A model generated the notes under the pieces. That model was not told where the DNA came from, did not search any database, and saw nothing but the letters and a program-made list of their open reading frames with translations. The position numbers and the translations under genes are program-made. Below, piece by piece: positions 1-64,000 of a stretch of 64,000 nucleotides of DNA; the stretch's first letter is position 1, and every line of letters begins with the position of its first letter. Source of the stretch: Balanoglossus misakiensis (lineage: Eukaryota > Animalia > Hemichordata); the NCBI GenBank assembly GCA_040954595.2, contig CM082586.2, positions 10,509,337-10,573,336 of the forward strand. Direction: 5' to 3'.

Positions 1-3000
1 AAAATCTCAACATTTCGTCGATTTTTGAAAAAAATCATGGGTGAAAATCATCAAAAAATGACAAATTTTCGACTTTGCAAAATCTCAACATTTCGTCGAT
101 TTTTGAAAAAAATCATGGGTGAAAATCATCAAAAAATGACAAATTTTCGACTTTGCAAAATCTCAAAATTTCGTCAATTTATGAAAAAATCATGGGTGAA
201 AATCATCAAAAAATGACAAATTTTCGTCTTTGCAAAATCTCAAAATTTCGTCGGTTTTTGAAAAATAATATGGGTGAAAATCATCAAAAAATGACAAATT
301 TTTGACTGCAAAATCTCAACATTTCGTCGATTTTTGAAAAAAATCATGGGTGAAAATCATCAAAAAATGACAAATTTTCGACTTTGCAAAAACTCAACAT
401 TTCGTCGATTTTTGAAAAAAATCATGGGTGAAAATCATCAAAAAATGACAAATTTTCGACTTTGCAAATGCTCAAAATTTCGTCCATTTTTGAAAAAAAA
501 TCATGGGTAAAAATCATCAAAAATGACAAATTTTCGACTGCAAAATCTCAACATTTCGTCGATTTTTGAAAAAAATCATGGGTGAAAATCATCAAAAAAT
601 GACAAATTTTCGACTTTGCAAAATCTCAACATTTCGTCGATTTTTGAAAAAAATCATGGGTGAAAATCATCAAAAAATGACAAATTTTCGACTTTGCAAA
701 ATCTCAACATTTCGTCGATTTTTGAAAAAAATCATGGGTGAAAATCATCAAAAAATGACAAATTTTCGACTTTGCAAAATCTCAAAATTTCGTCAATTTA
801 TGAAAAAATCATGGGTGAAAATCATCAAAAAATGACAAATTTTCGTCTTTGCAAAATCTCAAAATTTCGTCGATTTTTGAAAAAAATCATAGGTGAAAAT
901 AATAAAAAAATGACAAATTTTCGACTTTGCAAAAGCTCAAAATTTCGTCCATTTTTGAAAAAAAATCATGGGTAAAAATCATCAAAAAATGACAAATTTA
1001 CGACTGTAAAATCTCAACATTTCGTCGATTTTTGAAAAAAATCATGGGTGAAAATCATCAAAAAATGACAAATTTTCGACTTTGCAAAATCTCAACATTT
1101 CGTCGATTTTTGAAAAAAATCATAGGTGAAAATCATCAAAAAATGACAAATTTTTGACTGCAAAATCTCAAAATTTCGTCGATTTTTGAAAAAAAACATG
1201 GGGGAAAATCATTAAAAATGACAAATTTTCGACTGCAAAAAATCAACATTTCGTCGATTTTTGAAAAAAATCATGGGTGAAAATCATCAAAAAATGACAA
1301 ATTTTCGACTTTGCAAAATCTCAACATTTCGTCGATTTTGGAAAAAAATCATAGGTGAAAATCATCAAAAAATGACAAATTTTCGACTTTGCAAATGCTC
1401 AACATTTCGTCGATTTTTGAAAAAAATCATGGGTGAAAATCATCAAAAAATGACAAATTTTCGACTTTGCAAAATCTCAACATTTCGTCGATTTTTGAAA
1501 AAAATCATGGGTGAAAATCATCAAAAAATGACAAATTTTCGACTTTGCAAAATCTCAAAATTTCGTCAATTTATGAAAAAATCATGGGTGAAAATCATCA
1601 AAAAATGACAAATTTTCGTCTTTGCAAAATCTCAAAATTTCGTCGATTTTTGAAAAAAATCATAGGTGAAAATAATAAAAAAAATGACAAATTTTCGACT
1701 TTGCAAAAGCTCAAAATTTCGTCCATTTTTGAAAAAAAATCATGGGTAAAAATCATCAAAAAATGACAAATTTACGACTGTAAAATCTCAACATTTCGTC
1801 GATTTTTGAAAAAAATCATGGGTGAAAATCATCAAAAAATGACAAATTTTCGACTTTGCAAAATCTCAACATTTCGTCGATTTTTGAAAAAAATCATAGG
1901 TGAAAATCATCAAAAAATGACAAATTTTTGACTGCAAAATCTCAAAATTTCGTCGATTTTTGAAAAAAAACATGGGGGAAAATCATTAAAAATGACAAAT
2001 TTTCGACTGCAAAATCTCAACATTTCGTCGATTTTTGAAAAAAATCATGGGTGAAAATCATCAAAAAATGACAAATTTTCGACTTTGCAAAATCTCAACA
2101 TTTCGTCGATTTTGGAAAAAAATCATAGGTGAAAATCATCAAAAAATGACAAATTTTCGACTTTGCAAATGCTCAACATTTCGTCGATTTTTGAAAAAAA
2201 TCATGGGTGAAAATCATCAAAAAATGACAAATTTTCGACTTTGCAAAATCTCAACATTTCGTCGATTTTTGAAAAAAATCATGGGTGAAAATCATCAAAA
2301 AATGACAAATTTTCGACTTTGCAAAATCTCAAAATTTCGTCAATTTATGAAAAAATCATGGGTGAAAATCATCAAAAAATGACAAATTTTCGTCTTTGCA
2401 AAATCTCAAAATTTCGTCGATTTTTGAAAAAAATCATAGGTGAAAATAATAAAAAAATGACAAATTTTCGACTTTGCAAAAGCTCAAAATTTCGTCCATT
2501 TTTGAAAAAAAATCATGGGTAAAAATCATCAAAAAATGACAAATTTTTGACTGCAAAATCTCAAAATTTCGTCGATTTTTGAAAAAAAACATGGGGGAAA
2601 ATCATTAAAAATGACAAATTTTCGACTGCAAAATCTCAACATTTCGTCGATTTTTGAAAAAAATCATGGGTGAAAATCATCAAAAAATGACAAATTTTCG
2701 ACTTTGCAAAATCTCAACATTTCGTCGATTTTGGAAAAAAATCATAGGTGAAAATCATCAAAAAATGACAAATTTTCGACTTTGCAAATGCTCAACATTT
2801 CGTCGATTTTTGAAAAAAATCATGGGTGAAAATCATCAAAAAATGACAAATTTTCGACTTTGCAAAATCTCAACATTTCGTCGATTTTTGAAAAAAATCA
2901 TGGGTGAAAATCATCAAAAAATGACAAATTTTCGACTTTGCAAAATCTCAAAATTTCGTCAATTTATGAAAAAATCATGGGTGAAAATCATCAAAAAATG

Positions 3001-5372
3001 ACAAATTTTCGTCTTTGCAAAATCTCAAAATTTCGTCGATTTTTGAAAAAAATCATAGGTGAAAATAATAAAAAAATGACAAATTTTCGACTTTGCAAAA
3101 GCTCAAAATTTCGTCCATTTTTGAAAAAAAATCATGGGTAAAAATCATCAAAAAATGACAAATTTACGACTGTAAAATCTCAACATTTCGTCGATTTTTG
3201 AAAAAAATCATGGGTGAAAATCATCAAAAAATGACAAATTTTCGACTTTGCAAAATCTCAACATTTCGTCGATTTTTGAAAAAAATCATAGGTGAAAATC
3301 ATCAAAAAATGACAAATTTTTGACTGCAAAATCTCAAAATTTCGTCGATTTTTGAAAAAAAACATGGGGGAAAATCATTAAAAAATGACAAATTTTCGAC
3401 TGCAAAATCTCAACATTTCGTCGATTTTTGAAAAAAATCATGGGTGAAAATCATCAAAAAATGACAAATTTTCGACTTTGCAAAATCTCAACATTTCGTC
3501 GATTTTTGAAAAAAATCATAGGTGAAAATCATCAAAAAATGACAAATTTTCGACTTTGCAAATGCTCAAAATTTCGTCCATTTTTGAAAAAAAATCATGG
3601 GTAAAAATCATCAAAAATGACAAATTTTCGACTGCAAAATCTCAACATTTCGTCGATTTTTGAAAAAAATCATGGGTGAAAATCATCAAAAAATGACAAA
3701 TTTTCGACTTTGCAAAAACTCAACATTTCGTCGATTTTTGAAAAAAATCATGGGTAAAAATCATCAAAAAATGACAAATTTACGACTGTAAAATCTCAAC
3801 ATTTCGTCGATTTTTGAAAAAAATCATGGGTGAAAATCATCAAAAAATGACAAATTTTCGACTTTGCAAAATCTCAACATTTCGTCGATTTTTGAAAAAA
3901 ATCATAGGTGAAAATCATCAAAAAATGACAAATTTTTGACTGCAAAATCTCAAAATTTCGTCGATTTTTGAAAAAAAACATGGGGGAAAATCATTAAAAA
4001 ATGACAAATTTTCGACTGCAAAATCTCAACATTTCGTCGATTTTTGAAAAAAATCATGGGTGAAAATCATCAAAAAATGACAAATTTTCGACTTTGCAAA
4101 ATCTCAACATTTCGTCGATTTTTGAAAAAAATCATAGGTGAAAATCATCAAAAAATGACAAATTTTCGACTTTGCAAATGCTCAAAATTTCGTCCATTTT
4201 TGAAAAAAAATCATGGGTAAAAATCATCAAAAATGACAAATTTTCGACTGCAAAATCTCAACATTTCGTCGATTTTTGAAAAAAATCATGGGTGAAAATC
4301 ATCAAAAAATGACAAATTTTCGACTTTGCAAAAACTCAACATTTCGTCGATTTTTGAAAAAAATCATGGGTGAAAATCATCAAAAAATGACAAATTTTCG
4401 ACTTTGCAAATGCTCAAAATTTCGTCCATTTTTGAAAAAAATCATGGGTAAAAATCATCAAAAATGACAAATTTTCGACTGCAAAATCTCAACATTTCGT
4501 CGATTTTTGAAAAAAATCATAGGTGAAAATCATCAAAAAATGACAAATTTTCGACTTTGCAAAATCTCAACATTTCGTCGATTTTTGAAAAAAATCATAG
4601 GTGAAAATCATCAAAAAATGACAAATTTTCGACTTTGCAAATGCTCAAAATTTCGTCCATTTTTGAAAAAAAATCATGGGTAAAAATCATCAAAAATGAC
4701 AAATTTTCGACTGCAAAATCTCAACATTTCGTCGATTTTTGAAAAAAATCATGGGTGAAAATCATCAAAAAATGACAAATTTTCGACTTTGCAAATGCTC
4801 AAAATTTCGTCCATTTTTGAAAAAAATCATGGGTAAAAATCATCAAAAATGACAAATTTTCGACTGCAAAATCTCAACATTTCGTCGATTTTTGAAAAAA
4901 ATCATAGGTGAAAATCATCAAAAAATGACAAATTTTCGACTTTGCAAAATCTCAACATTTCGTCGATTTTTGAAAAAAATCATGGGTGAAAATCATCAAA
5001 AAATGACAAATTTTCGACTTTGCAAAATCTCAACATTTCGTCGATTTTTGAAAAAAATCATGGGTGAAAATCATCAAAAAATGACAAATTTTCGACTTTG
5101 CAAAATCTCAAAATTTCGTCAATTTATGAAAAAATCATGGGTGAAAATCATCAAAAAATGACAAATTTTCGTCTTTGCAAAATCTCAAAATTTCGTCGGT
5201 TTTTGAAAAATAATATGGGTGAAAATCATCAAAAAATGACAAATTTTTGACTGCAAAATCTCAAAATTTCGTCGATTTTTGAAAAAAAACATGGGGGAAA
5301 ATCATCAAAAAATGACAAATTTTCGACTTTGCAAAATCTCAAAATTTCATCGATTTTTGAAAAAAATCATGG
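1..5372. repeat. 78-bp satellite array (about 69 monomers; 75-79 bp variants), runs off the left edge of the window
   Basis: Tandem monomer AAAATCTCAACATTTCGTCGATTTTTGAAAAAAATCATGGGTGAAAATCATCAAAAAATGACAAATTTTCGACTTTGC read directly. Identical ORF-track peptides recur at 774 bp (1261/2035) and 619 bp (2035/2654), showing higher-order repeats. Confidence 0.98.
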
Positions 5373-5854
5373 CAGGTGTCAAAGGTATCCCCCTGTATTT
5401 GGTATTTCATGATAGTTTCATCCCTCCAAATACCAAAGCTGCACCTGTACAACGGGATGAGATATGGCACTGTATGACAGAGGTCATCAAAATCACCTTA
5501 TACATTTGGGCAAAAACCAACTGACACTTACATTCGTCCCTGTGGAACAAAAACCACACCTATCGCCCTGTTGGTTAGTGTCCAATTAAATGTACAAAAT
5601 CAATGACTTAGGCAGGTGCAACAGGTGACCCCGCCTTTGGTATATCATTATGGTCCCATCCGTATATGCCCCCCTGTGACCGCCAAAGCTTTTCCGTAAT
5701 ATTCAAAAGTCAGAGTCGAGTTTCCATATACGGGTCTTCGGTTTATTATCGATAAATCGATCGAGCGATCGCCGAAAGCGACCGTACGAGACTGTACACA
5801 ATAGTCGAAAGACTTCGAAAGACGAGATGTGCGCAGACCTCGATGCGAATAGGC

Positions 5855-6020
5855 CAAATAGACCTCGAGAATGACCGAGACTGATTCGAATAGACCGAAT
5901 AAACCGTGGTACGAAAAGACCGAGTAAACCGAATAGTCTTAGACCGTAATAGACCTTGTCTCGAATAGACCAAGACCGAATGGTATAGACCGAGTAAACC
6001 GTAAACCGTAAAAACTGAAA
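5855..6020. repeat. Degenerate short-period repeat cluster (AGACCGA / AAACCG motifs)
   Basis: About a dozen AGACC/AAACCG motifs in about 165 bp; resembles subterminal repeats of a DNA transposon, family not identified. Confidence 0.55.
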
Positions 6021-6747
6021 CATAAATACAAATACAAAATGTCAAATCGAAAGAATTACATATACGAAAATCGAGAATGATTTCAATCGAAAACAGATAT
6101 GTGCCATCAGTGACAGTGTGCATTCAACGTCTTATAACTAAGCATGAATATACGGTGCTGGCATAATGTGAGTGTGGCCATACGATGCTTTCGCTATTAA
6201 TGAACAACTTGTACGTTAACAAATGCCAGTTTTGTTGGCAAAAAGTATGTTTTTGGCTTTTCACAACATTGAACATACATTCATAGTTCAATAACTTGTG
6301 AGTTGTGGACCTAAACGTTCATACGTTCAATGTTCTGGTGTTTTTTTAACGGAGCGATCGGTCACGATGTTACCAACGAGCATGTACAGTCTAAACTAAA
6401 TCCTCGTTGTGTATGTTTCTTTGTTTGTTTTTTGTTGTTTTTTACATGCTATTACATACAAATATGAAAAGTTTCATTTCAGTTATTCATTAAAATGCAA
6501 ACATTTGCCAAAAAACATGTGAATAGACACCTCACAGGCCATAGTCGTATCATTAGCTTTCAATTGTCAATTTTAGCATGACATCGTGAGTAATTGAGCT
6601 AATTTTGCATATTTTCCATGCTGCACCTTGTCTGACAAGGTAATCGATTGCATATTTGAATTCCTTGACCCTGAAAACATTGCAATAGACACCTCATTAA
6701 CACTGTTGGCTCTCTTTTGTAGACCATTGATTTTAGATGGGCGTGTC

Positions 6748-7458
6748 ACCTAATTAACATAAATTAGCATTTTTACCAATTCACCAAACGTTTCTAAATT
6801 TAAAAAATGCTTAAAATATTTAAATGAATATAAGAATATGATTTCAATAGACTATTATGGTGTTGACCTGTGATATTGCACCATAATGGCTACAAACAGC
6901 GTTTTCTTTTAGGTATTTTGAAATTATGACGTCACAAATTAATTTGCCATTTTCGACATGAAAACGTGAAAAGAATTTTTGGGAACAGGCAAATTCGAAA
7001 TCAGCGTATTCGAAATATCCAAAAACAACTTGTTCCCAGCTTGTACCAAAAAAATGAATGACATGCTTTTAAAATGCTCATTTTCTGAAATTTCCACCTG
7101 GACCTAATTAACATAAATTAGCATTTTACCAATTCACAAAATGTTTCTAAATTAAAAAAATTGTTTAAAAATATTTAAATGAATATAAGAATATGATTTC
7201 AATAGACTATTATGGTGTTGACCTGTGATATTGCGCCATAATGGCTACAAACAGCGTTTTCTTTTAGGTATTTTGAAATTATGACGTCACAAATTAATTT
7301 GCCATTTTCGACATGAAAACGTGAAAAGAATTTTTGGGAACAGGCAACTTCGAAATCAGCGTATTCGAAATATCCAAAAACAACTTGTTCCCAGCTTGTA
7401 CCAAAAAATGCCTGACATGCTTTTAAAATGCTCATTTTCTGAAATTTCCACCTGACTA
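6748..7458. repeat. Tandem duplication, 2 x about 354 bp, of a DNA-transposon-end-like sequence (tentatively Academ-like, TAG-terminal)
   Basis: ACCTAATTAACATAAATTAGCAT starts at 6748 and 7102; the copies are highly similar throughout. The reverse complement of the end reads TAGTCAGGTGGAAATTTCAGAAAATGAGC. The family assignment is from recall and is tentative. Confidence 0.75.
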
Positions 7459-7601
7459 AACGTTCGACCACACACACCTTTCATCCCACATGCAGACACG
7501 AGAGTGAAAAACTCGCCAAAATGAATAATCGGTCTCTACCGTTTATTCATTTGGGCGAGATTTTGACTCTCATATCCTACAAACATGTGTGGTCGAACGT
7601 T
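7459..7601. mobile_element. 143-bp palindromic (foldback) MITE-like element
   Basis: 16-bp perfect TIR AACGTTCGACCACACA (7459-7474) / TGTGTGGTCGAACGTT (7586-7601), plus an inner imperfect palindrome GAGAGTGAAAAACTCGCCAAAATGAATAATCGGT-ctct-ACCGTTTATTCATTTGGGCGAGATTTTTGACTCTC. Confidence 0.7.
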
Positions 7602-8489
7602 GATTCACTATATATACACAGGGTGTGTTGAATCAAACATAATCAATGGAAAGGGGGCAGCGAGAGAGAGACTTTGTCCCTTTAAGGAAAAAATTAATTA
7701 ATTAGGCCTATGTAATCATCATAAGGCAGTATGTGCCTCTGGACAGACTTGACAAAATGATAATGCTCCAAACCTTTCTATTCTTTTGTGAGGAGAGATT
7801 TGTTATCAAATAATAATATTCACATCTTGTTATCATAGAAATCATGAAAGCACTTTTTGATTCAAAAAGTATAATTTGATGTAGCCCTAGAATGTATCTT
7901 CTGCCAATTCTTTACTATTAAACACGTGATCTGGCCATGTAACCCACGGCGTTGTCATTTTCAGATATTTCGGCAAAAGTTTTTCGGAGTATGTTTTTAC
8001 TTTATAACCGCCAAATACACAACATGTATCAGGTATGGGGCCTCATCAACCTCATTGCATTTCGTCTGCACAGTATTTGTCTGCACCACGTTGCTGAAGT
8101 TGCCCGTCATCTGGAAATTTGAATGCCAACGTAACTGCCGTCTGAGCACGTCTGACATCATTTGATATCGAAGAATCTTTCCCTTTTTGTGCAAAATCAC
8201 ATGAGTCTGAGAAGGCGAAATGTTTATTCCCCTGAATAACTGAACCCATTGCTAACACATAATACTAAATCGGTTCGACTTAACTTTCCCTTTAAGGCGT
8301 TCAAAATAACGCACAACGTATCAAAAACATGCAAAGTAATACACATGATATACAGCACCATCTTAACTCATTTTTGATGTTTGAAATAATTTGCACAATT
8401 TCTACCCTCCTTATTCACAGATATCAACGGGCTGCCTGCGGATTCAAGGTTGTTAGGTCCCATTGGTATAGGCATATATACCATGGGAC

Positions 8490-8760
8490 CTTATGGGATC
8501 GGTTGCGTCTGCATGTATTTATGTATGTATGTATGTATGTATGGATGTATGTCTGTATGTCCGTCCACATCAAAAACTTGAAAACCACTGCGTGTATCAC
8601 CTTGATATTTGGTGTGCCAGATGCAGGCTGGGCTGTAGATGGGAGTTTGTTCAAATGAAATTGTCATTGCCCAAAATATGCAAATTAGATGGAAAATGTG
8701 AATTTGGTCATAACTCAGTAACCCAAGAACTACTGGTCAGATTGCTTTGCGAAGTGGTGT
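8490..8760 (+). mobile_element. Helentron/HINE (DINE-1/pearl-like) non-autonomous element fragment
   Basis: (TATG)n/TCTG/TCCG microsatellite followed by AAAACTTGAAAACCACTG...CTTGATATTTGGTGTG, the layout typical of these elements. Boundaries approximate. Confidence 0.45.
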
Positions 8761-8920
8761 GTATTTACTTTATTTTGTTGTTTATATACACAGCAAATTC
8801 CTGAATGATTACATAACTGGCTAAGTTTTAAAGAGGCCAGCTGTTCTATTTAGTGTATGTACAGTACATATGCCATTGGTAGCTTATGGGTCAGTCAGTG
8901 CTCGCCCATTGATCTCTTGC

Positions 8921-9008
8921 TGTGTGTGTATGTGTGTGTATGTGTGTGTGTGTGTGTGCGTGAGTGTGTTTGTTTGTGTGTGTGTGTGTGTCTGTCTGTC
9001 TGTCTGTA
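8921..9008. repeat. (TG)n/(TCTG)n compound microsatellite
   Basis: Directly visible interrupted TG run ending in TCTG repeats. Confidence 0.9.
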
Positions 9009-9769
9009 TATGGCCATATACTCCGGTGTAGACTTTTTCTTGTGTATTCCCTCAATGGGACCACTGTGTCCTTGACGCGATTTTTTGTTCAACGAATGAA
9101 ATGAGGAAGTGACGCAATTTCCGGTTGATAGCCAGCATTGTGTCTATTATAGTGAAAGTCAGATCTCATAAAAGGGAACTTATCAAACAAGGGTAATACA
9201 TACAATGAAAATAACGCTGCATCAACAAATACCTAAAGTGAGGTCCGCATTTTACGGGAGATGTTGCCATTAAAATTGAAATTCGAGTAATGGAGATATC
9301 ATCGCTTTATATATGTCTTTTAGATTACTGTACTTCATTCAGCTATGTTTAACTGCCCAGTTGATGGCAAATACCATTTTGGATATATATTTTTTTCTTT
9401 GTGAAATAAATATCGATGAACAAACCTTTAACATGAAAAGAATTGCCCTACCCATGGATTCGGGTTGAATTTGCCCATATAACGATATAAGGTTTCATAG
9501 AAAAGGTCCGATGGTAAACAACATGTTTGAATGAACCGCCCATACTACACGAAAAACTGTAACGTCACAATCACGTGATCTTTTGTTTACTCTAACAACA
9601 ACTAACTGCGCAAGTAACGTCACATTGTATGGGTACGTACCCATAAAATGTATTATTTCATTTTTTACATACTGAACCATGACAACTGACCAAGTCACTC
9701 ACGAGTTGTTTTATTTTGGCAAGTAAAGTATTAAACAAGTTTATTGTTCAGCTCAAAAATATACATGTC

Positions 9770-10505
9770 AAGTTTGCAGCTGCCTATGGATTTGAACATG
9801 TCACATCAAGTCCAAGATACCCCAAATCTAATGGCATGGCAGAAAATGCAGTCAAAAGTGCAAATTTATCGCTTATGAAGAAAGCCAAGCGAAATAACAA
9901 GGATCCATATTTAGCTCTGCTGGATCATAGAAACATACCACGTGACAGTCAGTTGGGATCACCTGGGCAGAGACTCATGGGTAGGAGAACCAAAAACACT
10001 CTTTCCAACCAGCGAGATTTTGCTGAAGCCCAAACAAGTTGAGAATGTAAAGCCAAGCCTAGAAACATTGAAACAAAGACAGAAATAATATCATGACCAG
10101 CATGCCAAACATCTGCCCAGTTTATCAAACGATGAGTTTGTGAGGATGAAGACACCCAAAGGATGGAAACCAGCAGTTGTACAGTCCAGAGCAAATACAC
10201 CACGATCATATATTGTCGAGTCAGATGGACACATGTACCGTAGAAACCGCCGTGACCAGGAAAACAAAAGAAATGCCAGTTGTTCCAGATGTCGCTGATG
10301 ACCACCTGCTTGTAAAGCATTGTCAACCACCTGCTGTTGAAGAAACTACGCCAGATGTAAAACCTCTCAAAGAGATGACGGTAACCAATCCTAACTCGGT
10401 TTGTAGCAGTATGACGCAAGCAGATGCCACAGGCAACCAGTCAGTGAAAACCACTTCCAGAGGACGCGTTGTGAGAAGACCAGTAAGATTCCAGGACTAT
10501 GTAGA
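9770..10505 (+). pseudogene. Ty3/Gypsy integrase C-terminal remnant (frameshifted)
   Basis: FAAAYGFEHVTSSPRYPKSNGMAENAVK (third catalytic E region) and DPYLALLDHRN...SPGQRLMGRR. After a frameshift come GWKPAVV...TPRSYIVESDGHMYRRNRR and the terminal SRGRVVRRPVRFQDY motif. No RT or LTR attached. Confidence 0.88.
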
Positions 10506-10519
10506 CACTCAATGTGGAA

Positions 10520-11510
10520 AGAACTGATTTCGGAGTTTGTTGAAAGAAATACACGAACATCGCGAACATCGCACACATACACATGCACATACTACTTCTC
10601 CAGCGACGATGCAGACAGCAGACATGGCGACGGGAAGAAACAGGTAGAGAAACGGAACGCTCCGCGCACGAGGACGAGGAACAGGCTTCTCCAGCCATCG
10701 ACTACCGCCAGGACAAAAGGTAAAAGAATAAAAAGTGGCGCCAAGAGGAAACCAACAGACAGGGTTCTCATGTACATACCATGGCCACACAAATAAATCC
10801 GAGACCCCAACCCGCACAAACCAGAGGCAATTACTTATGATGAATTGACTTTACCACAGCTGGTATCGGGTGAACTGAATCTATCTATATATCTACCTTA
10901 CTGGCCAACTTCAACATATTGAAGGCTTTGCCAGTGAGTGCACCCTATAGTACAGGACATCAAAAATGTCAGTTTTCTGGTTTGGTGAAGTGTAGTGCCA
11001 AAGAAGATTTGAAGGATTCATGTGACATCATATTAGGGATGAGTTTAGATAATGCTTCCACTGTCAATCGTTTAGCAAACTTGCAAAACATTGTCACTGA
11101 CGCTCAGTTGTATTCTTGGGAGAGGGTCCGTAAATACCAATCAATAATTATTTTACAATACCTTGAGCAGGGGTTGTTGGTGTGGGGCGACGATTTTGAC
11201 AACCTGCATACCAGATTCGTCAGAAACCCTCCCCAAATTAGTGTGGATCAACCAGTTAAGCCTAGCGCTAAGAAAAACCGTCACTCTCGCTATTGCTCTG
11301 CCTTTCAAGATCACAAATGTAGCCAAATCTCTGATCATGTAGTGGAGGGCAAATTGGAAAAGCATGTCTGCTCCGCCTGTTTGCGCTTTAGGCATTAGGA
11401 AACACGGCATGCTTCCACAGATTGCCCCTTTAACGATAAAGAATTCAGGGACGAAACACCAAAAAAACCCAGGGAATGGCCTGCAGCACCAGGGGGAGAG
11501 GGGATTTTCC
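10520..11510 (+). pseudogene. Ngaro-like ORF1 (gag-like) remnant
   Basis: IPWPHK*...ITYDELTLPQLVSGEL; YSWERVRKYQSIILQYLEQGLLVWGD; C-terminal Cys/His knuckle YCSAFQDHKC...H...HVCSAC...H...CP. Confidence 0.7.
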
Positions 11511-11819
11511 AAGATGTAGCAGAATCTGGCTCATGTAACAGTATAGCTGATCAGCCTTTTTGTTATGTAGGTTTTTCACCTGACCTTTCAAACTTTGTAA
11601 ATGGTGTAGCTTTTGATGCTCACAATTTGTATTGCCACATTTCTGTACTTTTCGACTGTGCCCTCTCGCATCATGTTCTAGCAAAGGCTATATCAGGTAC
11701 CAAGACCTTCCAGTACCAGGAATTTTTAGTACCCACCGTTGTTGACACTCCACTTCTTCCAGTTATTCCGGCCTGGGTCCCCCCACACACGACTGATTGG
11801 CCCCCATGTTCGCCAGTTT

Positions 11820-13440
11820 CACACGAGTAGGTCCTACAAGCGCACAGGACAGTTTTCACTTCCGGAAAACCAAACTTTGCCGGAGTGCGTATCCCTGTTC
11901 CCATTGCACTAAACATTCCAGCATGGCGAGCCAGACTTCCTGACAGGCACAGCGGAATTATAGTTGACTTTCTTGAATTTGGTTGGCCCATCAATTTCAC
12001 TGGTAATTGCTTGCCACTTGCTAGCAGGCGCAACCATAGATCCGCCTTGCAATTTGCTCACCATGTTGATGCCTTCGTTAGCACTGAAGTTAGTCTAAAG
12101 GCCACCGCTGGACCATTCGCATCTAACCCACATACTATGCCAGTGGCTACTTCCCCGCTCTCCTCAGTCCCGAAGAAGGGGTCTCCGTATAGGCGTATTA
12201 TAATGGATCTCAGTTTTCCCATCTCTAGTTCTGTCAATGCAGGTTTTTCAGCATTGACCTTCCTGCAGCAGCCTTTCCAGCTCCGCTACCCCAATATTGA
12301 CACGCTGGTCGCGATTATCAGAGATTTGGGTCCCGGTTGTCTCTTGTTTAAACTAGACTTGAGTAGGGCTTACAGACAATTGCCAGTGGATCCCCACGAC
12401 TTTCACCTGTTGGGTTATACATGGCGAGATTCGCTCTTTATTGATCTCCGTTTGCCATTTGGGTTGCGCTCCGCGGCGCTTGCATGTCAGGCCACCACGA
12501 ACACCGTGATTGCCATGTACCATAATCTGGGTTTTCGCGCAGTCAATTATTTTGGATGACTTTTGCGGCGCAGACACCCCTATACGGGCCCAGTCCGCCT
12601 TTTTAGCTTTGCGGTCTCTTCTCTCTGAATTAGGTCTACAGGAAGCCTTTGGTCAAGCTGTAACCCCCACAACTTGTCTCTCGTTTTTAGTCACAGAGGA
12701 CAGGCTCACTGAGCTTTCAGAGCTTCTTGCTCATTGTTCAGGCAGGAAAAATGCCACTAGACGTCAGTTGCAGGTCCTTATCGGCAAGCTTTCATTTGTC
12801 TCTAGCTGTGTTCGTGCAGGCCGTCTTTTTATTAGCCGCATGCTTGACACGCTACGTTCTGTCCAGTCAGCGCGGCATCACATTTACTTAAACGTGCAGT
12901 TCCAGAAAGATATCAGTTGGTGGATCTCTTTTCTTAGGCAATATAACGGCGTTTCGATTATTCCGGAACTGGTCTGGTCCACACCTAACAGCGTTATTTG
13001 TACAGATGCTTGCCTTTCAGGATGTGGTGGAATCTCAGCCTCACAGTATTTCCATGCCCCATTCCCAGATTTTGTCTTGCAGCAGCAACAGCCTATCCAT
13101 TGCCTTGACATGCTCACCATCGTAGTGGCGGCCAGACTTTGGGGTGACAAATGGACAGGCCTGCGCATTCTAGTCATCAGCGACAACAGCAGCATGGTAC
13201 AGGTTCTTAACACCGGCCGCGGTCGCGACCCCTTTCTCATGTCAGCCGCGCGCGAACTTTGGTTTATTGCAGCGACACATCAGTTCGAGCTGAAAGCGCG
13301 CCTATCTTCCTGGCGCTCAGAACAGCATTGCCGATTGCTTGTCACGCTGGCATTTGGACCGCAAGTACCGCGACACCTTTGCCTCACTCACAGGAGATAA
13401 ACTTCTTGAAGAAACTCGTCCTTCAGAAGCATTGTTTTCA
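11820..13440 (+). pseudogene. Ngaro-like reverse transcriptase-RNase H pseudogene
   Basis: SGKPNFAGVRIPV, FLEFGWPI, RRIIMDLSFP, KLDLSRAYRQLP, LPFGLRSA. Catalytic Y-LDD is split by a 1-bp insertion (TAT-T-TTGGATGAC, about 12548-12560). RNase H motifs TDACLSGCGG, SDNSS and NSIADCLSR (last one frameshifted). Confidence 0.92.
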
Positions 13441-13469
13441 CTAAACGTCTTATTTTAATTTATTTGCAG

Positions 13470-13955
13470 CTGTGCAGCAAGATCTGGAGTTATTAAGACA
13501 AGAGGTCAAGAACTCCCGGCTAGCAGCCTTTCGTCCCGGTACGCTCAGGAACCTGAATATTCAGTTCCGCTCCTATATAAGTTTTGCACTTCACTACGGT
13601 TTGTAAGCGGTGCCTACAACGTCCACGGTTTTGGCGCTTTATGCCCAGTTTCTTAGCAGGTCGTTTAGTAGTCCTGCATCCGTTACCAATTATATTGCGG
13701 GTGTCAAGACACTTCATATACTGACCGGCCACAGCCTGAAACCTTTCGAATGCCTGGGTTTCAAATTGGCGCTCACAGGCATCAGAAAAAGCAGTGTCCA
13801 CACACCTTCTCAGAAGTTGCCTTTGACAGTTCCCATGTTGGAGGAAATTGGCAACTATTATTGATCTTTCCAACAAGTTTCATTTAACAGTTTGGTGCGC
13901 TGTTTTAATTGGCTTCTTTGCCTTTTTGAGGAAATCGAACTTGGTTCCTCCCTAT
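13470..13955 (+). pseudogene. Tyrosine recombinase N-terminal half (truncated)
   Basis: AFRPGTLRNL..., LYAQFLSRSFSSPASVTNYIAGVKTLH, KLPLTVPML, then WCAVLIGFFAFLRKSNLVP (first catalytic Arg). Similarity stops at about 13955. Confidence 0.88.
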
Positions 13956-14095
13956 AAACCAAACAACTTGTTCATATTTACTGTATACTAAGTGTTATTT
14001 TTTCACAATTGGGAACAGGTACATCAAATACAAATAACAATGGTAGAGTCACATTATAATATTGTGAGAAATTACTAGTGTAAAGAAGAGTTATA

Positions 14096-15578
14096 CATGG
14101 CACGGTAGGGGGCTCACTTTTTATGGGAAAGTAACAATTATAAAATCCTTGGTCAATTCACAGTTTACTCATCTTTTCATGTCTCTACCATCTCCTGGTA
14201 ATGACTTCTTTAAAAAGTATGAAACTTCAGTTTTTAGTTTTCAATTTTTTGTGGGGTGGTAAGCGAGACAAGATTAAGAGGAATACCATCTACAATTAAT
14301 ATGTAAATGGGGGTCTCAATTTGACAAATTTGCCTGCCTTTAATTTGACGCTAAAGACAGCCTGGTTTTTGAGGATCATGTGAAACAATAGTTTATTTTG
14401 TAGTAAATGGTATAAATTTGTTCTTTCCAGTTTTGGTGGGCCCCAAGTGTATTATGCCAATTTAAAAAAAGATGATTTTCATATTTTGAACCCCATTAAT
14501 TCTGTTTTCTTAAGACAAATTTATTCAGCATGGCTGCAGTATAATACCACTACAGTATCTGATAAAGACGATGTATGCCAAGAACTAATTTGCAATAATT
14601 CTGAGATACGAATTAGTGATAAGCCAATATTGTGGAATAACTTTTCAAGGAATGGTGTTATTTTTATTAATGATCTTATCGATGCTAATTGTAAGTTTTA
14701 TAATTATGAGCAGTTTACTACAATATATGGTAATATTTGTACACAATTTCAGTTATTATGTGCAATACCACTTGATTGGAAAAATATTGTACATAATTCA
14801 CACTCATCCAAACTACTGGTATGTAAGCCTAATTTTCGAAATCCCAATTGTTTGTCTGGTAAAAAACTCAATAGAGAGATGTACACTTTTGTTCTGAATT
14901 TACAAACACCACAGGAGCTTTCTCCACACATAATACGTTATTGGTACGATGTATTTGATGAAGTATTTTCCTTAAAAACTGTGTTTTCGCTTCCTTTCAA
15001 ATTAACAAATGATATTAAGCTTTGGAATTTTCAGTACAAACTAATAATGAAGATCTTGCCTTCAAACCGCATGCTTTACAAATGGCGAATAATTGACTCC
15101 CCACTTTGTATTTTTTGTAAAGATGTTGTAGAGGATTATTACCATCTTTTTTGGGATTGAATTTATACTAGTCGGTTTTGGATTTCAGTGAAAGAGTGTT
15201 TTTTTACTGTTACACTTAATACACTAAGGTTAAGTGCAATGTACTGTATTCTGGGTAATATAGATGAGGGGGGTAGTCAACTTGCAAATTTCATTCTTTT
15301 GATTGGACGTTCTTATATTTTTAAATGTAAAGTGCCGAATGTTTTGCCAAACATGCTTCAGTTTAAATCATATGTGAAATCTATTTATAAAATAGAAGAT
15401 AATGTAGCCACTACAAATGATAGACAGGGGATACATCTAGAAAAATGGGGAGCTTTTGTCAACTTGTTCGTTTATTAGTGTTCTTTTTGTGGTTTCTTTC
15501 TTTTTCTTGTCTTTGTCGACTTTTTTGTTTTTGTCCTGTATTTTTGAAATGAAAAAAAAAAAAAAAAAAAAAAAAAAA
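14096..15578 (+). mobile_element. 5'-truncated L1/Tx1-clade LINE with poly(A) tail and TSD
   Basis: ORF2 C-terminus WHGRGLTFYGKVTIIKSL, FLWGGKRDKIKR, GGLNL and zinc-knuckle region FQYKL...LCIFCKDVVEDYYHLFWD*; stop at 15478. T-rich 3'UTR, A27 tail at 15552-15578. (AAA)GAAGAGTTATA flanks both ends (14082-14095; 15576-15589). Confidence 0.92.
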
Positions 15579-16207
15579 GAAGAGTTATATGTATTCAGTT
15601 TCATGTCAGTTTCTGACTTATACCAACAACAGTGTTTTCTCACATAAAATTAGGAATGATATGGATGTACTGTAATACTGTCATTGCAACTCGGTGAACA
15701 CGTATTTTCATGCAGTTTTTCCAATCAAAACTGGAAATATAATGTAATGTACAAAACATGCTCTACTAAATAAACCTTATAACTTAAAACTTAAAAATTA
15801 TATCTTGTTTTGAATGAGCATTGTGCTATGTGATTTGTAGTCAGCTTTTGAATAAATTACATGTGATTTTTACATATACAGGAGAAATGAACAATGTCAT
15901 TGTAATTATTTAAGGTATTAACTTCACATCTGATAGACAGGTTGGCAACCTCAGACTAAGTTCTTGGATGACTAAAAACTACAAGCAAATATTCAAACTC
16001 AGTGAATGTTCTCCAGACATGACATCTCAATGAAGCTAAGCTTAAACTACCATACTACACATGACTGAGTGTACTCCTTGCTTGACATGCAAAGTAGCTA
16101 AGTTGTTAAACATCAATTCTACAAAAACCTGACATTTTAACAAACAACAACAACACATACATTTACAACATTGACAATCACTGCATTTCAGTCTGCACTT
16201 CTCCTTG

Positions 16208-16445
16208 TAGTGGGGCAGTTAACCCAAAAATCGTGCAATTTGGGTTAAAAGCATGAAACTTGGTACACTTATGGCGGCCATTTTCTGATATGGATCTAAA
16301 ATGACACAGCCCTCTAGTGACCAGAAACAGATATCAAACTTTAAAATCGTGCACTTTGGGTTAAAAGCATGAAATTTGGTACAATTATTCATTGACCCAT
16401 GGCGGACATTTTCCAATATGGATCCCAAAATAGCGGCCAGAAACT
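16208..16445 (+). mobile_element. Two tandem copies of a DNA-transposon terminus-like motif (tentatively Academ-like)
   Basis: TAGTG...AAAATCGTGCA(A/C)TTTGGGTTAAAAGCATGAAA(C/T)TTGGTACA occurs at about 16208 and about 16315, each followed by ATGGCGG(C/A)CATTTT...TATGGATC. Family tentative. Confidence 0.45.
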
Positions 16446-16550
16446 GACATTCACACTTCTCTCCCATTATTGGCACTTTTTGGTCAATTGTAACACTCAG
16501 AAACAGGAATATGGGTTGTAAAACATACTTGCTTCCATACATTCCTCTGT

Positions 16551-16979
16551 ATATTATCCTAATTGTGATGTACATGTATCAGATCAATCTTGATGACATT
16601 CTCCTTTACAGTAACAAAGAGCACTGCTGTCAGACTAGACCTAAAGCACCTACAGGAACATGTGCATTACTTTTTACAACTGATTTCCTGAGGTTGACTC
16701 TTTTCTTGGGCTTGACTAAGAGTTTTCCAACTTGATTTCCAATGGGATTCTGTTGGTTTGATATAGCTTTGCTAGGTTTCTCATAGCACATGTTCTTTTA
16801 GAGCTGCCTGTGTAGAAGGAATATTCTCAAGAACCCTTGACTTTCTGGAGAAGAGATATTGTCTTACCCTTTGCATGACTTTGAGTATTCAACTGGTTCT
16901 GTTATACCGAAGAACAAATTGTTCAATTAGTAACATACAAGATTGATCTGATACATGTACATCAGGATTAGGAGAATAT
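16551..16979. mobile_element. About 430-bp segment bounded by inverted repeats (MITE-like)
   Basis: Perfect 27-bp inverted repeat TGATGTACATGTATCAGATCAATCTTG (16566-16592) / CAAGATTGATCTGATACATGTACATCA (16938-16964), extendable to about 42 bp with 3 mismatches. No TSD identified. Confidence 0.55.
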
Positions 16980-17389
16980 TCAAAGCGATCTGGAGCAGAT
17001 AAGATAGGATGATTTTCTCCCGGCCTCCAGCATCTGCCAACTCCTGTCTGTCACCTAATAATCTGACAAGTCATAATAAGGAGATTTTTCTTATTTGTGG
17101 TTTAAATAATACTGTACTTTTGGTAGGAGTTTTTGATACAGTGTGATGGAAAAGAGGAATCAGTGTTAATTTCTTTAGATGATTGTTGATTTTGTGACAT
17201 TCAGGTTTTTTTCACTATTAAACATGTCACTTGATATGCTTATTTTTTTCATGAAAAATTTAAAACAAAACTTTAAAATTACATTAGAATTTAATGAATT
17301 TTGAATTATGGTTATCTCTTACATTATTACTACTTTTATAAATATTTACATCATAATGTGTCAATTCTTTTTATCTGAATTAATTAGAC

Positions 17390-20300
17390 TGGAAGCAACC
17401 ACGGAAATTTTAGAACTATCCGTCGATCTACAGAGTATAGTGGAAAACGTTCATATGCGCATAGGCCTATCAATGTGTTCTGCGCATCACAACAGATTTT
17501 TGTAAACAAACGAGGATGTGTTTGGAAGCAACCATGGAAATTTTAGAACTATCCGTCGATCTACGGAGTCTAGTGGAAAACTTTCCAATGCGCATAGGCC
17601 TATCTATGTGTTCTGCGCATCACAACAGAATTTTGTAAACAAACGAGGATGTGTTTGGAAGCAACCATGGAAATTTTAGAACTATCCGTCGATATACAGA
17701 GTCTAGTGGAAAACGTTCATATGCGCATAGGCCTATCTATGTGTTCTGCGCATCACAACAGATTTTTGTAAACAAACGAGGATGTGTTTGGAAGCAACCA
17801 TGGAAATTTTAGAACTATCCGTCGATCTACGGAGTCTAGTGGAAAACTTTCCAATGCGCATAGGCCTATCTATGTGTTCTGCGCATCACAACAGAATTTT
17901 GTAAACAAACGAGGATGTGTTTGGAAGCAACCATGGAAATTTTAGAACTATCCGTCGATATACAGAGTCTAGTGGAAAACGTTCTTATGCGCATAGGCCT
18001 CTCTATGTGTTCTGCGCATCACAACAGAATTTTGTAAACACATGATGCTTTGTTTGGAAGCAACCATGGAAATTTTAGAACTATCCGTCGATCTACGGAG
18101 TCTAGTGGAAAAATTTCTTATGCGCAAAGGCATATGTATGTGTTCTACGCATCACAACATAATTCTGTAAATAAACGAGGCTGTTTGGAAACAACCATGG
18201 ACATTTTACAACTGTCCGTCGATCTACAGAGTCTGGTGGAAAAGTTTCTTATGCGCATAGGCCTATTACGTGTTCTGCGCCTCACAACAGAATTCGGTAA
18301 ATAAACGAGGCTGTTTGGAAGCAACCATGGAAATTTTAGAACTATCCGTCGATCTACGGAGTCTAGTGGAAACATTTCCAATGCGCATAGGCCTATCTAT
18401 GTGTTCTGCGCATCACAACAGAATTTTGTAAACAAACGAGGATGTGTTTGGAAGCAACCATGGAAATTTTAGAACTATCCGTCGATATACAGAGTCTAGT
18501 GGAAAACGTTCTTATGCGCATAGACCTCTCTATGTGTTCTGCGCATCACAACAGAATTTTGTAAACAAACGATGCTTTGTTTGGAAGCAACCATGGAAAT
18601 TTTAGAACTATCCGTCGATCTACGGAGTCTAGTGGAAAAATTTCTTATGCGCATAGGCATATGTATGTGTTCTACGCATCACAACATAATTCGGTAAATA
18701 AACGAGGCTGTTTGGAAACAACCATGGAAATTTTACAACTGTCCGTCGATCTACAGAGTCTGGTGGAAAAGTTTCTTATGCGCATAGGCCTATTACGTGT
18801 TCTGCGCCTCACAACAGAATTCGGTAAATAAACGAGGCTGTTTGGAAGCAACCATGGAAATTTTAGAACTATCCGTCGATCTACAGAGTCTAGTGGAAAA
18901 CGTTCTTATGCGCATAGGCCTATCTATGTATTATGCGCATCACAACAGAATTTTGTAAACAAACGAGGATGTGTTTGGAAGCAACCATGGAAATTTTAGA
19001 ACTATCCGTCGATATACAGAGTCTAGTGGAAAACGTTCTTATGCGCATAGGCCTCTCTATGTGTTCTGCGCATCACAACAGAATTTTGTAAACAAACGAT
19101 GCTTTGTTTGGAAGCAACCATGGAAATTTTAGAACTATCCGTCGATCTACGGAGTCTAGTGGAAAAATTTCTTATGCGCATAGGCATATGTATGTGTTCT
19201 ACGCATCACAACATAATTCTGTAAATAAACGAGGCTGTTTGGAAACAACCATGGACATTTTACAACTGTCCGTCGATCTACAGAGTCTGGTGGAAAAGTT
19301 TCTTATGCGCATAGGCCTATTACGTGTTCTGCGCCTCACAACAGAATTCGGTAAATAAACGAGGCTGTTTGGAAGCAACCATGGAAATTTTAGAACTATC
19401 CGTCGATCTACGGAGTCTAGTGGAAAACTTTCCAATGCGCATAGGCCTATCTATGTGTTCTGCGCATCACAACAGAATTTTGTAAACAAACGAGGATGTG
19501 TTTGGAAGCAACCATGGAAATTTTAGAACTATCCGTCGATCTACGGAGTCTAGTGGAAACATTTCCAATGCGCATAGGCCTATCTATGTGTTCTGCGCAT
19601 CACAACAGAATTTTGTAAACAAACGAGGATGTGTTTGGAAGCAACCATGGAAATTTTAGAACTATCCGTCGATATACAGAGTCTAGTGGAAAACGTTCTT
19701 ATGCGCATAGGCCTCTCTATGTGTTCTGCGCATCACAACAGAATTTTGTAAACAAACGATGCTTTGTTTGGAAGCAACCATGGAAATTTTAGAACTATCC
19801 GTCGATCTACGGAGTCTAGTGGAAAAATTTCTTATGCGCATAGGCATATGTATGTGTTCTACGCATCACAACATAATTCGGTAAATAAACGAGGCTGTTT
19901 GGAAACAACCATGGAAATTTTACAACTGTCCGTCGATCTACAGAGTCTGGTGGAAAAGTTTCTTATGCGCATAGGCCTATTACGTGTTCTGCGCCTCACA
20001 ACAGAATTCGGTAAATAAACGAGGCTGTTTGGAAGCAACCATGGAAATTTTAGAACTATCCGTCGATCTACAGAGTCTAGTGGAAAACGTTCTTATGCGC
20101 ATAGGCCTATCTATGTATTATGCGCATCACAACAGAATTTTGTAAACAAACGAGGATGTGTTTGGAAGCAACCATGGAAATTTTAGAACTATCCGTCGAT
20201 ATACAGAGTCTAGTGGAAAACGTTCTTATGCGCATAGGCCTCTCTATGTGTTCTGCGCATCACAACAGAATTTTGTAAACAAACGATGCTTTGTTTGGAA

Positions 20301-23300
20301 GCAACCATGGAAATTTTAGAACTATCCGTCGATCTACGGAGTCTAGTGGAAAAATTTCTTATGCGCATAGGCATATGTATGTGTTCTACGCAACACAACA
20401 GAATTCGGTAAATAAACGAGGCTGTTTGGAAACAACCATGGAAATTTTACAACTATCCGTCGATCTACAGAGTCTGGTGGAAAACTTTCTGATGCGCATA
20501 GGCCTATTACGTGTTCTGCGCCTCACAACAGAATTCGGTAAATAAACGAGGCTGTTTGGAAGCAACCATGGAAATTTTAGAACTATCCGTCGATCTACAG
20601 AGTCTAGTGGAAAACGTTCTTATGCGCATAGGCCTATCTAAATAAACGAGGCTGTATTTGGAAGCAACAAAGTAAATTTTACAACTATACGTCGATCTAC
20701 GGAGTCTAGTGGAAAAATTTCTTATGCGCATAGGCATATGTATGTGTTCTGCGTCTCACAACAGAATTCGGTAAATAAACGAGGCTGTTTGGAAGCAACC
20801 ATGGAAATTTTAGAACTATCCGTCGATCTACGGAGTATAGTGGAAAACGTTCATATGCACATAGGCCTATCTATGTGTTCTGCGCATCACAACAGATTTT
20901 TGTAAACAAACGAGGATGTGTTTGGAAGCAACCATGGAAATTTTAGAACTATCCGTCCATCTACGGAGTCTAGTGGAAAACTTTCCGATGCGCATAGGCC
21001 TATCTATGTGTTCTGCGCATCACAACAGAATTTTGTAAACAAACGAGGATGTGTTTGGAAGCAACCATGGAAATTTTAGAACTATCCGTCGATCTACAGA
21101 GTCTAGTGGAAAACGTTCTTATGCGCATAGGCCTCTCTATTTGTTCTGCGCATCACAACAGAATTTTGTATACAAACGATGCTTTGTTTGGAAGCAACCA
21201 TGGAAATTTTAGAACTATCCGTCGATCTACGGAGTCTAGTGGAAAAATTTCTTATGCGCATAGGCATATGTATGTGTTCTACGCATCACAACAGAATTCG
21301 GTATATAAACGAGGCTGTTTGGAAACAACCATGGAAATTTTACAACTGTCTGTCGATCTACAGAGTCTGGTGGAAAAGTTTCTTATGCGCATAGGCCTAT
21401 TACGTGTTCTGCGCCTCACAAGAGAATTCGGTAAATAAACGAGGCTGTTTGGAAGCAACCATGGAAATTTTAGAACTATCCGTCGATCTACAGAGTCTAG
21501 TGGAAAACTTTCCGATGCGCATAGGCCTATCTATGTGTTCTGCGCATCACAACAGAATTTTGTAAACAAACGAGGATGTGTTTGGAAGCAACCATGGAAA
21601 TTTTAGAACTATCCGTCGATCTACAGAGTCTAGTGGAAAACGTTCTTATGCGCATAGGCCTCTCTATTTGTTCTGCGCATCACAACAGAATTTTGTATAC
21701 AAACGATGCTTTGTTTGGAAGCAACCATGGAAATTTTAGAACTATCCGTCGATCTACGGAGTCTAGTGGAAAAATTTCTTATGCGCATAGGCATATGTAT
21801 GTGTTCTACGCATCACAACAGAATTCGGTATATAAACGAGGCTGTTTGGAAACAACCATGGAAATTTTACAACTGTCTGTCGATCTACAGAGTCTGGTGG
21901 AAAAGTTTCTTATGCGCATAGGCCTATTACGTGTTCTGCGCCTCACAAGAGAATTCGGTAAATAAACGAGGCTGTTTGGAAGCAACCATGGAAATTTTAG
22001 AACTATCCGTCGATCTACAGAGTCTAGTGGAAAACGTTCTTATGCGCATAGGACTATCTATGTATTATGCGCATCACAACAGAATTTTGTAAACAAACGA
22101 GGATGTGTTTGGAAGCAACCATGGAAATTTTAGAACTATCCGTCGATATACAGAGTCTAGTGGAAAACGTTCATATGCGCATAGGCCTCTCTATATGTTC
22201 TGCGCATCACAACAGAATTTTGTAAACAAACGATGCTTTGTTTGGAAGCAACCATGGAAATTTTAGAACTATCCGTCGATCTACGGAGTCTAGTGGAAAA
22301 ATTTCTTATGCGCATAGGCATATGTATGTGTTCTACGCATCACAACAGAATTCGGTAAATAAACGAGGCTGTTTGGAAACAACCATGGAAATTTTACAAC
22401 TATCCGTCGATCTACAGAGTCTGGTGGAAAAGTCTCTTATGCGCATAGGCCTATTACGTGTTCTGCGCCTCACAACAGAATTCGGTAAATAAACGAGGCT
22501 GTTTGGAAGCAACCATGGAAATTTTAGAACTATCCGTCGATCTACAGAGTATAGTGAAAAACGTTCTTATGCGCATAGGCCTATCTATGTATTATGCGCA
22601 TCACAACAGAAATCGCTAAATAAACGAGGCTGTATTTGGAAGCAACCATGTAAATTTTACAACTATCCGTCGATCTACGGAGTCTAGTGGAAAAATTTCT
22701 TATGCGCATAGGCATATGTATGTGTTCTGCGTCTCACAACAGAATTCTGTAAATAAACGAGGCTGTTTGGAAGCAACCATGGAAATTTTAGAACTATCCG
22801 TCGATCTACAGAGTATAGTGGAAAACGTTCATATGCGCATAGGCCTATCTATGTGTTCTGCGCATCACAACAGAATTTTGTAAACAAACGATGCTTTGTT
22901 TGGAAGCAACCATGGAAATTTTAGAACTATCCGTCGATCTACGGAGTCTAGTGGTAAAATTTCTTATGCGCATAGGCATATGTATGTATTCTACGCATCA
23001 CAACAGAATTCGGTAAATAAACGAGGCTGTTTGGAAGCAACCATGGAAATTTTAGAACTATCCGTCGATCTACAGAGTCTACTGGAAAACGTTCTTATGC
23101 GCATAGGCATATGTATGTATTCTACGCATCACAACAGAATTCGGTAAATAAACGAGGCTGTTTGGAAGCAACCATGGAAATTTTAGAACTATCCGTCGAT
23201 CTACAGAGTCTACTGGAAAACGTTCTTATGCGCATAGGCCTATCTATGTATTATGCGCATCACAACATAATTTTGTAAACAAACGAGGATGTGCTTGGAA

Positions 23301-26300
23301 GCAACCATGGAAATTTTAGAACTATCCGTCGATATACAGAGTCTAGTGGAAAACGTTCATATGCGCATAGGCCTCTCTATGTGTTCTGCGCATCACAACA
23401 GAATTTTGTAAACAAACGATGCTTTGTTTGGAAGCAACCATGGAAATTTTAGAACTATCCATCGATCTACGGAGTCTAGTGGAAAAATTTCTTATGCGCA
23501 TAGGCATATGTATGTGTTCTACGCATCACAACAGAATTCGGTAAATAAACGAGGCTGTTTGGAAACAACCATGGAAATTTTACAACTATCCGTCGATCTA
23601 CAGAGTCTGGTGGAAAAGTCTCTTATGCGCATAGGCCTATTACGTGTTCTGCGCCTCACAACAGAATTCGGTAAATAAAAGAGGCTGTTTGGAAGCAACC
23701 ATGGAAATTTTAGAACTATCCGTCGATCTACAGAGTCTAGTGAAAAACGTTCTTATGCGCATAGGCCTATCTATGTATTATGCGCATCACAACAGAAATC
23801 GCTAAATAAACGAGGCTGTATTTGGAAGCAACCATGTAAATTTTACAACTATCCGTCGATCTACGGAGTCTAGTGGAAAAATTTCTTATGCGCATAGGCA
23901 TATGTATGTGTTCTGCGTCTCACAACAGAATTCTGTAAATAAACGAGGCTGTTTGGAAGCAACCATGGAAATTTTAGAACTATCCGTCGATCTACAGAGT
24001 ATAGTGGAAAACGTTCATATGCGCATAGGCCTATCTATGTGTTCTGCGCATCACAACAGAATTTTGTAAACAAACGATGCTTTGTTTGGAAGCAACCATG
24101 GAAATTTTAGAACTATCCGTCGATCTACGGAGTCTAGTGGTAAAATTTCTTATGCGCATAGGCATATGTATGTATTCTACGCATCACAACAGAATTCGGT
24201 AAATAAACGAGGCTGTTTGGAAGCAACCATGGAAATTTTAGAACTATCCGTCGATCTACAGAGTCTACTGGAAAACGTTCTTATGCGCATAGGCCTATCT
24301 ATGTATTATGCGCATCACAACATAATTTTGTAAACAAACGAGGATGTGTTTGGAAGCAACCATGGAAATTTTAGAACTATCCGTCGATATACAGAGTCTA
24401 GTGGAAAACTTTCTTATGCGCATAGGCCTCTCTATGTGTTCTGCGCATCACAACAGAATTTTGTAAACAAACGATGCTTTGTTTGGAAGCAACCATGGAA
24501 ATTTTAGAACTATCCGTCGATCTACGGAGTCTAGTGGAAAAATTTCTTATGCGCAAAGGCATATGTATGTGTTCTACGCATCACAACAGAATTCGGTAAA
24601 TAAACGAGGCTGTTTGGAAACAACCATGGAAATTTTACAACTATCCGTCGATCTACAGAGTCTGGTGGAAAAGTTTCTTTTGCGCATAGGCCTATTACGT
24701 GTTCTGCGCCTCACAACAGAATTCGGTAAATAAACGAGGCTGTTTGGAAGCAACCATGGAAATTTTAGAACTATCCGTCGATCTACAGAGTATAGTGAAA
24801 AACGTTCTTATGCGCATAGGCCTATCTATGTATTATGCGCATCACAACAGAAATCGCTAAATAAACGAGGCTGTATTTGGAAGCAACCATGTAAATTTTA
24901 CAACTATCCGTCGATCTACGGAGTCTAGTGGAAAAATTTCTTATGCGCATAGGCATATGTATGTGTTCTGCGTCTCACAACAGAATTCTGTAAATAAACG
25001 AGGCTGTTTGGAAGCAACCATGGAAATTTTAGAACTATCCGTCGATCTACAGAGTATAGTGGAAAACGTTCATATGCGCATAGGCCTATCTATGTGTTCT
25101 GCGCATCACAACAGAATTTTGTAAACAAACGATGCTTTGTTTGGAAGCAACCATGGAAATTTTAGAACTATCCGTCGATCTACGGAGTCTAGTGGTAAAA
25201 TTTCTTATGCGCATAGGCATATGTATGTATTCTACGCATCACAACAGAATTCGGTAAATAAACGAGGCTGTTTGGAAGCAACCATGGACATTTTAGAACT
25301 ATCCGTCGATCTACAGAGTCTACTGGAAAACGTTCTTATGCGCATAGGCCTATCTATGTATTATGCGCATCACAACATAATTTTGTAAACAAACGAGGAT
25401 GTGCTTGGAAGCAACCATGGAAATTTTAGAACTATCCGTCGATATACAGAGTCCAGTGGAAAACGTTCTTATGCGCATAGGCCTCTCTATTTGTGCTGCG
25501 CATCACAACAGAATTTTGTATACAAACGATGCTTTGTTTGGAAGCAACCATGGAAATTTTAGAACTATCCGTCGATCTACGGAGTCTAGTGGAAAAATTT
25601 CTTATGCGCATAGGCATATGTATGTGTTCTACGCATCACAACAGAATTCGGTAAATAAACGAGGCTGTTTGGAAACAACCATGGAAATTTTACAACTGTC
25701 TGTCGATCTACCGAGTCTGGTGGAAAAGTTTCTTATGCGCATAGGCCTATTACGTGTTCTGCGCCTCACAAGAGAATTCGGTAAATAAACGAGGCTGTTT
25801 GGAAGCAACCATGGAAATTTTAGAACTATCCGTCGATCTACAGAGTCTAGTGGAAAACGTTCTTATGCGCATAGGCCTATCTATGTATTATGCGCATCAC
25901 AACAGAATTTTGTAAACAAACGAGGATGTGTTTGGAAGCAACCATGGAAATTTTAGAACTATCCGTCGATCTACAGAGTCTAGTGAAAAACGTTCTTATG
26001 CGCATAGGCCTATCTATGTATTATGCGCATCACAACAGAAATCGCTAAATAAACGAGGCTGTATTTGGAAGCAACCATGTAAATTTTACAACTATCCGTC
26101 GATCTACGGAGTCTAGTGGAAAAATTTCTTATGCGCATAGGCATATGTATGTGTTCTGCGTCTCACAACAGAATTCTGTAAATAAACGAGGCTGTTTGGA
26201 AGCAACCATGGAAATTTTAGAACTATCCGTCGATCTACAGAGTCTAGTGGAAAACGTTCTTATGCGCATAGGCCTATCTATGTATTATGCGCATCACAAC

Positions 26301-29300
26301 AGAATTTTGTAAACAAACGAGGATGTGTTTGGAAGCAACCATGGAAATTTTAGAACTATCCGTCGATATACAGAGTCTAGTGGAAAACGTTCATATGCGC
26401 ATAGGCCTCTCTATGTGTTCTGCGCATCACAACAGAATTTTGTAAACAAACGATGCTTTGTTTGGAAGCAACCATGGAAATTTTAGAACTATCCGTCGAT
26501 CTACGGAGTCTAGTGGAAAAATTTCTTATGCGCATAGGCATATGTATGTGTTCTACGCATCACAACAGAATTCGGTAAATAAACGAGGCTGTTTGGAAAC
26601 AACCATGGAAATTTTACAACTATCCGTCGATCTACAGAGTCTGGTGGAAAAGTCTCTTATGCGCATAGGCCTATTACGTGTTCTGCGCCTCACAACAGAA
26701 TTCGGTAAATAAAAGAGGCTGTTTGGAAGCAACCATGGAAATTTTAGAACTATCCGTCGATCTACAGAGTCTAGTGAAAAACGTTCTTATGCGCATAGGC
26801 CTATCTATGTATTATGCGCATCACAACAGAAATCGCTAAATAAACGAGGCTGTATTTGGAAGCAACCATGTAAATTTTACAACTATCCGTCGATCTACGG
26901 AGTCTAGTGGAAAACGTTCTTATGCGCATAGGCCTATCTATGTATTATGCGCATCACAACAGAATTTTGTAAACAAACGAGGATGTGTTTGGAAGCAACC
27001 ATGGAAATTTTAGAACTATCCGTCGATATACAGAGTCTAGTGGAAAACGTTCATATGCGCATAGGCCTCTCTATGTGTTCTGCGCATCACAACAGAATTT
27101 TGTAAACAAACGATGCTTTGTTTGGAAGCAACCATGGAAATTTTAGAACTATCCGTCGATCTACGGAGTCTAGTGGAAAAATTTCTTATGCGCATAGGCA
27201 TATGTATGTGTTCTACGCATCACAACAGAATTCGGTAAATAAACGAGGCTGTTTGGAAACAACCATGGAAATTTTACAACTATCCGTCGATCTACAGAGT
27301 CTGGTGGAAAAGTCTCTTATGCGCATAGGCCTATTACGTGTTCTGCGCCTCACAACAGAATTCGGTAAATAAAAGAGGCTGTTTTGAAGCAACCATGGAA
27401 ATTTTAGAACTATCCGTCGATCTACAGAGTCTAGTGAAAAACGTTCTTATGCGCATAGGCCTATCTATGTATTATGCGCATCACAACAGAAATCGCTAAA
27501 TAAACGAGGCTGTATTTGGAAGCAACCATGTAAATTTTACAACTATCCGTCGATCTACGGAGTCTAGTGGAAAAATTTCTTATGCGCATAGGCATATGTA
27601 TGTGTTCTGCGTCTCACAACAGAATTCTGTAAATAAACGAGGCTGTTTGGAAGCAACCATGGAAATTTTAGAACTATCCGTCGATCTACAGAGTATAGTG
27701 GAAAACGTTCATATGCGCATAGGCCTATCTATGTGTTCTGCGCATCACAACAGAATTTTGTAAACAAACGATGCTTTGTTTGGAAGCAACCATGGAAATT
27801 TTAGAACTATCCGTCGATCTACGGAGTCTAGTGGTAAAATTTCTTATGCGCATAGGCATATGTATGTATTCTACGCATCACAACAGAATTCGGTAAATAA
27901 ACGAGGCTGTTTGGAAGCAACCATGGAAATTTTAGAACTATCCGTCGATCTACAGAGTCTACTGGAAAACGTTCTTATGCGCATAGGCCTATCTATGTAT
28001 TATGCGCATCACAACATAATTTTGTAAACAAACGAGGATGTGTTTGGAAGCAACCATGGAAATTTTAGAACTATCCGTCGATATACAGAGTCTAGTGGAA
28101 AACTTTCTTATGCGCATAGGCCTCTCTATGTGTTCTGCGCATCACAACAGAATTTTGTAAACAAACGATGCTTTGTTTGGAAGCAACCATGGAAATTTTA
28201 GAACTATCCGTCGATCTACGGAGTCTAGTGGAAAAATTTCTTATGCGCAAAGGCATATGTATGTGTTCTACGCATCACAACAGAATTCGGTAAATAAACG
28301 AGGCTGTTTGGAAACAACCATGGAAATTTTACAACTATCCGTCGATCTACAGAGTCTGGTGGAAAAGTTTCTTTTGCGCATAGGCCTATTACGTGTTCTG
28401 CGCCTCACAACAGAATTCGGTAAATAAACGAGGCTGTTTGGAAGCAACCATGGAAATTTTAGAACTATCCGTCGATCTACAGAGTCTAGTCGAAAACGTT
28501 CTTATGCGCATAGGCCTATCTATGTATTATGCGCATCACAACAGAAACCGCTAAATAAACGAGGCTGTATTTGGAAGCAACCATGTAAATTTTACAACTA
28601 TCCGTCGATCTACAGAGTCTGGTGGAAAACTTTCTTATGCGCATAGGCCTATTACGTGTTCTGCGCCTCACAACAGAATTCGGTAAATAAACGAGGCTGT
28701 TTGGAAGCAACCATGGAAATTTTAGAACTATCCGTCGATCTACAGAGTCTAGTCGAAAACGTTCTTATGCGCATAGGCCTATCTATGTATTATGCGCATC
28801 ACAACAGAAACCGCTAAATAAACGAGGCTGTATTTGGAAGCAACCATGTAAATTTTACAACTATCCGTCGATCTACAGAGTCTGGTGGAAAACTTTCTTA
28901 TGCGCATAGGCCTATTACGTGTTCTGCGCCTAACAACAGAATTCGGTAAATAAACGAGGCTGTTTGGAAGCAACCATGGAAATTTTAGAACTATCCGTCG
29001 ATCTACAGAGTCTAATGGAAAAATGTCTTATGCGCATAGGCCTATCATGTGTTCTGCGCCTCACAACAGAATTCCGTAAATAAACGAGGCTGTTTGGAAG
29101 CAACCGTGGAAATTTTAGAACTATCTCTCGATCTACAGAGTATAGTGGAAAACTTTCATATGCGCATAGGCCTATCTATGTGTTATGCGCCTCACAACAG
29201 AATTCCGTAAATAAACGAGGCTGTTTGGAAGCAAACATGGAAATTTTAGAACTATCTGTCGATCTACAGAGTATAGTGGAAAACGTTCATATGCGCATAG

Positions 29301-32300
29301 GCCTATCTATGTGTTATGCGCATCACAACAGAATTTTGTAAACAAACGAAGCGGAGTTTGGAAGCAACCATGGAAATTTTAGAACTATCTCTCGATCTAC
29401 AGAGTATAGTGGAAAACGTTCATTTGCGCATAGGCCTATCTATGTGTTCTGCGCGTCACAACAGAATTTTGTAAACAAACGATGCTTTGTTTGGAAGCAA
29501 CCATGGAAATTTAAGAACTATCCATCGATCTACAGAGTCTATAGTGGAAAACTTTCTTATGCACATATGCCTATCTATGTGTTCTGCGCCTCAAAACAGA
29601 ATTCCGTAAATAAAAGAGGCTGTTTGGAAGCAAACATGGAAATTCAAGAACTATCTCTCGATCTACAGAGTATAGTGGAAAACGTTCATATGCGCATAGG
29701 CCTATCATGTGTTATGCACATCACAACAGAATTTTGTAAACAAACGAGGCTTTGTTTGGAAGCAACAATGGAAATTTTAGAACTATCTGTCGATCTACTG
29801 AGTATAGTGGAAAACGTTCATATGCGCATAGGCCTATATATGTGTTCTGCGCATCACAACAGAATTTTGTAAACAATCGAGGATGTGTTTGGAAGCAACA
29901 ATGGAAATTTTAGAACTATCCGTCGATCTACGGAGTATAGTGGAAAACGTTCATATGCGCATAGGCCTATATATGTGTTCTGCGCATCACAACAGAATTT
30001 TGTAAACAAACGAGGCTTTGTTTGGAAGCAACAATGGAAATTTTAGAACTATCTCTCGATCTACAGAGTATAGTGGAAAACGTTCTTATGCGCATAGGCC
30101 TCTCTATGTGTTCTGCGCATCACAACAGAATTTTGTAAACAAACGATGCTTTGTTTGGAAGCAACCATGGAAATTTTAGAACTATCCGTCGATCTACGGA
30201 GTCTAGTGGAAAAATTTCTTATGCGCATAGGCATATGTATGTGTTCTACGCATCACAACAGAATTCGGTAAATAAACGAGGCTGTTTGGAAACAACCATG
30301 GAAATTTTACAACTATCCGTCGATCTACAGAGTCTGGTGGAAAAGTTTCTTATGCGCATAGGCCTATTACGTGTTCTGCGCCTCACAACAGAATTCGGTA
30401 AATAAACGAGGCTGTTTGGAAGCAACCATGGAAATTTTAGAACTATCCGTCGATCTACAGAGTCTAGTGGAAAACGTTCTTATGCGCATAGGCCTATCTA
30501 TGTATTATGCGCATCACAACATAATTTTGTAAACAAACGAGGATGTGTTTGGAAGCAACCATGGAAATTTTAGAAATATCCGTCGATATACAGAGACTAG
30601 TGGAAAACGTTCTTATGCGCATAGGCCTCTCTATGTGTTCTGCGCATCACAACAGAATTTTGTAAACAAACGATGCTTTGTTTGGAAGCAACCATGGAAA
30701 TTTTAGAACTATCTGTCGATCTACGGAGTCTAGTGGAAAAATTTCTTATGCGCATAGGCATATGTATGTGTTCTACGCATCACAACAGAATTTGGTAAAT
30801 AAACGAGGCTGTTTGGAAGCAACCATGGAAATTTTAGAACTATCCGTCGATCTACAGAGTCTAGTGGAAAACGTTCTTATGCGCATAGGCCTATCTATGT
30901 ATTATGCGCATCACAACAGAAATCGCTAAATAAACGAGGCTGTATTTGGAAGCAACCATGTAAATTTTACAACTATCCGTCGATCTACAGAGTCTGGTGG
31001 AAAACTTTCTTATGCGCACAGGCCTATTACGTGTTCTGCGCCTAACAACAGAATTCCGTAAATAAACGAGGCTGTTTGGAAGCAACAATGGAAATTTTAG
31101 AACTATCCGTCGATCTACGGAGTATAGTGGAAAACGTTCATATGCGCATAGGCCTATATATGTGTTCTGCGCATCACAACAGAATTTTGTAAACAAACGA
31201 GGCTTTGTTTGGAAGCAACAATGGAAATTTTAGAACTATCTCTCGATCTACAGAGTATAGTGGAAAACGTTCTTATGCGCATAGGCCTCTCTATGTGTTC
31301 TGCGCATCACAACAGAATTTTGTAAACAAACGATGCTTTGTTTGGAAGCAACCATGGAAATTTTAGAACTATCCGTCGATCTACGGAGTCTAGTGGAAAA
31401 ATTTCTTATGCGCATAGGCATATGTATGTGTTCTACGCATCACAACAGAATTCGGTAAATAAACGAGGCTGTTTGGAAACAACCATGGAAATTTTACAAC
31501 TATCCGTCGATCTACAGAGTCTGGTGGAAAAGTTTCTTATGCGCATAGGCCTATTACGTGTTCTGCGCCTCACAACAGAATTCGGTAAATAAACGAGGCT
31601 GTTTGGAAGCAACCATGGAAATTTTAGAACTATCCGTCGATCTACAGAGTCTAGTGGAAAACGTTCTTATGCGCATAGGCCTATCTATGTATTATGCGCA
31701 TCACAACATAATTTTGTAAACAAACGAGGATGTGTTTGGAAGCAACCATGGAAATTTTAGAACTATCCGTCGATATACAGAGACTAGTGGAAAACGTTCT
31801 TATGCGCATAGGCCTCTCTATGTGTTCTGCGCATCACAACAGAATTTTGTAAACAAACGATGCTTTGTTTGGAAGCAACCATGGAAATTTTAGAACTATC
31901 CGTCGATCTACGGAGTCTAGTGGAAAAATTTCTTATGCGCATAGGCATATGTATGTGTTCTACGCATCACAACAGAATTTGGTAAATAAACGAGGCTGTT
32001 TGGAAGCAACCATGGAAATTTTAGAACTATCCGTCGATCTACAGAGTCTAGTGGAAAACGTTCTTATGCGCATAGGCCTATCTATGTATTATGCGCATCA
32101 CAACAGAAATCGCTAAATAAACGAGGCTGTATTTGGAAGCAACCATGTAAATTTTACAACTATCCGTCGATCTACAGAGTCTGGTGGAAAACTTTCTTAT
32201 GCGCACAGGCCTATTACGTGTTCTGCGCCTAACAACAGAATTCGGTAAATAAACGAGGCTGTTTGGAAGCAACCATGGAAATTTAAGAACTATCCGTCGA

Positions 32301-35300
32301 TCTACAGAGACTATAGTGGAAAAATGTTTTATGCGCATAGGCCTATCATGTGTTATGCACATCACAACAGAATTTTGTAAAGAAACGAGGCTTTGTTTGG
32401 AAGCAACAATTGAAATTTTAGAACTATCTCTCGATCTACGGAGTATAGTGGAAAACGTTCATATGCGCATAGGCCTATCTATGTGTTCTGAGCATCACAA
32501 CAGAATTTTGTAAACAATCGAGGATGTGTTTGGAAGCAATCATGGAAATTTTAGAACAATCCGTCGATCTACAGAGTCTAGTGGGAAACTTTCTTATGCG
32601 CATAGGCATATGTATGTGTTCAGCGCATCACAACAGAATTTTGTAAATGAACGAGGCTGTGTTTGGAAACAACCATGGAAATTTTAGAACTTTCTCTCGA
32701 TCTACAGAGTCTAGTGGAAAACGTTCTTATGCGCATAGGCGTATCTATGTGTTATGCGCATCACAACAGAAATCGGTAAATAAACGAGGCTGTATTTGGA
32801 AGCAACCATGTAAATTTTACAACTATCCGTCGATCTACAGAGTTTGGTGGAAAACTTTCTTATGCGCATAGGCCTATTACGTGTTCTGCGCCTAACAACA
32901 GAATTCGGTAAATAAACGAGGCTGTTTGGAAACAACCATGGAAATTTTAGAACTATCCGTCGATCTACAGAGTCTAGTGGAAAAACGTTCATGTGCGCAT
33001 AGGCCTATCATGTGTTATGCACATCACAACAAAATTTTGTAAACAAACGAGGCTTTGTTTGGAAGCAACAATGGAAATTTTAGAACTATCTGTCGATCTA
33101 CGGAGTATAGTGGAAAACGTTCATATGCGCATAGGCCTATATATGTGTTCTGCGCATCACAACAGAATTTTGTAAACAATCGAGGATGTGTTTGGAAGCA
33201 ATCATGGAAATTTTAGAACTATCCGTCGATCTACAGAGTCTATAGTGGAAAACTTTCTTATGCACATATGCCTATCTATGTGTTCTGCGCCTCAAAACAG
33301 AATTCCGTAAATAAACGAGGCTGTTTGGAAGCAAACATGGAAATTCTAGAACTATCTCTCGATCTACAGAGTCTAGTGGAAAACGTTCATATATGCGCAT
33401 AGGCCTATCATGTGTTATGCACATCACAACAGAATTTTGTAAACAAACGAGGCTTTGTTTGGAAGCAACAATGGAAATTTTAGAACTATCTGTCGATCTA
33501 CGGAGTATAGTGGAAAACGTTCATATGCGCATAGGCCTATATATGTGTTCTGCGCATCACAACAGAATTTTGTAAACAATCGAGGCTTTGTTTGGAAGCA
33601 ACAATGGAAATTTTAGAACTATCTGTCGATCTACGGAGTATAGTGGAAAACGTTCATATGCGCATAGGCCTATATATGTGTTCTGCGCATCACAACAGAA
33701 TTTTGTAAACAAACGAGGCTTTGTTTGGAAGCAACAATGGAAATTTTAGAACTATCTCTCGATCTACAGAGTATAGTGGAAAACGTTCTTATGCGCATAG
33801 GCCTATCATGTGTTATGCACATCACAACAGAATTTTGTAAACAATCGAGGATGTGTTTGGAAGCAATCATGGAAATTTTAGAACTATCCGTCGATCTACA
33901 GAGTCTAGTGGGAAACTTTCTTATGCGCATAGGCATATGTATGTGTTCAGCGCATCACAACAGAATTTTGTAAATGAACGAGGCTGTGTTTGGAAACAAC
34001 TATGGAAATTTTAGAACTATCTCTCGATCTACAGAGTCTAGTGTAAAACTTTATTATGCACATAGGCCTATCTATGTATTATGCGCATCACAACAGAAAT
34101 CGCTAAATAAACGAGGCTGTATTTGGAAGCAACCATGTAAATTTTACAACTATCCGTCGATCTACAGAGTCTGGTGGAAAACTTTCTTATGCGCATAGGC
34201 CTATTACGTGTTCTGCGCCTAACAACAGAATTCGGTAAATAAACGAGGCTGTTTGGAAGCAACCATGGAAATTTTTGAACTATCCGTCGATCTACAGAGT
34301 CTAGTGGAAAAATGTCTTATGCGCATAGGCCTATCGTGTGTTCTGCGCCTCACAACATAATTCCGTAAATAAACGAGGCTGTTTGGAAGCAACCGTGGAA
34401 ATTTTAGAACTATCTCTCGATCTACAGAGTATAGTGGAAAACGTTCATATGCGCATAGGCCTATCATGTGTTATGCACATCACAACATAATTTTGTAAAC
34501 AAACGAGGCTTTGTTTGGAAGCAACAATGAAAATTTTAGAACTATCTGTCGATCTACGGAGTATAGTGGAAAACGTTCATATGCGCATAGGCCTATATAT
34601 GTGTTCTGCGCATCACAACAGAATTTTGTAAACAATCGAGGCTTTGTTTGGAAGCAACAATGGAAATTTTAGAACTATCTGTCGATCTACGGAGTATAGT
34701 GGAAAACGTTCATATGCGCATAGGCCTATATATGTGTTCTGCGCATCACAACAGAATTTTGTAAACAAACGAGGCTTTGTTTGGAAGCAACAATGGAAAT
34801 TTTAGAACTATCTCTCGATCTACTGAGTATAGTGGAAAACGTTCATATGCGCATAGGCCTATCATGTGTTATGCACATCACAACATAATTTTGTAAACAA
34901 ACGAGGCTTTGTTTGGAAGCAACCGTGGAAATTTTAGAACTATCTCTCGATCTACAGAGTATAGTGGAAAACGTTCATATGCGCATAGGCCTATCATGTG
35001 TTATGCACATCACAACATAATTTTGTAAACAAACGAGGCTTTGTTTGGAAGCAACCGTGGAAATTTTAGAACTATCTCTCGATCTACAGAGTATAGTGGA
35101 AAACGTTCATATGCGCATATGCTATCATGTGTTATGCACATCACAACATAATTTTGTAAACAAACGAGGCTTTGTTTGGAAGCAACATTGGAAATTTTAG
35201 AACTATCTGTCGATCTACGGAGTATAGTGGAAAACGTTCATATGCGCATAGGCCTATATATGTGTTCTGCGCATCACAACAGAATTTTGTAAATGAACGA

Positions 35301-38300
35301 GGCTGTGTTTGGAAACAACCATGGAAATTTTAGAACTACCTCTCGATCTACAGTGTATAGTGGAAAACGTTCATATGCGCATAGGCCTATCATGTGTTAT
35401 GCACATCACAACATAATTTTGTAAACAAACGAGGCTTTGTTTGGAAGCAACCGTGGAAATTTTAGAACTATCTCTCGATCTACAGAGTATAGTGGAAAAC
35501 GTTCATATGCGCATAGGCCTATATATGTGTTCTGCGCATCACAACATAATTTTGTAAACAATCGAGGATGTGTTTGGAAGCAATCATGGAAATTTTAGAA
35601 CTATCCGTCGATCTACAGAGTCTAGTGGGAAACTTTCTTATGCGCATAGGCATATGTATGTGTTCAGCGCATCACAACAGAATTTTGTAAATGAACGAGG
35701 CTGTGTTTGGAAACAACCATGGAAATTTTAGAACTATCTCTCGATCTACAGAGTCTAGTGGAAAACTTTATTATGCACATTTGCCTATCTATGTATTATG
35801 CGCATCACAACAGAAATCGCTAAATAAACGAGGCTGTATTTGGAAGCAACCATGTAAATTTTACAACTATCCGTCGATCTACAGAGTTTGGTGGAAAACT
35901 TTCTTATGCGCATAGGCCTATTACGTGTTCTGCGCCTAACAACAGAATTCGGTAAATAAACGAGGCTGTTTGGAAGCAACCATGGAAATTTTAGAACTAT
36001 CTCTCGATCTACAGTGTATAGTGGAAAACGTTCATATGCGCATAGGCCTATCATGTGTTATGCACATCACAACATAATTTTGTAAACAAACGAGGCTTTG
36101 TTTGGAAGCAACATTGGAAATTTTAGAACTATCTGTCGATCTACGGAGTATAGTGGAAAACGTTCATATGCGCATAGGCCTATATATGTGTTCTGCGCAT
36201 CACAACAGAATTTTGTAAACAATCGAGGATGTGTTTGGAAGCAATCATGGAAATTTTAGAACTATCCGTCGATCTACAGAGTCTAGTGGGAAACTTTCTT
36301 ATGCGCATAGGCATATGTATGTGTTCAGCGCATCACAAAAGAATTTTGTAAATGAACGAGGCTGTGTTTGGAAACAACCATGGAAATTTTAGAACTATCT
36401 CTCGATCTACAGAGTCTAGTGGAAAACTTTATTATGCACATAGGCCTATTACGTGTTCTGCGCATCACAACAGAAATCGGTAAATAAACGAGGCTGTATT
36501 TGGAAGCAACCATGTAAATTTTACAACTATCCGTCGATCTACAGAGTCTGGTGGAAAACTTTCTTATGCGCATAGGCCTATTACGTGTTCTGCGCCTCAC
36601 AACAGAAATCGGTAAATAAACGAGGCTGTTTGGAAGCAACCATGTAAATTTTAGAACTATCCGTCGATCTACAGAGTCTAGTGGAAAAACGTTCATGTGC
36701 GCATAGGCCTATCATGTGTTATGCACATCACAACAGAATTTTGTAAACAAACGAGGCTTTGTTTGGAAGCAACAATGGAAATTTTAGAACTATCTGTCGA
36801 TCTACGGAGTATAGTGGAAAACGTTCATATGCGCATAGGCCTATATATGTGTTCTGCGCATCACAACAGAATTTTGTAAACAATCGAGGATGTGTTTGGA
36901 AGCAATCATGGAAATTTTAGAACTATCCGTCGATCTACAGAGTCTAGTGGGAAACTTTATTATGCGCATAGGCCTATTACGTGCTCTGCGCCTCACAACA
37001 GAATTCGGTAAATAAACGAGGCTGTTTGGAAGCAACCATGGAAATTTTAGAACTATCCGTCGATCTACAGAGTCTAGTGGAAAAATGTCTTATGCGCATA
37101 GGCCTATCATGTGTTCTGCGCCTCACAACAGAAATCGGTAAATAAACGAGGCTGTTTGGAAGCAACCATGGAAATTGTACAACTATCTGTCGATCTACAT
37201 AGTCTAGTGGAAAACGTTCTTATGCGCATAGGCCTATCTATGTGTTATGCGCATCACAACAGAAATCGGTAAATAAACGAGGCTGTATTTGGAAGCAATC
37301 ATGAAATTTTACAACTATCCGTCGATCTACAGAGTCTGGTGGAAAACTTCCTTATGCGCATAGACCTATTACGTGTTCTGCGCCTCACAACAGAATTCGG
37401 TAAATAAACGATGCTGTTTGGAAGCAACCATGGAAATTGTACAACTATCCGTCGATCTACAGAGTCTAGTGGAAAACGTTCTTATGCGCATAGGCCTATC
37501 TATGTGTTATGCGCATCACAACAGAAATCGGTAAATAAACGAGGCTGTGTTTGGAAGCATCCATGGACATTTTAGAACTATCTCTCGATCTACAGAGTCT
37601 ATAGTGGAAAACTTTCTTATGCACATATGCCTATCTATGTGTTCTGCGCCTCACAACAGAAATCGGTAAATAAACGAGGCTGTTTAAAAGCAACCATGGA
37701 AATTTTACAGCTATCCGTCGATCTACAGAGTCTAGTGGAAACGTTCTTATGCGCATAGGCCTATATATGTGTTCTGCGTATCACAACAGAATTTTGTAAA
37801 CAAACGAGGCTGTGTTTGGAAGCAACCATGGACATTTTAGAACTATCTCTCGATCTACAGAGTCTATAGTGGAAAACTTTCTTATGCACATATGCCTATC
37901 TATGTGTTCTGCGCCTCACAACAGAATTCGGTAAATAAACGAGGCTGTTTGGAAGCAACCATGGAAATTTTACAACTATCCGTCGATCTACAGAGTCTAG
38001 TGGAAAACGTTATTATGCGCATAGGCCTATATATGTGTTCTGCGCATCACAACAGAATTTTGTAAACAAACGAGGCTGTGTTTGGAAGCAACCATGGAAA
38101 TTTTAGAACTATCTCTCGATCTACAGAGTCTAGTGGAAAACTTTATTATGCACATATGCCTATCTATGTGTTCTGCGCATCACAACAGAAATCGGTAAAT
38201 AAACGAGGCTGTTTGGAAGCAACCATGGAAATTTTACAACTATCCGTCGATCTACAGAGTCTAGTGGAAAAATGTCTTATGCGCATAGGCCTATCATGTG

Positions 38301-39805
38301 TTCTGTGCCTCACAACAGAAATAGGTAAATAAACGAGGCTGTTTGGAAGCAACCATGGAAATTGTACAACTATCCGTCGATCTACAGAGTCTAGTGGAAA
38401 ACGTTCTTATGCGCATAGGCCTATCTATGTGTTATGCGCATCACAACAGAAATCGGTAAATAAACGAGGCTGTGTTTGGAAGCAACCATGGAAATTTTAG
38501 AACTATCTCTCGATCTACAGAGTCTAGTGGAAAACTTTATTATGCACATATGCCTATCTATGTGTTCTGCGCATCACAACAGAAATCGGTAAATAAACGA
38601 GGCTGTTTGGAAGCAACCATGGAAATTTTACAACTATCCGTCGATCTACAGAGTCTAGTGGAAAAATGTCTTATGCGCATAGGCCTATCATGTGTTCTGT
38701 GCCTCACAACAGAAATAGGTAAATAAACGAGGCTGTTTGGAAGCAACCATGGAAATTGTACAACTATCCGTCGATCTACAGAGTCTAGTGGAAAACGTTC
38801 TTATGCGCATAGGCCTATCTATGTGTTATGCGCATCACAACAGAAATCGGTAAATAAACGAGGCTGTATTTGGAAGCAACCATGAAATTTTACAACTATC
38901 CGTCGATCTACAGAGTCTGGTGGAAAACTTCCTTATGCGCATAGACCTATTACGTGTTCTGCGCCTCACAACAGAATTCGGTAAATAAACGAGGCTGTTT
39001 GGAAGCAACCATGGACATTGTACAACTATCCGTCGATCTACAAAGTCTAGTGGAAAACGTTCTTATGCGCATAGGCCTATCTATGTGTTATGCGCATCAC
39101 AACAGAAATCGCTAAATAAACGAGGCTGTATTTGGAAGCAACCATGAAATTTTACAACTATCTGTCGATCTACGGAGTATAGTGGAAAACGTTCATATGC
39201 GCATAGGCCTATATATGTGTTCTGCGCATCACAACAGAATTTTGTAAACAATCGAGGATGTGTTTGGAAGCAATCATGGAAATTTTAGAACTATCCGTCG
39301 ATCTACAGAGTCTAGTGGGAAACTTTCTTATGCGCATAGGCATATGTATGTGTTCAGCGCATCACAACAGAATTTTGTAAATGAACGAGGCTGTGTTTGG
39401 AAACAACCATGGAAATTTTAGAACTATCTCTCGATCTAAAGTTGAAAAGTTTCTTATGCGCATAGGCCTATTACGTGTTCTGCGCCTCACAACAGAATTC
39501 GGTAAATAAACGAGGCTGTTTGGAAGCAACAATGGAAATTTTAGAACTATCCGTCGATCTACGGAGTATAGTGGAAAACGTTCATATGCGCATAGGCCTA
39601 TATATGTGTTCTGCGCATCACAACAGAATTTTGTAAACAATCGAGGATGTGTTTGGAAGCAATCATGGAAATTTTAGAACTATCCGTCGATCTACAGAGT
39701 CTAGTGGGAAACTTTCTTATGCGCATAGGCATATGTATGTGTTCAGCGCATCACAACAGAATTTTGTAAATGAACGAGGCTGTGTTTGGAAACAACCATG
39801 GAAAT
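17390..39805. repeat. 130-133-bp satellite array, left arm (about 170 monomers)
   Basis: Monomer TGGAAGCAACCATGGAAATTTTAGAACTATCCGTCGATCTACAGAGTCTAGTGGAAAACGTTCTTATGCGCATAGGCCTATCTATGTGTTCTGCGCATCACAACAGAATTTTGTAAACAAACGAGGATGTGTT, starting at 17390, 17523, 17656 and so on. Confidence 0.98.
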
Positions 39806-39972
39806 TGTAACGGCCTTGTTGATCCATTGAATTTGTATACATGTATATCTGTATGTATGTTATACCTGTATCTTATAGTAATTAGTTATTCAATTATTCA
39901 TATGACGTAATAGTACTTACCTTCAATTGGTTGATCTTAATTATATGCAAACCACCTGGAAGTTTCATTTGA

Positions 39973-40049
39973 CCAATGAACACAAGCTAATCTGGCACTA
40001 TGATGTAATTGCTGATATAAAAGGACATGGTGCATAAAATTGGTCAGTT
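39973..40049 (+). promoter_or_regulatory. LTR Pol II core promoter: CCAAT, TATA, Inr
   Basis: CCAAT 39973-39977, TATAAAAG 40016-40023 and Inr-like TCAGTT 40044-40049, with its A (40046) exactly 30 bp after the TATA T. Confidence 0.75.
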
Positions 40050-40364
40050 CACCTCTGTAGCCAGACCGGCCACACACGTTGGAACTGACATGTATTTGTT
40101 CCATTTCAGGTTAGTTTCCTTGTACCTTACCTGTTGCTTGAAGCTTTGTATTTTGGTGCATTCTACCGACTCATTTCAGCACAAGTAATTGGTGTCTTTA
40201 ACTTGCGTCAATTTTCCAATTGTATGTCTATATTTTTCACTTGCATGAATTTTGGTGTATTCTGTTGGAGGTGAACTCCCATACATGTGTGTAATTTAGC
40301 AGTTCACCTCTGTAGCCAGACCGGCCACACACGTTGGAACTGACATGTATTTGTTCCATTTCAG
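40045..40364 (+). repeat. Intra-LTR perfect 65-bp direct repeat (40045-40109 and 40300-40364) bracketing a putative GT-AG intron (40110-40364)
   Basis: CAGTTCACCTCTGTAGCCAGACCGGCCACACACGTTGGAACTGACATGTATTTGTTCCATTTCAG occurs twice. Copy 1 is followed by GTTAGT, copy 2 by TTATTAAA. Same arrangement at 47461-47525 and 47716-47780. The repeat is certain; the intron is inferred. Confidence 0.9.
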
Positions 40365-40449
40365 TTATTAAATGTAAGGCCTATGTCTTTGTTACCCGTA
40401 ACCTGTTTGGTGTGAATATGTTGGAATGAACGGCGACAACCGTGACAAA

Positions 40450-40468
40450 TGGCGTAGTCGGCAGGATT
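40450..40468 (+). promoter_or_regulatory. Primer binding site complementary to the tRNA-Ser 3' end
   Basis: TGGCGTAGTCGGCAGGATT, 2 nt after the LTR. Its reverse complement AATCCTGCCGACTACGCCA matches the 3' end (with CCA) of animal tRNA-Ser(AGA/TGA type) as I recall it. Confidence 0.9.
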
Positions 40469-41520
40469 TGGCAATTCCTACGCAAGTTCTTGTTTCGGGA
40501 CGGAGAGGATGATACTGACAAGTGCCATGTTTTAACTGGTCAGAAGTGTCTGGACAACGGACAACGCCCAACCAGGTGTGTCTTTCGCTGAGCTGGACGT
40601 CCTTGGGGAGCCAACCGGACTGCAGACAGACGGGAGCCAGGTCCAAGCGTCAACGGCGAGGAAAATTCTCTGCAGAGTGCCAAGTGGTGAAGTCGCTGAA
40701 CTGTTACCGGCCGGAACTGTTTAGTGTGAAGTGTTCATCGCGGTATACAAGGTATTGTGTGTCCAGAACTTGACAGTGTTATTCCGTGCGAACTATAGAC
40801 AGTGCGCATAAATTCCGTCCGTGGCGCATAGTTTCCATCTGTGATAACTTCGGACTTGAACTTGTGGACTGGGTATTTTATTGCAAACGAACTTTCTGGT
40901 TATTCGCCGTAGAACCTGGTGTAACGTAATGTTTGTAAATTTTTCTTAGAAATTTCAATATTGTCTATATAATGCAATGTGGTCAAAGTAGTTTTGACTT
41001 TGATTTAATTGTTGAAGTGGGCTCCATGTGGATATAAACCCATGTTTTGTTGCCTTTAGCCTGCTTTAAAAAAAAAAAAAAAATTATTTTCTTTCAACAG
41101 TATATTTTGGTTAAGTGCTGAAGTATAAATTTTCTTTGTAAATTTCAGTTCATTATTTTCCAAACGACGTGAAAAAAAATTGTCAGCGCTTGTTGAAAAA
41201 AAAAAATATTAAGTTATAAGTTAAATATTGTATATTGACTTGAGTTAGTTTATTATTGTATTAGTTATTTAGTTGTTTCATTATTATTGAGACTGTCCAT
41301 GAATGGTCGTATTCATCCAAATCATACATTAGTCTCTATAGAACCTTTGGCAGTGTCTGTAAACTATTCTATGCTTAGTCCATTCCCTGTTAACGTATGT
41401 GCTATGCCAGTAGATACTGATATTAGTGTTAAGATTTTCCAGTGAAATAGCTTGCATTGCATCGTATTTAACGACACGTCAGAATCCTCCCAAATTGCCT
41501 TTCATTTTCTGGGGAAAAAA

Positions 41521-42945
41521 ATGGCTGTGTCCAAAATATCAATTCAAGAGCGAAGCATTTATGTGCAACACTTGCCTTTTGAATGTACAAAGAAACATTT
41601 TAGAGAATTTATCGAGTTACAGCTTGGTTTGGCCCAGGTTGATCAAATTTATATTTCTGATAAAGATTCCGCTTTTGTCATATTTGAGAATATAGAATCA
41701 GCCACAGCCGCTCTGCCAGTAATACATAAAAGCACTTTTGAAGAAAGCAAATTACGGGCAAGTCGTGTGACCACAGCCCGAGGGTTGGAACTGTGGCATT
41801 TAATTGAGGAAACCGAACAAAGTACTGGCCTAGATTACAATGAAACCAGTGATCCCAAGACATCCAAACCCAAAGCAGATGTACAGGAAATTATTAACAT
41901 GTTGAGTTTACTGTCTGAAGCAGATAGGAAAGCGGTTGCACAGGCCATATCACCTGCTCCACTGAAACCAATCGTATCAACCCCTATGCCACATCCGATT
42001 CCATTTCCAGCATTTCCAGTACCAACTTCAGTTGCAGATTCTTCACCATTTATTATGTCTTCACCTGCCCAAGCAGCTGCTGCACAGCCAGCCACAGCCA
42101 CTACTGCTTTTCACTCGGTGGAATTCCCAAGAATAGTCGTCTTCTCTGGCAAAGGTGATGTCACTTATGAAATGTGGCGATATGAAGTTCGAGCACTACA
42201 GAGGGAGAATGTGTTTCCGGAGACCATAATTATGCAGGCTGTTCGGAAATCCCTACGAGCGTCCGCTGCTGAAGTCCTACTACATATGGGAGAAGACATC
42301 ACAGTGTCCCGATTGATGGCGAAGATGAACATGGTCTTTGGGAAAGTATTGCCACCGGAAGCAGTTTTGGAAAAATTCTATACAGCACGACAAACGAAGA
42401 CAGAAAAGGTAGCAGAATGGGCCTGTCGCATCGAAGGACTTTTGGATGAACTCAGATCAGGTCAGTCCATCTCTAGTAATTCAGAAGAAACCATGCTTCG
42501 AACCAAATTCTTTTCTGGCCTGTCAGATGAGCACATTAAGAATGCAATCAGACACCGATATGATACGGGAGAAGATTATTCAGGATTGTTGCTAGCCGCA
42601 AGAAAGCTTGAAGTAAATAGGGAGACCACTACCAGGGTTCACCAAGCAACTGTTGCTGACAAGACGATGATAACCAAATTGGAGGAACTTACCAAAGGTC
42701 TGAAGAACTTAGCTGAGAAGGTTGCTGAACTAGAGAAGCGAACTTCAACATCATCAACTCCAGAGTCTACTTTTCGCCGACGTGTCAACAATGAAAATGG
42801 CCGGGATCGGCGTGGCAACGATGGAACTCGCCAACCCAAACAAGTTTTCCCAGGCAACTGCTTCAAGTGTGGTGAACATGGACACAAAAAGACAGACTGT
42901 CCTTTAAATGGGGAGCGACCAGGCATCCGGAGGGACATGCGCTAG
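41521..42945 (+). CDS. gag: Gag (474 aa): N-terminal RRM-like domain, Pro/Ala linker, PNMA-like capsid, coiled coil, CCHC zinc knuckle
   Basis: First ATG of the ORF is at 41521 (the track uses TTG 41452). Motifs IYVQHLP / AFVIFEN, FSGKGDVTYEMWRYEV...RKSLRASAAEVL, and CFKCGEHGHKKTDC. Confidence 0.93.
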   Translation: MAVSKISIQERSIYVQHLPFECTKKHFREFIELQLGLAQVDQIYISDKDSAFVIFENIESATAALPVIHKSTFEESKLRASRVTTARGLELWHLIEETEQSTGLDYNETSDPKTSKPKADVQEIINMLSLLSEADRKAVAQAISPAPLKPIVSTPMPHPIPFPAFPVPTSVADSSPFIMSSPAQAAAAQPATATTAFHSVEFPRIVVFSGKGDVTYEMWRYEVRALQRENVFPETIIMQAVRKSLRASAAEVLLHMGEDITVSRLMAKMNMVFGKVLPPEAVLEKFYTARQTKTEKVAEWACRIEGLLDELRSGQSISSNSEETMLRTKFFSGLSDEHIKNAIRHRYDTGEDYSGLLLAARKLEVNRETTTRVHQATVADKTMITKLEELTKGLKNLAEKVAELEKRTSTSSTPESTFRRRVNNENGRDRRGNDGTRQPKQVFPGNCFKCGEHGHKKTDCPLNGERPGIRRDMR

Positions 42946-42949
42946 GTCG
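42903..42949 (+). promoter_or_regulatory. -1 programmed ribosomal frameshift signal
   Basis: T TTA AAT heptamer in the gag frame (42903-42909), 6-nt spacer, then stem CGACC-AG-GCAT...ATGC-G-CT-A-GGTCG (42916-42949). The -1 frame is open from 42876 into pol. Confidence 0.8.
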
Positions 42950-45900
42950 GAACGGTAACAGTCCCTCTAATGTTATTGATTCTTTAATAGGCCACGCCAA
43001 TGAAACTGAGATTGTGCTGGAAGGATCCTCGTGTATTGCGCTGATAGACACCGGGTCCATGGTATCTACTGTTGCTGACACTTTTAACAGAGAGAAGCTA
43101 CAGAAACCAATTCATGACCTGAACAACTTGGTGAAGGTAGAAGGGGCTAGTGGTACAGAAGTTCCTTACCTTGGTTATATTGAAGTTGAAGTGAAATTCC
43201 CAGATAGCCATGGACAAGAGATGTCTAAAGATGTATTATTGCTTGTTGTTGAAGACACGGAATATAATCAGATGGTTCCAGTTGTGATAGGCACAAATGT
43301 TCTCCAACATTTTGTGGATGAAGATACACAGTACAGTACAGATCTATCCTCAGTATGGAGACTAGCATACCAAGCGACTATCCACCGGCAGAGGGCCGAA
43401 GGTAGGACATTTACAGTTACCACTACTAAACCCATAACCATTGGACCATACGAACGCACAGTCATCCATGGATTTTGCAGAGTGGACCTAAGAAATTGTC
43501 AATCAGTAGTTGTGGTGGAACCAGAAAATGACAGACTTTTACCTGGTGGTTTACTTGTTACTCCAGCCGTGTTGAAGTTAGAGCCTCGTGGTAATTCATG
43601 TCGAATCCCAGTAATGGTGACCAACTATGGAGCACGTGCTGTCACAGTTCCCCCTAAAAGCACCCTATGTAACATGAACTTAGCATCTAATGTCTCACAG
43701 CCTTTAGATCCATATGGAGATGATATTGATACAAACTCAGATGGGACCACCTCACCAAAAGTACCCGATTGGCTGATAAAAGACCTGGGATTACAAGAGG
43801 CAGATACAGAATTAACAGAAATCCAGAAAGACCAAGCCTTGGCTACCATTGGTAAATGGCAAACCGTGTTCTCTACAGGTGAGAGAGATTTGGGACACAC
43901 AACATTGGTAACACATTCGATAAAGTTAACGGATGAAACCCCCTTTAAAGATAAATACCGTCGAATCCCTATGGGTATGTACGAAGAATTGCAACAGTAC
44001 CTGCAAGATATGCTACAGAGTGGTGTGATTAGAGAATCAAACAGCCCGTGGTCCTCAAATGTTGTATGTGTCAGAAAACCTGATGGGAAGCTGAGGGTGT
44101 GTATTGATTATAGACGTCTCAACGCCAAAACCATTAAAGACGCTTACGCATTACCCCGGGTATTGGATACGCTTGATAACCTTAGTAACGCCGAGTGGTT
44201 TTCATCGCTTGATCTACGGTCTGGATATTACCAAGTAGAGATGGCGGAAGACGACAAAGCGAAGACAGCTTTCACGGTGGGAAACTTCGGCTTATTTGAA
44301 TTCAACCGTATGTCTATGGGTCTGACCAACGCACCTGCAACTTTCCAGCGTCTCATGGAGAAGTGTTTTGGAGAATTGGCGTTCAGAGAATGTTGTGTGT
44401 ATTTAGATGACATCATAGTATTTTCGAAGACTTTTGAAGACCACCTCAATAGATTGGAGCGGGTATTCCAGCGGCTGGCATCACATGGATTAAAGTTGAA
44501 GGCAACGAAATGTGTTTTATTCCAGAAGAAGGTGAAATATCTTGGACACGTGGTATCAGCCGACGGAATTACAACGGACCCAGACAAGGTAGCAGCTCTG
44601 AAGGAATGGCCAATACCCACTACTGTAACAGAACTGAGAAGATTTCTTGGATTTGCAGGGTATTACAGGAGATTTATCCAAAGCTACAGTAATATTGCCA
44701 AGCCACTTAACGACTTGCTGTGTGGACGTCAGTCAAGGAATAAGGCGGGAAATTTTGAAAAACTCCAGTGGGGACAACAGGAACAACAAGCTTTCGACAC
44801 TCTGAGGAAGAGCCTAATGTCGTCACCAATACTAGCCTTTGCTGACTACTCACTTCCATTTGAAATACATACTGATGCAAGTTCCACAGGTCTGGGAGCA
44901 GTGCTGTATCAACGCCAGAAAGGTATTCTCAGAGTAATTGCCTATGCAAGTAGAGGACTCACCAAGTCTGAAAGTAATTATCCAGCTCATAAATTAGAAT
45001 TTTTGGCACTGAAATGGGCCGTCACCAAGAAGTTCAACGACTACCTGTATGGAAGCAAATTCACGGTGCATACAGACAACAACCCTTTGACGTATGTGTT
45101 AACTTCTGCGAAACTGGATGCGGTGGGACACAGATGGTTGTCAGACTTGTCATTGTACGACTTCTCTATTGTTTACCGGAGTGGTAAGAAGAATATAGAG
45201 GCTGACGCTTTGTCTAAGATTCCATGGAATAGAGAGAATCCAGAGACGGAAACCAATCTGGGAGCCGATGTAGTCCAGGCGCTTTGTCGAGCAACAGAAG
45301 GTCCATACGTAACTTCATTCGGAATGGTAGCAGATGAGGACAGACCTGCAGTAGTTCAAGGTGGGGATGATGTGTTCTGGAAGACGGAGCAGTCCAAAGA
45401 TTCAACAATACGGTATGTGACTGATCAGCTTGAAAAGGACCACAAACCATTTATGAGAGATCATACAGGAGATATCAGACTACTTATACGAGATTGGAAA
45501 CGCCTTGTTCTGAAGAATGGAGTCCTATACAGGAAATGCTTCATCGATGATATACAATATTTGCAACTTGTCTTACCAGTACACCATAGAAAAGATGTCC
45601 TGGAGGAACTACATGATAAACTTGGACACTTTGGCCAAGATAAAACCCTGGATCTGGTACGACGAAGATTCTACTGGCCTAGGATGTCGATGGATGTTCA
45701 AAAGAAAGTGGAACATTGTTTACCATGCATTCGCAGGAAAAGTTCAACTTCCTTACCCAGAACTCCCTTGGTTAATATTCACACATCACAACCGATGGAA
45801 ATGGTGTGCATCGACTTTCTCCATATACCAACACCAGATCAAGGATATAGCAACATATTAGTGATGACGGACCATTTCACTCGATACGCTATAGCAGTAC

Positions 45901-47162
45901 CTACAAAGAACCAGTCTGCCAAAACAACTGCCAAAGCATTGTTTGAACATTTGATTTTGCATTATGGGTTCCCAGGACGATTACACAGTGACCAGGGGCG
46001 AAACTTTGAGTCGTCTACAATTCAGGAACTTTGCCGAATAGCAAATATTAAGAAGTCCAGGACCACTCCATACCACCCCCAGGGAAATGGAATGTGCGAA
46101 CGATTTAATAAGACGTTATTACAGATGCTTGGAACTATGAATGAAGACAACAAAACAAGATGGGCTTCACATGTCAATACGATGGTTCATGCCTATAATT
46201 CTACAAAGCATGAAAGCACCGGATATTCACCTTTCTTTTTGATGTTTGGTCGTGAACCAAGACTGCCTATAGATGTATCTGGACATGCAGACCAGACCAA
46301 CCTAGAATATGGTGGAACAGTTTCAGATTATGTGACGAAACTTGCCGAACGGTTGGATTACGCCTATAAAGTAGCAACGGAACGGTCTGTTAAGTCTGGT
46401 GAACGGCAGAAGAAGTCATATGATAGAAAAGTGAAGGTGGCCATAATACAACCTGGTGATACTGTGTTGGTGAAGAATACAGGACCTAAAGACAATTACA
46501 AATTGGCAGACCAATGGGAAAAGGATCCATATACAGTGATTTCACAGCCCATAGAAGACATTCCAGTATACGTGGTACAAAAACAAGTTAAGGGTGGAAG
46601 GAAGCGGACACTACATAGAAATTTGCTACTCCCAATACCAATAATTCCGGACGAACTGGATGACGATGTTAACACCAAGATGACGCAGCGTGATGTTAAG
46701 CAGAGTGTACCGGGTGTTATCAACGATGCTACCCAGGATGCAGTGGACGAAGAGGATGACGGCATTGGTAAATTGCAATTCGTGTCAACTATCAACTTGC
46801 CAACAGAACACAATGCTCTTAATCCTACTGCTGCAGAATTCATCCCATCCAGAAGAGAAAGTTCCCTGATGGACAACCCCACAGGTATGGTTAATCCGGA
46901 TGGACCTTCTCAAATACTTACCTCAGATTTCTCGAATCATATTTTGCAAAGTACGGATGGTTGGTCATCGAGCGATCCAGATGGTATCACTCCTGCTACA
47001 ACCAACATCAGTCCTGACTCCAGTAGTAGTACTCAACCTGAACCACGCTATCCTACACGACAGAGACGACCTCCAGATAGATATAGTCCCGAACAATGGA
47101 ATCTAAAACAGTTTGCTCATACGACTTTATCTTCTATACCATTTATTAATTGCCACTATTAA
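42903..47162 (+). CDS. pol: Pol: aspartic protease, dUTPase-like spacer, RT, RNase H, integrase (expressed as Gag-Pol fusion)
   Basis: LIDTGS (D at 43047), YLDD (44400-44411), TDASS RNase H, HDKLGH...CLPC zinc motif, IDF/SDQG/MCERFN DDE triad, WEKDPY (GPY/F-like) and C-terminal RQRRPPDRY. The start given is the inferred frameshift site; the track ORF is 43014-47162. Confidence 0.97.
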   Translation, partial: FKWGATRHPEGHALGRNGNSPSNVIDSLIGHANETEIVLEGSSCIALIDTGSMVSTVADTFNREKLQKPIHDLNNLVKVEGASGTEVPYLGYIEVEVKFPDSHGQEMSKDVLLLVVEDTEYNQMVPVVIGTNVLQHFVDEDTQYSTDLSSVWRLAYQATIHRQRAEGRTFTVTTTKPITIGPYERTVIHGFCRVDLRNCQSVVVVEPENDRLLPGGLLVTPAVLKLEPRGNSCRIPVMVTNYGARAVTVPPKSTLCNMNLASNVSQPLDPYGDDIDTNSDGTTSPKVPDWLIKDLGLQEADTELTEIQKDQALATIGKWQTVFSTGERDLGHTTLVTHSIKLTDETPFKDKYRRIPMGMYEELQQYLQDMLQSGVIRESNSPWSSNVVCVRKPDGKLRVCIDYRRLNAKTIKDAYALPRVLDTLDNLSNAEWFSSLDLRSGYYQVEMAEDDKAKTAFTVGNFGLFEFNRMSMGLTNAPATFQRLMEKCFGELAFRECCVYLDDIIVFSKTFEDHLNRLERVFQRLASHGLKLKATKCVLFQKKVKYLGHVVSADGITTDPDKVAALKEWPIPTTVTELRRFLGFAGYYRRFIQSYSNIAKPLNDLLCGRQSRNKAGNFEKLQWGQQEQQAFDTLRKSLMSSPILAFADYSLPFEIHTDASSTGLGAVLYQRQKGILRVIAYASRGLTKSESNYPAHKLEFLALKWAVTKKFNDYLYGSKFTVHTDNNPLTYVLTSAKLDAVGHRWLSDLSLYDFSIVYRSGKKNIEADALSKIPWNRENPETETNLGADVVQALCRATEGPYVTSFGMVADEDRPAVVQGGDDVFWKTEQSKDSTIRYVTDQLEKDHKPFMRDHTGDIRLLIRDWKRLVLKNGVLYRKCFIDDIQYLQLVLPVHHRKDVLEELHDKLGHFGQDKTLDLVRRRFYWPRMSMDVQKKVEHCLPCIRRKSSTSLPRTPLVNIHTSQPMEMVCIDFLHIPTPDQGYSNILVMTDHFTRYAIAVPTKNQSAKTTAKALFEHLILHYGFPGRLHSDQGRNFESSTIQELCRIANIKKSRTTPYHPQGNGMCERFNKTLLQMLGTMNEDNKTRWASHVNTMVHAYNSTKHESTGYSPFFLMFGREPRLPIDVSGHADQTNLEYGGTVSDYVTKLAERLDYAYKVATERSVKSGERQKKSYDRKVKVAIIQPGDTVLVKNTGPKDNYKLADQWEKDPYTVISQPIEDIPVYVVQKQVKGGRKRTLHRNLLLPIPIIPDELDDDVNTKMTQRDVKQSVPGVINDATQDAVDEEDDGIGKLQFVSTINLPTEHNALNPTAAEFIPSRRESSLMDNPTGMVNPDGPSQILTSDFSNHILQSTDGWSSSDPDGITPATTNISPDSSSSTQPEPRYPTRQRRPPDRYSPEQWNLKQFAHTTLSSIPFINCHY

Positions 47163-47190
47163 TCAAATATCTTTAACTTACTTTAAATGA

Positions 47191-47221
47191 CGAGGACGCC
47201 ATTTCTCCTCGCAGGGGTGCG
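47191..47221 (+). promoter_or_regulatory. Short, atypical polypurine tract preceded by a GAGGAC-motif hairpin
   Basis: CGAGGA-cgccatttc-TCCTCG, then CAGGGGTGCG immediately before the 3' LTR. Position fits a plus-strand primer. Confidence 0.55.
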
Positions 47222-47863
47222 TGTAACGGCCTTGTTGATCCATTGAATTTGTATACATGTATATCTGTATGTATGTTATACCTGTATCTTATAGTAATTA
47301 GTTATTCAATTATTCATATGACGTAATAGTACTTACCTTCAATTGGTTGATCTTAATTATATGCAAACCACCTGGAAGTTTCATTTGACCAATGAACACA
47401 AGCTAATCTGGCACTATGATGTAATTGCTGATATAAAAGGACATGGTGCATAAAATTGGTCAGTTCACCTCTGTAGCCAGACCGGCCACACACGTTGGAA
47501 CTGACATGTATTTGTTCCATTTCAGGTTAGTTTCCTTGTACCTTACCTGTTGCTTGAAGCTTTGTATTTTGGTGCATTCTACCGACTCATTTCAGCACAA
47601 GTAATTGGTGTCTTTAACTTGCGTCAATATTCCAATTGTATGTCTATATTTTTCACTTGCATGAATTTTGGTGTATTCTGTTGGAGGTGAACTCCCATAC
47701 ATGTGTGTAATTTAGCAGTTCACCTCTGTAGCCAGACCGGCCACACACGTTGGAACTGACATGTATTTGTTCCATTTCAGTTATTAAATGTAAGGCCTAT
47801 GTCTTTGTTACCCGTAACCTGTTTGGTGTGAATATGTTGGAATGAACGGCGACAACCGTGACA
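47222..47863 (+). repeat. 3' LTR (642 bp) with candidate poly(A) signal ATTAAA at 47783-47788
   Basis: Copy of the 5' LTR; ATTAAA followed by GT-rich sequence. Confidence 0.98.
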
Positions 47864-50800
47864 AAATTTTAGAACTATCTCTCGATCTACAGAGTCTAGT
47901 GGAAAACTTTATTATGCACATAGGCCTATCTATGTATTATGCGCATCACAACAGAAATCGGTAAATAAACGAGGCTGTATTTGGAAGCAACCATGTAAAT
48001 TTTACAACTATCCGTCGATCTACAGAGTCTGGTGGAAAACTTTCTTATGCGCATAGGCCTATTACGTGTTCTGCGCCTCACAACAGAAATCGGTAAATAA
48101 ACGAGGCTGTTTGGAAGCAACCATGTAAATTTTAGAACTATCCGTCGATCTACAGAGTCTAGTGGAAAAACGTTCATGTGCGCATAGGCCTATCATGTGT
48201 TATGCACATCACAACAGAATTTTGTAAACAAACGAGGCTTTGTTTGGAAGCAACAATGGAAATTTTAGAACTATCTGTCGATCTACGGAGTATAGTGGAA
48301 AACGTTCATATGCGCATAGGCCTATATATGTGTTCTGCGCATCACAACAGAATTTTGTAAACAATCGAGGATGTGTTTGGAAGCAATCATGGAAATTTTA
48401 GAACTATCCGTCGATCTACAGAGTCTAGTGGGAAACTTTCTTATGCGCATAGGCATATGTATGTGTTCAGCGCATCACAACAGAATTTTATAAATGAACG
48501 AGGCTGTGTTTGGAAACAACCATGGAAATTTTACAACTATCCGTCGATCTAAGGTGTCTGGTGGAAAACTTTCTTATGCGCATAGGCCTATTACGTGCTC
48601 TGCGCCTCACAACAGAATTCGGTAAATAAACGAGGCTGTTTGGAAGCAACCATGGAAATTTTAGAACTATCCGTCGATCTACAGAGTCTAGTGGAAAAAT
48701 GTCTTATGCGCATAGGCCTATCATGTGTTCTGCGCCTCACAACAGAAATCGGTAAATAAACGAGGCTGTTTGGAAGCAACCATGGACATTGTACAACTAT
48801 CTTTCGATCTACGGAGTATAGTGGAAAACGTTCATATGCGCATAGGCCTATATATGTGTTCTGCGCATCACAACAGAATTTTGTAAACAATCGAGGATGT
48901 GTTTGGAAGCAATCATGGAAATTTTAGAACTATCCGTCGATCTACAGAGTCTAGTGGGAAACTTTCTTATGCGCATAGGCATATGTATGTGTTCAGCGCA
49001 TCACAACAGAATTTTGTAAATGAACGAGGCTGTGTTTGGAAACAACCATGGAAATTTTAGAACTATCTCTCGATCTAAAGTTGAAAAGTTTCTTATGCGC
49101 ATAGGCCTATTACGTGTTCTGCGCCTCACAACAGAATTCGGTAAATAAACGAGGCTGTTTGGAAGCAACAATGGAAATTTTAGAACTATCCGTCGATCTA
49201 CAGAGTCTAGTGGAAAAATGTCTTATGCGCATAGGCCTATCATGTGTTCTGCGCCTCACAACAGAAATCGGTAAATAAACGAGGCTGTTTGGAAGCAACC
49301 ATGGAAATTGTACAACTATCCGTCGATCTACATAGTCTAGTGGAAAACGTTCTTATGCGCATAGGCCTATCTATGTGTTATGCGCATCACAACAGAAATC
49401 GGTAAATAAACGAGGCTGTATTTGGAAGCAATCATGAAATTTTACAACTATCCGTCGATCTACAGAGTCTGGTGGAAAACTTCCTTATGCGCATAGACCT
49501 ATTACGTGTTCTGCGCCTCACAACAGAATTCGGTAAATAAACGATGCTGTTTGGAAGCAACCATGGAAATTGTACAACTATCCGTCGATCTACAGAGTCT
49601 AGTGGAAAACGTTCTTATGCGCATAGGCCTATCTATGTGTTATGCGCATCACAACAGAAATCGGTAAATAAACGAGGCTGTGTTTGGAAGCAACCATGGA
49701 CATTTTAGAACTATCTCTCGATCTACAGAGTCTATAGTGGAAAACTTTCTTATGCACATAGGCCTATCTATGTGTTCTGCGCCTCACAACAGAAATCGGT
49801 AAATAAACGAGGCTGTTTAAAAGCAACCATGGAAATTTTACAGCTATCCGTCGATCTACAGAGTCTAGTGGAAACGTTCTTATGCGCATAGGCCTATATA
49901 TGTGTTCTGCGTATCACAACAGAATTTTGTAAACAAACGAGGCTGTGTTTGGAAGCAACCATGGACATTTTAGAACTATCTCTCGATCTACAGAGTCTAT
50001 AGTGGAAAACTTTCTTATGCACATATGCCTATCTATGTGTTCTGCGCCTCACAACAGAATTCGGTAAATAAACGAGGCTGTTTGGAAGCAACCATGGAAA
50101 TTTTACAACTATCCGTCGATCTACAGAGTCTAGTGGAAAACGTTATTATGCGCATAGGCCTATATATGTGTTCTGCGCATCACAACAGAATTTTGTAAAC
50201 AAACGAGGCTGTTTGGAAGCAACCATGGAAATTTTAAACTATCCGTCGATCTACAGAGTCTAGTGGAAAACGTTATTATGCGCATAGGCCTATATATGTG
50301 TTCTGCGCATCACAACAGAATTTTGTAAACAAACGAGGCTGTGTTTGGAAGCAACCATGGAAATTTTAGAACTATCTCTCGATCTACAGAGTCTAGTGGA
50401 AAACTTTATTATGCACATATGCCTATCTATGTGTTCTGCGCATCACAACAGAAATCGGTAAATAAACGAGGCTGTTTGGAAGCAACCATGGAAATTTTAC
50501 AACTATCCGTCGATCTACAGAGTCTGGTGGAAAACTTTCTTATGCGCATAGGCCTATTACGTGCTCTGCGCCTCACAACAGAATTCGGTAAATAAACGAG
50601 GCTGTTTGGAAGCAACCATGGAAATTTTAGAACTATCCGTCGATCTACAGAGTCTAGTGGAAAAATGTCTTATGCGCATAGGCCTATCATGTGTTCTGTG
50701 CCTCACAACAGAAATCGGTAAATAAACGAGGCTGTTTGGAAGCAACCATGGAAATTGTACAACTATCCGTCGATCTACAGAGTCTAGTGGAAAACGTTCT

Positions 50801-53800
50801 TATGCGCATAGGCCTATCTATGTGTTATGCGCATCACAACAGAAATCGGTAAATAAACGAGGCTGTATTTGGAAGCAACCATGGACATTGTACAACTATC
50901 CGTCGATCTACAGAGTCTAGTGGAAAACGTTCTTATGCGCATAGGCCTATCTATGTGTTATGCGCATCACAACAGAAATCGGTAAATAAACGAGGCTGTA
51001 TTTGGAAGCAACCATGAAATTTTACAACTATCCGTCGATCTACAGAGTCTGGTGGAAAACTTCCTTATGCGCATATACCTATTACGTGTTCTGCGCCTCA
51101 CAACAGAATTCGGTAAATAAACGAGGCTGTTTGGAAGCAACCATGGACATTGTACAACTATCCGTCGATCTACAAAGTCTAGTGGAAAACGTTCTTATGC
51201 GCATAGGCCTATCTATGTGTTATGCGCATCACAACAGAAATCGCTAAATAAACGAGGCTGTATTTGGAAGCAACCATGAAATTTTACAACTATCCGTCGA
51301 TCTACAGAGTCTAGTGGAAAAATGTTTCATGCGCATAGGCCTATCATGTGTTCTGCGCCTCACAACAGAAATCGGTAAATAAACGAGGCTGTTTGGAAGC
51401 AACCATGGAAATTTTACAGCTATCCGTCGATCTACATAGTCTAGTGGAAACGTTCTTATGCGCATAGGCCTATATATGTGTTCTGCGCATCACAACAGAA
51501 TTTTGTAAACAAACGAGGCTGTGTTTGGTAGCAACCATGGACATTTTAGAACTATCTCTCGATCTACAGAGTCTATAGTGGAAAACTTTCTTATGCACAT
51601 ATGCCTATCTATGTGTTCTGCGCCTCACAACAGAATTCGGTAAATAAACGAGGCTGTTTGGAAATTTTACAACTATCCGTCGATCTACAGAGTCTAGTGG
51701 AAAACGTTATTATGCGCATAGGCCTATATATGTGTTCTGCGCATCACAACAGAATTTTGTAAACAAACGAGGCTGTGTTTGGAAGCAACCATGGACATTT
51801 TAGAACTATCTCTCGATCTACAGAGTCTATAGTGGAAAACTTTCTTATGCACATATGCCTATCTATGTGTTCTGCGCCTCACAACAGAATTCGGTAAATA
51901 AACGAGGCTGTTTGGAAGCAACCATGGAAATTTTACAACTATCCGTCGATCTACAGAGTCTAGTGGAAAACGTTATTATGCGCATAGGCCTATATATGTG
52001 TTCTGCGCATCACAACAGAAATCGGTAAATAAACGAGGCTGTATTTGGAAGCAACCATGGACATTGTACAACTATCCGTCGATCTACAGAGTCTAGTGGA
52101 AAAATGTCTTATGCGCATAGGCCTATCATGTGTTCTGTGCCTCACAACAGAAATCGGTAAATAAACGAGGCTGTTTGGAAGCAACCATGGAAATTGTACA
52201 ACTATCCGTCGATCTACAGAGTCTAGTGGAAAACGTTCTTATGCGCATAGGCCTATCTATGTGTTATGCGCATCACAACAGAAATCGGTAAATAAACGAG
52301 GCTGTATTTGGAAGCAACCATGGACATTGTACAACTATCCGTCGATCTACAGAGTCTAGTGGAAAACGTTCTTATGCGCATAGGCCTATCTATGTGTTAT
52401 GCGCATCACAACAGAAATCGGTAAATAAACGAGGCTGTATTTGGAAGCAACCATGAAATTTTACAACTATCCGTCGATCTACAGAGTCTGGTGGAAAACT
52501 TCCTTATGCGCATATACCTATTACGTGTTCTGCGCCTCACAACAGAATTCGGTAAATAAACGAGGCTGTTTGGAAGCAACCATGGACATTGTACAACTAT
52601 CCGTCGATCTACAAAGTCTAGTGGAAAACGTTCTTATGCGCATAGGCCTATCTATGTGTTATGCGCATCACAACAGAAATCGCTAAATAAACGAGGCTGT
52701 ATTTGGAAGCAACCATGAAATTTTACAACTATCCGTCGATCTACAGAGTCTAGTGGAAAAATGTTTCATGCGCATAGGCCTATCATGTGTTCTGCGCCTC
52801 ACAACAGAAATCGGTAAATAAACGAGGCTGTTTGGAAGCAACCATGGAAATTTTACAGCTATCCGTCGATCTACATAGTCTAGTGGAAACGTTCTTATGC
52901 GCATAGGCCTATATATGTGTTCTGCGCATCACAACAGAATTTTGTAAACAAACGAGGCTGTGTTTGGTAGCAACCATGGACATTTTAGAACTATCTCTCG
53001 ATCTACAGAGTCTATAGTGGAAAACTTTCTTATGCACATATGCCTATCTATGTGTTCTGCGCCTCACAACAGAATTCGGTAAATAAACGAGGCTGTTTGG
53101 AAATTTTACAACTATCCGTCGATCTACAGAGTCTAGTGGAAAACGTTATTATGCGCATAGGCCTATATATGTGTTCTGCGCATCACAACAGAATTTTGTA
53201 AACAAACGAGGCTGTGTTTGGAAGCAACCATGGACATTTTAGAACTATCTCTCGATCTACAGAGTCTATAGTGGAAAACTTTCTTATGCACATATGCCTA
53301 TCTATGTGTTCTGCGCCTCACAACAGAATTCGGTAAATAAACGAGGCTGTTTGGAAGCAACCATGGAAATTTTACAACTATCCGTCGATCTACAGAGTCT
53401 AGTGGAAAACGTTATTATGCGCATAGGCCTATATATGTGTTCTGCGCATCACAACAGAATTTTGTAAACAAACGAGGCTGTGTTTGGAAGCAACCATGGA
53501 AATTTTAGAACTATCTCTCGATCTACAGAGTCTAGTGGAAAACTTTATTATGCACATATGCCTATCTATGTGTTCTGCGCATCACAACAGAAATCGGTAA
53601 ATAAACGAGGCTGTTTGGAAGCAACCATGGAAATATTACAGCTATCCGTCGATCTACAGAGTCTAGTGGAAACGTTCTTATGCGCATAGGCCTATATATG
53701 TGTTCTGCGCCTCACAACAGAATTTTGTAAACAAACGAGGCTGTGTTTGGTAGCAACCATGGACATTTTAGAACTATCTCTCGATCTACAGAGTCTATAG

Positions 53801-56800
53801 TGGAAAACTTTCTTATGCACATATGCCTATCTATGTGTTCTGCGCCTCACAACAGAATTCGGTAAATAAACGAGGCTGTTTGGAAGCAACCATGGAAATT
53901 TTACAACTATCCGTCGATCTACAGAGTCTAGTGGAAAACGTTATTATGCGCATAGGCCTATATATGTGTTCTGCGCATCACAACAGAATTTTGTAAACAA
54001 ACGAGGCTTTGTTTGGAAGCAACAATGGAAATTTTAGAACTATCTCTCGATCTACTGAGTATAGTGGAAAACGTTCATATGCGCATAGGCCTATCATGTG
54101 TTATGCACATCACAACATAATTTTGTAAACAAACGAGGCTTTGTTTGGAAGCAACCGTGGAAATTTTAGAACTATCTCTCGATCTACAGAGTATAGTGGA
54201 AAACGTTCATATGCGCATAGGCCTATCATGTGTTATGCACATCACAACATAATTTTGTAAACAAACGAGGCTTTGTTTGGAAGCAACCGTGGAAATTTTA
54301 GAACTATCTCTCGATCTACAGAGTATAGTGGAAAACGTTCATATGCGCATATGCTATCATGTGTTATGCACATCACAACATAATTTTGTAAACAAACGAG
54401 GCTTTGTTTGGAAGCAACATTTGAAATTTTAGAACTATCTGTCGATCTACGGAGTATAGTGGAAAACGTTCATATGCGCATAGGCCTATATATGTGTTCT
54501 GCGCATCACAACAGAATTTTGTAAATGAACGAGGCTGTGTTTGGAAACAACCATGGAAATTTTAGAACTATCTCTCGATCTAAAGTTGAAAAGTTTCTTA
54601 TGCGCATAGGCCTATTACGTGTTCTGCGCCTCACAACAGAATTCGGTAAATAAACGAGGCTGTTTGGAAGCAACAATGGAAATTTTAGAACTATCCGTCG
54701 ATCTACGGAGTATAGTGGAAAACGTTCATATGCGCATAGGCCTATATATGTGTTCTGCGCATCACAACAGAATTTTGTAAACAATCGAGGATGTGTTTGG
54801 AAGCAATCATGGAAATTTTAGAACTATCCGTCGATCTACAGAGTCTAGTGGGAAACTTTCTTATGCGCATAGGCATATGTATGTGTTCAGCGCATCACAA
54901 CAGAATTTTGTAAATGAACGAGGCTGTGTTTGGAAACAACCATGGAAATTTTAGAACTATCTCTCGATCTACAGAGTCTAGTGGAAAACTTTATTATGCA
55001 CATAGGCCTATCTATGTATTATGCGCATCACAACAGAAATCGGTAAATAAACGAGGCTGTATTTGGAAGCAACCATGTAAATTTTACAACTATCCGTCGA
55101 TCTACAGAGTCTGGTGGAAAACTTTCTTATGCGCATAGGCCTATTACGTGTTCTGCGCCTCACAACAGAAATCGGTAAATAAACGAGGCTGTTTGGAAGC
55201 AACCATGTAAATTTTAGAACTATCCGTCGATCTACAGAGTCTAGTGGAAAAACGTTCATGTGCGCATAGGCCTATCATGTGTTATGCACATCACAACAGA
55301 ATTTTGTAAACAAACGAGGCTTTGTTTGGAAGCAACAATGGAAATTTTAGAACTATCTGTCGATCTACGGAGTATAGTGGAAAACATTCATATGCGCATA
55401 GGCCTATATATGTGTTCTGCGCATCACAACAGAATTTTGTAAACAATCGAGGATGTGTTTGGAAGCAATCATGGAAATTTTAGAACTATCCGTCGATCTA
55501 CAGAGTCTGGTGGAAAACTTTCTTATGCGCATAGGCCTATTACGTGCTCTGCGCCTCACAACAGAATTCGGTAAATAAACGAGGCTGTTTGGAAGCAACC
55601 ATGGAACTTTTAGAACTATCCGTCGATCTACAGAGTCTAGTGGAAAAATGTCTTATGCGCATAGGCCTATCATGTGTTCTGTGCCTCACAACAGAAATCG
55701 GTAAATAAACGAGGCTGTTTGGAAGCAACCATGGAAATTGTACAACTATCCGTCGATCTACAGAGTCTAGTGGAAAACGTTCTTATGCGCATAGGCCTAT
55801 CTATGTGTTATGCGCATCACAACAGAAATCGGTAAATAAACGAGGCTGTATTTGGAAGCAACCATGAAATTTTACAACTATCCGTCGATCTACAGAGTCT
55901 GGTGGAAAACTTCCTTATGCGCATAGACCTATTACGTGTTCTGCGCCTCACAACAGAATTCGGTAAATAAACGAGGCTGTTTGGAAGCAACCATGGACAT
56001 TGTTCAACTATCCGTCGATCTACAAAGTCTAGTGGAAAACGTTCTTATGCGCATAGGCCTATCTATGTGTTATGCGCATCACAACAGAAATCGCTAAATA
56101 AACGAGGCTGTATTTGGAAGCAACCATGAAATTTTACAACTATCCGTCGATCTACAGAGTCTAGTGGAAAAATGTCTCATGCGCATAGGCCTATCATGTG
56201 TTCTGCGCCTCACAACAGAATTCGGTAAATAAACGAGGCTGTTTGGAAGCAACCATGGAAATTTTACAACTATCCGTCGATCTACAGAGTCTAGTGGAAA
56301 ACGTTATTATGCGCATAGGCCTATATATGTGTTCTGCGCATCACAACAGAATTTTGTAAACAAACGAGGCTGTGTTTGGAAGCAACCATGGACATTTTAG
56401 AACTAACTCTCGATCTACAGAGTCTATAGTGGAAAACTTTCTTATGCACATATGCCTATCTATGTGTTCTGCGCCTCACAACAGAATTCGGTAAATAAAC
56501 GAGGCTGTTTGGAAGCAACCATGGAAATTTTACAACTATCCGTCGATCTACAGAGTCTAGTGGAAAACGTTATTATGCGCATAGGCCTATATATGTGTTC
56601 TGCGCATCACAACAGAATTTTGTAAACAAACGAGGCTGTGTTTGGAAGCAACCATGGAAATTTTAGAACTATCTCTCGATCTACAGAGTCTAGTGGAAAA
56701 CTTTATTATGCACATATGCCTATCTATGTGTTCTGCGCATCACAACAGAAATCGGTAAATAAACGAGGCTGTTTGGAAGCAACCATGGAAATTTTACAAC

Positions 56801-59800
56801 TATCCGTCGATCTACAGAGTCTGGTGGAAAACTTTCTTATGCGCATAGGCCTATTACGTGCTCTGCGCCTCACAACAGAATTCGGTAAATAAACGAGGCT
56901 GTTTGGAAGCAACCATGGAAATTTTAGAACTATCCGTCGATCTACAGAGTCTAGTGGAAAAATGTCTTATGCGCATAGGCCTATCATGTGTTCTGTGCCT
57001 CACAACAGAAATCGGTAAATAAACGAGGCTGTTTGGAAGCAACCATGGAAATTGTACAACTATCCGTCGATCTACAGAGTCTGGTGGAAAACTTCCTTAT
57101 GCGCATAGGCCTATCTATGTGTTATGCGCATCACAACAGAAATCGGTAAATAAACGAGGCTGTATTTGGAAGCAACCATGAAATTTTACAACTATCCGTC
57201 AATCTACAGAGTCTGGTGGAAAACTTTCTTATGCGCATAGACCTATTACGTGTTCTGCGCCTCACAACAGAATTCGGTAAATAAACGAGGCTGTTTGGAA
57301 GCAACCATGGACATTGTACAACTATCCGTCGATCTACAAAGTCTAGTGGAAAACGTTCTTATGCGCATAGGCCTATCTATGTGTTATGCGCATCACAACA
57401 GAAATCGCTAAATAAACGAGGCTGTATTTGGAAGCAACCATGAAATTTTACAACTATCCGTCGATCTACAGAGTCTAGTGGAAAAATGTCTCATGCGCAT
57501 AGGCCTATCATGTGTTCTGCGCCTCACAACAGAAATCGGTAAATAAACGAGGCTGTTTGGAAGCAACCATGGAAATTTTACAGCTATCTGTCGATCTACA
57601 GAGTCTAGTGGAAACGTTCTTATGCGCATAGGCCTATATATGTGTTCTGCGCATCACAACAGAATTTTGTAAACAAACGAGGCTGTGTTTGGTAGCAACC
57701 ATGGACATTTTAGAACTATCTCTCGATCTACAGAGTCTATAGTGGAAAACTTTCTTATGCACATATGCCTATCTATGTGTTCTGCGCCTCACAACAGAAT
57801 TCGGTAAATAAACGAGGCTGTGTTTGGAAACAACCATGGAAATTTTAGAACTATCTCTCGATCTACAGAGTCTAGTGGAAAACTTTATTATGCACATAGG
57901 CCTATCTATGTATTATGCGCATCACAACAGAAATCGGTAAATAAACGAGGCTGTATTTGGAAGCAACCATGTAAATTTTACAACTATCCGTCGATCTACA
58001 GAGTCTGGTGGAAAACTTTCTTATGCGCATAGGCCTATTACGTGTTCTGCGCCTCACAACAGAAATCGGTAAATAAACGAGGCTGTTTGGAAGCAACCAT
58101 GTAAATTTTAGAACTATCCGTCGATCTACAGAGTCTAGTGGAAAAACGTTCATGTGCGCATAGGCCTATCATGTGTTATGCACATCACAACAGAATTTTG
58201 TAAACAAACGAGGCTTTGTTTGGAAGCAACAATGGAAATTTTAGAACTATCTGTCGATCTACGGAGTATAGTGGAAAACATTCATATGCGCATAGGCCTA
58301 TATATGTGTTCTGCGCATCACAACAGAATTTTGTAAACAATCGAGGATGTGTTTGGAAGCAATCATGGAAATTTTAGAACTATCCGTCGATCTACAGAGT
58401 CTAGTGGGAAACTTTCTTATGCGCATAGGCATATGTATGTGTTCTGCGCATCACAACAGAAATCGGTAAATAAACGAGGCTGTTTGGAAGCAACCATGGA
58501 AATTTTACAACTATCCGTCGATCTACAGAGTCTGGTGGAAAACTTTCTTATGCGCATAGGCCTATTACGTGCTCTGCGCCTCACAACAGAATTCGGTAAA
58601 TAAACGAGGCTGTTTGGAAGCAACCATGGAACTTTTAGAACTATCCGTCGATCTACAGAGTCTAGTGGAAAAATGTCTTATGCGCATAGGCCTATCATGT
58701 GTTCTGTGCCTCACAACAGAAATCGGTAAATAAACGAGGCTGTTTGGAAGCAACCATGGAAATTGTACAACTATCCGTCGATCTACAGAGTCTAGTGGAA
58801 AACGTTCTTATGCGCATAGGCCTATCTATGTGTTATGCGCATCACAACAGAAATCGGTAAATAAACGAGGCTGTATTTGGAAGCAACCATGAAATTTTAC
58901 AACTATCCGTCGATCTACAGAGTCTGGTGGAAAACTTCCTTATGCGCATAGACCTATTACGTGTTCTGCGCCTCACAACAGAATTCGGTAAATAAACGAG
59001 GCTGTTTGGAAGCAACCATGGACATTGTACAACTATCCGTCGATCTACAAAGTCTAGTGGAAAACGTTCTTATGCGCATAGGCCTATCTATGTGTTATGC
59101 GCATCACAACAGAAATCGCTAAATAAACGAGGCTGTATTTGGAAGCAACCATGAAATTTTACAACTATCCGTCGATCTACAGAGTCTAGTGGAAAAATGT
59201 CTCATGCGCATAGGCCTATCATGTGTTCTGCGCCTCACAACAGAATTCGGTAAATAAACGAGGCTGTTTGGAAGCAACCATGGAAATTTTACAACTATCC
59301 GTCGATCTACAGAGTCTAGTGGAAAACGTTATTATGCGCATAGGCCTATATATGTGTTCTGCGCATCACAACAGAATTTTGTAAACAAACGAGGCTGTGT
59401 TTGGAAGCAACCATGGACATTTTAGAACTAACTCTCGATCTACAGAGTCTATAGTGGAAAACTTTCTTATGCACATATGCCTATCTATGTGTTCTGCGCC
59501 TCACAACAGAATTCGGTGAATAAACGAGGCTGTTTGGAAGCAACCATGGAAATTTTACAACTATCCGTCGATCTACAGAGTCTAGTGGAAAACGTTATTA
59601 TGCGCATAGGCCTATATATGTGTTCTGCGCATCACAACAGAATTTTGTAAACAAACGAGGCTGTGTTTGGAAGCAACCATGGAAATTTTAGAACTATCTC
59701 TCGATCTACAGAGTCTAGTGGAAAACTTTATTATGCACATATGCCTATCTATGTGTTCTGCGCATCACAACAGAAATCGGTAAATAAACGAGGCTGTTTG

Positions 59801-62800
59801 GAAGCAACCATGGAAATTTTACAACTATCCGTCGATCTACAGAGTCTGGTGGAAAACTTTCTTATGCGCATAGGCCTATTACGTGCTCTGCGCCTCACAA
59901 CAGAATTCGGTAAATAAACGAGGCTGTTTGGAAGCAACCATGGAAATTTTAGAACTATCCGTCGATCTACAGAGTCTAGTGGAAAAATGTCTTATGCGCA
60001 TAGGCCTATCATGTGTTCTGTGCCTCACAACAGAAATCGGTAAATAAACGAGGCTGTTTGGAAGCAACCATGGAAATTGTACAACTATCCGTCGATCTAC
60101 AGAGTCTGGTGGAAAACTTCCTTATGCGCATAGGCCTATCTATGTGTTATGCGCATCACAACAGAAATCGGTAAATAAACGAGGCTGTATTTGGAAGCAA
60201 CCATGAAATTTTACAACTATCCGTCGATCTACAGAGTCTGGTGGAAAACTTCCTTATGCGCATAGACCTATTACGTGTTCTGCGCCTCACAACAGAATTC
60301 GGTAAATAAACGAGGCTGTTTGGAAGCAACCATGGACATTGTACAACTATCCGTCGATCTACAAAGTCTAGTGGAAAACGTTCTTATGCGCATAGGCCTA
60401 TCTATGTGTTATGCGCATCACAACAGAAATCGCTAAATAAACGAGGCTGTATTTGGAAGCAACCATGAAATTTTACAACTATCCGTCGATCTACAGAGTC
60501 TAGTGGAAAAATGTCTCATGCGCAGAGGCCTATCATGTGTTCTGCGCCTCACAACAGAAATCGGTAAATAAACGAGGCTGTTTGGAAGCAACCATGGAAA
60601 TTTTACAGCTATCCGTCGATCTACAGAGTCTAGTGGAAACGTTCTTATGCGCATAGGCCTATATATGTGTTCTGCGCATCACAACAGAATTTTGTAAACA
60701 AACGAGGCTGTGTTTGGTAGCAACCATGGACATTTTAGAACTATCTCTCGATCTACAGAGTCTATAGTGGAAAACTTTCTTATGCACATATGCCTATCTA
60801 TGTGTTCTGCGCCTCACAACAGAATTCGGTAAATAAACGAGGCTGTTTGGAAGCAACCATGGAAATTTTACAACTATCCGTCGATCTACAGAGTCTAGTG
60901 GAAAACGTTATTATGCGCATAGGCCTATATATGTGTTCTGCGCATCACAACAGAATTTTGTAAACAAACGAGGCTGTGTTTGGAAGCAACCATGGACATT
61001 TTAGAACTATCTCTCGATCTACAGAGTCTATAGTGGAAAACTTTCTTATGCACATATGCCTATCTATGTGTTCTGCGCCTCACAACAGAATTCGGTAAAT
61101 AAACGAGGCTGTTTGGAAGCAACCATGGAAATTTTACAACTATCCGTCGATCTACAGAGTCTAGTGGAAAACGTTATTATGCGCATAGGCCTATCTATGT
61201 GTTATGCGCATCACAACAGAAATCGGTAAATAAACGAGGCTGTATTTGGAAGCAACCATGAAATTTTACAACTATCCGTCGATCTACAGAGTCTGGTGGA
61301 AAACTTCCTTATGCGCATAGACCTATTACGTGTTCTGCGCCTCACAACAGAATTCGGTAAATAAACGAGGCTGTTTGGAAGCAACCATGGACATTGTACA
61401 ACTATCCGTCGATCTACACAGTCTAGTGGAAAACGTTCTTATGCGCATAGGCCTATCTATGTGTTATGCGCATCACAACAGAAATCGCTAAATAAACGAG
61501 GCTGTATTTGGAAGCAACCATGAAATTTTACAACTATCCGTCGATCTACAGAGTCTAGTGGAAAAATGTCTCATGCGCATAGGCCTATCATGTGTTCTGC
61601 GCCTCACAACAGAAATCGGTAAATAAACGAGGCTGTTTGGAAGCAACCATGGAAATTTTACAGCTATCCGTCGATCTACAGAGTCTAGTGGAAACGTTCT
61701 TATGCGCATAGGCCTATATATGTGTTCTGCGCATCACAACAGAATTTTGTAAACAAACGAGGCTGTGTTTGGTAGCAACCATGGACATTTTAGAACTATC
61801 TCTCGATCTACAGAGTCTATAGTGGAAAACTTTCTTATGCACATATGCCTATCTATGTGTTCTGCGCCTCACAACAGAATTCGGTAAATAAACGAGGCTG
61901 TTTGGAAGCAACCATGGAAATTTTACAACTATCCGTCGATCTACAGAGTCTAGTGGAAAACGTTATTATGCGCATAGGCCTATATATGTGTTCTGCGCAT
62001 CACAACAGAATTTTGTAAACAAACGAGGCTGTGTTTGGAAGCAACCATGGACATTTTAGAACTATCTCTCGATCTACAGAGTCTATAGTGGAAAACTTTC
62101 TTATGCACATATGCCTATCTATGTGTTCTGCGCCTCACAACAGAATTCGGTAAATAAACGAGGCTGTTTGGAAGCAACCATGGAAATTTTACAACTATCC
62201 GTCGATCTACAGAGTCTAGTGGAAAACGTTATTATGCGCATAGGCCTATATATGTGTTCTGCGCATCACAACAGAATTTTGTAAACAAACGAGGCTGTGT
62301 TTGGAAGCAACCATGGAAATTTTAGAACTATCTCTCGATCTACAGAGTCTAGTGGAAAACTTTATTATGCACATATGCCTATCTATGTGTTCTGCGCATC
62401 ACAACAGAAATCGGTAAATAAACGAGGCTGTTTGGAAGCAACCATGGAAATTTTACAGCTATCCGTCGATCTACAGAGTCTAGTGGAAACGTTCTTATGC
62501 GCATAGGCCTATATATGTGTTCTGCGCATCACAACAGAATTTTGTAAACAAACGAGGCTGTGTTTGGTAGCAACCATGGACATTTTAGAACTATCTCTCG
62601 ATCTACAGAGTCTATAGTGGAAAACTTTCTTATGCACATATGCCTATCTATGTGTTCTGCGCCTCACAACAGAATTCGGTAAATAAACGAGGCTGTTTGG
62701 AAGCAACCATGGAAATTTTACAACTATCCGTCGATCTACAGAGTCTAGTGGAAAACGTTATTATGCGCATAGGCCTATATATGTGTTCTGCGCATCACAA

Positions 62801-64000
62801 CAGAATTTTGTAAACAAACGAGGCTGTGTTTGGAAGCAACCATGGAAATTTTAGAACTATCTCTCCATCTACAGAGTCTAGTGGAAAACTTTATTATGCA
62901 CATATGCCTATCTATGTGTTCTGCGCATCACAACAGAAATCGGTAAATAAACGAGGCTGTTTGGAAGCAACCATGGAAATTTTACAACTATCCGTCGATC
63001 TACAGAGTCTGGTGGAAAACTTTCTTATGCGCATAGGCCTATTACGTGCTCTGCGCCTCACAACAGAATTCGGTAAATAAACGAGGCTGTTTGGAAGCAA
63101 TCATGGAAATTTTAGAACTATCCGTCGATCTACAGAGTCTAGTGGGAAACTTTCTTATGCGCATAGGCATATGTATGTGTTCAGCGCATCACAACAGAAT
63201 TTTATAAATGAACGAGGCTGTGTTTGGAAACAACCATGGAAATTTTACAACTATCCGTCGATCTACGGAGTCTGGTGGAAAACTTTCTTATGCGCATAGG
63301 CCTATCATGTGTTCTGCGCCTCACAACAGAAATCGGTAAATAAACGAGGCTGTTTGGAAGCAACCATGGAAATTGTACAACTATCCGTCGATCTACATAG
63401 TCTAGTGGAAAACGTTCTTATGCGCATAGGCCTATCTATGTGTTATGCGCATCACAACAGAAATCGGTAAATAAACGAGGCTGTATTTGGAAGCAATCAT
63501 GAAATTTTACAACTATCCGTCGATCTACAGAGTCTGGTGGAAAACTTCCTTATGCGCATAGACCTATTACGTGTTCTGCGCCTCACAACAGAATTCGGTA
63601 AATAAACGATGCTGTTTGGAAGCAACCATGGAAATTGTACAACTATCCGTCGATCTACAGAGTCTAGTGGAAAACGTTCTTATGCGCATAGGCCTATCTA
63701 TGTGTTATGCGCATCACAACAGAAATCGGTAAATAAACGAGGCTGTGTTTGGAAGCAACCATGGACATTTTAGAACTATCTCTCGATCTACAGAGTCTAT
63801 AGTGGAAAACTTTCTTATGCACATATGCCTATCTATGTGTTCTGCGCCTCACAACAGAAATCGGTAAATAAACGAGGCTGTTTAAAAGCAACCATGGAAA
63901 TTTTACAGCTATCCGTCGATCTACAGAGTCTAGTGGAAACGTTCTTATGCGCATAGGCCTATATATGTGTTCTGCGCATCACAACAGAATTTTGTGAACA
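47864..64000. repeat. 130-135-bp satellite array, right arm (about 122 monomers), runs off the right edge
   Basis: Same monomer family; resumes in register after the TSD (AAAT-TTTAGAACT). Confidence 0.98.

Follow-up and report, generated by a model that had tools for sequence, protein, structure and literature searches.

On the usual view, the genomic RNA of retroviruses and long terminal repeat (LTR) elements has to stay unspliced: an intron that has once been spliced out is lost for good, and retroviruses cope with this by export tricks. The genomic RNA of foamy viruses is unspliced. Pao, of the BEL/Pao group, is said in the title of a paper to carry tandem R copies within its LTR. In the excerpt of PMC12789967 that we used, the textbook R region is one identical stretch at both RNA ends, and an LTR donor upstream of the poly(A) signal is described as governing foamy virus poly(A) choice. 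The abstract of a foamy virus study likewise places a donor in both LTRs; silencing of the 5' poly(A) signal is there ascribed, as a proposal, to U1, and masking of the 3' donor to RNA structure (PMC3694450). For a Penelope-like element, the sections consulted describe a short intron 46 bp past the start site that is spliced in most transcripts and required for reporter expression; unspliced transcripts are reported, and retention of the intron is explained by selection (PMC2377424).

The window (the whole 64,000-nt stretch of Balanoglossus misakiensis DNA that was analysed) contains an intact Ty3/gypsy retrotransposon on the forward strand at 39806-47863. It is bounded by direct LTRs with TG...CA ends (39806-40447 and 47222-47863, 642 bp each) that differ by a single mismatch (40213/47629), and by a 4-bp target-site duplication, AAAT, at 39802-39805 and 47864-47867. 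Two nucleotides past the 5' LTR lies the predicted primer binding site (40450-40467), a TGG-starting 18-mer that we take to match tRNA-Ser; 17-18 nt of it recur after LTR-like CA ends in other pol-bearing loci. The gag ORF (41446-42945, first ATG at 41521) encodes a PNMA-type domain, a CCHC knuckle and, at the N-terminus (41555-41755), a weak RRM match of 20.6 bits, just under the Pfam cut-off of 20.7. It is followed in the -1 frame by a pol ORF (42876-47162) with a protease-like N-terminus, recognised by eye from its motif, and reverse transcriptase (RT), RNase H and integrase in that order. A TTTAAAT heptamer in the gag-pol overlap (42903-42909), with a GC-rich stretch after it (42903-42955), is likely to be a -1 frameshift signal given the frame of pol. 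The closest named Gag is from another hemichordate, Ptychodera flava (63% identity across 59% of the query). A Gmr1-type gypsy, in which integrase precedes RT (PR-IN-RT-RH order), was ruled out by the position of integrase after RNase H, and a Penelope-like element was ruled out by the integrase core and the absence of a GIY-YIG match. Apart from the design of its LTRs, the element is an ordinary gypsy member.

The 1.07-kb leader (40450-41520) contains acceptor-like sites near 41059, 41100 and 41149 and a donor-like site near 40752; the stretch from 40046 to 41520 holds 22 ATGs. An RNA spliced from 40110 to any of these acceptor-like sites would lack the primer site. The element is inserted in a satellite array with a 133-bp unit (17253-39805 and 47864-64000) and a higher-order spacing of 133, 133 and 261; two other retroelement loci, L139 and L172, also adjoin long tandem arrays. 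Elsewhere in the window, broken ORFs with weak RT and zf-RVT matches at 9949-15160 are probably the remains of a decayed non-LTR retrotransposon.

The longest repeat within the LTR is exactly 65 bp (40045-40109 and 40300-40364, period 255), and its four copies, two per LTR, are identical, as a preliminary description of the locus had stated. Repeats in 60 dinucleotide-block shuffles reached at most 14 bp, and the next-longest real repeat in the LTR is 9 bp. The preliminary description had also placed the start of copy 1 at an initiator 30 bp after a TATA box and its end at a splice donor, and both placements held. The predicted TATA box, TATAAAAG (40016-40023), begins 30 nt before the initiator A at 40046, the predicted +1, and 29 nt before copy 1, which opens with the initiator-like TCAGTT and represents the predicted first exon (40045-40109). 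Copy 1 closes exactly at CAG/GTTAGT, the top match among 634 LTR positions (8 of 9 bases) to the donor consensus used for scoring, MAG/GTRAGT. The predicted intron (40110-40364, 255 nt) consists of this GTTAGT donor, a 190-nt unique spacer and copy 2 (40300-40364), which would serve as its 3' end. The CTGAC, pyrimidine tract and final CAG acceptor noted earlier in copy 2 are present: CTGAC (40340-40344) lies 25 nt before the end, as it does in each copy, and the pyrimidine share ahead of the final CAG is 0.71, against 0.55 LTR-wide. By motif alone, the full spliceosomal set is there (donor, branch point, pyrimidine tract and YAG). We add to the earlier description an ATTAAA (40367-40372), two bases past the copy-2 AG and followed by GT-rich sequence, as a predicted poly(A) signal; within the LTR, the predicted donor precedes this signal. 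The 3' LTR repeats this arrangement, with copy 1 at 47461-47525, copy 2 at 47716-47780, ATTAAA at 47783-47788 and a predicted retained intron at 47526-47780, and the single mismatch between the LTRs falls in the spacer. We note that the start site, donor, branch point, acceptor and poly(A) roles are predictions from consensus motifs.

In folding predictions, a U3 stretch (39986-39994) pairs with the donor; RNA contains this stretch only where it has been read through the 3' LTR (47402-47410). The predicted unpaired value of the donor was 0.03 with U3 and 0.38 without it, compared with 0.15-0.42 in 12 U3 shuffles; such masking is predicted in only one of five families, that of the window, and is not general. 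Stretches resembling the 5' end of U1 (CTTACCT) also occur at 40123-40134 and 39914-39923; the former lies in the spacer and, by prediction, would base-pair with the donor when the RNA has its 5' context.

We think it probable that the LTR repeat reflects a cap-proximal intron that ends in a duplicate of the first exon: splicing would remove it at the capped 5' end alone, and minus-strand transfer onto copy 2 would rebuild it. RNA would start near 40046 and lose 40110-40364, leaving the primer binding site intact. The intron of the 3' LTR would be retained, so that the RNA would end in U3, copy 1, spacer, copy 2 and a short tail. Donor use depends on the cap, which offers a possible source for this asymmetry; the 3' donor would be defined by neither a cap nor an upstream exon. 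A poly(A) signal at the acceptor or within about 30 nt of it (three of five families) could favour 3' retention, and in the window family U3 is predicted to mask the 3' donor. Minus-strand strong-stop DNA, composed of exon 1 and U5, could then pair with copy 2 and the short tail before the poly(A) site, and extension would copy the spacer, copy 1 and U3 into a complete intron-bearing LTR. On each such transfer, copy 2 would be overwritten by copy 1, wholly or in part. Partial differences between the copies, such as those seen, would remain if the template were switched early, in the tail or in copy 2, or if some unspliced templates were used. An intron-less LTR would result if the transfer went to copy 1 or if the 3' end were spliced. 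A single misdirected jump could also create the layout in an ancestor whose LTR held an ordinary intron, since any exon that ends in CAG brings a new acceptor with it; the layout may have originated more than once, every time in a single step. A regenerating mechanism would account for a repeat that spans the start site to the donor and no further, for copies that evolve together, and for an exon end that is pyrimidine-rich because it must double as an acceptor.

The layout recurs in four relatives (L163, L168, L256 and L307). Scans of prokaryotic genome bins yielded eukaryote-type retroelement contigs, which were then examined whole, and the repeat scan covered 197 non-redundant gag- or pol-bearing loci, the window included. 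Exact repeats of at least 20 nt were found in 50 of these loci, 717 repeats altogether, and those ending at AG/GT numbered ten in sense and none in antisense. Four of the ten are LTR repeats (the window twice, L163 and L168); the remaining six are in L172, L186, L139 and L350. A stricter repeat filter kept six (three sense, none antisense), yet it lost L168 and paired the wrong copies of L307. L256 and L307 were recognised by reading LTRs by eye, outside the repeat scan.

In L163, the repeat (104 bp, 100% identity) starts on the A of TCATT and ends at CAG/GTATGT. The repeats of L168 (about 90 bp, 95.6%) and L307 (85 bp, 98.8%, on a gapped and permuted scaffold) both start with GCAGTT and end at CAG/GTAAGC and CAG/GTAATA, respectively, while that of L256 (57 bp, 94.7%) ends at CAG/GCAAGT, a full-consensus GC-type donor. 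Copy 2 terminates in CAG in all four relatives. The repeat end is the sole best donor match in four of the five LTRs (one of 634-700 positions) and one of four tied best donors among 1240 positions in L307. Multiplied over the four relatives, these site fractions come to about 1e-11, uncorrected for the two picks by eye and the later GC rule; the donor ranks are only indicative because L256 and L307 were picked by eye and the GC-donor rule was made after L256 had been seen. The repeat start falls on an initiator-like A, or no more than 2 nt from it, in four of five families (exactly on the A in L163); in L256 it lies about 7 nt past the initiator-like motif. The copies are separated by 150-240 nt of unique spacer in the four measurable LTRs, predicted introns are 213-329 nt, and the distance from the copy-2 acceptor to the LTR end is 37-171 nt in the three relatives measured. 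We saw no three-copy arrays in the LTRs examined. Pol of the four relatives is 37-48% identical to that of the window, and no blastn match connects any of the five LTRs at E<0.01. Since the layout recurs over one clade with unrelated LTR sequences, a chance origin is very unlikely. Each of these four unrelated LTR families of the clade has a donor exactly at the end of copy 1 and a YAG at the end of copy 2.

Other signals were more variable among the five families. Three have AATAAA or ATTAAA no more than 32 nt from the acceptor, and A[AT]TAAA is absent from copy 2 through 60 nt past the acceptor in L163 and L307. In L168 and L256, AATAAA is inside the repeat itself. A branch-point consensus falls within the repeat in just two families. 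The pyrimidine share of the exon end is 0.59-0.82 across the five, compared with 0.51-0.55. A G lies immediately 5' of copy 2 in the window, L168 and L307, not in L163 or L256; the cases are few, and this G might be a copied cap.

All five layout families fell in one 21-row clade (support 97) of a quick RT-RNase H tree of 70 rows, built without reference elements of the named mollusc gypsy clades (MolGy and C-clade). Eight members of this clade are proteins without DNA, five lack a complete LTR (L164, L166, L192, L308 and L309) and eight are assessable. The layout is present in five of the eight. The other three (L165, L253 and L380) have no repeat, so the repeat is not required, though L165 does carry a TATA box and a donor-like CAG/GTAGAT. 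Pairs of donor- and acceptor-like sites without an exon duplicate occur in L011, which is outside the tree (399-231 nt before the primer site), in L165 (539-655) and in L310 (near 3150-3205), and these LTRs or LTR-like ends possibly represent the ancestral state. L307, and probably L168 and L308 as well, include forms made up of U3, a single copy and U5; they may be real intron-less LTRs or assembly collapse. We lean, with somewhat less assurance than for the mechanism proposed above, towards the view that an animal gypsy clade replicates via spliced genomic RNA, regenerating its own intron by asymmetric minus-strand transfer onto the exon duplicate.

Wider searches added no further cases. Relatives were absent from viral contigs, a Gag-alignment scan of genome contigs gave no matches, and a primer-site scan of metagenomes gave 114 loci, about 45 of them LTR-like and all distant, none with the layout. 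Searches at the level of genus, family and order (45, 301 and 30 genomes, with three weaker-scoring family-level genomes left out) found no further case among the sequences retrieved. The layout was not found in L395-L397, nor was a second copy of the L308 or L309 LTR ends found in G002. This 9-Mb bacterial genome bin, the source of L167, L253 and L307 among others, has 103 gypsy-type integrase matches and carries heavy host contamination. Several Pol relatives at 52-57% identity are filed under lucinid-clam symbiont genomes, and we infer that they are host DNA.

Contigs from sequencing runs point to a sister family in which the two copies changed together. One contig (runs X1 and X2) carries a spacer with 18 substitutions and 3 indels relative to the window (about 11%), retains the donor and continues into a diverged copy 2. 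Record 21 of run X4 links copy 1 to the same spacer changes, and the copy-1 changes are also present in X2. Changes at repeat positions 40076-40089 are present in both copies of the sister family, so both were altered in parallel after the families split. Copy 1 and copy 2 are also each traversed without a break by a contig of their own; in a graph assembly (presumably with a word length of 31), this implies that the two copies are not identical. Homogenisation of the copies therefore looks real but incomplete, and the apparent difference between the sister-family copies suggests that overwriting is incomplete in some cycles. The expectation that relatives would keep both copies in concert, with their splice signals, was borne out by shared changes despite spacer drift. 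For the idea of a self-regenerating intron, the comparative prediction held, and the claim that the intron is kept through each cycle was probably too strong, given the apparently different sister copies, the single-copy forms and the assessable LTRs without a repeat.

Transcript data were sparse. Raw RNA runs X7 and X13 (6% and 13% sampled, two of 18 RNA runs) gave 0 reads, too little to test splicing. The joint 40109>40365 is not listed in contigs of X1-X5, where the junction sequence would be indistinguishable from copy 2 plus U5. In X5, a run whose kind was guessed to be DNA, one contig crosses the donor unspliced (40052-40176), and contig depth is about 95-160 over U3 and spacer against 16.7 over U5 and leader; this profile resembles 3'-biased RNA, but it comes from one study, contig depth cannot show RNA level, and we give it no weight. 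In X1, the spacer contig has a depth of 2986, similar to U5 (3033), although depth is no copy number. In X2, depth near the TATA region (39932-40057) is about 100,000, with many diverged variants, against 792 in the leader, and this peak reflects either further abundant families sharing the promoter stretch or library bias.

Three other explanations of the repeat were weighed against regeneration during reverse transcription. One accepts that the intron is real and spliced in mRNA, and holds that replication uses mostly unspliced RNA, so that the duplicate is an occasionally renewed scar without function. It would account for the donor- and acceptor-like sites without a repeat in the clade member L165 and in L011, for the single-copy forms in assemblies, and for the copies that do not match fully in L168, in L256 and, it appears, in the sister family. 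In L168, however, divergence between copies (95.6% identity) is close to that between its LTRs (96.8%), as decay after insertion predicts. Direct repeats are readily deleted during reverse transcription, which counts against a functionless duplicate, as do the perfect or near-perfect repeats in five of eight assessable LTRs of unrelated sequence and the pyrimidine-rich exon ends. We regard this explanation as unlikely.

The two remaining explanations do without splicing to copy 2. If the LTR served poly(A) control, U1 bound to the donor would silence a first signal, and the repeat would be a duplicated R with an active signal downstream. AATAAA inside the repeat in L168 and L256 suits this idea, as does the predicted U3 masking of the window donor; the foamy virus donor upstream of the poly(A) signal works in this way and is masked by structure at the 3' end, according to the abstract of PMC3694450. 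Poly(A) control nevertheless leaves unexplained the exact stop of the repeat at a donor in all five families, the initiator-like start and the lasting likeness of the copies, and in the window the signal is outside the repeat; we consider it improbable. Neutral duplication within R by template slippage, with splice-like motifs by chance, would be in keeping with how common internal repeats are among the 197 loci and with the tandem R copies indicated by the Pao title. Against it, the repeats end at the top donor match in unrelated LTRs, the AG/GT endings are all in sense, and a long unique spacer parts the copies with no three-copy arrays among those seen. Neutral duplication is thus largely refuted, and we give it hardly any weight.

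If the intron is indeed regenerated, the element gains the benefits of splicing yet keeps its intron. The likely benefits are a genomic and messenger RNA that is spliced, with effects on export and translation, and silencing of the 5' poly(A) signal by U1. The layout is also relevant to the choice that LTR elements make between two poly(A) signals of identical sequence. Such a cycle would be a new mode of intron inheritance and an exception to the unspliced-template rule for retroelements, and one-way homogenisation, with copy 1 imposed on copy 2, would be built into it. It would offer a concrete route by which reverse transcription keeps or re-creates introns instead of removing them. The layout has a visible genomic signature, a repeat that begins at the start site and stops at the donor, for which any animal assembly can be searched.

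The LTR design appears to be undescribed so far. An exon duplicate closing an LTR intron was not found in the literature searched, a scope that leaves out most subscription papers and Repbase and Dfam notes. The word "intron" is absent from the main text of a mollusc LTR-element survey, as far as our copy of it extends (PMC6238403), and the portion at hand of a paper on planarian Burro elements does not mention an LTR intron (PMC6431247). With Ty3/gypsy elements that have a PNMA-type Gag (Metaviridae-type), the window element shares LTRs, target-site duplication, a predicted primer site, a gag with PNMA and CCHC domains, and the order PR-RT-RH-IN. The likeness to BEL/Pao elements, going by the title mentioned above, is that R-region sequence is repeated inside the LTR; there, unlike in the window, the copies are tandem. 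The Penelope-like element differs in not being an LTR element, and an exon duplicate is not mentioned in the sections consulted (PMC2377424). The foamy virus abstract has neither an LTR-internal acceptor nor an exon duplicate (PMC3694450). In contrast to the textbook R, identical at both RNA ends, the 5' R of the window element would be spliced and the 3' R would not.
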